Virus record (IMG/VR): IMGVR_UViG_3300011386_000023
DNA from: an uncultured virus (IMG/VR IMGVR_UViG_3300011386_000023)
Taxonomy: Duplodnaviria > Heunggongvirae > Uroviricota > Caudoviricetes
Length of the DNA: 64,000 bases
Reading direction: 5' to 3' (one strand)
Part shown: positions 1-64,000 of the stretch, in pieces
How the letters are laid out: every line of letters begins with the position of its first letter
How positions within the stretch are numbered: position 1 is the first letter of the stretch
Translations under genes and position numbers: made by a program
The notes under the pieces: model-generated
What the model was told of the DNA's origin: nothing
Databases searched by the model: none
The model's input: only the letters and a program-made list of their open reading frames with translations

Positions 1-1191
1 ATGCTGACAGATGCTCAAGTTAGAAAAATCAAATCACTTGATAAGAAAAAACGTTATTCGGATGAAAAAGGACTCTATTTAGAGGTCACCCCATCAGGTG
101 GAAGATTCTGGCGTTTAAAATATCGGTTCAATGGTCGTGAAAGTACTTTAACTATTGGTAGCTATCCAGAAATCTCATTAGCTCAAGCTCGTCGCACCCG
201 TGATGAAGCTCGTATACAGCTTTATAAAAATATTGACCCTAATGCCATAAAGAATGATCGCCTTCAGCAAACTGATGAAAGTAAGCTATTTAAAGTCCTT
301 GCGATGGAATGGATGGAAGATCGTAAAGCCGTCATAAAAGAAGCAACTTATCTACGTGATTTATCTGTTTTCGAAAAAGATATATTCCCTGCATTGGGTA
401 ACATGCCCATTGATCAGATCAAAGGGAAAGATGTGCTTGCCTGCGCTAAAAAAATTGAAGCACGTGGTGCGCAAGAAATGGCCAAACGCTCCATTCCTTT
501 AACTGGGCGTATTTTCCGTTTTGCGATTCGTAAAGGATTGATTGAGAATGATCCTACCCCTCACCTTCACGAAGCCTTAAAGCCTCGTAAGGTGAAGCAT
601 ATGGCTCGATTGGATATTTCAGAATTTCCTCCTTTCCTTGAGCGTATGGATCGTTATCATGGTAATCCTGTGATTAAAACAGCATTACAACTGATGACTT
701 TAACTTTTGTTCGAACTGCTGAACTCAGAATGATGAAATGGGAGGAAATCGATTTTGAGAATAAGATATGGCGTATACCAGCCGAAAAAATGAAAATGGC
801 TTTACCTCATCTCGTTCCATTATCTACGCAAGCAATTGAACTACTAGAGAGCTTATTACCCCTCACAGGCAGAAAACCCTATGTTTTTTATAACCACAGC
901 ACAGCCAAGCCTATGAGTAGCAATGCAATTTTGTGCGTGATCCGTACGATGGGCTACAACGGTAAAATGACTGGACATGGCTTCCGTGGACTTGCATCTA
1001 CAACCCTACATGAACAAGGCTACATGCACGATGCGATTGAAATTCAATTAGCTCATAGAGTCGGTAATGCGGTTTCACAGGCGTATAACCATGCTCAGCA
1101 TTTAGAATACCGAACCAAGATGATGCAGGAATGGTCTGATTTTATTGATGGGTTAAGGGGGAAGATTGCAAATTTTCCAAAGCATGAGTGA
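1..1191 (+). CDS. int: P4-family tyrosine integrase with arm-binding N-terminal domain
   Basis: N-terminal MLTD..GLYLEVTPSG..WRLKYR..IGSYPEISLAQAR; catalytic R (VRTAE), HGFR, LAH and AYNHA motifs. Confidence 0.95.
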   Translation: MLTDAQVRKIKSLDKKKRYSDEKGLYLEVTPSGGRFWRLKYRFNGRESTLTIGSYPEISLAQARRTRDEARIQLYKNIDPNAIKNDRLQQTDESKLFKVLAMEWMEDRKAVIKEATYLRDLSVFEKDIFPALGNMPIDQIKGKDVLACAKKIEARGAQEMAKRSIPLTGRIFRFAIRKGLIENDPTPHLHEALKPRKVKHMARLDISEFPPFLERMDRYHGNPVIKTALQLMTLTFVRTAELRMMKWEEIDFENKIWRIPAEKMKMALPHLVPLSTQAIELLESLLPLTGRKPYVFYNHSTAKPMSSNAILCVIRTMGYNGKMTGHGFRGLASTTLHEQGYMHDAIEIQLAHRVGNAVSQAYNHAQHLEYRTKMMQEWSDFIDGLRGKIANFPKHE

Positions 1192-1371
1192 TTGAAGGGA
1201 AAAAATTTATCGAAGGAGTAGTAATTCCACGAAAACTCCAAAATAAAACATTCATATTAAACAGAAAGATATTTTTGTAACAAAATTTTAAAGAATAGTA
1301 GATCAACTAGTATACGAAGAAAATTAATGGTATTTTCCAATTTGATAAGATTTAAAAAAATAAGGTAAAAT

Positions 1372-2070
1372 ATGATCCAATCCCCCTCTAGTACGCAAAA
1401 GCGTAATAGAAACCTTTTAATACAGTACTTTGCAAAGGAAATTAATACCGATTTTGCTATTGATCTGGAAATGTTATTACTTTCAAAGCAAACACTCATT
1501 AATCAAGTTACCAATGCAATTCCGCGTAAAGAGTTTAGCTCAAGATTAAATGGTTATTGTCTGCATTTTTTAGGCACAAGTGCCTTAGAAGAAGCATGTC
1601 AAAAGTACAATTTAACGTATCAAGTTGAATCGACTAATGGTAGAAAGGGGGGAGAATATGGGCTAGTTATTTCAGAAAATTTTGTTTTAGCATTCTCTAA
1701 TAATCTTCGATCGGCTAAAGATAGAAGCACTTATCAGACTAAATATGCTGAAACAAATGGAATGCTAGGTTTGTCTCAAGCAGAGTTTGACTTTGGTGAC
1801 TGCATTGCTCACGTTAAAACTGATGAAGACCAGTTCTATGTTGTGGTTGGGTTTAAAAGAAATAGTCTCAACTCAACCTATGATTTAGTTTTTACCGTAC
1901 CTGATGATAACGGTAATAAAATTTTTGATTTTTATATCAAAGATTTAGTGGATGCAGTAAATATACCATTTGATGATAGTACAGAAGCTAATGAAGCTGA
2001 AAGTACAAGCTTAGATCAGAAAGATCCATCAGTTAAATTGAAGTTAAAACGTAGAATATCTGATCTTTGA
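1372..2070 (+). CDS. Hypothetical protein; candidate toxin/effector partner of the downstream XRE-metallopeptidase
   Basis: 232-aa ORF ending 21 bp before the XRE/ImmA gene on the same strand. Confidence 0.7.
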   Translation: MIQSPSSTQKRNRNLLIQYFAKEINTDFAIDLEMLLLSKQTLINQVTNAIPRKEFSSRLNGYCLHFLGTSALEEACQKYNLTYQVESTNGRKGGEYGLVISENFVLAFSNNLRSAKDRSTYQTKYAETNGMLGLSQAEFDFGDCIAHVKTDEDQFYVVVGFKRNSLNSTYDLVFTVPDDNGNKIFDFYIKDLVDAVNIPFDDSTEANEAESTSLDQKDPSVKLKLKRRISDL

Positions 2071-2091
2071 TTCTATATCAGGAGTACTTAA

Positions 2092-3291
2092 ATGCGTGGT
2101 GTCATGCAATTTGATGGTGGACGCCTTATCCAAGCTTTAGATGCTCGAGGTATGACTAAGACCTCATTATGTAATTTAATTGATTATAGTAGTGGAACCG
2201 TTTCTAAGTGGGCAAAAGGACAGCAATATCCTGAATCTATTGCTGTGCAAAAAATTAGTAAGGCACTACAAGTTCCTGAAAATTGGTTTTTAAAGCCATC
2301 TTTAGATTTCGGCTCAGAGGTTAGCTTCTTTAGATCAAATGCCTCCACAACTCAAATGTATAGAAAGAAAGCTATTAGCCATCTTCAAATGACTTATGAG
2401 TGTAATCTAGAGCTAGAAAATTGGATTGACTATCCAGCAGTATTTTTTCCTCGTATTCTGAGCCGAGAAGAAGGTTTATCTTTAGATTTAGCAGAGATTG
2501 AAAATATTGCTAATTTTTATAGAGATCAATGGAATTTGGGCCGTGGGCCTATAAAAAATTTAATTAGAGTATTGGAAAATGTAGGAACAATAATTGTTAA
2601 AGAACAATTAGGCTCTACGAGTATGGATGGTGTATCTAAATGGTTTTTTGATAGACCATATATTCTGATTGCAAGTGATAAGGCTAGTGCTTGCCGTAAT
2701 CGTTTTGACGTGGCCCATGAATTAGCACACTTAATTTTACATAAAAATTTAACTCCTGAAGATTATGAATTAGGTTACAAACGTATAGAAGATGAAGCAC
2801 ATTATTTTGCTGCATGTTTTTTATGCCCTTCTGAAAGTGTAAGTTTCGACCTTTATAGATCAACTTTAGACTCTTTAGTCCTCGTAAAACAGAAATGGAA
2901 GGTGTCTATAGGAGCTTTAATCATGAGAGGTAAAGCATTAGATATTATTTCTGATGAGTATGCTGAAAGATTATGGCGTAATTATAGCTATCGGAAATGG
3001 AGACAAAGAGAACCTTTAGATGACTCTATTGAACAAGAAAAACCATCTTTATTAAGTAAGAGCATTAGGCTGCTTATAGATGAAAAAGTCTTTACTAAAC
3101 AAATGCTAAAGAATGATTTATCCTTGTATGATCATGACATTGAATTATTATGTGGATTACCTAAAGGTTATATGTCTGAAACATTTGGAACTTTAGTACA
3201 ATTAAAAGATCATATTAGGAGCGATACAAAAAAAATTGAGTACCTTGATAGTGATAACAAGATTATTAAAATGAATAGAACTAAATTATAA
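2092..3291 (+). CDS. XRE HTH + ImmA/IrrE (M78) Zn-metallopeptidase
   Basis: N-terminal HTH (RLIQALDARGMTKTSL..VSKWAKG); RFDVAHELAHLILH HExxH motif; EDEAHYFAACFLCP; AGGAG RBS. Confidence 0.92.
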   Translation: MRGVMQFDGGRLIQALDARGMTKTSLCNLIDYSSGTVSKWAKGQQYPESIAVQKISKALQVPENWFLKPSLDFGSEVSFFRSNASTTQMYRKKAISHLQMTYECNLELENWIDYPAVFFPRILSREEGLSLDLAEIENIANFYRDQWNLGRGPIKNLIRVLENVGTIIVKEQLGSTSMDGVSKWFFDRPYILIASDKASACRNRFDVAHELAHLILHKNLTPEDYELGYKRIEDEAHYFAACFLCPSESVSFDLYRSTLDSLVLVKQKWKVSIGALIMRGKALDIISDEYAERLWRNYSYRKWRQREPLDDSIEQEKPSLLSKSIRLLIDEKVFTKQMLKNDLSLYDHDIELLCGLPKGYMSETFGTLVQLKDHIRSDTKKIEYLDSDNKIIKMNRTKL

Positions 3292-3296
3292 AGATT

Positions 3297-3344
3297 TATG
3301 ATTCATAGACATCATCTAAGTATAGTTGGTGTCTATGAATCATA
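3297..3344. terminator. 18-bp stem hairpin between convergent genes, probable bidirectional terminator
   Basis: TATGATTCATAGACATCA-N12-TGGTGTCTATGAATCATA (one G-T pair). Confidence 0.6.
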
Positions 3345-3374
3345 CAGTTAAAGTTAAATAAGAATCCACTTTAT

Positions 3375-4298
3375 CTAGAGTATACCTGTACCAGTTTGAT
3401 GCTTGAGTAAAGCAGCTAATTGAGAACCTGACTTCAATTTTTCCATATACGGGCAACCTTGGTCATTAGGTGCCCAATGTGGACATCTTAGATAATATTG
3501 ATCTAACAACCCAACGCCATTCTTTTTCTTTTGTAAAATCATCGGCTCAGCATGCATTGGGCAACAAACAATGTTAACACCTTGCTTTTTATTCCTTAGA
3601 TCAGACTGTAAATCATCCATACGTTCTATAATACTTTCAGACGTACTATGATCCTGAAGAATAATATTGAAGTCTTGAGCTGAAAGACTAAATTCAGGTG
3701 CGGATGTATCTGTCATTAATGCTAAGTCTTGTCGAGATAAATTTTCACGATATTCACATAAACGAACCTGTTTATTATTAAAATACCAACCTGTACATCC
3801 CCAATAGAAATCTTGTGGGTTAACATGAACTAAATTACGTGCCCACTGTAATTTCATAAGTCTTTGACATTTAGGGCATGTCTTTGCCATGGTATCTGCA
3901 AAAGCATTCCATTGAAGGACATGGGTTGTTTCTAGATCAATATCAACTTTATGAATATTATTTTCATTCTGTTGAAATCTATCAGCAGCAATAATTTGAC
4001 TATCACTTTTAATGCCTTGTTTTAGAAAATTTCTTTCCTCATCAAGCTCATACAGCCTCTTACGTTGTTGTTCAGTAATACGTCCTGCTTCATTCAATTT
4101 TCTACGCAAAAATTGAATTTCTTGATTAAGCTCATGTATTTGATCTTGTTTTTTGTCTCGTTCATCGTAGACAGTCTTTGTCACGATTTCTTTTGCCGTG
4201 AAATAGGTTTTGACTGTAGAAACGACTTCAGAAACTACGCTCACTGCTGCACTGAATAAAGACCCAATGCCAGAAAACAACATATCAAAAAAGCCCAT
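3375..4298 (-). CDS. Hypothetical protein with amphipathic N-terminus, coiled coil and two topoisomerase-type Zn-ribbon-like motifs
   Basis: CPKCQRLM..FYWGCTGW..C and CPMHAEPM..YYLRCPHW..C; GAGG RBS. Confidence 0.7.
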   Translation of the reverse strand: MGFFDMLFSGIGSLFSAAVSVVSEVVSTVKTYFTAKEIVTKTVYDERDKKQDQIHELNQEIQFLRRKLNEAGRITEQQRKRLYELDEERNFLKQGIKSDSQIIAADRFQQNENNIHKVDIDLETTHVLQWNAFADTMAKTCPKCQRLMKLQWARNLVHVNPQDFYWGCTGWYFNNKQVRLCEYRENLSRQDLALMTDTSAPEFSLSAQDFNIILQDHSTSESIIERMDDLQSDLRNKKQGVNIVCCPMHAEPMILQKKKNGVGLLDQYYLRCPHWAPNDQGCPYMEKLKSGSQLAALLKHQTGTGIL

Positions 4299-4313
4299 AA
4301 TTTCCTCGTAAAA

Positions 4314-4342
4314 GAAAGTCTATGACTAAGTCATAGACTTTC
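4314..4342. terminator. Perfect 13-bp hairpin downstream of res
   Basis: GAAAGTCTATGAC-TAA-GTCATAGACTTTC, followed by a T-rich run on the minus strand. Confidence 0.6.
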
Positions 4343-4348
4343 GATTGC

Positions 4349-7300
4349 TTATTTCACTAAGTTCATCAAACTGCTAAAACTATCAATCACCGAATAATGA
4401 ACTACCTCCTCCAATGATTGATTTTCTTGATTTAAAGTAGCGAAGAACTTTTTAGCACTGTCAATTTTACGTTTCTCTTTTTCCCTTAGGTCACTGTCTA
4501 GCATTGAGCCTTTAGTTTCTGCAACGAAATATATTTGGCGCACTTTATCCTTATTGAAAGCAATTGCCCAATCAGGGTTATAGCTACCGAAATTCGTAGG
4601 AATCTGGAAACAATCAGGGAGTTTAGCGTAGACGACCACCTCATCTGCACCATCCAGCTCCTCAACAAATTTACGCTCATTATCAGAGTCAGTGACTACG
4701 TAATCCCAAATATGACGCTCTGCCTTATACGCCTGTAATGGAATATTCTCATTACTTACAAATATTTCATTGTCAGGATAAGTACTATCTAAAGGGTTGT
4801 ATTTCAGTCCTTGAATGACCATTTTTGCTTGCTGTTCGTTGATGATACGACTAATTTCACGAATGAAAGCTTCTGGATTCAACTTAAACTGTGCAAATAC
4901 CGCAGCGTTAATTCCCTGTAAGATACGGGCAACCGTTTTACGAGTGAGATTGGTATCATCGGCAATATTGCCAATTAGGTCATAGGTCACTTGAGACAGA
5001 ATAGAAATATTAGCAACCTCAGTTTTTGAAGTCACTTTCCCAAACATTTCTTTGGCTTTGACTTGCTCATAGGTGGATTCATCATTCTGCGTTGCTTCAG
5101 CAAGTTTATAACTCAGTGTTTCCACAAACTTGTTGTTTCGCTCGACAGCAGTACGTTCAACAGCACTAATGCTTTGCTCAATGAGTTTTTCAGAATCTAA
5201 ATGAATTTGATAAACGGCTTTTCGATTAATTCGAGACCATAAAGCCTGAAACTCTTTACGTTCTAAATTGGCTTGGTTGATCGTATTGGTTAGCTTCTTA
5301 TTGCCATTATCAGCCATACCCTCCAAAGCTTTAGGATCAAACAGCCCATCAATCAGCTTGTGAATTTGCTGAGTATATGCAACCAAGTTTTCAGGCAATT
5401 CAGCCAGCGTACCTTGCTCTTTCGCTTCGTGATACTTTGGCGTTAACTGATCATTGTCATCAATATAATCGTGCTTAGACAGATGCTTATTAATCTGCTT
5501 TGCCATCAATTCAGTGACTTCAACACTAGACCCATCGGATAACTTAAAGATTTTCCCTTTAAAGTAATCAGGGGTAGCTTGTATCGGGCGATTCTGAATC
5601 GTATCCAGAATTTCTGATTGTAGATTCGACACAAACTCTTTGTAACTTTCATTGGTGACAACTGTGAGATTATTCAGTTTATGAATTTCTCCTAATGCCC
5701 CTTGGAAATGGTTGGCATCCATACGTTCGCCAAATTTATTCACTGCAAGGCGCATACCACGGCCAACTTCTTGGCGACGAGAAATTACATTATCTGAATG
5801 CTTTAAAGTACAGATCACAAACACGTTCGGGTTATCCCAACCTTCCCGTAAGGCTGAGTGAGAGAAGATAAAACGAACATTCTTTTTTTGTTTATCCAGT
5901 TCAGAATCAAGTGGGTCTGGTAAAGCTAAAAGTGATTCTTTGTCTTTAAGAATTAGATCATAAGCATCTATATCATTCGAAACCTGAGCTTCTTCAGCTT
6001 TCTTATCAATTGCTGGATTGGCAAGACGTTTTGATTTCTTATCAATTGAGAAATAACCGTTGTGAGTACGGTCAACCTCAATTGCTTTCAGATAGTCAAA
6101 ATATGGGTCATTTTCTAAATTTAGATCCACGACTTCATTGAGTACCTGTTGATACTGTTCCTTGAAAATTTGAACGTATTCGCCATCTACAGGATTATTA
6201 TCCTCATCATATTGACGATATTTTGCCACTTCATCAATGAAGAAAAGACTCAGGACTTTAATACCCTGTTTGTATAACTGACGTTCTTTTTGAATATGTG
6301 CACGAATCGTTTCACGGATCTGAATGGTTCGCATGATCTTTTCATCAACATGCCCTAATGCTTCACCCACATGAATTTTTGTGCCATTCAAGAAAGTCAC
6401 CGAGTTATCTCGTGCATCAATATCTGAGACGACATAACGGTCATTGTATTGTTCAGCTTTATTGGAAATAGCGTAAAGGTTATCACCTTGACTAACCTTC
6501 CTTACTTCACGTTTAAAGCCATTCTTGGTTTCAATCTCAATTTCCAAACGAGCGACAGGTGCAGATTTAGATACAATGATGTCTTGTAAGTATAAATACC
6601 CATGTGTACCTGTTAAGCCTTGTACTTCCACACCTTTTACAGTGATTTTTTTCACAAGTTTTTGGTTATAGGCATCCAAAGCATCCAAACGGTAAACGAG
6701 GTTATAATTGCGCTTATGTGTCGCGGAATAACGCAAAATAAATAACGGGTTGAAGTTAGATAAAGACTCTAGGGTTTTATCCGCGCCCATCTTTTGCGGT
6801 TCATCCAAGATCAAAATTGGACGGTTACGACTAATCACATCAATTGGACGACGCGATTGGAATTCATCCAGTTCATCATAAATACGACGGTTATCTTTAC
6901 CTGTCGCATTGAAGGCTTGAACGTTAATGACCATGACGTTAATACCACCATTTGAGCTAAAGCTTTCCAAATGGTGTAATGCTTTGGAATCATAGATAAA
7001 GAAACGCGCCTTTTTGCCGTACTGTTCTTGAAAGTGATCAGCCATCATATTTAGGCTTTTATAAACACCCTCACGAATGGCAATGCTTGGTACGACCACA
7101 ATAAATTTCGACCAGCCATACTGCTTATGCAGTTCAAACATAGAACGAATATAACAGTAGGTTTTACCTGTACCAGTTTCCATTTCAATATCAAGGTTTA
7201 ATTGGCTTTGGGTTAGGTTCTTGCCTTTGCCATTATCATCCGTGATGAGTTGAGATGATCTTTGTAATCCACTTGCTGCTTGTACGTCCTGAATGTTTTT

Positions 7301-7552
7301 CAATACAGCTTGCAGATCAAAAATATGAGCATTCTCAAAACCAACGTCTGCAATCACTTTTTTAGCCTTGCCACCTTGTAAGTCCAAGGTTTCTTCAAGC
7401 ATATCAACCTGTGCAGTTGCTTTTTTAACTTTAGCTGCACCTTGGTCGATCATGTAACGATGACCTTCAGAACGTGGTTGTCCTTTAAAGCAATCCACAA
7501 TCGCTTGTACAGAGTCTTTCTGATACCCAAGGGTTTTAAAACGGATTTCCAT
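4349..7552 (-). CDS. res: Type III restriction endonuclease Res subunit
   Basis: METGTGKT Walker A, DEPQ, YSATH, SALREGWDNPNVF, QEVGRGMR; C-terminal NPDWAI..FVAETKG nuclease motif. Confidence 0.95.
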   Translation of the reverse strand: MEIRFKTLGYQKDSVQAIVDCFKGQPRSEGHRYMIDQGAAKVKKATAQVDMLEETLDLQGGKAKKVIADVGFENAHIFDLQAVLKNIQDVQAASGLQRSSQLITDDNGKGKNLTQSQLNLDIEMETGTGKTYCYIRSMFELHKQYGWSKFIVVVPSIAIREGVYKSLNMMADHFQEQYGKKARFFIYDSKALHHLESFSSNGGINVMVINVQAFNATGKDNRRIYDELDEFQSRRPIDVISRNRPILILDEPQKMGADKTLESLSNFNPLFILRYSATHKRNYNLVYRLDALDAYNQKLVKKITVKGVEVQGLTGTHGYLYLQDIIVSKSAPVARLEIEIETKNGFKREVRKVSQGDNLYAISNKAEQYNDRYVVSDIDARDNSVTFLNGTKIHVGEALGHVDEKIMRTIQIRETIRAHIQKERQLYKQGIKVLSLFFIDEVAKYRQYDEDNNPVDGEYVQIFKEQYQQVLNEVVDLNLENDPYFDYLKAIEVDRTHNGYFSIDKKSKRLANPAIDKKAEEAQVSNDIDAYDLILKDKESLLALPDPLDSELDKQKKNVRFIFSHSALREGWDNPNVFVICTLKHSDNVISRRQEVGRGMRLAVNKFGERMDANHFQGALGEIHKLNNLTVVTNESYKEFVSNLQSEILDTIQNRPIQATPDYFKGKIFKLSDGSSVEVTELMAKQINKHLSKHDYIDDNDQLTPKYHEAKEQGTLAELPENLVAYTQQIHKLIDGLFDPKALEGMADNGNKKLTNTINQANLERKEFQALWSRINRKAVYQIHLDSEKLIEQSISAVERTAVERNNKFVETLSYKLAEATQNDESTYEQVKAKEMFGKVTSKTEVANISILSQVTYDLIGNIADDTNLTRKTVARILQGINAAVFAQFKLNPEAFIREISRIINEQQAKMVIQGLKYNPLDSTYPDNEIFVSNENIPLQAYKAERHIWDYVVTDSDNERKFVEELDGADEVVVYAKLPDCFQIPTNFGSYNPDWAIAFNKDKVRQIYFVAETKGSMLDSDLREKEKRKIDSAKKFFATLNQENQSLEEVVHYSVIDSFSSLMNLVK

Positions 7553-7569
7553 TATCTAATCTAACCCTC

Positions 7570-9468
7570 TTAAAGAAACTTGACTTCGGTATCTGGAGAG
7601 AGCTGTTTAAAGCGTTCTTTGATATTGGTTTTATCATGATCAAGATGGATGGCTTTTTCTGCCGATACGAAGCGTAAAGGATGATCTTTAGCAACTTCAT
7701 CCACCACATCAAAGTTCAATTCATCAAAACATACCACAAGGCTATTTCCTGCAACAAAGAATACCTCTTTACCTGCAACAATTTTAAGCTCAATTGGTAA
7801 TGAAAGCTCAAGCCCCCAATCCAACATGACTTGGAACAAGAGGTCTTCAGATGTACGGTCTTCTTTAATATTTGAAGCTAAATCCAGCATATCGGCTTGT
7901 TTTACAGCATCAGGGGTGTAATACACATCCTTCATATTAGTCGAGTCAATTTTTAAAACACGGAAACCTATATCTAAATTCCTGATGCCTTCTTTATCCG
8001 TATTTTCTCCAACTATTTTCTTACCTGCGCGACGAATCCGTTCCTTAGATAAAGCAGCAATATTTGGATATAAATTATGTTTTAAACAATATTCTAAAGC
8101 TTCTTTCTGCTTAACTGCATCAATAGGTTCATCAATTTGAACCATTATGAATCTACGATTCCCTTTATCTTCATTATTTAATTCTATTACTGCATGTGCA
8201 GTTGTAGAAGAGCCTGCAAAAAAATCAAGTATAAGTGGCTGATTATTTTTATCTTCAAAAGTAAATAATTTAAGCATTCTTTTGATCAATTCAACTGGTT
8301 TAGGGGTATCAAAGGTTTTCCCCTCCATTAGGCTTTGTAAATTTCTCGTAGCTGATGAAGTTAGGCCTGCATTATCCCACCACGTTGTATCTGTTTTTCT
8401 GCTCGCCTGGGCATCTTTCAGAAAATATTTTTGTTGTAAGCCATTCGCTGTTTTAATAATCAAGCCATCATCAAATTTACTTTGCATAGTTTCTTTTGAA
8501 TAACGGAAATATCCAGCTACTCCTAAAAACTCATAAAATGGATTGCCTTTTTTCGCACCTCCAGGGCCGTCCACTGGTGATTGTTTCCATGGACCACGAG
8601 CATCATTATCTGGATTAGAAAACCCTTCTAAATCAGGATCCAATCCAATATTTTTTCTATTTTTAAATACTTCATCTAAATTTTTAGAAAATAGTAAAAT
8701 ATGATTATGATTGCTAGAGATGATTTTATCATTCGATACGGAAGCTCTAGCTTTATGGCAAATTTGTGCAATTAATTGATTTGAACCGAAAACTTCATCA
8801 CAAATTTTTCTTAAATTATGTACTTCATTATCATCACAACTAATAAAAATTACTCCATTCTCTGCAAGTAGATTTCTTGCTAACTTTAAACGGCTATACA
8901 TCATACTCAGCCAATCTGAATGAAAACGGCCATTACTTTCAGTATTCGCGATTAAGCGATTTCCTTCTTCATCGACTTGATTGGAACGTTCAAAAAATAC
9001 ATTAGTACTTTCAGCAAAATCATCTTCATAAATAAAGTCATTACCCGTGTTATAGGGTGGGTCTATATAAATCATTTTGACCTTACCCAAGTAATTTTCT
9101 TGCAGAAGTTTTAGTGCTTCGAGGTTATCACCTTCAATAAACAAGTTTTCCGTTGTATCAAAATTGATACTTTCCTCACGGCATGGACGTAAGGTTTTCG
9201 CAATCGGTGCATTGGCGGTTAGAATAGATTCTTTCTTTCCCACCCAATCTAAACGGTAACGTTCTTGCTCACCCTCAACTAAGACTTGAGAAAGCTCTTG
9301 TTTAAGCAAATCAAAATCAACGGCTTTTTTTAGCTCACCATTTTCACCTTGTGCTTCCGTCACACAGTTTGGGAATAGTGCTGCAATTTTTTCGATGTTG
9401 CTATCGACTAGGTTAGGGCTGTGCATTTTTAACTGGTCTTGGTTTGACATCTTCATCATCTCAATCAT
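7570..9468 (-). CDS. mod: Type III R-M Mod subunit (N6-adenine methyltransferase)
   Basis: IEGDNLEALKLL, IYIDPPYNTG (DPPY), FDTPKP, DFFAGSSTT; adjacent to res. Confidence 0.95.
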   Translation of the reverse strand: MIEMMKMSNQDQLKMHSPNLVDSNIEKIAALFPNCVTEAQGENGELKKAVDFDLLKQELSQVLVEGEQERYRLDWVGKKESILTANAPIAKTLRPCREESINFDTTENLFIEGDNLEALKLLQENYLGKVKMIYIDPPYNTGNDFIYEDDFAESTNVFFERSNQVDEEGNRLIANTESNGRFHSDWLSMMYSRLKLARNLLAENGVIFISCDDNEVHNLRKICDEVFGSNQLIAQICHKARASVSNDKIISSNHNHILLFSKNLDEVFKNRKNIGLDPDLEGFSNPDNDARGPWKQSPVDGPGGAKKGNPFYEFLGVAGYFRYSKETMQSKFDDGLIIKTANGLQQKYFLKDAQASRKTDTTWWDNAGLTSSATRNLQSLMEGKTFDTPKPVELIKRMLKLFTFEDKNNQPLILDFFAGSSTTAHAVIELNNEDKGNRRFIMVQIDEPIDAVKQKEALEYCLKHNLYPNIAALSKERIRRAGKKIVGENTDKEGIRNLDIGFRVLKIDSTNMKDVYYTPDAVKQADMLDLASNIKEDRTSEDLLFQVMLDWGLELSLPIELKIVAGKEVFFVAGNSLVVCFDELNFDVVDEVAKDHPLRFVSAEKAIHLDHDKTNIKERFKQLSPDTEVKFL

Positions 9469-9474
9469 TTAATC

Positions 9475-12180
9475 TTAAAAATCTAAACTTTCCATATCCC
9501 AGTTTTCACCAAAATATGAACGTAATTGTTCAAGTGCTGATGGCAACTCACCAGTACAAGTCACCCCTAAATAATTGGCTGCTCGGGTTGCACCGACATA
9601 TAAAAACTTCTGATATAAATCAGGATACTGCTGTAACAGTTGATCTACGCCAACAAAAAATACAGCCTCAAACTCTAGCCCTTTAATATACTCGATACTA
9701 CATACACGTACATCCGTTGCATTGCCTACACTGTGACCTTGCAAACATGCAATCGCTTTTAAAGTAAACTCATCTAAATTTTCTGTAAGTTTTTTCGCCA
9801 TCGGCTGTACATCAGCTTCATCTTTTACCAAAACTACAATAGAAGGTAAAATTTGTTCTTCTGTATGATTTGTATTGACTAAGCGTTCAATTTCCCCAAT
9901 GCGTTGAGTAATCCAATAAGCAATATCATCTAAATCATCATGATATTCTGCGATCACTGGAGCTAAACCCTCAAAATCTGTAAACTTTGGTAGTTCTGAA
10001 CGTGCTTGCGTATCTTGCTCATCCATCAAATCTAAAATGGCATGGGTAAATTCATTTAATTTTGGACTCTGACGATACACTGTATTAATACGTGCAATTT
10101 TTAAATCAGGTGAAATCCACTCGAGTAAAACTAGATCTTTAATCCCTTGTGTAGTTAATCGTTGGTTAAAGTCACCACACGCAAAAAATGAATTAAGTAA
10201 TGGATTCGTCATGGCTTGCATACACGCAAGTTGTAGCACAGAAAAATCTGTGGCTTCATCCACCATAATTTGGTCTTTAAACAAACCTTCACGTAAACCC
10301 TTAAGCTCTTGAAAAGCAATTTCATTAAGGTTTCTAACAATGTATGGCTCTTTCAGCAAATCTTTTAAATTACGTAAAATCACCAACAAAATTAAATCTA
10401 ATTCTGCTTGTGAGATCTTTTGTACCTCTAATTTTTCTTTGCTATAAAAATGTTGGTAATGCTCTTCTTTCCTAAATTTTTTATACAATCCTACAGGTTT
10501 TTTATAAACACGTTTCCAGCAGTTTAGGTTATGACGTAAACCATTTTGTAAAGTAATACTTCGCCCCAATTGTAGTAATCGCTCTTCTGAAGGAAGCTTT
10601 TCCCCTAACCATTCAGCAATTTTGGCATCCTTACTACCTTTCTTAAACGTTTTTTTCAAATAGTGATAACGTGCTAATTTTTTTAAAAACTTTTGATATT
10701 CAACTAAAGCTTTTGCTTCTTGTGAATGCGTAACAGAGCCAGCTTCTACTTCATCATCATCGTAATCAGCCTCTTCATCATCTACATTTTTGAAGTTATT
10801 TAAAAAGCGAGCTAAATCTTTCAAAATATCTTCATTCTTGTTAATCAGGAAATTCCGCTCTTCTTGAATAATTTTATCGCTCACTAATTTTTCACTTTCA
10901 ATCATTTTTTTAATTCGATTTTCTAGTTCAAAAAGTTGGCGATATTTACTCAATACTTTCGTATCACTTTCAATAATGTTACGAATTTTTACAATGAGTT
11001 TTTCATCATTTAAACCCGAGGCTTGCTGTAAAATTTTAATGCCGTTGTTTAACTCTAAATTTAAAGCATTTTCTATATAAGATTGAAAACTATTATATAA
11101 AAACTGTGGATCATCAACATATTGTTGTTTGATATTTTCACTTGTTTCTATCGAGAATCCTGAGCCATTTGTCGAGCTTTTTAAAATGCTAAAGTTCTTA
11201 CGTGCAATATTTTTAGAATAATCTAACCAGGTCTTTAGATTATCTCTAATGGCTATGCCTTCTATATTAAATGCTTTAAATAAATATTCTTTTAATAGCT
11301 CTGAAGGCGTAAACATCAGCCAATCATTAAATCCTTGACCATCCCTACCTAATTTTTTTAAAAGTCCTTCTTCAATCTCAGATAGTACCCCTTGAGATTT
11401 ATCAAGTTTTTGTCCTAGACGTTTAATTAAAGTTGTGGTTTTACCTGTACCTGGTGGCCCTAAAATAATACGTTGTGAGTTTACGGGTAAACGAAAAATT
11501 TCATCTTGGTATTCATCAAGCGCTGCTTGGTTACGTAAAGACATGCCTGAGCGTATATTACGGGTCAAATTTTTAATTTTACCTGCTGTGGTCTGTTCTT
11601 CTTCGGCAATTGCTTGTAAATATGCTTCTACATCTATACCTTGCTCTTCTAAATTATCAAGCAATGCTCTAAAAGACTCTAGGTTAATTTTTTCTTCTTC
11701 TGAAAAAATTTCAACTGCAAATCCATCCCATAATTGTTCAACTTGGCGTGGTGTAAATTTAATTTTTTGACCAATATAATATTCTTGTTCCTTAATCGAA
11801 AAATCTGCACCTGGCGATAAAGATGCAATTCGCCCCATAGGGGCACGATAACTAACAAAGTCAATTAGTTTTGTCCGCCAAACACTCAAGCCTGTTGGTG
11901 GAGCAACCTGTGAAATATAAATACTCCGACAATAATTTCCGTCAACATCTTCCAAATCCACACGCATAAATACAGGTTCAGAAGCTAAAATTAAACTATC
12001 TCGTCGAATAGAATCAGAAGCAGTTTCTAAAGCCAAAAAAGCATTATCAGTAAATGAGTTAGCAGTAATTACATCCTGTGAATAACCTGACAGTTTTAAT
12101 GCATCTTTTGCTTTATTTGAAATATCAGCAAGAATATCCACTGTATCTTGCGCAATTTCTTGAATTCCTTTATCTAACAT
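9475..12180 (-). CDS. SF1 (UvrD-fold) helicase-like ATPase with HelD-like N-terminus
   Basis: GPPGTGKTT, VDEATD, GDFNQ, YRQS, KGLEF, YVGATRA; N-terminal EPVFMRVD..IYI..VSYRAPMG resembles HelD PYFGRID..IYIG..DWRAP. Confidence 0.85.
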   Translation of the reverse strand: MLDKGIQEIAQDTVDILADISNKAKDALKLSGYSQDVITANSFTDNAFLALETASDSIRRDSLILASEPVFMRVDLEDVDGNYCRSIYISQVAPPTGLSVWRTKLIDFVSYRAPMGRIASLSPGADFSIKEQEYYIGQKIKFTPRQVEQLWDGFAVEIFSEEEKINLESFRALLDNLEEQGIDVEAYLQAIAEEEQTTAGKIKNLTRNIRSGMSLRNQAALDEYQDEIFRLPVNSQRIILGPPGTGKTTTLIKRLGQKLDKSQGVLSEIEEGLLKKLGRDGQGFNDWLMFTPSELLKEYLFKAFNIEGIAIRDNLKTWLDYSKNIARKNFSILKSSTNGSGFSIETSENIKQQYVDDPQFLYNSFQSYIENALNLELNNGIKILQQASGLNDEKLIVKIRNIIESDTKVLSKYRQLFELENRIKKMIESEKLVSDKIIQEERNFLINKNEDILKDLARFLNNFKNVDDEEADYDDDEVEAGSVTHSQEAKALVEYQKFLKKLARYHYLKKTFKKGSKDAKIAEWLGEKLPSEERLLQLGRSITLQNGLRHNLNCWKRVYKKPVGLYKKFRKEEHYQHFYSKEKLEVQKISQAELDLILLVILRNLKDLLKEPYIVRNLNEIAFQELKGLREGLFKDQIMVDEATDFSVLQLACMQAMTNPLLNSFFACGDFNQRLTTQGIKDLVLLEWISPDLKIARINTVYRQSPKLNEFTHAILDLMDEQDTQARSELPKFTDFEGLAPVIAEYHDDLDDIAYWITQRIGEIERLVNTNHTEEQILPSIVVLVKDEADVQPMAKKLTENLDEFTLKAIACLQGHSVGNATDVRVCSIEYIKGLEFEAVFFVGVDQLLQQYPDLYQKFLYVGATRAANYLGVTCTGELPSALEQLRSYFGENWDMESLDF

Positions 12181-12182
12181 GC

Positions 12183-12863
12183 TTACCCCCTTCTTACTTG
12201 AGCGAGTTGCGATTCTAATTCACTCACTTTTTTATTTAATTCAACCTTCCGATTAAATTGCCTTTCATTTCTTAACTTAGACTGCAACTGATTAAGCTGC
12301 TTTTGCAAGCTTTCAAGTTGTTGAGATTTTTGCAACTGAAGTTCAATAGAAACCGATTCATTATCGTTTTCCTGATCTTTACTGAATGCAATCGGCAATA
12401 TCTGTGCGATGAAATGTTCATATAGATCAGCCAGTTTTAAGTAAATAGGCAATTCAACACGATCATGATCTTCTAGCCACTCAGAAGAATAATATTGACC
12501 TATCACCGTTTTAGTTTTGTCTGCTTGATTCAAACGCTTATAGGTTGCAACAACTTTCACTTTATCTTGATAAACCACTTCAAAAATAATTGGAGTGAGA
12601 ATGAGTTTATCAATGAAAGATAGTATTGACACATCTAAATCTTCAACCCGACTTTTTACTCGAAAGATTTGAATTTCCTTCAAATCTTCCTGATCTTGGA
12701 GGTGAATTGTAGATGAAGCCAACTTGTACGCCCACCGTATATTTTCCACTTGATTAACAAATAGCTGTTCGATCTTGCTATTGGCTTTACCTTGCTCATA
12801 AAACTTATTTTTCGGAATTAACCGATCCACTTTAGCCTGCTGCGGAAACTTGTATAACTTCAT
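12183..12863 (-). CDS. DUF4391 domain protein
   Basis: IPKNKFY, IRWAYKLA..T, EIQIF, C-terminal coiled coil ending ERQFNRKVELN; typical position between SNF2 and mod. Confidence 0.88.
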   Translation of the reverse strand: MKLYKFPQQAKVDRLIPKNKFYEQGKANSKIEQLFVNQVENIRWAYKLASSTIHLQDQEDLKEIQIFRVKSRVEDLDVSILSFIDKLILTPIIFEVVYQDKVKVVATYKRLNQADKTKTVIGQYYSSEWLEDHDRVELPIYLKLADLYEHFIAQILPIAFSKDQENDNESVSIELQLQKSQQLESLQKQLNQLQSKLRNERQFNRKVELNKKVSELESQLAQVRRG

Positions 12864-12865
12864 GC

Positions 12866-15800
12866 TTAAGGTTCTTCAATCACAATAAAGCTAATCAGCT
12901 CAAAGTCGTTTAATCCAGAAACCACATCTACCAACGCTGATGTAGTCAAGCCTGAAAACAGGCTATCAATATCCTTCTCAGCTTTTACGTCCTGAATGGT
13001 ATGAATCACAATATCCAACAATTCTGAATATCGGTTCATATCTCGTCCATCATTGGTTTTCTCATTGAACTTTTCATACGCTTCAGGAATCGGATGATCT
13101 TTTCCTCGACATGCTTTACGTGCTACATCCAATAAATATTTGGCTTGGGTGTAGTCATAAACGACTTCACTGCCTTGATTAATATAAACTAAGTAATATG
13201 GATATAAGCGGTTGCTTTGGCTGTTAGGCGACTCAGGATGTCGTGCTCTTAGGGTGAAAATTACTCCCGCATTTAAACCGAGTTCTGGTTGTGCAGGCAC
13301 AACAGTATGTAGTCCATTCGGTAATCGCTCCAATTCAGAATGCTCTTCCATATAGCCAAGCAAATCCATACGGAAGTCATTCAAACCTAAATCAGTAATA
13401 GAAACCCCTGTATTGGCATCTTCCAAGTCTAGTACTTCAGTTTGTAGCTTTTGCAATTGTTCACGACGATAGGCAATATCATTGGCTTGAGCACTGAGGA
13501 CGTTATCATCTCCCGTACTGGTCATATCGACGATCACCATGCGATTCTCGACCCGTTCACGCAAGTTAATATATTCATCCAGACTAATATCAGGCCAGTA
13601 ATTAACGAGCTGAATGACGCTGTTTGATGAGCCAATACGATCCACACGACCAAAGCGTTGAATGATGCGTACAGGATTCCAGTGAATATCGAAATTAATT
13701 AGATAATCACAGTCCTGTAAGTTTTGACCTTCAGAAATACAGTCGGTTGCAATGAGCACATCAATTTCTCTGGACTCTTCAGGGAATATGTCTGCTTTTT
13801 GCTTCGATTGTGGAGAAAATAGAGTGAGCAAGCCTTGCATATCATAACTTTGACGGCTTCCCACTCTGGTCTTAATCGTTGAAGTATTATCACTGCCGAT
13901 CACTTTGGCACTGTGCAGACCGTAGGTTTCTAGCAAAATCGGAGCAATATGCTCATAGATATAATTCGCTGTATCCGCAAAGGCAGTAAATATGATGACT
14001 TTACGGTTATTGGGATTAATTGGGTTCTGAATTTTCTCAACAACATGCGCTTTAAGATGTTGTAGTTTGGCATCCTTTTCAGCGGTAATCGGCTGAATCA
14101 TTCGCAGTAAACCGAGAATAATGTGGTAGTCACCATCTAGATCCGTTTTCCAGCTCAACAGATCCATATCAGCCAAATGAATTTTGAGCTTATTTCCGAT
14201 TAGATCTTCAGCATTGAGTAACTCACCATTCTCATCCTCATCATAGCCAAAGTCTGGTGAAATACTAACCTCATCACCCGCCTGACGAGCTTCAAAGTCC
14301 GCAATTTTTTCAAGTACATTTTCAATATTTTTCTTTAAAACGTTCAATGTCAGCCTAAACGCATGGACAGAACTTTCTAGGCGTTTCAGCAAGTTGACCG
14401 TCATCAAGGCCTGTAAACTTTTTTCACGGTCTACCTGTCTTAATTTACCTTTGCCTTCTACACGAGTATCAAAAATTTCTTCATACTTTTTTAAAGCACT
14501 TGTAAAGATATAACTGACTGGTGCATAAACTGACATCTTGATTAAAGACAGATCTGCATAAATTTGATTCAGAGAAACACTATCCTGATCGTTTGATAAT
14601 GCACAACGGAATGAAATCGGCTTGAGTCGTTGAGGGAACTGTCCAATATCTTTGGTTTCATAGAAGGTTTGAATGTGTTTTCTTGAACGAGCAATAGTCA
14701 CGCTATCTAACAGCTTAAAGAAATCGAAATCTAGAAGGTTCAGAATCGCTTGAGTTGTCCGTTGGGCAGGATCTAGTTTTGCCCAAGCATTAAAGCTGGC
14801 CTGTGCTCTACGGAATATGGTTTCGATATCACGTTCAGTATCGAGCTTATTTTCCAATAACGCTGCATTCCCTTCATAAGCTAGGGCGAGCTGATTCTTA
14901 AGGTCAGTAAAGTGATTGTTTACTGGCGTAGCAGATAACATTAACACTTTAGTTTTCACGCCCTGACGAATCACTTGATTCATTAAGCGGTCATAACGTG
15001 TTTCACGATCCTTAAACGTGCCACGGTTACGGAAGTTATGCGACTCATCAATCACAACTAAGTCATAGTTGCCCCAATTGATTTTCGCTAAATCTATACC
15101 TAGGGTTTCACCACCTTTACGAGAGAGATCGGTGTGATACAACACATCGTAGCTAAAACGATCCTTAGCAAAGATGTTCGTAACTAAATTGGCATTATAG
15201 TTCGTCCAGTTCGCCCCCAATTTCTTAGGGCATAAAACCAGAACACTCTTGTTTCGTAATTCGTAGTATTTGATCACTGCCAATGCAGTGAAGGTCTTAC
15301 CTAAACCCACACTATCCGCCAAGATACAGCCATTATAGGTTTCAAGTTTATTGATAATGCCTACTGCTGCATCTTTTTGGAAATTGAACAGCTTATTCCA
15401 TACTAAGGTATCTTGATAACCTGTGAGATCATTCGGCATAACGTCTGCATTTATATCTTCTAGGAAATCTTTGAAAATGTTGTAAAGCATTAAGAAGTAA
15501 ATACGTTCAGGCGGATTTTCCTGATAGACAGACTCAATGTGTCGAATAATTTCACTGGTGACATCTTCAACTTTTGAGGGGTCATTCCAAATTTGATTGA
15601 ATAGCTGAATATAGGTTTGCACCATCGGTTGCTCATCAAAGCAGTTCACCATATTGGAAATAGCATTTCCTTTTTCAAAGCCAAGTCCCATCGGGGTAAA
15701 ACCCTGAATAGGCATATAGGTTAAAGACTGCTCAGGTTTCTGAATACTGATGAATTCCTGCATCGGTGCATTGCTATTATTTGACTTAAATTTTGCTTTT

Positions 15801-16141
15801 CGTCGTATCCAATCTGCACATTCTTTAGCAATTGCCTTTTGTGATAACTGATTTTTTAAGTGAATTTCAAATTCTGTTCCATACAGGCTGCTTTCACGAT
15901 CTTGTTTAGGAATAACAAATTCACGTTTCTCTTTCTTTAGCTTATCCGTCACATTATCCGCAACAAAGGTTGGGGATGTAAAAACAAATTGCAGTTCTTC
16001 GATCTTTTCTAATTCTTTTTTTAAATTAGCAAAGGCATAGATAGAAAAATATGAAGCAGCGATCTTCAATCTAGATTTACTATTTAAATTGTTCCCAATA
16101 TCGGAACCCAATGTGCTGTTGATGTTATCAATAAGTTTCAT
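12866..16141 (-). CDS. SNF2-family helicase with degenerate PLD-like N-terminal domain
   Basis: ILADSVGLGKT, DESHNFRN, SATPVNN, ISEGQNLQ, QRFGRVDRIGS; N-terminal LKIAASYFSIYAF. Confidence 0.92.
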   Translation of the reverse strand: MKLIDNINSTLGSDIGNNLNSKSRLKIAASYFSIYAFANLKKELEKIEELQFVFTSPTFVADNVTDKLKKEKREFVIPKQDRESSLYGTEFEIHLKNQLSQKAIAKECADWIRRKAKFKSNNSNAPMQEFISIQKPEQSLTYMPIQGFTPMGLGFEKGNAISNMVNCFDEQPMVQTYIQLFNQIWNDPSKVEDVTSEIIRHIESVYQENPPERIYFLMLYNIFKDFLEDINADVMPNDLTGYQDTLVWNKLFNFQKDAAVGIINKLETYNGCILADSVGLGKTFTALAVIKYYELRNKSVLVLCPKKLGANWTNYNANLVTNIFAKDRFSYDVLYHTDLSRKGGETLGIDLAKINWGNYDLVVIDESHNFRNRGTFKDRETRYDRLMNQVIRQGVKTKVLMLSATPVNNHFTDLKNQLALAYEGNAALLENKLDTERDIETIFRRAQASFNAWAKLDPAQRTTQAILNLLDFDFFKLLDSVTIARSRKHIQTFYETKDIGQFPQRLKPISFRCALSNDQDSVSLNQIYADLSLIKMSVYAPVSYIFTSALKKYEEIFDTRVEGKGKLRQVDREKSLQALMTVNLLKRLESSVHAFRLTLNVLKKNIENVLEKIADFEARQAGDEVSISPDFGYDEDENGELLNAEDLIGNKLKIHLADMDLLSWKTDLDGDYHIILGLLRMIQPITAEKDAKLQHLKAHVVEKIQNPINPNNRKVIIFTAFADTANYIYEHIAPILLETYGLHSAKVIGSDNTSTIKTRVGSRQSYDMQGLLTLFSPQSKQKADIFPEESREIDVLIATDCISEGQNLQDCDYLINFDIHWNPVRIIQRFGRVDRIGSSNSVIQLVNYWPDISLDEYINLRERVENRMVIVDMTSTGDDNVLSAQANDIAYRREQLQKLQTEVLDLEDANTGVSITDLGLNDFRMDLLGYMEEHSELERLPNGLHTVVPAQPELGLNAGVIFTLRARHPESPNSQSNRLYPYYLVYINQGSEVVYDYTQAKYLLDVARKACRGKDHPIPEAYEKFNEKTNDGRDMNRYSELLDIVIHTIQDVKAEKDIDSLFSGLTTSALVDVVSGLNDFELISFIVIEEP

Positions 16142-16385
16142 TAGAAAAAAAATAAATTTGATATTAATTATAATATCTTATTGTTATGTAATATGCTTAT
16201 ACTCTATTGTCTAACTGCAAAAAAATCACTATAAAACTCGTAACTTTCAATGAATTTTTAGATAAAACAATTTTACAAATCAAAATCAACGTGCAACCTT
16301 CTTATACCAAAAAAAAAATAAATTTATTTCTTCTGTAAATACAACTTGTTATAACTAAAAAATCATCAGAACATCACATTCCCCA

Positions 16386-16700
16386 ATGGCTAATTTATCT
16401 AGTGCAATTCAACATTTTTTAATGGCTGCTCCATCAACAAAAAATGAAATCATATCATTTCTGCAAGCTTATTCTCCGTATGTACAGCTACAATTCATCA
16501 GTAGCATCTATATCGGAAGAGATCACTTACACGCTGAACAATTAAGCCCCCTTTCTGAAATTTCTACAATTGTTGCTAGCCACATCAACCCACAAGAATA
16601 TAGCCAATTAATTTATGAAAAAGGATTAAATGTAACAGTATATTTGAAAAAATTTTTATTCTGTTCTAATAATTCATACTTTGATATCAATCAACTCTAA
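16386..16700 (+). CDS. Small hypothetical protein, weak DUF3775-like
   Basis: 104-aa ORF followed by a hairpin; EIISFLQ..QLQFISSIYIGRD. Confidence 0.55.
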   Translation: MANLSSAIQHFLMAAPSTKNEIISFLQAYSPYVQLQFISSIYIGRDHLHAEQLSPLSEISTIVASHINPQEYSQLIYEKGLNVTVYLKKFLFCSNNSYFDINQL

Positions 16701-16720
16701 CAACAAGTTTGAAAATAATT

Positions 16721-16749
16721 CAGCCTAAACTAGCTTAGGCTGTTTTTTC
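16721..16749. terminator. Intrinsic terminator between convergent genes
   Basis: CAGCCTAA-N6-TTAGGCTG followed by TTTTTT. Confidence 0.7.
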
Positions 16750-16769
16750 AATTTAATTTCACATCATAA

Positions 16770-17711
16770 TCAATTCACCGCCCTCACACTCCCCTTCAGC
16801 CCCTGCTGCATTTCCTGCACAAACCCTTCCCCTTGATTTGGCTTCGATTTTGCTTTGGCTCTCGCTATAGACTGTGTCTGTTCAACTCCTTGGTTCACAG
16901 TTTCATCTGCATCACTATAAAACTCCTCGACCAAATCCAATCCCTCCTCTGCATTGACTTCAAACTGTGCATTGGCAAAACCCTGCCGTGCAATCTGATC
17001 TAATGCCGTCTGATCAAACCCTGCTTGTTTACTTTGCTGGTCAATCTCTTGCGCCATTTGAATAGCTTGTTGCAGATTAACCCCATCTTTCAATGTTAAA
17101 TCCACATAGTACACAGGAGTACGATAGCTTTGTGTGGTGGACTTGCCTCTTAGTGTAAGTTGCAGTGGTAGGCATGAAAGTAAACCATTCGATGCAGCGT
17201 GGTAGTAACTCAGTCGTGCTGCCAAAGTCCGAATGCTGTTAAAGCCAGTGGTTCTAAAAATAAACGTACCGAGTTCATCCGATTCATCTAAGTTCACATG
17301 CAAGCGTCCAAAAGGTTTACAGTTCCCTCCTTGTGCCAATGGACATAAATCAGGTGATGGGCATGGTTGCTGCTCAACGCCTTGATTGGTGAGTCGCTGA
17401 CAGGTTTCACCATTGCCTACACAGACAGGTCGTCCTGTTTGTCGATCAAATAAGCTGTACTCCGCCCTTAGATTTAGCTCAGGATCATTGAAGATCATCC
17501 GTACTGGAATGGTACGGAGTTTTTGATTCGGTGCTTTACTGCGTAATTGCTCATCGAGTGGATGTTTGATCCAGCCCTCCTTGCTTTGAATCTGGGAAGT
17601 AATGGTGAACTGATCATCTTTTTCAGGTAGACGTTTACCGTTCTTTTCAACAACTTTACCGATACTGATACGTCCAAGGATCGGTGGGGTAATCGCTAAA
17701 CCTTTAATCAT
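16770..17711 (-). CDS. Gp3-like / recombination-directionality-factor-like protein
   Basis: MIKGLAITPPILGRISIG, CVGNGE, CPSPDLC..CKPFGRL, FRTTGFNS; usual partner of YqaJ and DUF932 in islands. Confidence 0.7.
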   Translation of the reverse strand: MIKGLAITPPILGRISIGKVVEKNGKRLPEKDDQFTITSQIQSKEGWIKHPLDEQLRSKAPNQKLRTIPVRMIFNDPELNLRAEYSLFDRQTGRPVCVGNGETCQRLTNQGVEQQPCPSPDLCPLAQGGNCKPFGRLHVNLDESDELGTFIFRTTGFNSIRTLAARLSYYHAASNGLLSCLPLQLTLRGKSTTQSYRTPVYYVDLTLKDGVNLQQAIQMAQEIDQQSKQAGFDQTALDQIARQGFANAQFEVNAEEGLDLVEEFYSDADETVNQGVEQTQSIARAKAKSKPNQGEGFVQEMQQGLKGSVRAVN

Positions 17712-17775
17712 GTTGTTTGTCCTATAAATAAAATTTTACTGCTTACACCTTGTTATGTAAGTAAACAGAAATATG

Positions 17776-17863
17776 AAAAAGCTACGACTTTGCAAGAACC
17801 GCCATTGTTGGTCTACCGCTCCTTCGGGAGTCGGTAGATCGGAGGTGGTTTTTTGCACTTTTT
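17776..17863 (+). other. Long imperfect hairpin with C(UUCG)G loop that folds on the strand antisense to the flanking genes
   Basis: TGCAAGAACCGCC..GGTCTACCG-CTCC-TTCG-GGAG-T-CGGTAGATC..GGTGGTTTTTTGCA; G-T wobbles favour the + strand. Confidence 0.55.
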
Positions 17864-17892
17864 GGAAGATTGGAAATATCGACGTGATGGAT

Positions 17893-18933
17893 TCAGTCAT
17901 CGGTATAGATCTGAAAACGTCGTGTCCCTGCTTTGTTTTGCGGAAACTGCTCAAGCATTTCTGGGTGAAGTTTGAGTAAGGCTTTGCTGTCTAAACTGAT
18001 TGAATCTTTGGATTTCTTCCACGTCACCGAACCATTGGCAAAGGTTGCTCGTTCAGCATCCTTCATCAACATCTGGATTTGATGCTTAATTTCATCAAAG
18101 TTATTTTGATGCTGCTCAATGTGATGCTTTTCTTGAATCAGTTGAGCAAACAATTGATTGGCTTGTTCGTGATGACTCAAGTCTTCAACAGTTAATGGAA
18201 TATGTTGCGGATAGAGCTGCTGTATAGCTTTGGCTGCCGACTCACTGGCATCCACATCAGGTGGTGTGTCTTTTTCCACACACTCCCAAAAGTAACGCTC
18301 TGCATTGACGATATGCTCAATCACCGATTCCGAACGTATCACTTTATAGATACGAGTTTCATGACCACAGATCAGCACACAAATATGTGCTGCCTTTTTG
18401 CCTGTTACAGCGAGTTGATGTTGCACCTGACACAATACGTATAAAGGCACGCCATCTCGCCATAACTTTGCTCCATATTCTCCTGCGGTTTTGCATTCTA
18501 AAATCTGTACTTCCTCACTACCTACTACCGAGTAATCTAAGTTAGCCAGCATAAAATGCTTATCCTCATCAGGATGTTGTAGTACGGCATTGATACGACG
18601 GACTTTGTTGTTGGTATGCATGCTGTAGTATTCAGCGACCAAAGGTTCAAGTTGTTTGCCCCAATATAAAGGGGCATGACCTGCGCTTTCATCTTCAATG
18701 GATTGTTTGACTCGACCTGTCTTGATCATCCATAGTTCAAGCATCGACATATAGGGATTGAGTCCACACGCTGCGGCACAATCACTACTACCGATGCCTT
18801 GACGACGTACTTCAAGCCATTCTGCTTGAGTCATGTTTTTGGTATTGACCAAGCGTTTGGCTGTGAATAATTTTGGGGCAATAAATGGAGTACTTGCCTG
18901 TTGAATGGATGGATTTAAAATTGCGGTATTCAT
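17893..18933 (-). CDS. YqaJ-like viral recombinase family exonuclease
   Basis: EWLEVRRQGIGSSD, WGKQLEP, MLANLD, ILECKT, YVLCQVQHQLAVTG. Confidence 0.92.
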   Translation of the reverse strand: MNTAILNPSIQQASTPFIAPKLFTAKRLVNTKNMTQAEWLEVRRQGIGSSDCAAACGLNPYMSMLELWMIKTGRVKQSIEDESAGHAPLYWGKQLEPLVAEYYSMHTNNKVRRINAVLQHPDEDKHFMLANLDYSVVGSEEVQILECKTAGEYGAKLWRDGVPLYVLCQVQHQLAVTGKKAAHICVLICGHETRIYKVIRSESVIEHIVNAERYFWECVEKDTPPDVDASESAAKAIQQLYPQHIPLTVEDLSHHEQANQLFAQLIQEKHHIEQHQNNFDEIKHQIQMLMKDAERATFANGSVTWKKSKDSISLDSKALLKLHPEMLEQFPQNKAGTRRFQIYTDD

Positions 18934-18990
18934 ATTGAAGTCCTGATTATTTTGCTATGTAAAATGATGGGGATCACAAAAAATGGGCAT

Positions 18991-19019
18991 AAAAAAACCA
19001 CAGCCGAAGCTATGGTTTT
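18991..19019 (-). terminator. Intrinsic terminator between DUF932 and YqaJ
   Basis: Minus strand AAAACCATAGC-TTCG-GCTGTGGTTTTTTT. Confidence 0.7.
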
Positions 19020-19101
19020 AATAATTTTTAAAATTCTAAATTCCATTTAAAAATGCTTAGTTAGGTCTAACTTTCCATGATTGAAAAATGTATATTTCGC
19101 A

Positions 19102-20145
19102 CTATGCAAGCATGTTAAGTGCCTGTTCCAATCCTCGTTGTTTGATCGATACGCCAGCACCAAACCAAGCTGAATCAAGTCGGTGATCGGTACTCATGGC
19201 ACGACGTTCGTGGTCTATAAATTCCGTGATTGAACACAGTAATCCATAGGCTGTTCCTTTGGCTGAACTTAGCTCCGCACCTCGTCCTTGACCATTAAAC
19301 ATTTCCATAGCTCGACTCATCGATCTCGCATTTGGTTCAGCTTTGTCCTTGCCATTGGCTTGGGCTTGCAAGGCTACATCACGGTAGAACTGAATGATGT
19401 TATCCTCCTGATCTAATACGTTGTTCATGGTGCTGTTATTGAATACTGCATCAAAGTAAGCGGATGCTTCCATCTGACTCACCTTACGTTGTGTCAGTTG
19501 CTTCATTTCATACATGTGTTCATCCCATGCACGTACTGAAATACCCAATTGCTGTTTGACCCTATCTGCATCAAATTTAGTACTGTGTGGAACTTTGACC
19601 ACACCTGCACTGCTGTTCTGTCCTTTTAAGGCAATCGCTAAAGTGTTGTTACACACCACTCGGATCGAGGTAAATTGTGCGGTGGTGGCAAGGGTTCCGT
19701 CACATGCTGTTGCCAAGAGCATATAGCCATTACTGACATCTTTGCCCTTTAATATGGATGTTTGCCCTGTCCGAGCCAGTGCCCAGAATTTCTTACCACC
19801 TTTAAGCACGCCTGCGGTTTCAAGCTCAAAGCCTGATTGTTCAGTCAAGTCACGATAGAATTCTAAAATCTCTCGTGGTTGAACTTCCTGAAAGCGTTGG
19901 CTAACGACTGATAGTGGTGCATGGGTGTCTGAACGATAAAGCACTCGCTGTTCTTCATAAGGTATGATGATACTTTGCCCACGTTCATTCTGTGCCATAT
20001 AACTGACATTGGAAGACTCAATCCGCCAGTCCATGCCTGCCTGCTGTGCCCAGACTTCAATCGGTTGGTTTTGACTTAGTTGATTACCTAGACCATGCCA
20101 AGGGGTATCACCGACATAAGCCATTTGTTCAAGTTGATGTGCCAT
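19102..20145 (-). CDS. DUF932 domain protein
   Basis: MAYVGDTPWHGLG, ETAGVLKGGKKFWALA, TSIRVVCNNTL, SAWFG. Confidence 0.92.
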   Translation of the reverse strand: MAHQLEQMAYVGDTPWHGLGNQLSQNQPIEVWAQQAGMDWRIESSNVSYMAQNERGQSIIIPYEEQRVLYRSDTHAPLSVVSQRFQEVQPREILEFYRDLTEQSGFELETAGVLKGGKKFWALARTGQTSILKGKDVSNGYMLLATACDGTLATTAQFTSIRVVCNNTLAIALKGQNSSAGVVKVPHSTKFDADRVKQQLGISVRAWDEHMYEMKQLTQRKVSQMEASAYFDAVFNNSTMNNVLDQEDNIIQFYRDVALQAQANGKDKAEPNARSMSRAMEMFNGQGRGAELSSAKGTAYGLLCSITEFIDHERRAMSTDHRLDSAWFGAGVSIKQRGLEQALNMLA

Positions 20146-20203
20146 AGTTATATTCCTTTTAAATTGAAAATGAAATTTGAATCTGTATGGATATGAATAT
20201 TCT

Positions 20204-20491
20204 TTAGTGCAAAAGATGAGTTGGAAATTTTTGGTAGCAGTTGTGGCAAAAGCACAAATTCTGCTGTGATGGTGTGCTTTGTTCAGTGAATGAATTCAAC
20301 ACACTACCCAATACTGTTCCTGCAATTCCACCGACAATCGGTGGCAGATTGAAAGACTTTGCGACCGTGGTTCCCAATGCACCCAATGTGGTCGGTGTGA
20401 CCAAATTGGTTAAGGTTGTATTTGATTGTTGTGTACTTGCTTCAACCAATATCACATTCGTTGAATGACAAAAGGGACAGCTCAAGCTCAT
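20204..20491 (-). CDS. Small Zn-ribbon protein with central glycine-zipper hydrophobic segment
   Basis: CPFCHS ... GGIAGTVLGSV ... CHNCYQKF; AAGGAG RBS. Confidence 0.75.
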   Translation of the reverse strand: MSLSCPFCHSTNVILVEASTQQSNTTLTNLVTPTTLGALGTTVAKSFNLPPIVGGIAGTVLGSVLNSFTEQSTPSQQNLCFCHNCYQKFPTHLLH

Positions 20492-20517
20492 GGCTCGACT
20501 CCTTAAATTTTGGGTAC

Positions 20518-20543
20518 AAAAAAGCCTGCTCGAAGGCAGGCTC
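20518..20543 (-). terminator. Terminator-like hairpin immediately upstream of the 95-aa ORF
   Basis: Minus strand AGCCTGCC-TTCG-AGCAGGCTTTTTT. Confidence 0.6.
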
Positions 20544-20698
20544 TGTTTTCATATTTTCATGTGATCTCAAAAGAGCTTCATGATTCTCATTAGGATGTTA
20601 TGTATGTGAAATTATTTGGAATGAATTAAAATTTACTTTTCAATTAGTAAATGATCTCTCCAATTTTTTAAATACAACTATTGATATTATTCCAACAC

Positions 20699-22846
20699 TC
20701 AAGCAGGTTTAAGCTGATGAGAAAGATTAGGCTGTGCTGAACCGGGTTTAGCAAGTTCTCTATAAATATCTAATTGACGATTAATCTCATTAATTTTTGA
20801 CTGTAGATCAACTGCTATAAAACTACTTGATTCACCAATAGCCACCCAACCAGCTTGAACTTTTTCCATTTCATTACCTTTTTGCAACTTATGTAAGATC
20901 CATTGGTTCAGATGATAAGCACGCATATAGGCTTCATGTTGATAGATCAATAAAGTACTAAAAACAATAATACGATCAGCATTATTCAACATATGAGTTT
21001 CAAAACTTTGTAGCTGTTTGAATAGCATATTTGTTCGATGGATCAATAAATTTTCATTGAACCACGCTGCAAATTCAATGAGTAATTTCACTACTATATC
21101 TCTCTGATTACACAAAGCTTCTCGATTCATACTATTTGCACCCGTAGAACCAGCAACACCTCCCATATATGCACCAATACCACCCACAACAATGACTCCG
21201 ACACCACCTGTAGCAAGACCTGCTAATGTGCCGAGCAGCATTGATCCTGCCATTGCACCTCCAGCAATGGCAGCAGTTTCTTTGCCAACATTTTTTAAGT
21301 ATTGCTCGCCATCCACTTTACCAGAATTAAAATCACCATAATTACGATATGCCGCTAAACCAATCGTTAATAGTGGGATTGGTAGCATATCTCCTACACC
21401 AGCAAAATCTGCAATCCCCTCTAGTCCTGCATCTGTAGTTTCCTGAACTGCTTCATAGCTTAAAGCTGTATCCACTAACACCATCGGATGATTACCTAGC
21501 TGCTCCGCAAGTTCACTGTTCACAATTACTGGAATATCAGGATACTTATCAAAATGACTTAATACATAGTCAGCATCCATTGAGCACTTAACTTGCATCG
21601 GTGTACCATCAACAATCAAATCATAACCTGCTTGATTTGCACTATTTGGGAACTCAACGGTATGTCCTTGTTGTTGTAAATTCAGTGCAACCTGTTGTTC
21701 AGCAACATAACCAGTTAAACGTGTCACTGCTCCTGCACTATCTAGTGTGTTCGCTGAAATGTCTTGTAAAGTATTAAAGTTCTCAGGATTTCCTTTTGAT
21801 GCAAAGCTCAATGCATCTAATACAGATGGATCAATATGTGCATAGTCCCAAATTAAGCCTAAAGAATATGTGGATGTCATTAAGCCTACCCCCATCTTTA
21901 GTCCTTGATCTGATAATATTTTTTCGAGCTCTTTTTGTGCTTTTTGATTTTGATTAAGACACTCAACAATTTTTTGATTTTTCAAAAGTTTGGGGGCACT
22001 CGCAATAATTCCCTCACTATATGGAATCTGCGAATCACGCCCTCCAAAAAATGCACCAACTCCCTTACTAAAACTATTTAGCCCACGTCCCATGTCAGCT
22101 AAGAAATTAGTATCTTCAGGACGAGTTGCAATAACGTCTTCTGGTAAAAGGGCTGTTATAGCACGATTGAGTAGATTCCCTTGTAAAGCTCTATCTTTCG
22201 CATCGTCTATAGAGCAAAGTAAATATATAGCATATTGCAAATCACCAAACTCTCCTTTTTCCTGATTATAGATAACATTCTTCCGCATTATTAAGCATTC
22301 AAGATAATCAAAATATAATGTTTCTTGATAAGGACAATGCTCAAAATAGTATTCAAACTTTTCTATAGCGCTAGTATAGATTTCACTACGTTTGTACACT
22401 ATCGCCTGTGCTTTAATGACAGCATTGCTAGGCTCACGCTCAAATAAAATTTTTAAGATCTCTCGACTAATCTGTAAATGTTCACTTTTTTCAATCTTCG
22501 ATAAATACCGACTGACTAATTCAGAAATATTCATCGACGCTTGATGCTTGAGTTTGAATAAAATACATTGCTCTAACCAAGCATAATTTTTTGCATGCCC
22601 CTGATAGTGAGGGATAAATACAGTTTCAATCAATTCAACCAATTCTAAAGAAACGCCAATTTCCTCAGATGAATTGATAGAAAATTCCCATTTTTGTGGA
22701 ATAGTCACACTAAATAAGCGAGAGAAAAACCCCGAATTAAGATCAGCTTTTTCTTGAGTAACTAACATCAACATATCTTCTGGAGTAAGTGTATGTTTTT
22801 GAATTTTAATTCTATCTAGTCGTACTTTAAGTAATTTAAAATTCAT
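20699..22846 (-). CDS. 715-aa protein: helical N-terminus, PD-(D/E)xK-like motif, glycine-rich hydrophobic helices
   Basis: GYVAEQQVA..GHTV..NQAGYDLIVDGTPMQVK; GAMAGSMLLGTLAGLATGGVGVIVVGGIGAYMGGVAG. Confidence 0.75.
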   Translation of the reverse strand: MNFKLLKVRLDRIKIQKHTLTPEDMLMLVTQEKADLNSGFFSRLFSVTIPQKWEFSINSSEEIGVSLELVELIETVFIPHYQGHAKNYAWLEQCILFKLKHQASMNISELVSRYLSKIEKSEHLQISREILKILFEREPSNAVIKAQAIVYKRSEIYTSAIEKFEYYFEHCPYQETLYFDYLECLIMRKNVIYNQEKGEFGDLQYAIYLLCSIDDAKDRALQGNLLNRAITALLPEDVIATRPEDTNFLADMGRGLNSFSKGVGAFFGGRDSQIPYSEGIIASAPKLLKNQKIVECLNQNQKAQKELEKILSDQGLKMGVGLMTSTYSLGLIWDYAHIDPSVLDALSFASKGNPENFNTLQDISANTLDSAGAVTRLTGYVAEQQVALNLQQQGHTVEFPNSANQAGYDLIVDGTPMQVKCSMDADYVLSHFDKYPDIPVIVNSELAEQLGNHPMVLVDTALSYEAVQETTDAGLEGIADFAGVGDMLPIPLLTIGLAAYRNYGDFNSGKVDGEQYLKNVGKETAAIAGGAMAGSMLLGTLAGLATGGVGVIVVGGIGAYMGGVAGSTGANSMNREALCNQRDIVVKLLIEFAAWFNENLLIHRTNMLFKQLQSFETHMLNNADRIIVFSTLLIYQHEAYMRAYHLNQWILHKLQKGNEMEKVQAGWVAIGESSSFIAVDLQSKINEINRQLDIYRELAKPGSAQPNLSHQLKPA

Positions 22847-22983
22847 ATATCCCCCTAATTTTTTGAATTTTTAGATAATTTACTATTTTAGACATCAGAA
22901 TTATATTACTTAAAATTGAAAAAGTACTAATATATTAAAAACAATAAAATTATTGATTTATTTATATATTTTCATAACTTCGA

Positions 22984-23012
22984 TTGACTAAACTCACCCT
23001 TAATTTTATCAT
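22984..23012 (+). promoter_or_regulatory. Sigma70-type promoter for the C4 RNA leader
   Basis: TTGACT-N17-TATCAT. Confidence 0.75.
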
Positions 23013-23042
23013 TCGCCTGCTGACCTACATCGTCAGTCGGTT

Positions 23043-23064
23043 TTGACAGACCGTTTACAAAAGG
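23043..23064 (+). promoter_or_regulatory. C4 target site a1/b1
   Basis: TTGACAGAC (23043-51) and TACAAAAGG (23056-64) are complementary to GTCTGTCAA and CCTTTTGTA in the RNA at 23117-23195. Confidence 0.75.
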
Positions 23065-23116
23065 CGCACAACAACGCTGTGATGGTTTTGTGCGTTCTCT
23101 TAAGTCACATCTTTAC

Positions 23117-23195
23117 GGTGAGACTGGGAGGGGCACGCTTGCGTGCGCTGATTTCCTTTTGTATCAGTCTGTCAACCCGCCCAGTCTTGCCACCA
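23117..23195 (+). ncRNA. C4-family antisense RNA (P1 C4 / P4 CI type)
   Basis: Closing stem GGTGAGACTGGGAGGG / CCCGCCCAGTCTTGCC, small GCACGC-TT-GCGTGC hairpin, GCTGAT-loop-ATCAGT hairpin, 3' ACCA; two complementary target pairs flank it. Confidence 0.82.
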
Positions 23196-23199
23196 TTAT

Positions 23200-23240
23200 T
23201 TGACAGTAATTTGGTAAGACTCTCTTTCATACAAAAGGAG
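23200..23240 (+). promoter_or_regulatory. C4 target site a2/b2; b2 overlaps the RBS of a short ORF
   Basis: TTGACAG (23200-06) and ATACAAAAGGAG (23229-40). Confidence 0.75.
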
Positions 23241-23248
23241 TAGTCGCC

Positions 23249-23314
23249 ATGACTCAGCACTTTCTACCTTTATTATTTTCCCTAAAACGATTTTCTATTC
23301 CTCTCTTGCATTAG
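23249..23314 (+). CDS. 21-aa leader-like peptide MTQHFLPLLFFLKRFSIPLLH (not in ORF track)
   Basis: AAGGAG RBS 8 nt upstream, inside C4 target b2. Confidence 0.5.
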   Translation: MTQHFLPLLFSLKRFSIPLLH

Positions 23315-23448
23315 CAGCATTCATAAATTTTTGCTTATTTGAATGATCTAAACGCTATCTAGCCTTAGACGGTTTTGTTGCATCTACACGCTAGTCCATT
23401 CAGCAAAATTTATTACACATCAAATAACACAATAAAAAATTAGGGGAA

Positions 23449-23706
23449 ATGATGAAAATGCTTACTTCGCTTGTACTCACCTCACTTGTCATGATGACAT
23501 CAGGCTGTGCCAGTAAAACCGAACGTCAGTTTATTAGTGGTTGTAAAACAGGCGGCATTGATGGCAATACCTGTTCATGTATCTACGACAAACTTGAAAA
23601 TAAATATGGGGAAGATGGGCTTAAAGAAAACCTCTACACCCTTCAACAAACTGAATCCTTCCAAATGGATATGGTCAATGTGTCCTATCAATGCATGAAG
23701 GAATAA
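23449..23706 (+). CDS. Small Cys-containing lipoprotein
   Basis: Signal peptide ending TSGC; GC..G...CSC motif. Confidence 0.8.
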   Translation: MMKMLTSLVLTSLVMMTSGCASKTERQFISGCKTGGIDGNTCSCIYDKLENKYGEDGLKENLYTLQQTESFQMDMVNVSYQCMKE

Positions 23707-23708
23707 CC

Positions 23709-23837
23709 ATGAGAACACTCGCTGGCATCATCTGCATCATTGCAGTGATTTGCTTTTTAGGTTTGCCATTTATTGGCTTCATGATCGTAATGGGAATTTT
23801 TATTGCATTAGCAAAATATGCAACTGGGGGGAAGTAA
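23709..23837 (+). CDS. 42-aa hydrophobic membrane peptide (not in ORF track)
   Basis: MRTLAGIICIIAVICFLGLPFIGFMIVMGIFIALAKYATGGK; AAGGA RBS; exactly fills the gap between its neighbours. Confidence 0.7.
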   Translation: MRTLAGIICIIAVICFLGLPFIGFMIVMGIFIALAKYATGGK

Positions 23838-24065
23838 ATGAATTCAAATATTAAGACATGGGTAATTAGTAGCTACTTGGTGATTGGTTTTTTCTTTGCC
23901 ATCTATCAGCACTTTTGGGGGCAGTATAACTACAAGCCATTTACTTACAATTTGGGGCAAGGCTTAGTGTGGCCTGCGGTAATGTTTCCAGTCATCGGTA
24001 AAATTATAGGTGGTATCTTGATCCTATTATTCATTTGGTTCGTTGTTATTCGACCTAAGTTATAA
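23838..24065 (+). CDS. Small membrane protein
   Basis: Two hydrophobic segments; ATG directly follows the upstream stop. Confidence 0.75.
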   Translation: MNSNIKTWVISSYLVIGFFFAIYQHFWGQYNYKPFTYNLGQGLVWPAVMFPVIGKIIGGILILLFIWFVVIRPKL

Positions 24066-24077
24066 TGGAGTGCAATC

Positions 24078-24734
24078 ATGAAAAAAATTCTTTCCACTGT
24101 AGCACTTTCGACTTTACTGCTCGCTTGTAGTCAAAACAATCAGCCAGCTCAACAAAGTGCTCCAGATCAGGCTGAACACAGCTCATCCAATACTGCTACA
24201 CAAAAGGAGCAATCTAAATATGCTCCATATAGCAAGGAAGAGGTTGAAGCCAAGGTACAAGCCTTAACTCAGATTGTAGAAAATGATACCGAGTATTTGC
24301 CTGCTGCGGTCAAACAAGCTCAGTCATTTCTTGAGAGTTGGGAAAAATATCCTGAAGCGCTCAAATCCATGATGGAGTCAGATCTTGATCCAAACAATGC
24401 TGAATATAGCAATCATATTCCTATGGAAATGGAACAGCCTGCATTATCTGTTCGTGCTCAAATTACCAGCCGTGAGTCTCAATCTGCATTTAATGTACAA
24501 GGGGCAATTGAATATATTCTAGAAATTCAGTCGACCAACGATCAACCTTTTATTTTACAAGGTATGAGTATTAATCGTGGTCGTTGTGGTTATTACACCG
24601 CAGATTTCCATAGCAAGATGCCTGTGCAAATGAGCTACAGTTCAACTGTATCGTACTTGTTGAAATGTCGTGGTGATCAGGTACTTGAAGCTGAATTGAT
24701 GACCGACCAAGGCAATGTGAGTTTGTCTTTTTGA
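24078..24734 (+). CDS. Lipoprotein
   Basis: MKKILSTVALSTLLLAC lipobox, low-complexity linker, GGAG RBS. Confidence 0.85.
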   Translation: MKKILSTVALSTLLLACSQNNQPAQQSAPDQAEHSSSNTATQKEQSKYAPYSKEEVEAKVQALTQIVENDTEYLPAAVKQAQSFLESWEKYPEALKSMMESDLDPNNAEYSNHIPMEMEQPALSVRAQITSRESQSAFNVQGAIEYILEIQSTNDQPFILQGMSINRGRCGYYTADFHSKMPVQMSYSSTVSYLLKCRGDQVLEAELMTDQGNVSLSF

Positions 24735-24750
24735 TATCAAGCTATAAAAT

Positions 24751-24783
24751 AGAGAGAACACGGTTAATGCTGATGTTCTCTCT
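24751..24783. terminator. Hairpin between convergent genes
   Basis: AGAGAGAACA-N13-TGTTCTCTCT. Confidence 0.6.
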
Positions 24784-24793
24784 TCTAATAATA

Positions 24794-26173
24794 TTACTTA
24801 CGTTCACAAAAATGATAATCGCCTAATTTTTCTGAAATTTTATAAAAATCCACTAAATGAGATTTATCTTGAACGGAATTTTCTTGTTTTAATATTTGGG
24901 GTGATTGATATAACTTTTTTCTTCTCTCAAGATTCTTTCTAATTGACTCATGCTTTAGAGATAAACGTATCTCACTGTTGGTTAATTTTATTTCTACACC
25001 TTCCAATCCTTCTTTGTATGATGGATGCTCAAACTTATAACTACTATTTGATATTTTATTAAGTTCAGTAGTCAAAGCCGTATATAAAAATTTGTTAAAC
25101 CCATTTGGTTCAGATAGCCCATTTTTACAATATTCATCTTTTTTAAACATACAAAAATATTCGAGTATTAATGCTTCATATGCAACTAATGTAGACTTTT
25201 CTTTCATATTTGCATTTTTTTTCGAAGTTAGTTTTTTTGATAAAAATTCAAGAATTTCTTCCAGTTCTTCAATATTTTTCCAAATTTTTGATGTTAGGTT
25301 TTTATTCAATAGTAAGTACAGAGCATAATAATTTGAAAAAAATATTTCATGGAATGAAGAGTCTTCACCTATAGGAATTTGAAAATGTAAAATTCCTTCC
25401 TGCATTTCCACAATTTTATTTTCACTATCTCGCCCAACCAAGTTACTCCAAGACAGATGGTTCAATGGTTGCAGCAATACTGAACTAGCACCACGTTTCA
25501 ATGTATCTATTGGAGTGAGAAAATTAACTAAAGCATAGTAACCTTCGAAATTTTTCTCCCTATAAGATAGAGTCCGCAATCCCATAAAAAACTCTAAATA
25601 CATAGGAATTATATATTTATCTAAATCTAACTGAGTGCGATAGCTCAAAGCAGCTAAATCATAGCAACTAGCTAATTGCTGTACCTCTAAATATATAGCA
25701 TTAAAATCAGCATTATTTCTAATGTAAGAAAACACTTCAAAATAAGCTGAATGAAACTCTCTAGTCGAATTGAGATTAAACCAACTATGGATCGGATTCT
25801 TAAAATCTTGTCCATATTGAGCATTCCCCCAAAAACAGGCTATCACCTCGCAATTAAAATAATCTTGAGAATTCAGATTTAAGATTTGTTCTATCTTGCT
25901 CATAGATGGATGTAAGTTTTCCTCAATAGTAGCCCATGATTTTTGTAGGAATAAATTCAGAACGTATTCATTTATGTCTTTCAATGAGTTCACTAATTCA
26001 GGCTGAGATTTAAGTAGAGAAAAATAATCAAATTCTTGTTCAATAAAGCTTTGAGTACGTATTAGACATGCTGTCTTAAGCAGTTCTTTTTGCTTCTGAT
26101 TCATTTTTCCCCATTCGGAATTAGATCCGCTGTTTTTTGTCCGAAGACTTGCTGTTAATTTTGGCTTATTCAA
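24794..26173 (-). CDS. Hypothetical protein divergent from alpA (true start may be further downstream)
   Basis: 459-aa AT-rich ORF with no recognisable motif. Confidence 0.7.
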   Translation of the reverse strand: MNKPKLTASLRTKNSGSNSEWGKMNQKQKELLKTACLIRTQSFIEQEFDYFSLLKSQPELVNSLKDINEYVLNLFLQKSWATIEENLHPSMSKIEQILNLNSQDYFNCEVIACFWGNAQYGQDFKNPIHSWFNLNSTREFHSAYFEVFSYIRNNADFNAIYLEVQQLASCYDLAALSYRTQLDLDKYIIPMYLEFFMGLRTLSYREKNFEGYYALVNFLTPIDTLKRGASSVLLQPLNHLSWSNLVGRDSENKIVEMQEGILHFQIPIGEDSSFHEIFFSNYYALYLLLNKNLTSKIWKNIEELEEILEFLSKKLTSKKNANMKEKSTLVAYEALILEYFCMFKKDEYCKNGLSEPNGFNKFLYTALTTELNKISNSSYKFEHPSYKEGLEGVEIKLTNSEIRLSLKHESIRKNLERRKKLYQSPQILKQENSVQDKSHLVDFYKISEKLGDYHFCERK

Positions 26174-26190
26174 TCACGGAGTCAAACACC

Positions 26191-26418
26191 ATGCAATCAA
26201 ATATATATCCAAGACCAACCATCCTTCGACTCAAAGAAGTAATTGGCTTTACGGGGGTAAGTCGTTCAGTTATATATGAAAAATTAAATGAGAAATCGAA
26301 AAGTTACGATCCGTACTTTCCCAAACCCATCAAGCTCAGTTCGAATGCTGTGGGATGGTTTGAACATGAATTAATTAAGTGGCTTGAGCTTAAAGCTAAG
26401 CAACGTTTTATCTGCTAA
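26191..26418 (+). CDS. alpA: AlpA-family regulator/excisionase
   Basis: ILRLKEVIGFTGVSRSVIY..YDPYFPKPIKL..AVGWFEHELIKWL; ATG at 26191 after GGAG. Confidence 0.9.
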   Translation: MQSNIYPRPTILRLKEVIGFTGVSRSVIYEKLNEKSKSYDPYFPKPIKLSSNAVGWFEHELIKWLELKAKQRFIC

Positions 26419-26426
26419 CTTTCCAA

Positions 26427-26452
26427 ATCGACTTTCAACTGTGAAAGTCGAT
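26427..26452 (+). terminator. Hairpin after alpA
   Basis: ATCGACTTTCA-ACTG-TGAAAGTCGAT. Confidence 0.5.
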
Positions 26453-26704
26453 ATTCCTGAAGAATAGATGAAATGGATTGTCGGAATTATGGTTCCCATA
26501 TTTTTCAATAATTTAGGATTTTATATTTAATTAATAAGTACTAATAATCAATATATTCTATTGATAAACAATACATTTAATTAGATTTATTATTCATTCA
26601 ACAACTCTTCTAAAACCTATATCAAACATATCACGACTCATACCAAGGCTAACCATGCCTTGGTAGGGATTCACTTACTTAAAATTTACCTAAAAGGGCA
26701 TTAT

Positions 26705-27793
26705 ATGAACACAGACCTAAATGATTATCCTAATGATAATTATGAAAAATATTCCATACATAAGGTGGATGATAAAAGCATTGTAATAATTGATGATCCA
26801 GAAGCATTACAGAAGGATAGAATCATTCAACTTATAAAAAAAACGCACAAAGATGGAAAGTTTTTAATCTACGTTCTTCATCCCGATAAAAAGCAATCTT
26901 ACAAAATTAATCACAGGCCTTTACATGATGCATTAAAAAACATTGATCCACGATTTATATATGATGACACTTACTTAAGTGCTGAGACTGACCTATTTCG
27001 TAAGATATACATAGAGTGCTTCCCTGCACATATTGTAAATGATACATCTACAAACTTTTGGCAACTTGCTCACAATGAGCCAATAGCGATCAGCCCAACT
27101 CACTACAAGCCTAAAGCTCAAATTTTAAATGAGTTCTACCAACGTCTCTTCAAAGCATTATCTACTGATATAGACTATAAAAAAGCAGTAAAACTACGCA
27201 AAGAAAAAAGCTTAAATCAGAACAAGAAGGCTAAATGGCTAATCCGAAAATTAATTATTAAATTCAGTAAATTACTGGTAATTCGAATTGATTTCTCCAT
27301 CAATCGAAATTTTCAAATAACACTTGAACTACTGAAAGCATACATGAGCACTTTCTTAAAAAAGCTCCATACACCAAATGACGAAATACCTTCCATTGTC
27401 GGCTATATCTGGAAATTAGAGTATGGCATACAGAAAGGCTATCACTATCATTTTATTTTTTTTATGGATGGCAATATCTATTGGAATCATTCTTTCTATG
27501 CAGACCAACTCTGTAAATTATGGATGAGCATCAGTCAGAACAAAGGATATTACTATAACTGCAATAACAAAATGAAATCCTACAAAAAACTTGCACTTGG
27601 GATACTTGTGCATGATGACCATGAGAAAACTGAAACATTGTATTCGGTCGTAGATTACATCACCAAAGCCGACCAGTTCATTATCGAAAAAACGCTTAAG
27701 AACCATCGTACGTTTGGCTATAGCACTCGTAAGTATGAAAAAAGTAATGCTGGGAGACCTCGTAAGATCAACGCAGGATCAATATCAGTCTAA
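26705..27793 (+). CDS. YagK/YfjJ (inovirus Gp2 family) protein with HUH-like motif
   Basis: KLLVIRIDF, GYIWKLEYG..KGYHYHFIFFMDG, YITKAD, RTFG. Confidence 0.85.
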   Translation: MNTDLNDYPNDNYEKYSIHKVDDKSIVIIDDPEALQKDRIIQLIKKTHKDGKFLIYVLHPDKKQSYKINHRPLHDALKNIDPRFIYDDTYLSAETDLFRKIYIECFPAHIVNDTSTNFWQLAHNEPIAISPTHYKPKAQILNEFYQRLFKALSTDIDYKKAVKLRKEKSLNQNKKAKWLIRKLIIKFSKLLVIRIDFSINRNFQITLELLKAYMSTFLKKLHTPNDEIPSIVGYIWKLEYGIQKGYHYHFIFFMDGNIYWNHSFYADQLCKLWMSISQNKGYYYNCNNKMKSYKKLALGILVHDDHEKTETLYSVVDYITKADQFIIEKTLKNHRTFGYSTRKYEKSNAGRPRKINAGSISV

Positions 27794-27809
27794 TTCAAAA
27801 CATCCCACA

Positions 27810-27834
27810 GGTGCTCTCAACCTTAGAGAGCACC
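27810..27834 (+). terminator. Hairpin after the Gp2-family gene
   Basis: GGTGCTCTC-N7-GAGAGCACC. Confidence 0.5.
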
Positions 27835-27865
27835 AATACCTATATTTGAAAAAAACGAGACCATA

Positions 27866-28645
27866 ATGAACATGTCAATACAACCTACCAATACGACAGA
27901 AAGCATCAATCTACCTAATTTTTGTTTGGGTGAGTTAAACCTATCCATCATGCAAACAGTTTCAGAAATCGTGACGAATCCCAACTATCACCCTTTCAAG
28001 CAAAAAACCAAAAAAAATGGTCAGACATTTATCCAATACTATGTCAGTAATAGCCCACATACAGATCATGCTTTTTATTATTTGCAATCTATTTACCCCA
28101 TTAGTACTCCGCTATTACAACATCCTGCTTTCAAGATCAGTCAGAGTGTCAAGGCTATAAATCAGGCATATACGAATTTGCGTTACGTTTCGGATGGACC
28201 TATTAATCCAATGCTATTACACAATGAACATTATGTTGAGCAGATAAAACCTGGTGTAGATGCATTCGTATATGAATTGAAAAATCATTCAACCAGTAAA
28301 AGTGCAATTGACGATCGTGATAAGCGAATTACGTTAATCAAAGAAATACGCAAAGCAAATGTACCTGTGATGAAAAAGCTATTTAAAACTCAGCAACGGT
28401 TTAATCTTAATGTTTTCACTTATACATTTCACATGGAAAAATGTGAATTTCGTGATAAAGCATTTGTAGAACGAGGACTTGCGAAACAAATTTCAGATAT
28501 GATTGATCAATTTCATGAAAATCACGAATCAGAGATATTAGCTTTATTTTTTTGTGTGCAACGTAATTTATCAAATAACTACGTCTTAACTGTATATTGT
28601 GCTACAGAACGAGAATGCCAACCTCTTTCAATGAAAGATTGCTGA
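27866..28645 (+). pseudogene. Hypothetical island gene, probably truncated by prophage insertion
   Basis: Its TGA stop (28643-45) coincides with the predicted TG terminus of the prophage. Confidence 0.55.
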
Positions 28646-28708
28646 TGCGCGACGAGATAAATTCGGCTTTTTTTTGAGATAATTACCTTCCTATCTCGTT
28701 GCACATTA
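28643..28708. repeat. Predicted prophage terminus with inverted transposase-binding repeats
   Basis: TGATGCGCGACGAGATAA (28643-60) matches the reverse complement of 28691-708, TAATGTGCAACGAGATAG, at 14/18; extra TGAGATAATT at 28675-84. Confidence 0.65.
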
Positions 28709-28727
28709 TGCAAAATAATTTCAAATA

Positions 28728-29999
28728 TTAAACACTAGCAACTCGTGCAAATCCATCTGTTCCGTTTCCACCGATAATATCTGAATCATAGCCACCTTTC
28801 TGTCCACCAGCACCACCACGGCCAACAACCAGAGTGATTGTTTGATTTGTTGTACTATTATTAGTGTATTGAGCCACAAGAACAGAGCCTGATGCACCGC
28901 CACCGCCAAATGACCAACCTTCATCTCCAATTCCCATAGCACCATCACCACCTTTACCGAATAGAGCAATAGGACTTACAGATGCACCACCTGTGTGGTC
29001 TTCCTTGGTTGCATTGCCTACTTTACCTTGAATGATTGTCGTTGAGTCAAATGCACCAATAATGTCTACAGCACAAACAGCACCAGCTTGCCCATTATCA
29101 TAAGCTGAACCGTTACTCCATACGCCTTGGGTGCCGCCACCGCCACCGTGAACAACGGCAATGTTTTCCCCGTTAACTTTAAGCAATAGATCAGCACCAG
29201 CTTGCCCATTGCTCAAAGGATATGCAGAGTTATTAGAACGACGTGATGCACCACCGCCACCTCCAGCACCGATCAGTGTAAAGTGCTTCGTTTCACCGGG
29301 TTGTAGAACGAAACTATATAAACCAGCCGGGTAATCGCCATCAACAGTTGTACTATTAGGATTCTTATGTTGGAGTACTTGGAAACTTACCTGGCCAGAA
29401 TAACCAATACGGTTTGTACCTGAACGATTATAAATCTTTGGTTTAAAGCTATTTATATCACGGTCAAATGAAGGTGCTTCATTGGCTGCTTCTGGACTTA
29501 AAAAGATACCAATATTACGATCTGTCAGGTTATAGATGTCAGGTGCTTTAATCTTGTCATTATCAGCAATCCAGCCATCTGTACCACCAATCATCGTTAC
29601 CGTACCGCCACCTTCGCCGCCATTGTAATAAAACACACCTGAAGCAAGGATTCTTGGATATGAAACATAATTGAGTAATGCAGTAATCTGAGCTTGTAGC
29701 TCATTACGTGCGTTTTTATTAAAGGCAGCTTCAGCAGCAAAGCGAGCTTCAATTGCTGCTGCGAGGTTTTCTAGGTCTGGATAAGTTGCTAATAATTCAT
29801 AGAGCTGCTGTCGATTATTTGGGTTTAAAACAACTCCATGCTTCTCAAGTACGTTTGCAATCTCTTCCTGAACCATATTGCACCATTCAGGTGTGAGATA
29901 AGTTGCATCTTGTCCGGGAACATCTTCATTTGAATGGAAACCTTTTTTTCCTGTACCAAACATGTCAGGTCGCGCATTTACACTATCGATCCGCTTCAT
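28728..29999 (-). CDS. Tail fibre protein (Mu gpS-like N-terminus, glycine-rich C-terminal domain)
   Basis: MKRID..GF..AT.LTPEWCNMVQEEIANV..G..LNP...QL; multiple GGGG motifs; follows baseplate genes. Confidence 0.8.
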   Translation of the reverse strand: MKRIDSVNARPDMFGTGKKGFHSNEDVPGQDATYLTPEWCNMVQEEIANVLEKHGVVLNPNNRQQLYELLATYPDLENLAAAIEARFAAEAAFNKNARNELQAQITALLNYVSYPRILASGVFYYNGGEGGGTVTMIGGTDGWIADNDKIKAPDIYNLTDRNIGIFLSPEAANEAPSFDRDINSFKPKIYNRSGTNRIGYSGQVSFQVLQHKNPNSTTVDGDYPAGLYSFVLQPGETKHFTLIGAGGGGGASRRSNNSAYPLSNGQAGADLLLKVNGENIAVVHGGGGGTQGVWSNGSAYDNGQAGAVCAVDIIGAFDSTTIIQGKVGNATKEDHTGGASVSPIALFGKGGDGAMGIGDEGWSFGGGGASGSVLVAQYTNNSTTNQTITLVVGRGGAGGQKGGYDSDIIGGNGTDGFARVASV

Positions 30000-30532
30000 G
30001 ATTGCTCCTTAATGTCATAACGTAAATAAGCTGGTAAGTAGTTTTGAATGATGCATGCCATATCAGCTTGCACTGGGGCTTTTAAGATCAATTTGACTTT
30101 GAACCGCAGGTTTTCTGTGTTGATTGGTGAGTTGCATGAAGCTATACATTGCATTGGTCTGTAGCGTATTAAATCAACTAACTTAATGCTAAATAAGCCA
30201 AGTAAGCCCTCAAGATAAGTACGGTTTAAAACATTCTTTGTCTGTTGAATCCATTGGATTATCTGAAGACGTTCTTCAATTGTTTTGGTTTTATTCACAG
30301 TACATTTCAGCGGTAGACCTAGAGCCGCTTCATACTCACTTAATAATTCTTCTGGAATCTTCTCTAACGTGGTCAAAATACGTTTTGCATCAACATCAGC
30401 TTGTGCAAGTACTCTTGCATGAGCGTATACATCTTTTGCGACAACACTTTTGGGTGAAGTGTCATAGCCGCCTGCTGGCAGTAATTGACGAAGTACTGAA
30501 GCATAAAGCTCTACTGTTTGCTCAAAGGTCAT
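29996..30532 (-). CDS. Baseplate protein, Mu gp48/DUF2313-like
   Basis: YASVLRQLLPAG, ELLSEYEAALGLP, LPAYL; ATG at 30532 overlaps the J stop. Confidence 0.82.
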   Translation of the reverse strand: MTFEQTVELYASVLRQLLPAGGYDTSPKSVVAKDVYAHARVLAQADVDAKRILTTLEKIPEELLSEYEAALGLPLKCTVNKTKTIEERLQIIQWIQQTKNVLNRTYLEGLLGLFSIKLVDLIRYRPMQCIASCNSPINTENLRFKVKLILKAPVQADMACIIQNYLPAYLRYDIKEQS

Positions 30533-31575
30533 AACATAGTCACCGTTAAAGTACCGATCCGGAGCCAACCAGTCACAAACACATTTAAAGTAGGTGCCTG
30601 ATTTGTTGCTGGTGTAAGCTGAACATCTGTCACACCCGGCAATGCTCTAATTTGACTAACAAGAGTAGAAGCAACAAAAGTTTCTCCCGGCTTTAACAAT
30701 CCAACATAGTCACGAATGACTTTTTCAACATCAGTTTGGCTCACACTACCAGTTACCAATGCAGTGATATTCAAATACTCTTTAGTTGGTGCATATGCTC
30801 TTACATCACCCCAAAATCCAGCATATTCATCTAGTACCGTTTGAACCAAAGCTAACAATGCAGTACTTGGCGAATTTGGAGGATTACCAGCTGCCGTGAT
30901 TGCAACATCCAAAGAACCAAGCCCACGACGTTTTGGAAAAATAAAAACATCAGCCACACCCGGCACATCTTTTACGATACGTCTAAGATCAGCTTCACGA
31001 TCACGAATAAGACCTAAAGCCTCTTTATCCATCATCCGCTGTCGCCAAGCCTCAATGTCTTCAACATCTACACCAGCAGATATTTCAATAACATCCACTT
31101 GTGCAGCCACACCCGGCAACGGACTAACCCACAGCAGTTGCTCACCATCGAAATTCCAGCTCACACCTTCAAACTCAGCAATGACTTGGATTTCTTTAGG
31201 CTTATTTGCTGTAAGTGTCTCTTTATATAAAGTTAACCAGTAGTGACCTTTACCATCCGTGACTTTTGTTCCAGCTGGAATAGTGACCGCAATGTTTGAT
31301 GTTGCTTTGACTCGTCCTGAAGCTTTAGAGCCTCCATTACGCGGACATTCCAAGCGTTTTGCATGTATATAAAGGAAAGGCTCATCAGCTGTAGCAACAA
31401 ATAGCTGTTTTTGAATATAACTCTGATGATGATAAAGGCCCTCAACTACAGCGGCTTCACCATCTGCGCGAATGGCTGCATCATCTTCATCATCCAGTGT
31501 TAATCCAGTTAAGTTTTGGATTTCCTGAATAATGTCAGCGCGTAATTGGTCAAATGTCTTGGTTGGATATGCCAT
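30529..31575 (-). CDS. Baseplate J-like protein (Mu gp47)
   Basis: QLFVATADEPFL, GVDVEDIEAWRQR, VPGVADVF..RGLGSLDV. Confidence 0.9.
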   Translation of the reverse strand: MAYPTKTFDQLRADIIQEIQNLTGLTLDDEDDAAIRADGEAAVVEGLYHHQSYIQKQLFVATADEPFLYIHAKRLECPRNGGSKASGRVKATSNIAVTIPAGTKVTDGKGHYWLTLYKETLTANKPKEIQVIAEFEGVSWNFDGEQLLWVSPLPGVAAQVDVIEISAGVDVEDIEAWRQRMMDKEALGLIRDREADLRRIVKDVPGVADVFIFPKRRGLGSLDVAITAAGNPPNSPSTALLALVQTVLDEYAGFWGDVRAYAPTKEYLNITALVTGSVSQTDVEKVIRDYVGLLKPGETFVASTLVSQIRALPGVTDVQLTPATNQAPTLNVFVTGWLRIGTLTVTML

Positions 31576-31578
31576 TGT

Positions 31579-31941
31579 TTAGCCTCCAACCTTAACAAAA
31601 TAAAGGATTGTTTGCTTCTGACCAGACAGTTGCGTAACTTCAATATTTAGGTCCACCTGACTTTTAACAGTCTGAAAAGCATTTACCAAAATTGAAGCAA
31701 ATCGATTTGGCACCAAGCCTTCTAAGGCTTCTTCAGCATATTGCTTAACTGTTTGAATTGTACGAGTTACATCTTTTGAACGTCTCAAAGTATAAAAACG
31801 GCTACCAATCTTAGGATTTGCCCAGTACTTATTACGGTGGATATTTAAACGCTGACAAATTGCTTGTACCTCATTTTTACTGAAGGCAGCATCTAGGCTC
31901 ATCAACACATAATCTTTCGTTTTTAAATCAATATTCGCCAT
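31579..31941 (-). CDS. Baseplate wedge protein, Mu gp46-like
   Basis: YWANPKIGSRFYTLRRSK..KQYAEEAL. Confidence 0.85.
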   Translation of the reverse strand: MANIDLKTKDYVLMSLDAAFSKNEVQAICQRLNIHRNKYWANPKIGSRFYTLRRSKDVTRTIQTVKQYAEEALEGLVPNRFASILVNAFQTVKSQVDLNIEVTQLSGQKQTILYFVKVGG

Positions 31942-31948
31942 GATTCAC

Positions 31949-32431
31949 CTACATTTGTGGAAGTGGAGTTGGTGTATTACCGTTTTTGTGTTGGTTATAA
32001 ATGTCACGCATTTCCTGCATTGAGCCTTTCTGATCAAAGACATTGCCATTCACATGCAAATTGCCCTCATCAATAAAAAGGTCACCAGCAGTGATATGCG
32101 TACCATCTTCTTTAAGCAAAAGGCTGTGCCCGAACTGGTCATAAACTACTGTTTCACCTTCACCCACGTTGACGACAACAGCTCCACCAGTCGTTGCAAT
32201 AACAATTGAACGTGATGTTTTTCCATGCAATGGAATAACTACAACGCGTGCACCTTCAGGAATGTGTGAGTTAAAGCCGACTTGCTGAAAAAGCTCTACT
32301 TCTTGCAAGGTTTCATCAGCAAAGCCCTTTAACTGCAATACTTTTGAACCACCACGTGCGACCAGGGCGAACAGTGGTTGTCGGATTTGTTTCATTGCCT
32401 TATTTATCTGGGCTGCTACAGCTTTCATCAT
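31949..32431 (-). CDS. Baseplate spike (Mu gp45/gpV-like)
   Basis: VELFQQVGFNSH.PEG, GETVVYDQFG, C-terminal YNQHKN. Confidence 0.85.
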   Translation of the reverse strand: MMKAVAAQINKAMKQIRQPLFALVARGGSKVLQLKGFADETLQEVELFQQVGFNSHIPEGARVVVIPLHGKTSRSIVIATTGGAVVVNVGEGETVVYDQFGHSLLLKEDGTHITAGDLFIDEGNLHVNGNVFDQKGSMQEMRDIYNQHKNGNTPTPLPQM

Positions 32432-33483
32432 GATTTTTTCTCCTTCAGTACCAATGGATTTGCCCAATCGCCTTGACGCTTCAGAAGAAGTTTTGTTGTT
32501 TTGCCATTCTTACGGTCAAGCTGAAACGTGCGACCATACACAGCCCATTTGGCTGTCGCTCTTGATAAAACATTGGTTTCTAAATTGATGTACCAGCCTG
32601 TTGACCATAGCTTTCCGTCGATCATCCAGCCTGAAACCGTTGCAGTCAGCGTATGGGCTTCAAGGTCATTGTCTTTTTTGATTTTTTCTAATGCTGCATT
32701 TGCCTCAGCTTCAGTTTCCACATCGCCCAAAGTAACCATCTTCAAGCGTTTATAGGCATACTGTGTTTGAGCTGTGGTTTCAGATAATATTGAGTTTGCG
32801 TTGCCGTCTTGGCTCAAAACCTTGATATGGCTAAAGACATTAGAAACGTCGTTGTCATACTGAAGGCTTAAAACGTTATTGCTGTTGTTTAAGGGGCGCA
32901 TCAGGCGCAATGGGGTTTGCACATGATATGGATTTGCAAAAGGGTCACCGATTTGTAAAGTCCCGTCTGGATCAAGCCAGACATGTTGTCCAGTGATTTG
33001 TGCTGCCTTGGTCAATGAATCCCATAGCGATTCACCCGGCTCAACAGAGACTTTATTTTTTAGCCATGCATTATCCTGAATACGGACATCTTGAAACAGT
33101 GAACCTAAGTCACCGCCTAATACATAGCGACCTACCAACTCTTCAAGTGTGATTTGACGACCATTGAAAATAGGCACAGAACAATCAATTAACTGACCAA
33201 CGAGGTCACGACCAGAAACCTGTAGTCCATAGCCATCACGGCTTACAGCTTCAGAAATTTTGTCTACAACAGCTGTTAAAATGATTTGATTTGCATAGTA
33301 AGCTTGTACTTTTGCACCACCTTTAATGGCAGGATTTAAGGCTTGCCCACCAGTTTCAAATAGCGTAAAGCTCCAGTTTTCTGCTGGTGTATCAATCTGA
33401 CTGTCAATTTCAACCTGATCCCAGCCTTTAGCTTCAAGACCAGCAATCACTAGGCGAATTTCATTACCCTGATTATCTTGCAT
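32428..33483 (-). CDS. Baseplate hub (Mu gpP/gp44-like)
   Basis: GWDQVEIDS, VSGRDLVGQLIDCS, VEPGESLWD. Confidence 0.88.
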   Translation of the reverse strand: MQDNQGNEIRLVIAGLEAKGWDQVEIDSQIDTPAENWSFTLFETGGQALNPAIKGGAKVQAYYANQIILTAVVDKISEAVSRDGYGLQVSGRDLVGQLIDCSVPIFNGRQITLEELVGRYVLGGDLGSLFQDVRIQDNAWLKNKVSVEPGESLWDSLTKAAQITGQHVWLDPDGTLQIGDPFANPYHVQTPLRLMRPLNNSNNVLSLQYDNDVSNVFSHIKVLSQDGNANSILSETTAQTQYAYKRLKMVTLGDVETEAEANAALEKIKKDNDLEAHTLTATVSGWMIDGKLWSTGWYINLETNVLSRATAKWAVYGRTFQLDRKNGKTTKLLLKRQGDWANPLVLKEKKS

Positions 33484-34648
33484 AGATGGTTAACTCCATG
33501 CCGACCTGCAATGCAGCAGGGTTCACTAAATCGGGGTTTAAGCGTCTAATTTCATCTGCACGGCTCATATCGCCATATAAATAGTGTGCAAGCCAATGCA
33601 GGGTGCAAGGCACTGGTACTTGTGTTTTGGTGATGGGTGGACGTGTTTCAATGAGTTCTTGGATTTGATCCTGAATTTGGGCAGCAACGTCTTTGTAGAC
33701 TTGAATTTGGGTGATGCTTTCAAACGTATTAATGGCACGTTCTTCACGGATAGCTTGCTGAAGTACTTCACGTGTTTTTTTACGTACAAGTGCTAAATCA
33801 ACTGGTGTAAAGCTGATTTCTTGGTTATTTGCCATTTCTGTACGTGTAGTTGCAACAACTTGCTGTGCAATAGCAACTTGACTAGCAGCAAGTGTTGAGC
33901 GCCAAACTCGTTGTAACTCTGGAGAGTTATCATCATTTTGAAAAAGGTTTTCAAAACGCTCAACTCGATGTACTACATCACGCCATTTCGATAAAGCTGA
34001 AATATTGGTATCAAAGGTCACAAGCTTGGTGACGTCATCAACTAGCCCAATAATCCAATCGGCAGGTGATAAAACATCCTCTATTGCTTGTTTTGCAACA
34101 CCTAAATAATTACGTGCCTGATCGATACCGTTGCGAATCGTATTAACTGTATTAAATAACTTATCAGTGTTGCCAATTTTGAGTTTTTCTAGCGCACTTT
34201 CCAATGCTGAAGCTGGAGCATCAATAATTGTTGTGGTAGCAATTTTCTCAGGAACAGCAACAGGTACAAACAGCTCACGTTTTTCAGCTTTTGCCTTGAT
34301 AAACTCAATCGACATCGTACAGAAGTCAGGTGTTGTTGCCTCATGATCAATTTCATGATTAACAACTTGAACTTGCTGTACACCAAAGACAGGATGTATG
34401 AGTTCACCCGGACCAGTCGCACTTAATGCTGCTTCTAAAGCATTAACCCAAGTTAAATAGTCAGGTCCAGTAAAAACCGCTTGTATTGAAATTCGACGTG
34501 GGTCACTTCCCATATCTTCAATTTCAGCTTCATCTGAATATGGAGCCTGCTTGATAGCTAGAGTTTTAGGCGCAGTATCTTTGGTGGATGTGCATTCAAA
34601 CTGCACACCACGAAAACTTGCATCTTGTAAATCTGTATCCCAGCCCAT
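33473..34648 (-). CDS. DNA circularisation protein (Mu gpN-like)
   Basis: LQDASFRGVQF, EDMG, GPGELIHPVFG, LAHYLYGD..RADEIRRLNP. Confidence 0.92.
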   Translation of the reverse strand: MGWDTDLQDASFRGVQFECTSTKDTAPKTLAIKQAPYSDEAEIEDMGSDPRRISIQAVFTGPDYLTWVNALEAALSATGPGELIHPVFGVQQVQVVNHEIDHEATTPDFCTMSIEFIKAKAEKRELFVPVAVPEKIATTTIIDAPASALESALEKLKIGNTDKLFNTVNTIRNGIDQARNYLGVAKQAIEDVLSPADWIIGLVDDVTKLVTFDTNISALSKWRDVVHRVERFENLFQNDDNSPELQRVWRSTLAASQVAIAQQVVATTRTEMANNQEISFTPVDLALVRKKTREVLQQAIREERAINTFESITQIQVYKDVAAQIQDQIQELIETRPPITKTQVPVPCTLHWLAHYLYGDMSRADEIRRLNPDLVNPAALQVGMELTIYAR

Positions 34649-34654
34649 GAAAAA

Positions 34655-34722
34655 ATAACCTCACTATTGTGAGGTTATGATGTGAAATACCAGACTTTTA
34701 TATCAGGCGGAAACGCTTCCGC
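34655..34722 (-). promoter_or_regulatory. Late promoter: palindrome GCGGAA-N4-TTCCGC (34707-22), -10-like CATCAT, RBS hairpin 34655-78
   Basis: One of six motif copies, 59 bp upstream of the gpN start. Confidence 0.8.
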
Positions 34723-34735
34723 TTAATTTAGTGCT

Positions 34736-36832
34736 TTAGTGCCGTTGTAGGTAAAAAGGAACATTTGAAGCACCGTGGCGTTTTTCTTCAGCAGCTGCAT
34801 TTTCAGAAATCGCTCCCAATAGGCCACCACTAAAATTAATAGTTTTGTTTTGCCCGGTAACATTAATTAATGTATTGATCTTATTGATCATCTCTTGACT
34901 CAATTGATTTTGCTTCTGCTGTTCCGCAATTAATTGGCTACTTTTTTCTTCAGCTGAAGCTTGCTGGGCTTTGCTTTGCTCAATGGCTTGTTGAACAAAG
35001 TCAGGACGTTCACCTCCTGAACCAATACCAACTTTTGCTAAGAGATCACTGACCATACTGTATCCAGCATCATCAATAGGTTTAAAAATTTGATACCCCG
35101 TATAAGCTGCTCCAACAAGACCAGCTGTTTTCGCTGCATTTGAAGCCTTAGATGCTAAACCACCAGTGGTTGAGGGCAAATCTGGAGTCTTAATACCTCC
35201 CATAGTTTTGAGCGTGAAAGCCGCAGCACCAGCTGCTAATGCAAGACCTCCAACTGCCACAGCTGCACCATAAGTTACACCAGCTAAGTTTTCATTTTCT
35301 GCTGCACTTTTAGTAATTGTGTCTTTTAAACCGCCTAAAGACTCCGAAATAGCATCATAAGCTTTGGATTGAGCAAACAATTTTTCCTGATTCATTGCCT
35401 GATCTTTAGCCCATTCTGTTCTGCTTACCATATCAAAATCAGCCGCTACTGTTCCCGATGCATTGGGTAACTGCTTTCTTAAATCGTTTAACGTGTCTTT
35501 GTTATAAACAACACTTAAAGCAGCCATAAGTGCTTGACGATCTGCAATGATATTGCCGATTTCTGAACCCATAGCGATGTTACTCATATCTTCCAAAGCA
35601 GCTTTGCGTGTTACTGAGTTGGAAGACGCAGCCTGTTTCTGAAGCTTTGTATATTGGGCATTTCCTGCAAGCTGTCTCTCCAATAATTTTACAAAAGCTT
35701 CAACGCCATAGACTCCTTGTTCACGTTGTTGAATAGCATATGTATTCCAGTCAAAGACCTGTTTTGGCTTTTTCTTACCATCCGATTTTGTAGGATCACC
35801 TGATTGTGCAATAACTGCATCACTAATAGATTTACTAAATTCACGGCTTGATAACTTTGCAAGCAAGTTGACTACATTGTTACCAGCTTCATCGGCAGTA
35901 CCTGCTGTTTTCATTGCAACCTGATTCATCGCAACAAGCTCAACTAAGCCTTTTTCACCGCTATAACCTACAGCACTGGCAGCAGCCATTTGTTGTGCTA
36001 GCCATTTGGACATATCTTTATATTCAAAACTGCCAAGCTGACCACCACGTACCGCTATATCATGTCCGTGTTGCAAATCAGTGATACCAAAGTCTTGCAT
36101 ACGTGTAGTGAGCGTAGCAGCATCCGTTGCCATCGCGCCCGTTGCAAAAGCTGTTTTAACTGCGGTATTCAATGCTGGAGCAACATTATTGAGTTCGTAT
36201 TTACCTGACGCAATCAAGGTGTTTGCTGCTTCAGCTGCGTCTTCGCGCGTTCCACCGCCACCTCGGACAGCCGCTTTAATGTATTCATTTAACTGGCCCC
36301 GCGCAGCAAGTCGTGCTTCAGGTGTCATACCTTGACCACCAGTGGCAGTAGCAGCAATGTAGGTTAGTTGTTGATCATAATCACGTGGCTTCTGTAAAGC
36401 ATTAGAAAAGTACATGCCACCAGCAATAGCACCGCCTGTAACAGCAGTACCTTTCTGCCAAAGTGACATAGTCTGTTGGGTTGATTGATGAGTACGTTTG
36501 CTTGATTGTTCAACCTGTTTTGTCCAGTTCGCCAACTGTTGAGCTGAACCCACCTGTTGTTTTAATAAGGCACCTTGCTGACGTAGAACACCTTCAAGCA
36601 ACTTATTGGTACGTAATAATTGATCCCCAGCACGGGCAGTATTCAAAGTCTCCCGTGTACCAGCTCTTGCAGTATTAACAAATTTGGCTTGAGCAGAACC
36701 AATCTGGGTCCATTGCGTATTGATTTTAGTCGTGGCCTGAACTTGCTGATCAGAGATGCGCTTCATCTCTTGTGCAGCTTGTTGACCCCGAATCTGCAAT
36801 GTAAGAGAAACAGTAGAATTGCTTCCGCTCAT
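34736..36832 (-). CDS. Tape measure protein
   Basis: 698-aa Ala/Gln/Gly-rich helical protein between the tail chaperones and gpN; GQLGSFEYKDM. Confidence 0.88.
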   Translation of the reverse strand: MSGSNSTVSLTLQIRGQQAAQEMKRISDQQVQATTKINTQWTQIGSAQAKFVNTARAGTRETLNTARAGDQLLRTNKLLEGVLRQQGALLKQQVGSAQQLANWTKQVEQSSKRTHQSTQQTMSLWQKGTAVTGGAIAGGMYFSNALQKPRDYDQQLTYIAATATGGQGMTPEARLAARGQLNEYIKAAVRGGGGTREDAAEAANTLIASGKYELNNVAPALNTAVKTAFATGAMATDAATLTTRMQDFGITDLQHGHDIAVRGGQLGSFEYKDMSKWLAQQMAAASAVGYSGEKGLVELVAMNQVAMKTAGTADEAGNNVVNLLAKLSSREFSKSISDAVIAQSGDPTKSDGKKKPKQVFDWNTYAIQQREQGVYGVEAFVKLLERQLAGNAQYTKLQKQAASSNSVTRKAALEDMSNIAMGSEIGNIIADRQALMAALSVVYNKDTLNDLRKQLPNASGTVAADFDMVSRTEWAKDQAMNQEKLFAQSKAYDAISESLGGLKDTITKSAAENENLAGVTYGAAVAVGGLALAAGAAAFTLKTMGGIKTPDLPSTTGGLASKASNAAKTAGLVGAAYTGYQIFKPIDDAGYSMVSDLLAKVGIGSGGERPDFVQQAIEQSKAQQASAEEKSSQLIAEQQKQNQLSQEMINKINTLINVTGQNKTINFSGGLLGAISENAAAEEKRHGASNVPFYLQRH

Positions 36833-36835
36833 AGT

Positions 36836-37069
36836 TTAGCCCTTTAATTTTGAATGTTTACGAACACTGGTCACATATGTTTTTGTCACTGTAGAGCTGT
36901 TCCCATTTGTTTGAGTATGGGTTGTGACGGATGATTTTGGTGGCGCTTGTGGTGTTTCTGAAGGTACAGATTCCACTTGACGAGGTAAAGGCCGCGTAGC
37001 ACCAAGGAAAGCCATTGCAATATGCAGAGGCAAATTAATTGCATCTGCATATGGGATACCAATGGCCAT
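36836..37069 (-). CDS. Tail assembly chaperone C-terminal (T) segment, probably expressed by -1 frameshift from the upstream gene
   Basis: Lies in the -1 frame, which is open back to 37141 across the upstream stop; G_AAA_AAA at 37141-35. Confidence 0.7.
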   Translation of the reverse strand: MAIGIPYADAINLPLHIAMAFLGATRPLPRQVESVPSETPQAPPKSSVTTHTQTNGNSSTVTKTYVTSVRKHSKLKG

Positions 37070-37098
37070 TAATGCTCTAATTAACTGAACGCGCCCAA

Positions 37099-37428
37099 TT
37101 AATTCGCGGCTTTGACCTTTGCTTCCAATTCTGCTTTTTTCTCATTGAAATGGATGAGATTGAACGATGAAGTTTGGGCAATATCTTCATATGTAGGTTC
37201 ATATTGATTACCAGCCTCATCAACTAACTTAAGCATCGCGACAATATCTGAAATAGCAATGTATTGCAGACCAGTAATCTTCGCTTGAGCTTCAACGTAT
37301 TCAAGGGCGGTTAATGAAGACATCACGTATTTCGTGCATTTGATTGTTTTCTTTGCCTGTTTAAGTTCAATGGCTACAGGCAAATTACCATCTACAAAAA
37401 TTCTTTCCATTTTACACTGTCTCATCAA
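37099..37428 (-). CDS. Tail assembly chaperone (G / Mu gp41-like)
   Basis: Position between tube and tape measure; size ~105 aa. Confidence 0.75.
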   Translation of the reverse strand: MMRQCKMERIFVDGNLPVAIELKQAKKTIKCTKYVMSSLTALEYVEAQAKITGLQYIAISDIVAMLKLVDEAGNQYEPTYEDIAQTSSFNLIHFNEKKAELEAKVKAAN

Positions 37429-37789
37429 GATAATCTAAGCAGAACATTTCTATGTCACGCATGGTTTCACCATCCACGTTGTATGACTTACTCACTGTTT
37501 GTACATTACAGTCAATAAACGTTTCGCGGTATTTGCCATCCGGTGATTCAACAGAAAGACGTCCATCTTCAACAGCCAACCAATTGACTGTATCTTTACC
37601 ATCCGGAATTACAACTGAGGCCGTTAACTGATAGGTTGTGATTCCTTTTGATTTATACTTCACCCGTTGTTTACGGTTCATTGTTGGGACTGGGCGATTG
37701 CCCGTAGTAATTGATGATGTAAAACGAGCAACGTCATAATCCAGCCCGTTAAAGCTCATGACGATTGCACCAACTGCATCTTCAGACAT
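37412..37789 (-). CDS. Tail tube protein
   Basis: 125-aa beta-rich ORF directly after the sheath. Confidence 0.8.
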   Translation of the reverse strand: MSEDAVGAIVMSFNGLDYDVARFTSSITTGNRPVPTMNRKQRVKYKSKGITTYQLTASVVIPDGKDTVNWLAVEDGRLSVESPDGKYRETFIDCNVQTVSKSYNVDGETMRDIEMFCLDYLDETV

Positions 37790-37847
37790 TGTTCAACACT
37801 CTTTTTTAAGATGGCCCATTGTCTAATGCATATAAAAATAAAATCAG

Positions 37848-37863
37848 GCGGAAGGACTTCCGC
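37848..37863 (-). promoter_or_regulatory. Late-promoter palindrome upstream of the tail tube
   Basis: GCGGAAGGACTTCCGC, 59 bp upstream of ATG; -10-like GACAAT at the conserved spacing. Confidence 0.8.
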
Positions 37864-37870
37864 TCAATAT

Positions 37871-37899
37871 AAAAAAAGACCGCTTATTGCGGCCTTTTT
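37871..37899 (-). terminator. Intrinsic terminator after the sheath C-terminal gene
   Basis: Minus strand AAAAAGGCCGC-AATAA-GCGGTCTTTTTTT. Confidence 0.7.
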
Positions 37900-37914
37900 A
37901 AGTCGAGAGGATAA

Positions 37915-38724
37915 TTAGTAAATATCCAAAGTGGTTGCAATAACATGCATGCCACGCACCCAGTAGGTAGGGATTTTGACATTTACTCGATATTGATCAT
38001 GTGTATCTGGAGTCACAATGACCTCATCTAAATTATCGCGAACGTTTTCTAGAATTTCAGCATCTTCAAGCTGAATTAATCGCCGAGCAATAATAGATTT
38101 AATATTACGACGTTGTGCTGCTGTATTTTTACGACGTCGTTCTTTCTTGAGATCCTGACGCACAACTTTACGAGTATAGTCCACTACCAATACGCCATTA
38201 ATATCAAGCATCAGATCATCAGATTCCCCTGAATCAGGGTTCATACGATAAGTCGAAATGGCACGAACAATTTCCGGTTTACCGTCTGCACCCGTTTCGA
38301 TCATACATACACCTTTTTTCATCGCTGCTTCCATACGTTCAAAGGTTAGCTTGAACTCATCAGCAACAGGTGTAAGACCACCTAGATTGACACCATTGAA
38401 TGGCAATGCCGGGTCGTTAGAATCGGCTAACGCAGCAGCCATTGCCGCGGCAAGTTCAGGCTCTTGACCTGTGGCACCGTTATAACAAACAACTAAAACA
38501 CGGTAATTAGTTTTTACTGGGGCTTGTTCAGCAAAAGCTTCAGCTGCTTCAATATCTGAAAAAGGTACAACTAGAATTGCTGGACGTTGCTCAATTGAGT
38601 CGCTGACAGATGTTAAATGGTCGATCCATGCATTTGTATCGGCACCTGCAGCTGGTGGAGCTGACACGGCAATGATTGTATGGCCTAAAGGTGCGATGGT
38701 ATCGAGGGTTGTTTGAATAGTCAT
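37915..38724 (-). CDS. Tail sheath, C-terminal part (Mu gpL-like)
   Basis: DPALPFNGVNL.GL, IVRAISTY, LDIN...VVDYTR, DQYRVNVKIP..VRGMHVIA; own GGAG RBS. Confidence 0.88.
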   Translation of the reverse strand: MTIQTTLDTIAPLGHTIIAVSAPPAAGADTNAWIDHLTSVSDSIEQRPAILVVPFSDIEAAEAFAEQAPVKTNYRVLVVCYNGATGQEPELAAAMAAALADSNDPALPFNGVNLGGLTPVADEFKLTFERMEAAMKKGVCMIETGADGKPEIVRAISTYRMNPDSGESDDLMLDINGVLVVDYTRKVVRQDLKKERRRKNTAAQRRNIKSIIARRLIQLEDAEILENVRDNLDEVIVTPDTHDQYRVNVKIPTYWVRGMHVIATTLDIY

Positions 38725-38936
38725 AGTGCTTCTCCAGATACTTGTTGCATACCAGAATTTGGTTCAATTCGTGGTCGCTCAGACTCATATTGCTCTTCAG
38801 AAATAAACTCAACTTTATGAATAGTTACCAATTGATTTGATTCAGTTAACTCACCATAAATGATAACTGCATTGGTGCTTTTATTAATGACTTTAAAATA
38901 TTGACCATCAGCCATTGTGTAAGTTTTAACGTCCAT
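38721..38936 (-). CDS. 71-aa hypothetical protein inside the split sheath locus
   Basis: Translationally coupled on both sides (TAATG and ATGA overlaps). Confidence 0.7.
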   Translation of the reverse strand: MDVKTYTMADGQYFKVINKSTNAVIIYGELTESNQLVTIHKVEFISEEQYESERPRIEPNSGMQQVSGEAL

Positions 38937-40288
38937 TAAGCTAGACCTCCATCAATAATCGTCCATCCCGCACCGATCAGCCCACTAGCTGCTGCTTGAC
39001 TCGCAGCTGATCGTTTTGCTGATGCAAGCACAACACGCGGGCTTGTACCATTTGCCCATTCGTTTCGTCGCGTTGTGCCGACATCGAGCCACAGTGCATT
39101 CAAATATTTATCATAGTTTTCGGTAGACCAATTTGGCGCTGATGATACATCCGCCATATTTGCATTCACGTTAAATTTTGCGGGCCATGCCGACAAATCT
39201 TGATTGAACGATGTTGCACCCTGTACGAAGCCTTGAAAGTTCAATACGTTTCTAATATCCCAATCATTGATTGGTTGATTGAATGATGATGCATACCAAA
39301 ACATGAATGCCATTGATACTGCTGATCTAAAGCTTCCAGTGATTGTGTTATTGAAGACCTTATTATAAGAAAACCAGCCAGAGACATCTCTTAAATTCGG
39401 CGCATTAAATTTAATAGGTTTATTAAATGCTGACTCTGCAAACAAGTAGTAAGCTTCTACTAAATTCGGCATATTACCCAATTCGACTGTTTGATTGAAT
39501 GAAACTGCGCCCAATAAAAAGTTATTCAAAATTACGGCCTTTCCGAAATTAAAATTCGTTAATGGCTGATTGAATTTTTTAGCACCTGCCAACATGTTAG
39601 AAAAATTATCACACTCTGAAGTATCAATATTTAATTTCGAGTTGAACGACGCAGCTCCGTTAAGCATAAACGATATGTTTGTCGGTTTTGCGCTCCTTAT
39701 CGTGATGTCTTTATTGAACTTTGCAGTACCCATCAATAAATTATTAATGCTTAATAGTTTCGGGGCGTCCCAATTTACCTCACGATCAAAATTGGTCGCA
39801 TTCGCAAAACAATATCCAGCATCTTCAACTTGACTCACATCCCATGAATTTACTCGCTGATTGAAGCTCCCTATCCTCATACAAATGCCGTTGATCGTTG
39901 TTGCGCCATCAGTGTGAACACCTAAAGAATAATCAGGATAAGCACCGAAGAAGGTTGAACCATCAGGTGGATCGAATCCTAGGATTCGGTCTTTATCTTT
40001 CCAACTCAGATATGCGTAGTCGCGCCCCGCATCAAGTTTTAATGTTACTTCCATGGCAGGATTGAAAATCCCCTCTGTAACTGGATCAATGATTCCGAGT
40101 GACGCACAAGTAAGAGTACCCCCGACTACTTTAAATTCTTTAGGATTGTCATTACGAAATTTGAAAATGTCGCCATTTTCCACGTCTTGATTTCGAACAA
40201 TGCGGACATTGCTAACATAGCCTTTCGGTGGAAAAACATTAATCGATTGATCGACTGTATTTGTCGATTTAAACACTGTGCATGACAT
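38936..40288 (-). CDS. DUF285/BspA-like repeat protein
   Basis: About nine ~24-aa repeats of type W/F-D-x-S-x-V...MF..A..FNQ; AGGAG RBS. Confidence 0.85.
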   Translation of the reverse strand: MSCTVFKSTNTVDQSINVFPPKGYVSNVRIVRNQDVENGDIFKFRNDNPKEFKVVGGTLTCASLGIIDPVTEGIFNPAMEVTLKLDAGRDYAYLSWKDKDRILGFDPPDGSTFFGAYPDYSLGVHTDGATTINGICMRIGSFNQRVNSWDVSQVEDAGYCFANATNFDREVNWDAPKLLSINNLLMGTAKFNKDITIRSAKPTNISFMLNGAASFNSKLNIDTSECDNFSNMLAGAKKFNQPLTNFNFGKAVILNNFLLGAVSFNQTVELGNMPNLVEAYYLFAESAFNKPIKFNAPNLRDVSGWFSYNKVFNNTITGSFRSAVSMAFMFWYASSFNQPINDWDIRNVLNFQGFVQGATSFNQDLSAWPAKFNVNANMADVSSAPNWSTENYDKYLNALWLDVGTTRRNEWANGTSPRVVLASAKRSAASQAAASGLIGAGWTIIDGGLA

Positions 40289-40306
40289 GACTAATTGCTC
40301 CTGCGT

Positions 40307-42652
40307 TTAAGCTGTGTAATTGAAATACGTATCTAAAAATGCAATACGCTTTTTTGTCCACGTCAAAATTTGTTCTAAGCTCGTGATGTTCAAAGAAGGA
40401 CGGACGGGCCAACGGGCCAACTCTAGCTCAACAACGCTGATCGAAAATTTTGAAAAAAGATCAGTCGATAGGTTATAGATGTTCTCAACTGAAATGATTT
40501 TCTGATCGCGCAATTGCTTATATCGTGCCTCGATGTCTGTGTTATATGTGGCTTTGACTTTGCGCCAGAACGAGCTTGAACTATTCCAAACAAGTTGTGA
40601 GCCTGTTGTATCGTCGTATACGACAGCACCAGTCCACTCAAGGCCGAAGACGGTATCCATGTCATAAGGCATAAACATGAATTTTTTTCCATCGTAGCTA
40701 ATAAACTGGAAATTTTTCGCTGAGTTTTGGCTTACAACGTCTCTACATTTCACAAACTCAGCAAAGATCATGAAATCAATCGCGTTTTGCTTATCAAGAT
40801 AATTATCCGCTTGTGCTGTAAAGTTCGCATCGCTGAGCTGTGCAAATGCGTTCCAGTTAGAAATTGCGGTCCATGTATCAGCGGTAGGTGTACTCGGCGC
40901 TTTCATTTCATAAAGCGTCGGATTTGTGACTTCAAGATTTGTGATGTCGTTCCATCCGTCCATTCCGATATGGATTTCTTTCGGCTTGTTTTTTGAGATA
41001 TTGTAGTTACTGCGTTTCTTCGCAGTTCCGAACGAACCAATGCCGTAGAACTCATCATTGATATACAGCAAGGCTGAATATAAACGCGGTACACCATTTG
41101 CTCCGCTTTGTAATGCGCTTTTCCCTGTTTTGCCAATATATGGTTTTTCGGTTTCTAGACGTGGATAACCTGTTCTTGACGCTGTAAATTGTTCCCACAA
41201 TCGGTAACACATTGCGTTACGGATGTTGGTGTGATCAATCCAGTTCGACTTGAACACGAGTTCGTCGTGTGGCAATAGATCGCCGATTTTGACGTCCAGC
41301 GCTTTTGTTAGAGCTTGATCTGAAAAGAATGCGATATTCCAATTCTTTTTCGCATACGATGCACTCGATGCGCCTTGCACTTCAAGCTTCACAAAGCAAC
41401 TGAATGACTGGCCGTCAAAATGAAATTCGCCCTTGCCAGATACGGTCGTCCCCTTGGCATCAGGCAAATTCGGCAAATCCGTTAGATAAATTTGGATGAT
41501 AGACTCTGGCGCTTTAACTGCGATTTGCTTAAGTGCGGTCACAGCTTGCGCTTTGTTTTTAAACTTCTTCAATTCATTGATTTCATTTAAAACATCGACA
41601 CCGTTGAAGACCCAATTGCCGAACTTATCGACGTAACCTAATAAATTCTTTTCAGCATCTTCAAATCGAATCAGTTTTGAGTCATCTGACTGCTTTGACA
41701 GTTTTTTCAAATACTCAAGTGCATCAACAGCATTGTGAAGCCCATCGATCTGACCAGAGCGCAGCATGCCGTTTTTTGTTAATCGCAGGACAATATTTCC
41801 GTCGCTATCTTCAAACGTATATAAATCACTGGAATTACTTGTCGCAAGCAGCTTTAACAGTACGCTGATATTGTTCAGATTCAGTTCATCGACAAACTTT
41901 TGTAGTTCTTTGATGTCTTCCTGATTTGTGAGCAAGATTGAACGTTTAGTATCTTCATCATACGAGACAAGCTGGCCCTTTTTATTCAGTGCAAGTACGA
42001 CATTTCCAGAACTGTCTTTGAACTCAAAGATGTTTTCAGAGTCAGAGGATAGAACGAATTTACCAATTAAATTCTCGACTGAAACATCAATATTATTTTC
42101 AAGATTCTTGATTTCAGTATCGGTATAAGACTTTGAATTTGATTCTGCTTGAGCCATTTTAGACTTGATTAAACCAAGTACATTATTCTCAAGCTTTAGA
42201 AAATCATTGCCATCAAAGTGATACTCTCCATTGATATCGTTGATGTCAGGATTATTATCTGGATCATCAACGACAGTAACAATAGAGTTAACTGGTATAT
42301 TTGAAACGTCTAAAAGCATTAAAGCTTTGGTTCGATAAGCTTTGTATACTCCATTTTTCTGGAAGAGATAAACGGAATATTCCATACGTTCAATGCGCTC
42401 ATTTTGAGCATCATCACGCATTTGACTTGCCTGACTCACCTCTGCAACAGAAGTAGGTGTTGCAAAATCAGCTACATCTTTTAATGCAGCAGAACCAAGC
42501 TCAGATTTAACAAAATCTGAAATTTGACCAATATCAGCTTGTTTTGTTTCTTCATCTTGGACTACCGGAATAACATCACCACGTGAAACGCTAGAAGTTT
42601 TTTCCAATTCACTGATTTTAGTACCAGGCACTTCAATCATGAGTTGAGCCAT
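40307..42652 (-). CDS. Fibre-like protein with C-terminal CotH kinase-family domain
   Basis: N-terminal KISEL..D.IPVVQ; three F.D..GN....L...G repeats; QGASS..AKKNW, DHTNIRN, LYINDEFYG, KNFQF..MPYDMDTVFG. Confidence 0.82.
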   Translation of the reverse strand: MAQLMIEVPGTKISELEKTSSVSRGDVIPVVQDEETKQADIGQISDFVKSELGSAALKDVADFATPTSVAEVSQASQMRDDAQNERIERMEYSVYLFQKNGVYKAYRTKALMLLDVSNIPVNSIVTVVDDPDNNPDINDINGEYHFDGNDFLKLENNVLGLIKSKMAQAESNSKSYTDTEIKNLENNIDVSVENLIGKFVLSSDSENIFEFKDSSGNVVLALNKKGQLVSYDEDTKRSILLTNQEDIKELQKFVDELNLNNISVLLKLLATSNSSDLYTFEDSDGNIVLRLTKNGMLRSGQIDGLHNAVDALEYLKKLSKQSDDSKLIRFEDAEKNLLGYVDKFGNWVFNGVDVLNEINELKKFKNKAQAVTALKQIAVKAPESIIQIYLTDLPNLPDAKGTTVSGKGEFHFDGQSFSCFVKLEVQGASSASYAKKNWNIAFFSDQALTKALDVKIGDLLPHDELVFKSNWIDHTNIRNAMCYRLWEQFTASRTGYPRLETEKPYIGKTGKSALQSGANGVPRLYSALLYINDEFYGIGSFGTAKKRSNYNISKNKPKEIHIGMDGWNDITNLEVTNPTLYEMKAPSTPTADTWTAISNWNAFAQLSDANFTAQADNYLDKQNAIDFMIFAEFVKCRDVVSQNSAKNFQFISYDGKKFMFMPYDMDTVFGLEWTGAVVYDDTTGSQLVWNSSSSFWRKVKATYNTDIEARYKQLRDQKIISVENIYNLSTDLFSKFSISVVELELARWPVRPSLNITSLEQILTWTKKRIAFLDTYFNYTA

Positions 42653-42662
42653 ATATTACTCC

Positions 42663-43010
42663 TTATGGTTCAATTAAAGCACCGTCTTCAGCTAACACAG
42701 CGTCACCCGATTCGGTATGTAATGCTTTCTGTGTCCGAACACCATCAACGGCAAGAGCAATTGCCTGAGCATTAACAAGGCGGTTTGTCTTTACAGCAGC
42801 TTTGATCATGCGACCAGCTTGTGAATTTTTTCCGAATTTAGAATCAGCTCCAGCTGTGTCATAAACATCAACTGGGGTGAATTGCCCGGACAAAACATCT
42901 AGCGTCACAAAAAGAACTTTTTGCTCATTAGCTGGAAGCCCTGTGCGGAGGGTATTGATATTGACGTCTGTATAAACGCCCGGTGTTTTAATACCAGCAG
43001 GAATACTCAT
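42663..43010 (-). CDS. Tail sheath, N-terminal part (Mu gpL-like) with a non-sheath C-terminal peptide
   Basis: IPAGIKTPGVYTDVN..GLPANEQKVLFV..FGKNSQAGRM; ends in LHTESGDAVLAEDGALIEP. Confidence 0.85.
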   Translation of the reverse strand: MSIPAGIKTPGVYTDVNINTLRTGLPANEQKVLFVTLDVLSGQFTPVDVYDTAGADSKFGKNSQAGRMIKAAVKTNRLVNAQAIALAVDGVRTQKALHTESGDAVLAEDGALIEP

Positions 43011-43621
43011 TATTTATTTTCCTTCAGTTCAACCAGATCAGAAGCGTCTTTAACGTCATCACCCGGCTCAAAGAAATAATCGACATTGATTCGATGGATT
43101 TCACCGATAGATTCATCAGCTTCTTCACGGTCACGATCAGAAGCAGTAATTGTGTATTGCGTAGTAAATGCTTGAGAAAGCACACTAATCGACTGACTAG
43201 CAGTTTTAGTATTAAAAATGGTTTTGGTTTTGCCTAATTCCAAAGGCTCAAGCCCTTTGACACCAACTGATGAAAGATCATTACCAATCAATAGCTGATG
43301 AACATGATGCAGCATTTCGTATGTACCAATATCACCTCCAGCACCCTGACGACGTGCTTCCTCATTACGAACAGAGCGTGCACCAACGAGTACTACAAAA
43401 GTCACTGGATATTGAGTCTTGTTATAACTGATCTTTTTAGGGGTGCCAGAACCTTCAAAAACCACCCATATCGCTGGGAATCCTTTAACAATAGCAGTCA
43501 AGCCATCATCAAATTCCCCGCCATACGTTTTGATTTGACGAACCCAAGTCCATTTTTTAGCAGTGACCTGATTAGCCATGACTTGTTTAAGACCTTGTTC
43601 GACAACGCTTAAATTAATCAC
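43010..43621 (-). CDS. Mu gp37/DUF1834-like tail terminator
   Basis: IKTYGGEFDD, FPAIWVVFEG, VLVGARSVRNEEARR. Confidence 0.85.
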   Translation of the reverse strand: MINLSVVEQGLKQVMANQVTAKKWTWVRQIKTYGGEFDDGLTAIVKGFPAIWVVFEGSGTPKKISYNKTQYPVTFVVLVGARSVRNEEARRQGAGGDIGTYEMLHHVHQLLIGNDLSSVGVKGLEPLELGKTKTIFNTKTASQSISVLSQAFTTQYTITASDRDREEADESIGEIHRINVDYFFEPGDDVKDASDLVELKENK

Positions 43622-44049
43622 CAGCCTTTACCTCCAAAATCATGACGTCCAACTTGGAACATCACATTGTTAGAGGAAGTTTTAACAGGCTCAGATTCAC
43701 CAGCTGGCGTACCACCAACACCAACAATACCTTTAGAAATATCTTTCAATTTGTTGATGGCATCGACATAGCGTGTGCGGATCGGGTCATCGTCAGTCAT
43801 TGCACCAGTGCATGCATGATAGCGTGCAATATGGCAAGCAAGGCTTTCAAGGAATGGAGGGACAGTTTGCAACGGCAGCTTATAGCGACCCATTAGATAA
43901 CCATCAATTTCCGAGTTAGCTTCTTGCAGTGCTGCATTTAACTTGTCGTAATTAATAGCATCTAAATATTCAGATTCTTCATTATCAGTGAGTTGAATTA
44001 ATTCTCTTTCACCGAACTTTTTGATCATCGCGTCTGCCGTTGCATACAT
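43618..44049 (-). CDS. Mu gp36/DUF1320 head-tail connector
   Basis: MYATADAM..FGEREL, EIDGYL.GRYKLPL, CHIARY. Confidence 0.9.
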   Translation of the reverse strand: MYATADAMIKKFGERELIQLTDNEESEYLDAINYDKLNAALQEANSEIDGYLMGRYKLPLQTVPPFLESLACHIARYHACTGAMTDDDPIRTRYVDAINKLKDISKGIVGVGGTPAGESEPVKTSSNNVMFQVGRHDFGGKGW

Positions 44050-44060
44050 ATCAAATCACC

Positions 44061-44993
44061 TTATGCCTGAGTACCAGTAGAACCCACAGCCATTTGCCAT
44101 AAACCAAAACCAGCAACACCACGAGCTTCCACACCGTAACGATATTTTTTACGCATGAAGACGCTGTCACTATTCATGTCAAATTGAGCAACAAAGTTCG
44201 GTTTTTTACGGGGTTGATAGACAATTGGTTTGACTGGACGTGATGCATCTAAAAGGTGCCATTCAGTTTTTGTTTCTAACCAAGGACATACCAAAACTTC
44301 AAATTCACCTTTATAAGGGTTTACCTTCCCATCTTCTAGGCGATCTGTAGTCATCAAGGCATTAGCAACTTCTCGTAATGCTGGAGGCACAACTAAAAGG
44401 TTTGCTTTTAAGTTGAGTGGCTTACCTTCTGAATCTTTTAGTTCTTGCATCATGGTCATTGCAGCACCAAGACTTGCTTGTGCAGCTGCCAGTGTAGATA
44501 CACTTAATGCTTTGGTAAGTTTGTTTGAAAAGACTTTGGCATTTTTACCTTCACCGACTTTGTGATCAGTAGAATAAAAAGGCTTATCGTCATAACACTT
44601 TTCTTCAAAACCTTTTGTCAAAACAGTGAAGACAAGATCATCAGGCCATTCTTTAGCTGATTGACCAGCAGCTTGAGTTTCGATGGTGTACATACCCAAG
44701 TTATCGTCTTCAATATCATTACGATCTACTTCAACAGTAGCTTCATAATCTTCATTGACCAGAATATAGGCATGACCTGTTAATTTTTTAACTGCTTTAT
44801 CACCAATCCACTTACGTAAAGCAGGAAAGCGATCCGTCCACGCATAAGTGTTAGATGCACCAGTACTTGGCACTTCCATTGCTACTTTTGCATAGTTACT
44901 AGGAGCCGCATCAAATGCATTTTTGAATACTAGTTTAAGGCTTGTACTCAAAGCATTCAGAATACGAGCACCATTTTGTTCAGTAATAACCAT
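44061..44993 (-). CDS. Major capsid protein (Mu gpT-like)
   Basis: FPALRKWIGD, YEATVEVDRNDIEDD, CYDDKPFYSTDH, YGVEARG..GFGLWQ. Confidence 0.93.
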   Translation of the reverse strand: MVITEQNGARILNALSTSLKLVFKNAFDAAPSNYAKVAMEVPSTGASNTYAWTDRFPALRKWIGDKAVKKLTGHAYILVNEDYEATVEVDRNDIEDDNLGMYTIETQAAGQSAKEWPDDLVFTVLTKGFEEKCYDDKPFYSTDHKVGEGKNAKVFSNKLTKALSVSTLAAAQASLGAAMTMMQELKDSEGKPLNLKANLLVVPPALREVANALMTTDRLEDGKVNPYKGEFEVLVCPWLETKTEWHLLDASRPVKPIVYQPRKKPNFVAQFDMNSDSVFMRKKYRYGVEARGVAGFGLWQMAVGSTGTQA

Positions 44994-44996
44994 TAA

Positions 44997-45416
44997 TTAA
45001 ATCTCCACCCAAACGCAGTCAGTAAATTGCGTATCAAAACCCATAAATTTGCCAGCAACCGGAAGACCAGCACCTGTTGTTTTAGCGACGGTTTGGTTAT
45101 CCTCTACAAAAACGTCTTCACCAAGTTCAGCCTGCGTAACGGCATCAGTTGTTGAATTGCGGAACAAGAATTGTTTTTTTCGACGCACACAGGCTTGAAC
45201 GTCGCCAGATTCGCCATCAGTGTTATCTGCCGAGCTGTCCCAAACGCCCATAACCTTTTGAGTTGCTGCAATTGCAGCTGTTGAAGCAACAGCAAATCCC
45301 GTGTCATCAACCAATGCGAATGTCCCGACCAGAACCACTGCACCAGCTTTTAATGGGACAGGGATTAACTCACCGTCACGCATTTCAGTGACGATTCCAT
45401 TTTGCATATATGTCAT
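44997..45416 (-). CDS. Head decoration / capsid-associated protein
   Basis: Between protease and capsid; ADNTDG..GD, VFVEDNQTV. Confidence 0.7.
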   Translation of the reverse strand: MTYMQNGIVTEMRDGELIPVPLKAGAVVLVGTFALVDDTGFAVASTAAIAATQKVMGVWDSSADNTDGESGDVQACVRRKKQFLFRNSTTDAVTQAELGEDVFVEDNQTVAKTTGAGLPVAGKFMGFDTQFTDCVWVEI

Positions 45417-46501
45417 GGATTAGCTCCTAAATCTGCTGGGTTAAGCCCTAATTGGGTCGCAATGCTAGTGGCAATTTCATCTACAACAGGTTGTTGCTGA
45501 TGGTTTGCTGCTAAATTCACTTGCTCAGTTTGACGTTGAGTTAAAGCTGCGATTTTTGGCAGGCTTTCAATATGAGCTTTGACAAAATCAGGGTTGTTTT
45601 TTGCCTGTCCCTTCACCCATTCAATGGTTGCTTGACCAGTTAAACGACCATCACTACATGCAGCCACAATCAAGTCATCAATTTCTTTTGCCTTTTGAGC
45701 CGCCTCAGCATTACCAGCGTTTGCGACAGCTTCTTGATAAACAGCCATCGGAACGAATTGAGTCATATCGACTTGATCTTGACTGTTTGCAGCCAGCTTA
45801 AGCTGATCAATTGCAGCTAAGGCATCAAAAAGGTGCTGACCATTTGCAGCTACAGCAACACCGGTTTTTTCTTTGATTTGCGCTGACAGCTTGTTAAGTT
45901 CTGCCAAAATTTCTTCTGCTGTTGCAGACAATGGCAGATTTAACATCCAGCGCAGTTGTTCTAATAACTCTTCCATTTCAGAATCCTGTGTGGAATTTTG
46001 GGTAAAGTAATCCTGTGCCAAGGCAGCAAGACGAGCCTCGGGCAGATTATCCAGATTAGGGGTGTTGGTTAATGCGACGCTATGAAGCCCAACGACTTCA
46101 CCAGTTTTGGTATAAAAAAGAACGGGTGATAAATACTTATATTCTTCCTTCTCAATATGGCCTTTGGCCTTATCGAGCCATTTAAAATTAGTACTACATA
46201 TGCCAACTCCCTTGATGTATGAAAAAGATGCTGCCTTCAACCATCCTGAAGCGGGAGCTGGTTCACCAGTTTCCTGTGCTTTTAATGTGGCATGTTCATA
46301 ATCAATAACCATGTCCACCTTACGTTGATTTAATGCAGCAACAATCTGCTCACCACGTTCGGGAGTAAGTACCCAGTGTGGTGCATCAAAAGGTCGTCCA
46401 TCAACTCCATTAAATGTTCCTTCAGGAACAAGTACCAGATGAGTCGATGTGGCATTCAAGTCAATTGAGTATGAAGCGACAAGAATTGATTTATTAGGCA
46501 T
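45413..46501 (-). CDS. Prohead protease I with probable nested scaffold Z (internal ATG at 45976)
   Basis: IDYEHAT, APASGW, EYKYLSPV, SVALTNTPNL; MEELLEQLRWMLNLP preceded by AGGA. Confidence 0.9.
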   Translation of the reverse strand: MPNKSILVASYSIDLNATSTHLVLVPEGTFNGVDGRPFDAPHWVLTPERGEQIVAALNQRKVDMVIDYEHATLKAQETGEPAPASGWLKAASFSYIKGVGICSTNFKWLDKAKGHIEKEEYKYLSPVLFYTKTGEVVGLHSVALTNTPNLDNLPEARLAALAQDYFTQNSTQDSEMEELLEQLRWMLNLPLSATAEEILAELNKLSAQIKEKTGVAVAANGQHLFDALAAIDQLKLAANSQDQVDMTQFVPMAVYQEAVANAGNAEAAQKAKEIDDLIVAACSDGRLTGQATIEWVKGQAKNNPDFVKAHIESLPKIAALTQRQTEQVNLAANHQQQPVVDEIATSIATQLGLNPADLGANP

Positions 46502-46574
46502 AACATCTACTTTTAAAAAGATGTTATGAGATTAAATTGAGGGGATAAAAAAGATCAGGCGGAAACACTTCCGC
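46499..46574 (-). promoter_or_regulatory. Late promoter: palindrome 46559-74, -10-like TAATCT, hairpin 46499-528 covering the start codon
   Basis: GCGGAAACACTTCCGC 58 bp upstream of the protease ATG. Confidence 0.8.
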
Positions 46575-46589
46575 CCAGTTTATTTATTC

Positions 46590-47093
46590 TTATTCAAAGC
46601 TTTTATGCCAATAAAAATCTACATCATCAAACACTGCATCTTCTGCTTCTTGTTGTAAAAATCCGTGCTCATTCATTGGCAAGAATGGACGTGCCGGGAA
46701 CTTGCTCCCCGGGTGATTGACTTGTTTAAACACCTTACCGTTGAATGACAATGCCTGTTTATTTCTGGGACGTATCACATGTGGTCGTGTTTTCCCACCG
46801 TTATGTAGAATGGCAGCATAAGGCACATTGGTGCCAATGATTGCTTGGTCACGGGTATATTGAGTCGTGATACTACGGCGCAAATTCCCTGATTGGTATA
46901 GGTAAGAAGGTTGTGATCTATCCGGAGCCAGACCAGCCCATTTAGGACGTCCACCTGCATCAAAGTTATCATCAGTTATGGCTGCAAATGTGTTTGCAAT
47001 CGCTGCCGATAATGGTGTGGTGTCACCCATACGATCAGCAGCCTGTGCCATCCGCTCAATCAGAGCATCATTTTTGATTTGAATAAAGCTCAT
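46590..47093 (-). CDS. Virion morphogenesis protein (Mu gpG-like)
   Basis: SGNLRRSI, IGTNVPYAAILH.GG, PARPFL. Confidence 0.9.
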   Translation of the reverse strand: MSFIQIKNDALIERMAQAADRMGDTTPLSAAIANTFAAITDDNFDAGGRPKWAGLAPDRSQPSYLYQSGNLRRSITTQYTRDQAIIGTNVPYAAILHNGGKTRPHVIRPRNKQALSFNGKVFKQVNHPGSKFPARPFLPMNEHGFLQQEAEDAVFDDVDFYWHKSFE

Positions 47094-48340
47094 TCAATCA
47101 CCTCAAAATCATTAGGAGGTATATTTTTGAAGATACGGGATACTTGCAAATGTCCAGATACCACTTTGAACTCAACAACAACGTCATGTGGCAATACATA
47201 AAACAAAGCCTGAGTTTGTTTATCCCAAAGCTTTTGCTCCACATTGGCAATTAAATCTGGCAAAGCAATCAGTTCAGTTACAGATACATCAGTGTATTTT
47301 TTATTAACAAGTACTTCATCGCTCAACCATATCATTTTAGATTCAAATGATTGACCTGCCGCTGTTAAGAATTTTACTGAATCATACTGAAGCACACCAA
47401 TTGGACTAAACTGTTTTTGAGATTTTGAAAGCTTCAAGGCATGATTAACAAAACTTTTATTAACTTTTGTAAGATTATGATTAGTCAATAATTTCTGTGA
47501 TTGATTTAGTCCACGCGCTTCTCCCAGCAGATTAGTTGCTCGATTAATCATTACATCATTCAACAAATAGCTAGAAGCTGGTGAACCATTAAAACCAGCT
47601 GCGGGAGCAAAAGTTAATTTCCCATCTTTGGTTGGAATATCAAACTGAGTGCGCTTAACAATAACATCGGCTCCAGTGTTGCGATCCACGCCCACACGTT
47701 CATATATGTCAGATTCATTTCCTTCACCTGATAAGATTTCTTTACCTTCAACCTCACGGGCTGAACGTGCAATCACCCGGCATTTACAACCCCACTCACT
47801 TGGGGGATAAGCAACATTCCAAAACGGATCATCAAAACGGAATAATCGACCATTTAACGCAACATGCTGCTTACGAGGATTGCTAATTGTAATATGACGC
47901 CATTCCCAGAATGGCCGTGTTTCCGCACCTGCAAGCATTGCTTTGTACCGCCCAGCTGCAAAAGCAGACTGCATATTTGTATCGTAGATCGTACGTAACC
48001 GACGCGGGCTGCCCAGTTGAACTTCTTGTTCTCGACCCTCTGGATTAATGACGGTTTTTTTTCCCCACCAACCTTTTTCCTGAAGGGTTGGCGTAATATT
48101 GGCTTTCCATTGCTCCAGTGTTTGTCCTTTCTGCATTGCAGTAATCAAGGATTGACGGATATCCTGAAGCAAATCCATGCGGGCAATTTTTGCCACTGTA
48201 AATGCTTTGCTATGTGCATTATCAAGGGTTTCATGCCAATCCCAACCAATCTTAAAACCTTTTTTCTCAAGATAAGAAATGGCATCTTCAGGCGGCAAGG
48301 TAAACAGAGCATTAAGCTCAGGCCGTTGAGCGCTAGGCAT
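47090..48340 (-). CDS. Minor head protein (Mu gpF / SPP1 gp7-like)
   Basis: AFTVAK, RRLRTIYDTNM, DDPFW..YPP..WGCKCRV. Confidence 0.9.
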   Translation of the reverse strand: MPSAQRPELNALFTLPPEDAISYLEKKGFKIGWDWHETLDNAHSKAFTVAKIARMDLLQDIRQSLITAMQKGQTLEQWKANITPTLQEKGWWGKKTVINPEGREQEVQLGSPRRLRTIYDTNMQSAFAAGRYKAMLAGAETRPFWEWRHITISNPRKQHVALNGRLFRFDDPFWNVAYPPSEWGCKCRVIARSAREVEGKEILSGEGNESDIYERVGVDRNTGADVIVKRTQFDIPTKDGKLTFAPAAGFNGSPASSYLLNDVMINRATNLLGEARGLNQSQKLLTNHNLTKVNKSFVNHALKLSKSQKQFSPIGVLQYDSVKFLTAAGQSFESKMIWLSDEVLVNKKYTDVSVTELIALPDLIANVEQKLWDKQTQALFYVLPHDVVVEFKVVSGHLQVSRIFKNIPPNDFEVIE

Positions 48341-49923
48341 TAGTTTTGCTCCGCTTGAATACTTAAGTGACCCATAACTTCAGCTGCAAAAATTAAACGT
48401 GTTAATTTTTCTTGTAGAGCTGGTTCATCATCACCCGGGTAAACATCCTGAAGGAGTGCTAAAACTTCCTCTTCATTGCCAGCATTAATCTTTGCCAATA
48501 ATTGCTTGGTCCAGTCTTCAGCCGTTGTTTGGGCAGTTTCAGATTGTTCTTTTAACAACAATTGCAATGCTTGCTCTTCAACAGGCAATTGAGCAGAGTT
48601 GGCAGCAATCAAATTGTTTAGTAAATTTGGCTGGAAAGTATTCAACGCTAGGTTAGGTATTTGACTTGGCTGCTGCACAATCCCAAGTACAGGCTCTTTA
48701 TCATTAGCAGGCTGTGGAATACCTAATTTCTCATGCGCCCATGACAAAGGTATCTTCATACCAACACCAACCAGCTTCTCAAGAGAATTACTAAATACCT
48801 CCATGTCTTCAACATCGCTGGTATCAAAGTAAAACTCCGGATAACGATCTTTATGAATATTGGGGTAGTTCAATCGCATCAAATAATCAATGAGATTGTC
48901 AGTAATTGAACGTGCTAACTGTTTGGCGTCAGACTTTATCAATGCTTCAAATTGAATTTCATGCGTCTTTGACTGTGCATTTGTAGATGATTTGCCATCC
49001 GCTTGTGAAATCAAAGTGCCGCCAACAATAACTTTTGATTGAATCTGCTCAAAATACTTGATCATATTCATATGGTTAGCAGTATCACCATCAGCAGCTG
49101 ATTCAAAATCAATGCTCATCCCATTGGGAATAGTCCCACCAGCATTGCGTCCAATTAGCATAACCGCACGCTGAAGAGTCATTTTTTCTTCTTTGGTCGC
49201 ACCAGAAGGATATTTACCTATACGGATCGGCATGCCATAAATTTCTAAAAATTCCATCACATCGCGAACAGCATAATTTTTAAAAACAAATGGAAATGCT
49301 AATACCCGGTATAAGCCTGAACGACTGATGTAACCTGTTTTAGCTTGGTGTAAATGATTAAACCAGCCAAAGTCCCAGAACTCGGCACCATCTGGGGAAC
49401 CATCATTTAAACGCAAACAGTTCAATTGGTTATGGGGGGTCATGAAGTTTCGAGGGACTACATGTTCAAAGCTATCTGGAAGCCACAAATTACCTAATCG
49501 TTTCCATTGAATCTCTTGGCATGAATAACCATGTCCAACAGCATCCATCGCATTGAACAAGAACATCTCAAAGTTTTTAATATCATCAATCCACTCTTGG
49601 ACTTCTTCAGCAATTTTCTTTTCTTGTGTACTGGCATTTTTAGGTGGTTTAACGCCCCATGCAAGTTTGTTTACACCTTTTTTGCGTTTATCCATCTCGG
49701 AAAAGATATGACCGTCGCGCTCTTCCATATCACAAAACAGATCAGCCTGAGCCTGCAAATTGCCTTGCTCAGCCTCTGTCAGTAATTGATGTAATCGATA
49801 TGGTGTCATCCCAACAACTGGATGCTCTTGCCACTGATTTGACAGCCAAGATACTTCTGCGGTTTGCTGGGTTTCTAATGCAGTACGATCTTGTTTTTTA
49901 GAAGTGCGGTCTTTTTTAGCCAT
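48340..49923 (-). CDS. Portal protein (Mu gp29/DUF935)
   Basis: LFCDMEERDGHI, FLEIYGMPIRIGKY, SKVIVGGTL; ATG 49923 preferred over the track start 49959 because of promoter spacing. Confidence 0.92.
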   Translation of the reverse strand: MAKKDRTSKKQDRTALETQQTAEVSWLSNQWQEHPVVGMTPYRLHQLLTEAEQGNLQAQADLFCDMEERDGHIFSEMDKRKKGVNKLAWGVKPPKNASTQEKKIAEEVQEWIDDIKNFEMFLFNAMDAVGHGYSCQEIQWKRLGNLWLPDSFEHVVPRNFMTPHNQLNCLRLNDGSPDGAEFWDFGWFNHLHQAKTGYISRSGLYRVLAFPFVFKNYAVRDVMEFLEIYGMPIRIGKYPSGATKEEKMTLQRAVMLIGRNAGGTIPNGMSIDFESAADGDTANHMNMIKYFEQIQSKVIVGGTLISQADGKSSTNAQSKTHEIQFEALIKSDAKQLARSITDNLIDYLMRLNYPNIHKDRYPEFYFDTSDVEDMEVFSNSLEKLVGVGMKIPLSWAHEKLGIPQPANDKEPVLGIVQQPSQIPNLALNTFQPNLLNNLIAANSAQLPVEEQALQLLLKEQSETAQTTAEDWTKQLLAKINAGNEEEVLALLQDVYPGDDEPALQEKLTRLIFAAEVMGHLSIQAEQN

Positions 49924-49987
49924 GATAGATGCAAATACAATTTGAGGATTCTGCACCATTGTGAAATTTTAGCGGGCTTAAAATCAG

Positions 49988-50003
49988 GCGGAAATGCTTC
50001 CGC
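49988..50003 (-). promoter_or_regulatory. Late-promoter palindrome upstream of the portal
   Basis: GCGGAAATGCTTCCGC; -10-like CACAAT at the conserved spacing. Confidence 0.8.
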
Positions 50004-50181
50004 CCAATTTCATGCGCTCATTTGCGATTTAAGCGCCTTTTTTATTTTTACGGATCATTGCAGCAAAATACAAAACAAATGCCTTAAAGAGCGTTTATAA
50101 AGATTTATAAATCTATTTGTTCATGCTTGCCAGAGTGTGATATGAATTTGAGTTCTTTAAATCATTCTAAGGAAACAAATA

Positions 50182-50451
50182 ATGGCTAATTATTTACATG
50201 ACCAAAAATTTTTAAATCGAGGGGATATCGTACATCTAGATTGTGATACTCAATGTAATTTTATGATTATGGATAATACTAATTTTCAAAATTATCGTAA
50301 TGGGCGTCAATTCAATTACTATGGGGGACATTACACCCATTTCCCAGCACGTATAAATGTACCTCATACTGGGACATGGAATGTTGTTATTGATTTAGGT
50401 GGTGGACGCGCGAATATTCGTTACAACCTTAGCTATTTGACTGCAAACTAA
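50182..50451 (+). CDS. DUF1883-like protein, moron antisense to the late operon
   Basis: GDIV.L.....N..IMD..NFQNYRNG..F.YYGG....PARI.VP..G.WNVVIDLGG; AAGGA RBS. Confidence 0.8.
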   Translation: MANYLHDQKFLNRGDIVHLDCDTQCNFMIMDNTNFQNYRNGRQFNYYGGHYTHFPARINVPHTGTWNVVIDLGGGRANIRYNLSYLTAN

Positions 50452-50632
50452 TTTCGATTGAGGCTAAAGCATTTTCTAAAATTTGCTTTAGCTTTTTATT
50501 TATTTCAACATCATTTGTCATCAATCCCATAGGTGATCCATTAATAGGCACTGTATTGGAAAAATATGTTACATCATCTAACTGTATTTCAATATTTGAT
50601 ATATTTTTTGGTGAAATCTTAATATCCATCAT
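50429..50632 (-). CDS. 67-aa hypothetical protein convergent with the DUF1883 gene
   Basis: Preceded by a late-promoter palindrome variant; 23-bp 3' overlap with 50182-50451. Confidence 0.6.
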   Translation of the reverse strand: MMDIKISPKNISNIEIQLDDVTYFSNTVPINGSPMGLMTNDVEINKKLKQILENALASIEISLQSNS

Positions 50633-50686
50633 TTAAAACTCGTTTTAAGGTACTTCTAGTTTATTTTCAAAAGTAATTTTCAATAG

Positions 50687-50702
50687 GCGGAAACACTTCC
50701 AG
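50687..50702 (-). promoter_or_regulatory. Late-promoter palindrome variant
   Basis: GCGGAAACACTTCCAG, 55-58 bp upstream of the 67-aa ORF; -10-like TAAACT. Confidence 0.65.
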
Positions 50703-50716
50703 CCAATTATAAAAAT

Positions 50717-52276
50717 TTACCAACATCCGGCTGTATCGACCCAACCATCATAATCATCTGGGTTCGTTTCAATTTCTTCGCTAGAAGGTAGTGGAATGAA
50801 CTCAATCGGTGCTAAAGGATGGTTGCTGGCATAATCAGCCAGCAAATGGGCTATAGCACTGTCACCGTGACGATCTTTATTATTTGAATTAGATTTCCCC
50901 TGTGCTGGAATACGTGCTACACCATTAACCATCACAAAAGCCCGGTGATCTTCAATTACATCCTGATCCGCTGGCATGTTCTCAATATCACCATCTTCCA
51001 GTGAGGCTTTAAAGTGTGGTGTATTTTCACGGTACCATGCTTCAGTCAACATGATAGCTTCAATTCGCTCACCATATATAACCTGCATGGCTTCAGCTAA
51101 ATAACCACCATTACCTCCAGCATCATGTGCACCTTTGCTAAAGTTAGGCAGTATCGCAACAATAAGTTTTAGAAATTCTTCTTGTTGTTTATATGGAACT
51201 TTGAACATTTCGAACAAGAAAGGAATACGCTTTCTAGTATTGGTCTGTTCTACCAACGGCCAGAATGAACAGGCATTGACTTTACGGGCAAAGTCTAAAC
51301 CATAGTAACTGGTCGTTTTTTTTGGTAAAGCTTCAATCAATGGCTTTAAATGTTCATTAAAGAATTCCAGTACTTCAGCATTTCGAGCCTCTTCACTCAC
51401 ATTGCTAAAGTCATCCCAACCTTTAGGTGCATGAAAACGGATGACTGGTACTGTGCTGTCTTTCTTACTCTCTAATAATGAATGTGGCAGCCAGCGACCA
51501 CCACCTTTGGAGGGAACAACATCTAGCTCTTCATTGGCTGCATCGCCATAAAATCCATAAACATCATCAACCCATTCTTTTTCCTCATCAGGATCATAAG
51601 CAATGCCTTTACGTAAACAGACGGTATGACTATATAAACCTTGAGCTACAGCATCAGAGAAGGTTATACGATGAACTGACCCTTTACGCTTACCAGATCG
51701 TATTTCGTTAATCAGTTCATTAAATGGATTATCTTCACCTTCATGAGTACTAATTACTCTGACACACCCCCCAAGAATTAAGAACGCTAAAGCAGCTTTA
51801 AGCAAACCCGGCAAATCATCATGGAATGCTGCCTCATCAATAATTAGACGACCTTGACGCCCACGTAAGTTGGATGGTCGGCTGGTTAAAGCTTCAATTC
51901 GAAATCCAGAATTTGGAAAACGGATAATATAAGTCTGGATCTGTTTATCACCATCCTCCCAAATACCTTCCTCAAGTTCACTTGCAGCTAAGTCATAGAC
52001 CCTTGCCCACATTGCACAGGCTTGAATAAACTCAACTGTCATATCCTTGTTGTACCCAACATAATAGACATTTTGACCACCTGCATTTCGATCACTGGCA
52101 CATTCAAGTGTTGCATCGGCACATTCAGCCCATGTCAAACCAATACGACGTGATTTTTCAGCTACTTTCAGTGGGGTTTTATCAGACACCCATTTTTGCT
52201 GATACTTTAAAAGTACCGCTGGCACATCACTAAAAAAATCAGGCTCAAGTGATTCATGAAGAGGGTTATTTGACAT
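50717..52276 (-). CDS. terL: Large terminase (Mu gp28-like)
   Basis: EKSRRIGLTW, LRGRQG..IIDEAAFH, ISTH.G, GLDFAR, HGDSAIA. Confidence 0.93.
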   Translation of the reverse strand: MSNNPLHESLEPDFFSDVPAVLLKYQQKWVSDKTPLKVAEKSRRIGLTWAECADATLECASDRNAGGQNVYYVGYNKDMTVEFIQACAMWARVYDLAASELEEGIWEDGDKQIQTYIIRFPNSGFRIEALTSRPSNLRGRQGRLIIDEAAFHDDLPGLLKAALAFLILGGCVRVISTHEGEDNPFNELINEIRSGKRKGSVHRITFSDAVAQGLYSHTVCLRKGIAYDPDEEKEWVDDVYGFYGDAANEELDVVPSKGGGRWLPHSLLESKKDSTVPVIRFHAPKGWDDFSNVSEEARNAEVLEFFNEHLKPLIEALPKKTTSYYGLDFARKVNACSFWPLVEQTNTRKRIPFLFEMFKVPYKQQEEFLKLIVAILPNFSKGAHDAGGNGGYLAEAMQVIYGERIEAIMLTEAWYRENTPHFKASLEDGDIENMPADQDVIEDHRAFVMVNGVARIPAQGKSNSNNKDRHGDSAIAHLLADYASNHPLAPIEFIPLPSSEEIETNPDDYDGWVDTAGCW

Positions 52277-52821
52277 TAACTTGTTATCCCTAAAATCTGT
52301 TTACGGATTTCATTAGCTGTTTCTTTGGATAAGCCACTTTTCTTGACAATCTTATCCACCTCTTTAGCAGCAGCTTGCACTCGCTCTTTAACTTCTGATT
52401 CCCACTTTTTCTGGTTCACAGAAGCCTTGGCAATTTCCGCAATACCTTTACCAGCTTTTGCCATAAGCATGATGCGATCTGCCGGGTCTGCATCAGGATT
52501 TTCTGATTCTTGCAAAGCAATAAGCGCATTAAACAATTCAGTTTGAACCAGCGATAAAACAGCAGAGCTTCGCATATCACTATCATCGGGCGCAGCATCG
52601 GCAATCATCATGGCTGCTTGTGTACTGGCCTGAACCGCAGCAAGTTTTTGTTCTACTTTTTGACCGTAACGGTGTACGCTTGACTTGCTGACGTTGTAAC
52701 CACGCTCTTGCAGGATTTTTGCAATTTCTTCATAACCACAAAAACCTTGATCCATAAACCGCTTATCAAGCCAAGTTTTATCCTCAGCACTTAGTAGATC
52801 AATTGACGACTCTCTTGCCAT
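52276..52821 (-). CDS. Small terminase (Mu gp27/DUF3486)
   Basis: SSIDLL, G..VSKSSVHRYG, GLS..T...IRKQILGI. Confidence 0.85.
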   Translation of the reverse strand: MARESSIDLLSAEDKTWLDKRFMDQGFCGYEEIAKILQERGYNVSKSSVHRYGQKVEQKLAAVQASTQAAMMIADAAPDDSDMRSSAVLSLVQTELFNALIALQESENPDADPADRIMLMAKAGKGIAEIAKASVNQKKWESEVKERVQAAAKEVDKIVKKSGLSKETANEIRKQILGITS

Positions 52822-52829
52822 GTGTCACC

Positions 52830-53141
52830 TCAGTTCCAGTATTTTTCTGGACGGGCAATACCAGCTTGGCAATCAATTGTGTACTCCACAATATCAATAC
52901 CTAAACGATCAAGTTTTGCATGCCAATGACCATCAGGCTGCTTTTTAATTTCAACTAGCTTACGTTCTTCCAAATAGTCCAATTGAACATGTAATTCTTG
53001 TGGGGTTGTATCAGCGTATAAAGCACGCATTACATCAAGCAATAAAGTATCCAATGCCCCAAGTGGACGAGCTTTATCTAGGGCATTCAGCAAATGCCAG
53101 CGCATACCTTCACGACGGATTTTTTGAAGATCAAAACTCAT
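52830..53141 (-). CDS. Mu gp26-like protein
   Basis: RREGMRW.LL.AL, LDYLEER.LV, GIDIVEY...C..GIARP. Confidence 0.8.
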   Translation of the reverse strand: MSFDLQKIRREGMRWHLLNALDKARPLGALDTLLLDVMRALYADTTPQELHVQLDYLEERKLVEIKKQPDGHWHAKLDRLGIDIVEYTIDCQAGIARPEKYWN

Positions 53142-53482
53142 GGGTTAATTCCTTGCTTAATCTGAACTTTTTCAAGCTTTTCAGCTACGGCATCTAGCTT
53201 GGCTTCAATAACAGTTTGACCGCGAATATAGTCATCACGGGCAATATAACGAAATGGCATATCTGCTTGAAACTGAAGGAACTCTCGTTCGAGCTTTCGT
53301 AAGTCTTCTTGTCCCTTCAAGTGTTGGCGAGAGACTTCTTCAATTTTTTGATTTGTTGATTCAAAATTCTGCTGAATACTATTACTAATTTGATTACCTA
53401 ACAATTTAAACATTCCCCAGACTGTACTAATGACAGTCGAGAGAATGAGAAAAATTTGATAGGGTTCAAGTTGTATGGTCAT
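53138..53482 (-). CDS. Single-TM coiled-coil protein (Mu gp25-like, lysis region)
   Basis: N-terminal TM, then coiled coil, P..YIARDDY. Confidence 0.7.
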   Translation of the reverse strand: MTIQLEPYQIFLILSTVISTVWGMFKLLGNQISNSIQQNFESTNQKIEEVSRQHLKGQEDLRKLEREFLQFQADMPFRYIARDDYIRGQTVIEAKLDAVAEKLEKVQIKQGINP

Positions 53483-53862
53483 GCATCCTCCTTAACATCG
53501 GATGCTGAAGGTAACGGCTTCGCTTTACTTTGATTTATAAAACGGCCAACAAGTCCCAAAACAGCCAAAACTAAAGTTATTTTGGATTGTGCGTCTGCTG
53601 GTAATGTTGCAATTAATTCAGGTGGCAATGTGTCATAAAAAGTTTGAACCGCCACAATGCCAGCAAAGGCAACGTTACTAAACCATTTCCAACCTGTACG
53701 CCAATTGTGTACCAAGACTCCAAATTGCATGGTAGAGCCATGAACACCTTGAATATATTGAGGTTCAATAATTTTCTTAGGATTGTTCGCTAAAAGTTCT
53801 TTCTTTTGTTGTCGTAAACGACGAGAAAGCTCTTGAGGAGAAACACTATATTTTTTATTCAT
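53479..53862 (-). CDS. Putative holin
   Basis: LVHNWR..WKWFS plus two hydrophobic segments, RFINQ; follows the endolysin. Confidence 0.7.
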   Translation of the reverse strand: MNKKYSVSPQELSRRLRQQKKELLANNPKKIIEPQYIQGVHGSTMQFGVLVHNWRTGWKWFSNVAFAGIVAVQTFYDTLPPELIATLPADAQSKITLVLAVLGLVGRFINQSKAKPLPSASDVKEDA

Positions 53863-54359
53863 GGCGTATCTCCAGCTGCATAACGTAGGTTACTGGCAAC
53901 TCTACGAGTCCAACCACGACCAAATTCTGAGAATGTTTTTAGTTTTGCATAAAACTCTAGGCGCTCAGCATTGAACAAAACTAAGACATCATCGAGCGAT
54001 TTTTTATTAATTGCTCCTAAAGTAATGTCTCCAACTACACCATCATCAGCTACGCCAACTGCACGTTGTAGCATACGAATCGCATTACCAATGCCATGAT
54101 TAACAGCAGCATCAAACATTTGAAAACCAATTGCAGAATTGTATTGTGCGCATTTCGCGTGCTCCCAATATGCTTTACGGTAAATCTCTTTTGCTTGATC
54201 ACGCTTCATATAGCGCATGGAACCGATATACCCATTTTCTCGCGCTGTTTTTATTGTGATACCCCAATTGGTTTCCCCACCAGGGTCTTTAGGATTATTT
54301 ACATAGCCACCTTCATGACCAATAGTCCGTTCAAACACTTCATCAAAAGTGATAGACAT
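53859..54359 (-). CDS. Endolysin, glycoside hydrolase family 108
   Basis: HEGGYVNNPKDPGGETNWGIT, FDAAVNHG, LQRAVGVADDG.VG, FGRGW..RV. Confidence 0.93.
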   Translation of the reverse strand: MSITFDEVFERTIGHEGGYVNNPKDPGGETNWGITIKTARENGYIGSMRYMKRDQAKEIYRKAYWEHAKCAQYNSAIGFQMFDAAVNHGIGNAIRMLQRAVGVADDGVVGDITLGAINKKSLDDVLVLFNAERLEFYAKLKTFSEFGRGWTRRVASNLRYAAGDTP

Positions 54360-54366
54360 AAAAAAA

Positions 54367-54432
54367 CCTCATCAAATGATGAGGCTATGTTGCAATCTGA
54401 ACTATTTTTTTATCAGGCGGAAATGCTTCCGC
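54367..54432 (-). promoter_or_regulatory. Late (lysis) promoter: palindrome 54417-32, -10-like CAACAT, RBS hairpin 54367-84
   Basis: GCGGAAATGCTTCCGC 58 bp upstream of the endolysin ATG. Confidence 0.8.
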
Positions 54433-54442
54433 TCAGTTTTTA

Positions 54443-54994
54443 TTATTTTAACTTACAAGCATTTTCTAATGGCGAAATCACATATTGAAGCCCACGAATA
54501 TCAAAAGAAACAAACGCAACATTTTTATTTGTAGTAGTAAATTTTAGAGCTAATTTATCATGCTTCAACAAAGGATCAATCATTTCAATAGGATTACTAA
54601 AGAATAGTGTTTGTAAATCATCGCCTCTACGCATTGAATAGTCGACTGCTTTTTCAGCATCAAAACGCAAAGTGATATTTGAAGATTTATAATCTCTCCC
54701 AACAGAATCAACACTATTCTTTAATGCAAAATAAACATCAAATTTATTTTCTTGACAACGCAGAACTAAGCTTGGTCTAGTTTGAATTCCATCTAGTTTT
54801 AATGGTTCATCAGATTCGACATAAGCTAGCACCGTAAAACTATCATCAATTGGATTTTTCTCATGGTGGTATTGCCATTTATTTTGAGATACTTGTGCTT
54901 CTGAAGCTGCTTGAATTTCACCTTGCTCAGCAACTTTTTCTTTAGAACATCCAGTTAATACAAGTAGCCCAACAACTAAAATAAATTTTTTCAT
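54443..54994 (-). CDS. Lipoprotein coupled to the repressor gene
   Basis: MKKFILVVGLLVLTGC lipobox; TAATG overlap with the repressor stop. Confidence 0.85.
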   Translation of the reverse strand: MKKFILVVGLLVLTGCSKEKVAEQGEIQAASEAQVSQNKWQYHHEKNPIDDSFTVLAYVESDEPLKLDGIQTRPSLVLRCQENKFDVYFALKNSVDSVGRDYKSSNITLRFDAEKAVDYSMRRGDDLQTLFFSNPIEMIDPLLKHDKLALKFTTTNKNVAFVSFDIRGLQYVISPLENACKLK

Positions 54995-55650
54995 TAATAA
55001 AAAGTCCCGCGACTAGGTGGTATCCATCTACCAATAATTTCAACATCTGTCGATTCATTTAAATCAAGTTTCATGGGTAAATATTTTTCATTATCTGACA
55101 ACAATAACAATTCATTAAATTGACGTTGAACACGTTTAACCCAGAAATTTTCGTGATTTCTTACAACATAAATAAAACCATCAGTTAATTCTTTATCAAT
55201 CGTATTGATTAATAAAGGCTCCTTATCATGAATAGTTGGCTCCATTGAATCGCCCTTGGCATAAACGATGACTAAGTCCTTAGCATAAAGCCCATGTCTT
55301 GCGAGCCAGTCTTTTCTAAATGCCAAACGGCTAGTAGGTTCTGTTTCACCCAAACAAACTGCACCATCACCAGCAGACACCGAAACATCATAAACATTGA
55401 CTAAGTCAAACTCATAAGCAAAGTCACTATTTTGTAACTGTGGTGATTTATTACCCGTTACTATGTAACCAATATCTGCTCCAACTTCGGCAATTGCAGC
55501 TAAATATCCCGCTTTTGGTTGTGTCAAATCCTTCTCGTAATCGATCTGACTTTTCTTGGTAGTGCCTGCTAATTCAGCAAAAACTGGTTGCGTATAACCC
55601 AGTCGCTCACGCTCTTCTTTAAGTCTTGCTCCAATAGTCACAAAAAACAC
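54994..55650 (-). CDS. Phage repressor (XRE HTH + S24 peptidase)
   Basis: IGARLKEERERLG.TQ..FA; SAG.G autocleavage site, GDSMEP, VKR, SDN..Y. Confidence 0.92.
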   Translation of the reverse strand: MFFVTIGARLKEERERLGYTQPVFAELAGTTKKSQIDYEKDLTQPKAGYLAAIAEVGADIGYIVTGNKSPQLQNSDFAYEFDLVNVYDVSVSAGDGAVCLGETEPTSRLAFRKDWLARHGLYAKDLVIVYAKGDSMEPTIHDKEPLLINTIDKELTDGFIYVVRNHENFWVKRVQRQFNELLLLSDNEKYLPMKLDLNESTDVEIIGRWIPPSRGTFY

Positions 55651-55660
55651 TCCAATAATA

Positions 55661-55689
55661 TTGACAAGTAACTAAATAGTTACTAATGT
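55661..55689 (+). promoter_or_regulatory. Early promoter with palindromic operator in the spacer
   Basis: TTGACA-N17-TAATGT; AGTAACTA-AA-TAGTTACT at 55667-84; related site AGTCACTGTTTAGTTACT at 55936-53. Confidence 0.78.
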
Positions 55690-55741
55690 GGTGCTATAAG
55701 TTCTACTTAATGCAACTTTAGACACACAGAGGAAACTAAAT

Positions 55742-55948
55742 ATGCACCTAAAAACTCCCGAAGAAGTTAAACAGGAATTTATTGAACAAGGTATTCCTGT
55801 TTCATCATGGGCTGAAAGTAAAGGTTTCACCCCACAAGAAGTTTACAAAGTACTCAACGGTCAATCTAAAGGAAACTTTGGACGTGCCCACAAGATTGCC
55901 GTTGCGCTCGGACTAAAACCAGAGCCTAAACAAAAAGTCACTGTTTAG
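55742..55948 (+). CDS. Ner/Cro-like DNA-binding protein (BcepMu gp16-like)
   Basis: KTPEEVK..F...G..VSSWA...GF....VY.VLNG...G.AHKIAVALGLK; divergent from the repressor. Confidence 0.88.
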   Translation: MHLKTPEEVKQEFIEQGIPVSSWAESKGFTPQEVYKVLNGQSKGNFGRAHKIAVALGLKPEPKQKVTV

Positions 55949-55991
55949 TTACTTCGCACATATTCGCACATTTTTGCACACGGGGAAAGAG

Positions 55992-56159
55992 ATGAGACAA
56001 AAACAATTAGGAAGTATTGCATTTCGTTACCTAATCGTCTTTGTAGCGACCTTCGGATATGTCCAATGGTTCTTCGCTGAACAAGACAATGAAGTTCTTA
56101 AACAGCAACTAATGTCAATCAAGTTTACTCAAGGAGATGGGCATGAGTTCAACAAATAA
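55992..56159 (+). CDS. Small membrane protein
   Basis: One hydrophobic segment; ATG after GGGGAAAGAG. Confidence 0.55.
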   Translation: MRQKQLGSIAFRYLIVFVATFGYVQWFFAEQDNEVLKQQLMSIKFTQGDGHEFNK

Positions 56160-56439
56160 ATCGGCAGGAAAAGTTTTATCAGTCTTATTCGCTCTACGTG
56201 GTCACTACATTACTGGCGTTAGCAATAAACAACTTTCTGAAAGCCTAAATGAGTCACCAACATTTATCACACGTGCACTACAAACGCTGGAAGCAAACGG
56301 CTGGGCTGAAAAACGCGATAACGGCAACTATGCACCAAGCATGATGGCAATTCGTTTCGGCGCTTCATGCAAAGAAGAATGTGACCGCATGCAAGCTCGT
56401 ATTGATGAATACAAGCAACGTCTACAAACACAGTTTTAA
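56137..56439 (+). CDS. IclR-like winged-HTH protein
   Basis: KVLSVLFAL..G.SNKQLS..L..S...ITRALQTL...GWA. Confidence 0.75.
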   Translation: MGMSSTNKSAGKVLSVLFALRGHYITGVSNKQLSESLNESPTFITRALQTLEANGWAEKRDNGNYAPSMMAIRFGASCKEECDRMQARIDEYKQRLQTQF

Positions 56440-56451
56440 TAAGGGTTCGTT

Positions 56452-57336
56452 ATGAGTAATGAAGTAGTTACTGAAGTTGAAATTCAAAATCATACAAAGG
56501 CTGTTGCAGGTTTAGCAACGCAACTTGGTTATGAAGGAGCCTTAACTGTAGGTGCATTGGAAGATGAAATTCGCTTTTTCCAACAACGTACTGTTGAAGC
56601 TGTTATGGAGCTTGGCAAACGCTTATTAATTTTAAAAGAAATCACCCCTCATGGTGAATTTAATAAGCGTGTTGAGATGTTGAATTTCACCCCACGTATG
56701 GCACAAAAATTCATGTCAGCAGTATTGAAATTCTCAAAAACGAATTCGAGTTCGCTTTTGCAGAAAGCTGGAAATCAAACAAAATTGCTTGAGCTTGTAA
56801 CATTGGATGACGATGAAATACAAGTCATCGAACAAGGTGGAAGCATTGGAGAGCTTTCATTAGATAGCATTGAAACCATGTCGGCACGCGAATTAAAAGA
56901 CGAACTTCGCAAAATTAAAGCTGATAAGGAAGCTGCTGACTTACTTCTTCAAAAGAAAGACCTAAAGATTAATGAATTAGACGCAAAGCTCACCAAGCTT
57001 CAGAGTCCAGTTCAAATCAAAAAGCGTGCTGAATCTGAAGAGCAACTCATTGCTGCAAAGGCTTTAGAAGAAGCCACCAGCGCATGTTTAACAATGCACA
57101 ACGACACAGTGCGCTTCAAGAACACTATCAACTCTGTTTTAGACACCATCAATGAGCATGGCCTTTACAACATCCAAGAGCAACTAGAAGCCCTCGTTAT
57201 CAGCGCATTTCAACAGATTGCCCAAACTAGTGTTGAATTTGGAATCCAAATTGATTTTGAAACGATGGTAAACCCAGCATGGTTACCTGCGGATCAAGAC
57301 GCTGCTGCATTTGATGCAACAAACGTGGAGCAGTAA
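56452..57336 (+). CDS. DUF3102-like protein
   Basis: ELGKRLLILKE..PHGEF, R.AQKFM; immediately upstream of the transposase. Confidence 0.8.
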   Translation: MSNEVVTEVEIQNHTKAVAGLATQLGYEGALTVGALEDEIRFFQQRTVEAVMELGKRLLILKEITPHGEFNKRVEMLNFTPRMAQKFMSAVLKFSKTNSSSLLQKAGNQTKLLELVTLDDDEIQVIEQGGSIGELSLDSIETMSARELKDELRKIKADKEAADLLLQKKDLKINELDAKLTKLQSPVQIKKRAESEEQLIAAKALEEATSACLTMHNDTVRFKNTINSVLDTINEHGLYNIQEQLEALVISAFQQIAQTSVEFGIQIDFETMVNPAWLPADQDAAAFDATNVEQ

Positions 57337-57338
57337 TC

Positions 57339-59090
57339 ATGACAAATCCAAACTTAGCAAAACAAGATTACTTGCGCGAAATTGCAGCCAAACTTGCTGC
57401 TGCCGAGTTTGGTGGGAAAGCTGCGATTGTTAAAACTGCATGCGACTTTTTAAGTCTTAGCAAGCCACAACTTTACCGTGAACTTGAAAAAGTAGGTTTT
57501 AAATCTGAACGTAAACAGCGCTCTGATAAAGGCAAAACAGTTGTACCAACTGAAGTTGCTGAAATGGTCGGCGGTATGGTGCATGTAGCAACCCGTGCCA
57601 ATGGTAAAAAGACATTGCCGATGACTACTGCACTGGAAATGCTTATCGCTGACGGTAAAGCACCAAAAGTATCAGCAGCAACAGTTGCGCGTGTCATGAA
57701 ACAAAACATGTGCCACCCAAAACAACTGGCTACACCATCGGCACATACACAGCAAAAATCGCTACATCCAAACCACGTTTGGCAGGTTGATGCCTCTGTC
57801 TGTGTTTTGTTTTACCTGCCTAAAGGCGGTATGCAAGTGATGGATGAGAAAAAGTTCTACAAGAACAAACCTGCCAATGTGAAGAAAATCGAAAATGACC
57901 GTGTGATTCGCTATGTCATGACTGACCACTATTCAGGCTCAATTTATGTTGAGTATGTCTATGGCAGTGAAAGCTCTGAAAACTTAATTGAGATTTTCTT
58001 AAATGCAATTCAAAAGCGTTCTGCTCAAGAGCCGATGCATGGTGTTCCAAACATCCTTTACACAGACAAAGGCTGTGCAAACACCAGTGGCTTATTCAGA
58101 AATTTACTTGAGCGCCTAGATGTAACTTTTATACCCCATGCAACTGGTAATTCACAAGCAAAAGGCCAAGTTGAAAACGCTCAAAATATTGTTGAAACAC
58201 AGTTTGAAGGCCGCCTGCGTTTCATGCAGATCAACAATATCCAAGAGTTAAATGCCCAAGCTACTGCATGGCGCATGTATTGGAATGAAACAAAAATTCA
58301 TAGCCGTACTAAGCGCAGCCGTAATGCTGTTTGGCAAACCATTAAGCCTGAACAATTACGCATTGCTCCAACAATGGAATTGTGCCGTGAACTTATCAGC
58401 ACAGTACCAGTTGAAAAAACAGTTAAAGCCAATCTTACGGTTAGTCATGCCATTCAAGGCTATGGCTCACAAGACTATGACGTTCGTCATGTTGATGGGG
58501 TTTATCCGAAAGCTAAGTTGCAGATTGTAGTGAATCCATACCGTGCGCCATGCATCGATGTATTGACTAAAGATCAACACGGCAATGAGGTCATTTTCAC
58601 ATGCGAACCGATGCAAGTTGATTGGGTTGGCTTTGGAAATGATGCAGCAATCATCGGTGAAGAAATTAAGGCAATGCCTCAAAGCAAAATTGATGAAAAC
58701 CGCAAACGCATACTTAAAAAAGCTTATGACGCTGAAACTCTTGAGCAAGTTGATAAAGCAATTGCCAAGAAGAAACCAGCCTATGACGGTCAGCTCAATG
58801 CTATGGCAGACGTTGCAGCGGTTGAAGTTCCGACTTACATCAAACGAGCTGGTGAGCAAGTCACTACACCAATACAACGTCGTGAATCTGCACCTATTTC
58901 AACAGTAGAAGCTGCAAAAGAAATCCGAGGCTTAATTGGTGATCTGTGGACCACGGATCACTACAAGGCCCTCAAAAAATCTTATCCAGATGGTTTAGTC
59001 CCTGCCGATGCAGTACGTGAAATTGCTGAAGCAATAAAGGCTGAACAAGAACTTCCACTACAACGGCCACAACTTCGTGTTGTTGGTTAA
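57339..59090 (+). CDS. DDE transposase (MuA-like)
   Basis: RSDKG, HPNHVWQVDAS, DHYSG, P..LYTDKG, AKGQVE. Confidence 0.92.
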   Translation: MTNPNLAKQDYLREIAAKLAAAEFGGKAAIVKTACDFLSLSKPQLYRELEKVGFKSERKQRSDKGKTVVPTEVAEMVGGMVHVATRANGKKTLPMTTALEMLIADGKAPKVSAATVARVMKQNMCHPKQLATPSAHTQQKSLHPNHVWQVDASVCVLFYLPKGGMQVMDEKKFYKNKPANVKKIENDRVIRYVMTDHYSGSIYVEYVYGSESSENLIEIFLNAIQKRSAQEPMHGVPNILYTDKGCANTSGLFRNLLERLDVTFIPHATGNSQAKGQVENAQNIVETQFEGRLRFMQINNIQELNAQATAWRMYWNETKIHSRTKRSRNAVWQTIKPEQLRIAPTMELCRELISTVPVEKTVKANLTVSHAIQGYGSQDYDVRHVDGVYPKAKLQIVVNPYRAPCIDVLTKDQHGNEVIFTCEPMQVDWVGFGNDAAIIGEEIKAMPQSKIDENRKRILKKAYDAETLEQVDKAIAKKKPAYDGQLNAMADVAAVEVPTYIKRAGEQVTTPIQRRESAPISTVEAAKEIRGLIGDLWTTDHYKALKKSYPDGLVPADAVREIAEAIKAEQELPLQRPQLRVVG

Positions 59091-59099
59091 GGAGCAACC

Positions 59100-60377
59100 A
59101 TGAAACAAAAAGACTGCTCGACAAAACTCAAGGACCTCATTTTAGACAACGGAATTATACAAGCTGATTTAGCTCGATACGTACAGCTAAGCCCGTCATC
59201 GATCAACATCATCATCAACTGCCTTAGATGGCCGAAGAAGAATACTGATTTTGTGAAAGCCCGTTTTAGAGAGTTCTTGGTCAACGCAAAGATTAGCGAG
59301 TCAGAAATCGATGATGCATTTAACGAAATGTTTGATGCACCACCACAAAAAACACTTCTTGAAAGACTTGGCTCAGAGGCAGCTAGTGAAAGAGAACTAG
59401 ACCATGTGTATCGCGCATTAGTAGCACGACACGGAAACAAACAAATTAATGAACTTTTAAATGAGGACGAACAAGCCATGTTGCTCGCAAAACAGTCGTT
59501 GACTCAACAAGCTAAAAAACATTTTGGCTTGTTTGACAACCCTTTCACAAATGAAGTTCGTGCAGTTGAAGAACTATTCTTGAATAGCGACATCAACTAT
59601 GTGCGTCAAGCCTTATATCAGACAGCTAAACATGGCGGATTCATAGCAATCTCAGGTGAGTCAGGTTCAGGTAAATCGACTTTACGACGCGACCTTTTAG
59701 ATCGTATTCGTCGTGAAAAATTACCAATTTTGATTATCGAACCATATGTCATTGCGACTGAAGATAATGACATTCAAGGTAAGACACTTAAATCAAGCCA
59801 TATTGCTGAAGCAATTATTAATACGGTTAGTGCTGGTCAAGAGAAACCACGCATGTCTGCCGAGGCTCGTTTCCGCCAAGTACATATGATTTTAAAAAAT
59901 TCAAGTGAAGCCGGTTATAGCCATTTATTAGTGATTGAAGAAGCTCACAGCTTGCCAATCGCTACTCTTAAACAGTTAAAGCGTTTCTTTGAATTAGAGG
60001 ACGGCTACAAAAAACTAATTGGGATCGTCTTAATCGGTCAGCCAGAACTTGCAAACAAATTAAGTGAGCGCAACCCAGCGGTACGTGAAGTTGTACAGCG
60101 TTGTGAGAGTGTGACACTGGAACCTTTAACAAATACTTCATTAGTTGAGTACTTACAACACCGAGTTAAAAGCGTCGATAAAAAACTGGAGTCGATCATC
60201 ACTGAAGAAGGCATTCAAGCAGTTGTTGACCGTCTAACTCAAATCAATAGCGCTGGCAAAACCACACGCTCACTTTTATATCCACTTGCCATTGGCAACT
60301 TAATTACCAGTTCTATGAACCTCGCAGCAGAAATCGGCGAGGACGTTATCACACGCGACATCGTGATGGGGGTTTAA
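59100..60377 (+). CDS. Transposition AAA ATPase (MuB/ExeA-like) with N-terminal HTH
   Basis: GESGSGKST, LVIEEAH, LIGQPEL, EVVQRC. Confidence 0.9.
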   Translation: MKQKDCSTKLKDLILDNGIIQADLARYVQLSPSSINIIINCLRWPKKNTDFVKARFREFLVNAKISESEIDDAFNEMFDAPPQKTLLERLGSEAASERELDHVYRALVARHGNKQINELLNEDEQAMLLAKQSLTQQAKKHFGLFDNPFTNEVRAVEELFLNSDINYVRQALYQTAKHGGFIAISGESGSGKSTLRRDLLDRIRREKLPILIIEPYVIATEDNDIQGKTLKSSHIAEAIINTVSAGQEKPRMSAEARFRQVHMILKNSSEAGYSHLLVIEEAHSLPIATLKQLKRFFELEDGYKKLIGIVLIGQPELANKLSERNPAVREVVQRCESVTLEPLTNTSLVEYLQHRVKSVDKKLESIITEEGIQAVVDRLTQINSAGKTTRSLLYPLAIGNLITSSMNLAAEIGEDVITRDIVMGV

Positions 60378-60380
60378 GCC

Positions 60381-60479
60381 ATGAAATTTAATTTAAGAAA
60401 TTTACTGATTGTGAACTTTGCAGTTTGGTTTTTTGCAGTCGCTGTAGTGATGGCTGTGCTAGGAGGTTGCAATGGATAA
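60381..60479 (+). CDS. 32-aa hydrophobic peptide (not in ORF track)
   Basis: MKFNLRNLLIVNFAVWFFAVAVVMAVLGGCNG; fills an operon gap. Confidence 0.5.
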   Translation: MKFNLRNLLIVNFAVWFFAVAVVMAVLGGCNG

Positions 60480-60573
60480 GACATACCTCGCTGTCTGGAT
60501 TTGCATCACGATCATGATCGTTGCTTGTTCTGGTTTTGATGCATTAAGCAAATTTGGAGGTTGCAATGGCTGA
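60472..60573 (+). CDS. 33-aa hydrophobic peptide (not in ORF track)
   Basis: MDKTYLAVWICITIMIVACSGFDALSKFGGCNG; GGAGG RBS. Confidence 0.55.
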   Translation: MDKTYLAVWICITIMIVACSGFDALSKFGGCNG

Positions 60574-60784
60574 TTTTGCAGATGTAGCAAGCACTTTGTC
60601 TGAACAAGATTTAGACCATGCACTTGCCAACATTAAACACTTTGACCAAGTCAGTAACTATGAATGTGAAGACTGTGGTGCCGAAATTCCAGAGCGTCGT
60701 CGCGCTCTGGGCAATGTAAAGCTTTGCATTGACTGTCAAACAGCAGTTGAAAGCAAATCCAAACATTTCCGAGGTGGTCTATGA
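60566..60784 (+). CDS. TraR/DksA C4 zinc-finger protein
   Basis: MADFAD.A, CEDCGAEIPERRR...CIDCQ; GGAGG RBS. Confidence 0.9.
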   Translation: MADFADVASTLSEQDLDHALANIKHFDQVSNYECEDCGAEIPERRRALGNVKLCIDCQTAVESKSKHFRGGL

Positions 60785-61011
60785 ACATCAAACAAAAACG
60801 CGCTCATTTTCCCAAGGTTTTAGACAAATTGGTCAGTGGTGATTATGTGCTTGTACCAAAAGAATCTGCTCAGTTTTGTGCAGAAAAAACTATTGACCAT
60901 GTCCATGACAATATTCGTGAGTTTGGTGAAAACGCTGAACTTGAAGCCGAATGGAAAGCCCATGCTCATGCATTGATGGTTGCAACAGGTGACACACGCT
61001 ATGAAAACTAG
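60781..61011 (+). CDS. Hypothetical phage protein
   Basis: ATGA coupling, GAGG RBS. Confidence 0.65.
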   Translation: MNIKQKRAHFPKVLDKLVSGDYVLVPKESAQFCAEKTIDHVHDNIREFGENAELEAEWKAHAHALMVATGDTRYEN

Positions 61012-61672
61012 ATGTCCAGCATGCGGAGCAACAAACAGCCTAGATGCCCTATTAGGGCATGGTGAAGCAAGCAAAGCTTTCGTTGCTTCACTAAATCTGG
61101 TTGGTGATTTAGCTACGCCACTGGTCAAGTACTTGGGAATGTTCCGCTCTCAAAATCGTGAGCTTACTTTTGAACGCACAGCTAAGTTACTTGGCGAAAT
61201 TGCTGCGGATATTAATGCGCAGCAAATCAAACGTGGTCACCACAGTTACCCAGCTCCTAAAGCAGCATGGATCTGGGCAATCAACACAATGCTTGAGCGT
61301 CGTGACCAAGGCAAGTTGCAGTTGCCTCTGAAAAACCACGGCTATCTATATGAAGTGATCAGTTCATTCAAGCCAGAAAATGCACCAGCACCAACTGAGC
61401 GTCGAGCTGCTGTGCCACTAGAGAAAACTGAAGCTGAACGTGCAGCTGAGCAAGCTGAACATGAACGTCAAAAGCATATACGCCCAAACTTCAGCGTTAC
61501 CGAAATGCTTGGCTTCACAAAAATGAATGAGAAGCAGCCAGAACGTGGGCTGAAGAATATTCCAAAAGAACAACTTATGGCGCATGTCGTTAAACACAAG
61601 CATCCAGATGAAACTTTAGAACAGTGCTACCAACGCTTAAAAGCAGCTGAAACACAGGAGCAAACTAACTAA
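61001..61672 (+). CDS. Conserved Mu-like early protein with N-terminal CPAC
   Basis: RCPACGA..SLDAL, YLGMFR, LPLKNHGYLYEV. Confidence 0.75.
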   Translation: MKTRCPACGATNSLDALLGHGEASKAFVASLNLVGDLATPLVKYLGMFRSQNRELTFERTAKLLGEIAADINAQQIKRGHHSYPAPKAAWIWAINTMLERRDQGKLQLPLKNHGYLYEVISSFKPENAPAPTERRAAVPLEKTEAERAAEQAEHERQKHIRPNFSVTEMLGFTKMNEKQPERGLKNIPKEQLMAHVVKHKHPDETLEQCYQRLKAAETQEQTN

Positions 61673-62175
61673 TGGCACGTAAATCACTCAAAGAACCACA
61701 ACTTCAAAGTTGGGAAGCAGTTGATCAAACATTGGCACAAATGGCTGAGATCAACCGTGACATCGCACTTGAAGAAGCTGCTTGTAATGAACAGGTCGAC
61801 AAGCTCAAGGAAGCAACCAAACAACGTCTTAAACCGCTATTGGAACGAGTTAAGGCGTATGAACTTCAACTTAAAGAATTTTGTGATCACCGCAAAAATG
61901 AGTTTTTGCAAATCAAGAGTAAAAAGTTGACACACGGTTCGGTTGGCTACCGCTTATCCACCAGTGTGACTATTCCTGATCCTGTTTTTACTTGCCAGAT
62001 GCTCAAGCAATTAAAGCTTGAACACTGCATCCGTACTAAAACCGAACCTGATAAGGAGTCAATCAAACAACTCACACCCGAACTAATCGCTGAAATTGGT
62101 GCAACTCTTAAACAGCGCAACAACTTTGGCTATGAAATTGAAACAGTTGATCCAACTGCTACAGCTGCTCATTAA
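61672..62175 (+). CDS. gam: Host-nuclease inhibitor Gam family
   Basis: Coiled-coil N-terminus; KSKKLTHGSVGYR, IRTKTEPDKE. Confidence 0.85.
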   Translation: MARKSLKEPQLQSWEAVDQTLAQMAEINRDIALEEAACNEQVDKLKEATKQRLKPLLERVKAYELQLKEFCDHRKNEFLQIKSKKLTHGSVGYRLSTSVTIPDPVFTCQMLKQLKLEHCIRTKTEPDKESIKQLTPELIAEIGATLKQRNNFGYEIETVDPTATAAH

Positions 62176-62197
62176 ACCTAAAACTGAGGCTATCAAC

Positions 62198-62365
62198 ATG
62201 TACACAGTTAAAGCACTTGAACCGCAACTAAATGATGATCCGCAAGCCCTGTTTGCAATCGTCCGTGATGACGACGTTTTAGTCGGTCATTTCTACCGCC
62301 ACGAACATGCAGAAATTGCATGTGCAGCACTTAACCAAAATCAAGCAACTACTGAAGGAAATTAA
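62198..62365 (+). CDS. Hypothetical phage protein
   Basis: ATG after GAGG RBS, in operon. Confidence 0.6.
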
Positions 62366-62369
62366 ACTC

Positions 62370-62657
62370 ATGAACAAATCAGAACTTATCAAACACATCG
62401 CTTCTTCTGCTTCTCTTACTCAAGCACAAGCTACAGCTGCTCTTAATGCAGTTGAAAGTGGCATCAGCAAAGCACTTGCTGCTGGGGATGACGTTGCATT
62501 AATCGGCTTTGGAACCTTTTCCGTAAAAGAACGTGCTGCGCGTACAGGCCGCAATCCTAAAACTGGCGAAGAGCTACAAATTGCTGCGGCAAAAGTACCT
62601 TCCTTCAAAGCAGGAAAAGCACTTAAAGAGGCTGTTAGTAATGGCAACAAAAATTAA
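62370..62657 (+). CDS. HU family DNA-binding protein
   Basis: [37 protein letters not shown]. Confidence 0.95.
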
Positions 62658-62820
62658 GGGCTTAGACATGCTTGAAAAGAACGGTTTAAGGGTTGTCCGT
62701 AAATACAACATTTGCGGATGGTTCGAGTATCACGTTTTGAATGAGGCTGGTCAGAGAATTTCACGGCATACAGTTCAACAACGTGCGATTGATATAGCTC
62801 TGAACACGCTTCAAGCATAA
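62641..62820 (+). CDS. Hypothetical phage protein
   Basis: MATKIKGLD..; GAGG RBS. Confidence 0.6.
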
Positions 62821-62884
62821 GCGAAACACAGGCATTCGTGCCTGTGTCTGCTGGATGTCGTGGTCCAGTACTGATGAGCAGCGA
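62821..62884 (+). ncRNA. Type II hammerhead ribozyme
   Basis: GC-GAAA-CACAGGCA(TTCG)TGCCTGTG-TC-TGCTGGA(loop)TCCAGTA-CTGATGA-GC; all core nucleotides present. Confidence 0.85.
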
Positions 62885-62959
62885 GAACATAATGATCAGA
62901 ATTGAAGATTTAGAAAAGTTACCACCTGAAGTGGTTGAAAGTATTAAGGAGACAACATA

Positions 62960-63673
62960 ATGAGTATGACCCGCGAAGAAGCAATTCTAAAAATCAAAAA
63001 ATGTTTAGCATTGGCTAAATCAGCCAATGAAAATGAAGCAGCAATTGCACTACGTCAAGCGCAGTCTTTAATGCGCGAATTTCAGATTGATCCTGATCTG
63101 CTCGATATCGTTGAGGCTAGTTGCGAAAGTAAAGCAACAAAAATACCGCAAGCTTGGGAAGCAAGTTTAGTTATGACAATTGCTAGAGCTATGCAGTGCA
63201 AACCTATTTTTAGTTCTGGCAGTAGAACTTGGGGCATTAAAGCTTCATGGACATTTATTGGTGTCGATCCAGCACCAGAAGTTGCTTCCTATACTTTTGA
63301 TGTCTTATATCGCCAAGTGATTCGTTCAAGGAAAAGTTTTATTGAAAACAGTTTAAAACGTGTGACGGTTAAAAAAAATAAGGTGCGTCGTGCGGATTTA
63401 TTTTGTGAAGGTTGGGTGGATTCAGTTAAGCATTTAATAACTGACTTAGATATTGAAGTTCCAGCAAATACCAATGAACGTATTAAAAAACATATGGATA
63501 AAACTCATGGAAAGCTTGGTTCATTTACGCCCAAAGACCGCAATAAAGGCAAAGCTTTCAATGATAGAGCAGCTAATGATTATCATGCGGGTAAACAATC
63601 TGGGAAATCAGCAAAAATAAATCAAGCAATGAATGGTGGTAAACAATTTGAAAAGTTGGGAGCACCTACATGA
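62960..63673 (+). CDS. DUF2786 domain protein
   Basis: KIKKCLALAKSANENEAAIALRQAQSLM; F..GW motif; AAGGAG RBS. Confidence 0.85.
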   Translation: MSMTREEAILKIKKCLALAKSANENEAAIALRQAQSLMREFQIDPDLLDIVEASCESKATKIPQAWEASLVMTIARAMQCKPIFSSGSRTWGIKASWTFIGVDPAPEVASYTFDVLYRQVIRSRKSFIENSLKRVTVKKNKVRRADLFCEGWVDSVKHLITDLDIEVPANTNERIKKHMDKTHGKLGSFTPKDRNKGKAFNDRAANDYHAGKQSGKSAKINQAMNGGKQFEKLGAPT

Positions 63674-63957
63674 AAACAATGAGACTGTCAGATAAAGAAG
63701 CACAGTTAATTTTAGATCGTCGCGCTGAACAACACCACAAAAAGGCAACTTTTGCTTTTCAAGTCAGGTCGATTCAAGTAGCAAATGCATATTTTGAATG
63801 GGCTAAGAAGAACAGTTTTCTAGAACCTACTTTGGGAACGTTTGTTAATTCATTTTGTTATGACGGACCCGACGCCAAAGTTATGTGTGGTGCCGTACAT
63901 CAAATATGGAAACTTGTATTTTCGTTTCAAATTCCTATGGAGAAACCACAATGCTAA
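63670..63957 (+). CDS. Hypothetical phage protein
   Basis: ATGA coupling, GGAG RBS. Confidence 0.65.
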   Translation: MKTMRLSDKEAQLILDRRAEQHHKKATFAFQVRSIQVANAYFEWAKKNSFLEPTLGTFVNSFCYDGPDAKVMCGAVHQIWKLVFSFQIPMEKPQC

Positions 63958-64000
63958 TAATTGCTTATTTCCTCGTTTTCTTCATCGGTATAGGAAGCTG

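Follow-up and report, generated by a model that had tools for sequence, protein, structure and literature searches.

Gene organization of the locus

Why would a Mu-like phage encode its contractile tail sheath in two genes, and what is the role of the fiber genes that lie between them? The question is raised by one locus in the window (the whole stretch of 64,000 nucleotides analyzed here), all features of which are given below on the minus strand. The ORF check of the window recovered five open reading frames, namely a sheath N chain of 115 aa (42663..43010), a 781-aa fiber (40307..42652), a 450-aa DUF285 repeat protein (38936..40288), a 71-aa protein (38721..38936), and a sheath C chain of 269 aa (37915..38724). 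A first-pass annotation had described just such a split sheath with three co-oriented genes between its parts, and also plausible ribosome-binding sites and coupling to the neighboring genes; the five ORFs and the translation signals were found as it described them. A one-base overlap (TAATG) joins the gp37-like gene to the N part, AAGGAG is located 7 nt ahead of the ATG of the 781-aa fiber, and an ATGA overlap couples the 71-aa gene to the C part, with GGAG upstream. The two sheath ORFs each have their own start and are 3.9 kb apart.

Two short segments on either side of the first gene junction are central to the following sections. The N chain consists of the N-terminal arm and the part of domain I holding the tube-contacting helix, followed by residues 93-115 (42666..42734), a period-8 LxTExG repeat with LIEP at its end, which we call the plug. 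The first 95 residues of the 781-aa fiber (42368..42652), with KISEL and PVVQxxETK motifs, form the anchor, or socket; a helical stalk with three beta-hairpin repeats and a CotH-fold head (40310-41515) follow it.

According to Pfam and PHROGs, the gene context is that of a Mu-like phage late operon. A gp37-like gene (43010..43621; Pfam Phage_Mu_Gp37, 6.5e-33), whose counterpart gp37 is the tail terminator in Mu according to the Mu paper, immediately precedes that of the sheath N chain, the tail tube gene (37412..37789; phrog_185 tail tube, 3.2e-26) is downstream of the C chain, and Mu-type baseplate genes are also present. The canonical baseplate tail fiber (28728..29999, 423 aa) is encoded after a gp48-like wedge gene and constitutes a second, separate fiber locus; its N-terminus matches several tail fiber PHROGs, differs from that of the gap fiber, and has no similarity to the gap-fiber anchor. 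No match to the region was found by megablast against GenBank phages. The element is a Mu-like transposable prophage of Acinetobacter.

Homology of the two sheath parts and position of the break

The N chain matches phrog_5292 (8.8e-50) and covers positions 7-105 of the 493-position tail sheath family phrog_165 (3.4e-11), while the C chain covers positions 213-491 of phrog_165 and carries Phage_sheath_1C (31.1 bits against a Pfam cut-off of 26.9). The N part also matched a 472-aa sheath by BLASTP (7e-11), and in intact sheaths the two parts are equivalent to residues 10-98 and 210-470, respectively. Both parts were matched best, in sequence and in fold, by the Mu sheath gp39 (gpL; PDB 9khy), which has the same neighbors. 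The profile match of the N part covers residues 8-89 of 9khy_a, and the model of the C part aligns to Mu residues 217-485 (Z 12.7, rmsd 8.4, 249 aligned), followed by 40 or more other sheaths; it also aligns to residues 96-366 of the pyocin sheath and 119-476 of VipB. On Mu gpL, with which the first-pass annotation had compared the pair, the break thus maps between residues ~90 and ~217, and on the pyocin sheath between residues ~95/96.

The N-terminal arm and domain I as well as the C-terminal domain and fold of Mu gpL/gp39-type sheaths were both recognized here, but in two ORFs and not in one polypeptide per protomer. Mu gp39 is a single 495-aa chain bearing domain III, described in the Mu paper as the outward, divergent sheath domain, whereas the present sheath has two chains, lacks domain III, and has the plug in its place. 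From alignments and models, the break is placed in the surface loop into which Mu inserts domain III. The first-pass annotation had taken the missing middle to be this outward-projecting domain. The position agrees with that proposal, as the two chains part where Mu has domain III; the loss does not, as the nearest intact relatives never had the domain. Only when Mu-type sheaths of 469-495 aa are taken as the reference are about 105 residues lacking; the closest intact sheaths, single chains of 355-366 aa, are compact, have no domain III, and carry a ~19-residue linker at the break. Compared at the sequence level with these 365-aa single chains, no middle domain is missing. The compact sheaths belong to Acinetobacter Mu-like phages (a 365-aa protein is named from A. 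pragensis), match the N core at 56-69% and the C part at about 66%, and have the same flanking genes. They differ in being one chain and in the non-repeat sequence of the ~19-residue linker, and an anchor-type fiber was found in 0/5 records searched.

We propose that the N-arm and, within domain I, the tube-contacting helix would come from the N chain, that the C chain would contribute the C-arm and what is left of domains I and II, and that both may assemble in trans into one sheath protomer. A comparable division is known from the TssB/TssC (VipA/VipB) proteins of type VI secretion systems (T6SS), where each contractile protomer likewise pairs a small N chain with a large C chain. There, the N-terminal handshake strand comes from the N chain, as do strands of domain 2, while C-terminal helices of TssB and N-terminal helices of TssC form outer domain 3, so that the break falls in the outer-domain insertion, the same topological place as in the phage. 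Unlike TssB/TssC, the sheath genes described here belong to a phage tail and not to a secretion system, are separated by 2-5 kb of fiber genes, and encode no ClpV-recycling domain, and the N chain ends in a candidate fiber-docking repeat. Membership in the TssB/TssC families was not detected, Pfam giving phage sheath families only, and no T6SS gene context was present. We found no described split phage sheath in the open-access literature searched, and in a review of sheath evolution (PMC9230969) the terms 'split' and 'two genes' occur 0 times. If the proposal is true, phage sheaths are not always single-chain, which would extend the plasticity of contractile machines with a phage counterpart of the TssB/TssC split.

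Conservation of the split and probable counterparts in a particle fraction

A split sheath could also reflect a gene broken by insertion in a decaying prophage that builds no functional tail. This reading can point to relatives at about 60-67% identity that have an intact 365-aa sheath, and to one chimeric deletion product (P0182) in the protein collection. The first-pass annotation had itself allowed that intact relatives might show the split to be unique or decayed; the intact relatives do exist, and the split is nevertheless fixed in its lineage. Among 34 loci retrieved through the C part, 30 held both parts (enough DNA), and the split was kept in all 30 related viral loci, with gaps of 2153-4924 nt. 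In the 54 strong loci retrieved via the anchor, the plug-bearing N part was always located 4-31 nt upstream of the anchor gene; the C part was downstream in 45 of them, and the remaining 9 end at contig edges. The same layout occurs in five named Acinetobacter species, and the split boundaries are identical in 30/30 and 54/54 loci from several species, which argues against decay. The dN/dS was 0.083 in the N core and 0.082 in the C chain, with 0.20 in the plug; the tube, taken as a comparison, gave 0.144. Both sheath chains are under strong purifying selection, which likewise speaks against a decaying gene, as do the 94-99% completeness (CheckV) of the five split records searched and the structural proteome described below. 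Decay is hence very improbable. In a tree of the C part, in which sequence-identical rows were merged (54 to 42), the intact 365-aa sheaths form one clade (99/100) within an unresolved Acinetobacter polytomy.

A published proteome of A. baumannii DU202 reported peptides of a Mu-like prophage in a purified vesicle/particle fraction. The gene order of this prophage is the same as that of the window, and the detected ORFs include products of 11,862 Da ('phage tail sheath-like'), 73,089, 23,829, 29,348, and 13,825 Da; head, tape measure, and baseplate proteins were detected in the same fraction. Window masses of 12,039, 29,545, and 14,009 Da were compared with these ORFs, the matching being based on locus-tag order and theoretical masses and not on sequence. 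The presumed counterparts of both sheath chains and of the gap proteins, matched by order and mass, are thus among the particle-fraction detections, and the masses in the DU202 table, being computed from ORFs, are no proof of separate polypeptides.

It may also be supposed that a single chain is restored from the two parts, either through excision of the cassette or through an intron, an intein, or translational bypass. No evidence favoring rejoining of the sheath parts was found, and the cargo consists of 2.2-4.9 kb of expressed genes, which is difficult to reconcile with any of these routes. Excision was rejected since the cassette borders have no flanking direct repeats, the only exact 14-nt pair being one copy inside the C part and one inside the fiber gene. 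An intron was rejected on the finding of no Rfam family, and hence no intron model, in 37000-44000, and an intein since neither an intein nor a recombinase domain was found by Pfam in the five proteins. Bypass was rejected as well, the C chain opening directly with sheath-homologous residues behind its own Shine-Dalgarno sequence and ATG. We consider rejoining scarcely credible. For fused N-core proteins (P0173 type), no context was located in viral contigs.

A hypervariable fiber slot between the sheath genes

The anchor of the gap fiber, ~95 aa in length, is conserved across 23 alleles that differ in their C-termini, with I13, L16, D26, P29, V31, Q32, and T36 invariant. Anchor-bearing proteins fall into 57 clusters, all from Acinetobacter where named, and 32 anchor representatives were found in 1.84 billion proteins. 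No match to the anchor was obtained by tblastn against phages, and no relatives were found in the PDB by sequence. The first genes of the gap fall into 16 clusters, and a second small gene is present in many alleles. Thus, the cargo differs between loci and the split point stays the same, the pattern that the first-pass annotation had suggested looking for in homologous prophages. Heads in the slot include the CotH fold, SGNH/GDSL esterase, sialate-O-acetylesterase-like, and sialidase/BNR-like types, and in 7/14 alleles tested, Pfam families of the carbohydrate-esterase or sialidase type scored above the curated cut-off.

The combination of a conserved N-terminal anchor and an exchangeable head, as in receptor-binding fibers and tailspikes, was therefore found here. 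Judged by these sequence comparisons, the gap is a hypervariable slot for putative receptor-binding fibers with a fixed anchor and at least 16 head types. The DNA between the sheath genes would then serve as a slot whose cargo is a second set of receptor-binding fibers, and the heads of these fibers would probably recognize or modify the capsule. For common A. baumannii prophages, this would be a second receptor-binding locus of high variability, relevant when host specificity is read from prophage sequences. Similar heads have been reported for tailspike esterases of A. baumannii prophages (PMC12115436), in which SGNH or sialate-O-acetylesterase-type heads on trimeric receptor-binding proteins were proposed as capsule modifiers; the deacetylating tailspike of phage Aristophanes is cited in the same report. 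The esterase domain types given there are also among the slot alleles, and the accessible portion of that report mentions neither a split sheath nor an attachment site.

The allele in the window carries a CotH cassette of three genes. Pfam places CotH (PF08757) at residues 423-772 of the 781-aa protein (66 bits, cut-off 23.8) and DUF285 in the 450-aa protein (1.9e-36), in agreement with the first-pass annotation, and the three beta-hairpin repeats that it had noted correspond to residues 207-223, 276-292, and 329-349 in the secondary structure predicted by AF2. In the PDB, neither the 781-aa protein nor a 24-sequence profile found a match by sequence, and CotH emerged only by fold search: the head, predicted by AF2 with pLDDT of about 85-95, matched B. 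cereus CotH structures 5jd9 and 5jda in Foldseek, with 5jd9 best (E 1.4e-14, TMt 0.72). D638, N647, D664, and D666 are invariant in 24 sequences; the catalytic aspartates of B. subtilis CotH are D228 and D251. The CotH head is also borne by at least four other N-termini, with the junction at residues 91-200. The 450-aa DUF285 protein matches phrog_22899 at the C-terminus of this 1857-position family, and its gene was found only alongside the CotH allele; the 71-aa protein matches phrog_38174 over its full length, and its gene was found only in CotH-cassette loci. No description of a CotH fiber was found in the open-access literature searched. The first-pass annotation had suggested swappable appendages that possibly display a kinase-fold domain. 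The appendages are indeed swappable at the level of the heads, but at least 16 head types occupy the slot, CotH being just one, and hence the system is not built around the kinase fold.

Predicted docking of the gap fiber on the sheath N chain

The plug pattern is retained in 23 distinct N-part sequences of 50% overall identity, and the N chain is the only real ORF with a plug-type motif within the 64-kb window. In a complex model of the N-part tail with a trimer of the 781-aa N-terminus, a modeling check that the first-pass annotation had outlined, plug residues 93-115 contact each of the three anchor copies at residues 7-16 and 29-36, and the predicted contacts take in the invariant columns of both alignments. 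The ipSAE was 0.73 in all three runs, against 0.02 for the best of three controls; the runs share at least 86% of contacts, with partner pLDDT of at least 65. When the tool was calibrated, 116/157 solved complexes and 2/215 mismatched pairs reached the score mark, and the plug-anchor score is a model confidence obtained with custom alignments and three copies of one chain, unlike this calibration. According to this model, the plug most probably enters the trimeric anchor along its axis, with one plug per trimer. The same one-to-three logic is known from Mu, where one 23-residue docking loop of the wedge protein gp48 anchors the N-terminus of the trimeric fiber gp49; the segments are of similar length (~23 residues), and the docking loop of Mu belongs to a baseplate protein and not to a sheath chain.

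The pair also covaries in occurrence. The anchor was present in 5/5 split records and in none of five intact-sheath records, and three plug-less split loci were also without the anchor. Since 4-31 nt separate the last plug codon from the anchor gene, tight linkage alone would also give this co-occurrence and co-variation. A KISEL..PVVQxGETK N-terminus also occurs in unrelated viral contigs, which form 10 groups. An ORF with the same period-8 repeat at its end was directly upstream in five of them and two genes upstream in two, where the plug carrier is a baseplate-type protein after a J-like wedge gene; in the other 3/10 groups no plug was found within 1.5 kb upstream. With a strict pattern, the motif occurred in five of 333 ORFs, which were exactly these upstream ORFs. 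The plug protein is thus encoded beside the socket fiber in 54/54 Acinetobacter loci and in 7/10 unrelated groups, and the N-part tail does resemble fiber adaptors, as the first-pass annotation had proposed, in that the same period-8 LxTE C-terminus stands beside KISEL..PVVQ fibers in unrelated phages. A short docking peptide and a ~95-aa trimeric anchor seem to be reused by these phages. We found no published name for the plug-socket pair and nothing relevant for the plug motif as literal strings in the open-access literature searched, and tblastn of an unrelated socket N-terminus against phages gave a single irrelevant match outside the motif.

On this evidence, a two-chain sheath with a fiber slot in the gap, whose fibers dock on the N-chain plug, is the reading that we regard as probable. 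The plug would project from the sheath surface, and the anchor trimer would take it, so that enzyme-tipped fibers may be seated on the sheath itself. Alternatively, a two-chain sheath and a fiber slot may exist with the fibers attached at the baseplate, neck, or head, the N-chain tail being a remnant of the old linker and the gene position accidental. Known myophage fibers anchor on baseplate wedge proteins, as does that of Mu on the gp48 loop; the plug of the two unrelated groups mentioned above is on a baseplate-type protein; and linkage could by itself produce the co-occurrence. Attachment elsewhere is less easily reconciled with the N chain as the sole carrier of a plug-type motif in the window, with purifying selection on the tail, whose repeat pattern persists at such low overall identity, with the different, non-repeat linker of intact relatives that have no anchor fiber, or with a model that puts the tail inside the anchor trimer at a score far above every control. 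We judge it rather unlikely.

The DU202 abundances bear on how many fibers a particle may carry. The gap fiber was reported at 0.38 mol%, the canonical fiber at 0.26, the C chain at 0.39, the N chain at 0.175, the tube at 2.84, and the tape measure at 0.43; with the tape measure at the level of the sheath chains, these values cannot give copy numbers. They contain no sign of a high copy number of the gap fiber, which is about level with the canonical fiber, and this similarity would also suit attachment away from the sheath. A further possibility is that only a few N chains dock fibers, in the first or last sheath ring or as a free adaptor pool, which would give one extra ring of fibers. The lack of a large fiber excess in DU202 is in line with it, and so is a steric argument: the Mu paper reported 30 rings for the Mu sheath, and full occupancy estimated from this number, about 180 subunits with 264-kDa trimers, looks unlikely on steric and energetic grounds. 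Nothing in the sequence sets a subset of N chains apart, and every protomer would present its plug at the site of domain III, which counts against restricted docking, and we consider it improbable.

Beyond docking on the plug as such, a broader form of the proposal, to which we give an even chance, is that the sheath serves as a fiber platform. Every protomer would expose a plug, and the tail could be dressed along its length with swappable, enzyme-tipped trimeric fibers acting on the thick Acinetobacter capsule during passage; the plug and socket would be a portable docking standard that is also used on baseplate or tail proteins of unrelated phages, and a split like that of TssB/TssC would have been reached independently. 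Fibers along a contractile tail have been reported for the 'hairy' jumbo myophages phAPEC6 and vB_PcaM_CBB (PMC5259590, PMC7247149), which differ in being large and lytic and for which the accessible portions of the reports describe no split sheath or attachment chemistry. If true, docking on the plug would offer a molecular basis for sheath-mounted fibers, which in these portions of the jumbo phage reports are so far a morphological description.

A two-gene tail sheath in a Mu-type late operon

All five open reading frames named in the first-pass annotation were recovered in position on the minus strand, namely the 115-aa N part (42663-43010) and the 269-aa C part (37915-38724) of a tail sheath and, in the gap between them, genes for a 781-aa fibre, a 450-aa protein, and a 71-aa protein. 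PHROGs assigns both sheath parts to the tail sheath family phrog_165 (493 positions), the N part to positions 7-105 and the C part to positions 213-491; the N part also matches the 129-position 'tail sheath' family phrog_5292 from end to end. Pfam assigned Phage_sheath_1C to the C part, CotH to residues 423-772 of the 781-aa protein, DUF285 to the 450-aa protein, and the Mu gp37 family to the gene upstream of the N part. The surroundings form a Mu-type late operon, in which portal, protease/scaffold, head, gp36, and gp37 genes precede the sheath region, while tube, tape measure, and gpN-, gpP-, gp45-, gp46-, gp47-, and gp48-like baseplate genes follow it; after the baseplate genes lies a canonical tail fibre of 423 aa (28728-29999), and an rve transposase and an AAA+ MuB-like gene are located at 57.3-60.4 kb. 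Translational coupling and Shine-Dalgarno sites were found at the junctions of the sheath and gap genes.

Conservation of the split and selection

A search of viral contigs with the C part as query returned 34 loci, four of which are interrupted by contig ends. In all 30 loci with enough upstream DNA, the N and C parts are separate, each full-length, and 2153-4924 nt apart, while the genes between them vary. First gap genes fall into 16 clusters at 85% identity and second genes into 11, and the cassette of CotH, DUF285, and 71-aa proteins is present in just 9 of the 34 loci. With the gap-fibre anchor (the N-terminal ~95 residues of the fibre) as query, 54 strong loci were obtained, including 28 on contigs absent from the C-part search when the two tables were compared. 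An N part with a repeat tail is located 4-31 nt upstream of the anchor gene in every one of them (54/54), and the C part is found downstream in 45, the other nine being interrupted by contig ends. Genomes whose titles name A. pittii (two loci), A. calcoaceticus, A. gerneri, and A. higginsii have this layout too. The split is fixed within a lineage, and the expectation that the split point would stay constant while the cargo varies was borne out by both searches.

Nei-Gojobori estimates over sequence pairs gave nearly equal median dN/dS values for the N core (0.083, 293 pairs) and the C part (0.082, 422 pairs) and a higher one for N-part residues 88-115 (0.20, 277 pairs), with 0.144 for the tube for comparison. 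Conservation of the split and purifying selection contradict decay of the sheath gene. Rejoining of the N and C parts is also contradicted, as the cassette borders have no direct repeats, no Rfam family was detected in 37000-44000, Pfam found no intein or recombinase domain in the five proteins, and the C chain has its own start.

Two irregular cases were observed. At one CotH-type locus (L015, 3077-4078), about 1 kb including a 79-aa ORF separates the N chain from the fibre gene, compared with the usual ~11 nt, and is possibly an insertion. The database protein P0182 (435 aa) joins the sheath N part and the beginning of the C part to a gp47/JayE-like baseplate protein, a chimera that probably represents a deletion in a degraded prophage.

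Position of the break in the sheath fold

On a 472-aa Klebsiella phage sheath, the N part covers residues 10-98 and the C part covers residues 210-470, and the N-part profile matches residues 8-89 of the Mu sheath (PDB 9khy). The AF2 model of the C part (mean pLDDT 67.7) has its best fold match in the same Mu sheath at 217-485 (Z 12.7, rmsd 8.4, 249 aligned), and also aligns with pyocin sheath 96-366 and VipB 119-476. Mu gp39 consists of an N-arm, domain I, domain II, an outward divergent domain III, and a C-arm; domain I forms the inner wall, and its helix 72-86 touches the tube (PMC11915804). According to these alignments and this domain map, the N-arm and the helix that contacts the tube belong to the N chain, the remainder of the conserved core belongs to the C chain, and the chain break falls at the site of domain III. 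The first-pass annotation had equated the missing middle with an outward-projecting domain, which agrees with the position of the break; however, the closest intact relatives, Acinetobacter single chains of 355-366 aa with 56-69% identity to the N core, connect the two parts through a ~19-residue linker and never had domain III. Compact 366-aa sheaths of similar type are present in two unverified faecal phage records. The C-part tree places neither the split nor the intact form as the ancestral one.

In the P. aeruginosa type VI secretion system (T6SS), TssB contributes two strands to domain 2 as well as the N-terminal handshake strand, and outer domain 3 is built from the C-terminal helix of TssB together with the N-terminal helices of TssC; R2 pyocin is described as being without a T6SS-type outer domain 3 (PMC5807055). 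With its break at the domain III site, the phage sheath is thus divided at the same topological position as TssB/TssC.

Three more Acinetobacter loci with a split sheath were identified (L044 7001-8833, L046 6974-8558, and L047 6986-9204). In these loci, from A. brisouii, ANC 4204, and ANC 3929, the N chain is short (about 88-97 aa) and ends at the core without the repeat; the gap encodes no anchor, its single ORF (256, 158, or 375 aa) being unrelated. The start of this ORF overlaps the N-chain stop in all three; none has a Pfam match, phrog_14345 weakly matches two of them, and the ORF may be a separately encoded outer decoration. In the database proteins P0173 (256 aa) and P0193 (221 aa), the N-chain core is joined via a Gly/Ser-rich or short linker to an extra domain of ~130-150 residues, a fusion that represents a third use of the same surface site; a genomic context for such proteins was looked for in viral contigs and not found.

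Gap fibres with exchangeable heads

The N-terminal ~95 residues are common to all first gap genes, with invariant residues I13, L16, D26, P29, V31, Q32, and T36, and the sequences diverge completely beyond this anchor. Seven of 14 first-gene alleles score above the curated Pfam cut-off (BNR_4, BNR_2 twice, GDSL/SGNH twice, SASA twice), one has a match below it, and six have none; none of the seven second gap genes scanned has a Pfam match. A protein search with fibre residues 1-150 yielded 57 clusters, all from Acinetobacter where named, whose heads are annotated as CotH, SGNH/GDSL, sialate O-acetylesterase, sialidase, Big_2, or 'pyocin knob'. A full HMMER scan detected the anchor in just 32 of 1.84 billion representatives, always at the N-terminus. 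A shared N-terminus with diverging C-termini is typical of a receptor-binding protein whose heads are exchangeable, and CotH is therefore one allele and not the essence of the system. SGNH-type 'tailspike esterases' have been reported in A. baumannii prophages, with capsule deacetylation proposed (PMC12115436, 2025); the sheath goes unmentioned in the available text of that paper.

The CotH C-terminus previously assigned to the 781-aa protein is confirmed by fold as well as by Pfam, since the head model (pLDDT about 85-95) matches B. cereus CotH 5jd9 (E 1.4e-14, TMt 0.72). The fibre carries a CotH-fold head, as the suggestion of a kinase fold possibly displayed on the virion presumes, and this head is one among many. 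Residues D638, N647, D664, and D666 of the head are invariant in 24 sequences; the catalytic residues of B. subtilis CotH are D228 and D251, and sequence searches of the PDB gave no alignment to a solved CotH by which to compare the two sets. At 71-93% identity, the same head recurs in Acinetobacter behind at least four other N-termini, with the joint at residues 91-200. Proteins of 550-900 aa from Klebsiella, Raoultella, and E. coli (e.g., P0114 and P0143) commonly have heads that are ~45% identical, and some of these proteins begin with a prophage tail fibre domain (PF08400, N-terminal) and contain a CarboxypepD_reg-like domain as well. CotH-fold heads therefore seem to be widespread as tips of prophage fibres, and no study of such tips was found in the open-access literature searched.

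The plug and its pairing with the anchor

The N-chain core (residues 1-87) is nearly invariant, and the last ~23 residues (the plug, residues 93-115) vary yet keep a repeated period-8 motif, L-x-T-E-x-G-x-x, followed by L-I-E-P. Within the 64-kb window, this is the sole such motif in a real ORF. The anchor profile matched all five split records used as positive control and none of five records with an intact 365-aa sheath, four of which are at least 90% complete.

Plug and anchor are encoded a few nt apart in Acinetobacter, so linkage alone would keep them together, and unrelated phages provide the more independent evidence for the pair. Weak anchor matches in other viral contigs form ten groups, whose proteins start K-I-S-E-L ... 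P-V-V-Q-x-G-E-T-K, one of them being a pectate-lyase-type tailspike. The directly upstream ORF ends in the period-8 repeat of the plug in five groups (L110, L111, L112-115, L117, and L130). In two others (L116 and L128/129), the repeat forms the C-terminus of a baseplate-type protein of 212-218 aa (phrog_48, phrog_14404), which is encoded after a J-like wedge gene and two genes upstream of the KISEL-type gene; the remaining three (L131, L136, and L137), with atypical motifs, have no period-8 repeat within 1.5 kb upstream. When the 333 ORFs that reach 60 aa in eight loci outside the family were screened with a strict repeat pattern, it appeared in the last 50 residues of five, exactly those plug ORFs; the window's own plug misses this pattern at one position. 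The earlier reading of the N-part tail as a fibre-adaptor-type peptide is strengthened by the repeat lying directly or two genes upstream of KISEL..PVVQ fibres in 7 of the 10 unrelated groups. As a structural precedent, the wedge protein gp48 of Mu holds the N-terminus of the trimeric fibre gp49 by a single 'fiber docking loop' of 23 residues (PMC11915804).

The complex of N-part tail and fibre N-terminus trimer proposed in the first-pass annotation was predicted from three anchor chains (residues 1-150, alignment of 23) together with N-chain residues 76-115 (alignment of 13). An ipSAE of 0.73 was obtained in 3/3 runs, against 0.02 for the best of three controls; in the calibration of the method, 116 of 157 solved complexes but 2 of 215 mismatched pairs reached the mark, counts that apply only roughly to a job with custom alignments and a three-copy chain. 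The runs share at least 86% of contacts, with a partner pLDDT of at least 65. Plug residues 93-115 are predicted to contact residues 7-16 and 29-36 of all three anchor copies, and the interface includes invariant columns of both families. The anchor profile has no match in the PDB, so it is unlikely that the model reproduces a known sequence-similar complex. As a prediction, the model supports binding of the plug to a trimeric anchor. Attachment of the gap fibre elsewhere than to the sheath is the less likely reading, though its probability is appreciable.

Proposed assembly on the sheath

In the mechanism proposed, the N and C chains would fold together into a minimal protomer of 384 residues in total, near the 365-aa single chains, and polymerise on the tube. 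By the homology map, the plug would exit at the outer surface at the position of Mu domain III, where three anchors of a trimeric fibre are predicted to close around one plug. The virion would carry a second fibre set besides the baseplate fibre, whose heads, judging from the allele pattern, may recognise or modify surface polysaccharide, and swapping the head or the whole gap could retarget the phage with the sheath core untouched. With the 30 sheath rings of the Mu tail (PMC11915804) as a guide, the sheath would have about 180 subunits, and it seems unlikely that all of them bear 264-kDa trimers.

Fibres along the contractile tail are known morphologically in jumbo phages (PMC5259590, PMC7247149). 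In the open-access literature searched, no description of a split phage sheath, of CotH fibres, or of the plug motif was found, and a sheath-evolution review (PMC9230969) contains no occurrence of 'split' or 'two genes'. Read in this way, the system unexpectedly brings together known kinds: a contractile sheath, a division into two chains like that of the T6SS, and peptides that dock fibres.

Comparison with a published proteome

A purified vesicle fraction of A. baumannii DU202 contains 'Mu-like prophage' proteins (Table S1 of PMC6118003), and its authors stated that phage particles may co-purify with vesicles. Under consecutive locus tags, with masses that are theoretical and therefore not proof of separate polypeptides, and with abundances too rough for copy numbers because the tape measure scores level with the sheath chains, these include the head protein RS10735 (34,269 Da, 9.07 mol%), the DUF1834 protein RS10725 (22,743 Da), the 'phage tail sheath-like' RS10720 (11,862 Da, 0.175 mol%), and the hypothetical proteins RS10715 (73,089 Da, 0.38 mol%), RS10710 (23,829 Da, 0.44 mol%), RS10705 (29,348 Da, 0.39 mol%), and RS10700 (13,825 Da, 2.84 mol%), followed by a 74-kDa basic protein, baseplate proteins, and a 44-kDa protein at 0.26 mol%. 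The window's N part, C part, and tube have masses of 12,039, 29,545, and 14,009 Da, and one gap allele pair among the loci has masses of 73,265 and 23,844 Da. From order and mass only, we infer that a sister prophage in DU202 makes its two sheath chains and its two gap proteins and that all four travel with particles.

Other genes in the window

Just beyond the fibre end of the prophage, window positions 26660-27793 (+) encode a 377-aa protein with YagK/YfjJ C-terminal and replication-protein-like domains. Five large co-oriented genes at 4349-16141 (-) resemble a defence island, and encode a SNF2-type helicase (1091 aa), a DUF4391 protein (226 aa), a protein with a UvrD_C_2 end (901 aa), an N6/N4 DNA methylase (632 aa), and a ResIII helicase with a RE_endonuc domain (1067 aa). 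The stretches 1-3291 (+) and 16770-20145 (-) contain a tyrosine integrase at the window start, an ImmA/IrrE-like gene of the HTH-Peptidase_M78 type and, past these, genes for a Gp3-like recombination directionality factor, a YqaJ recombinase, and a DUF932 protein; a second mobile element is therefore located next to the Mu-like prophage.
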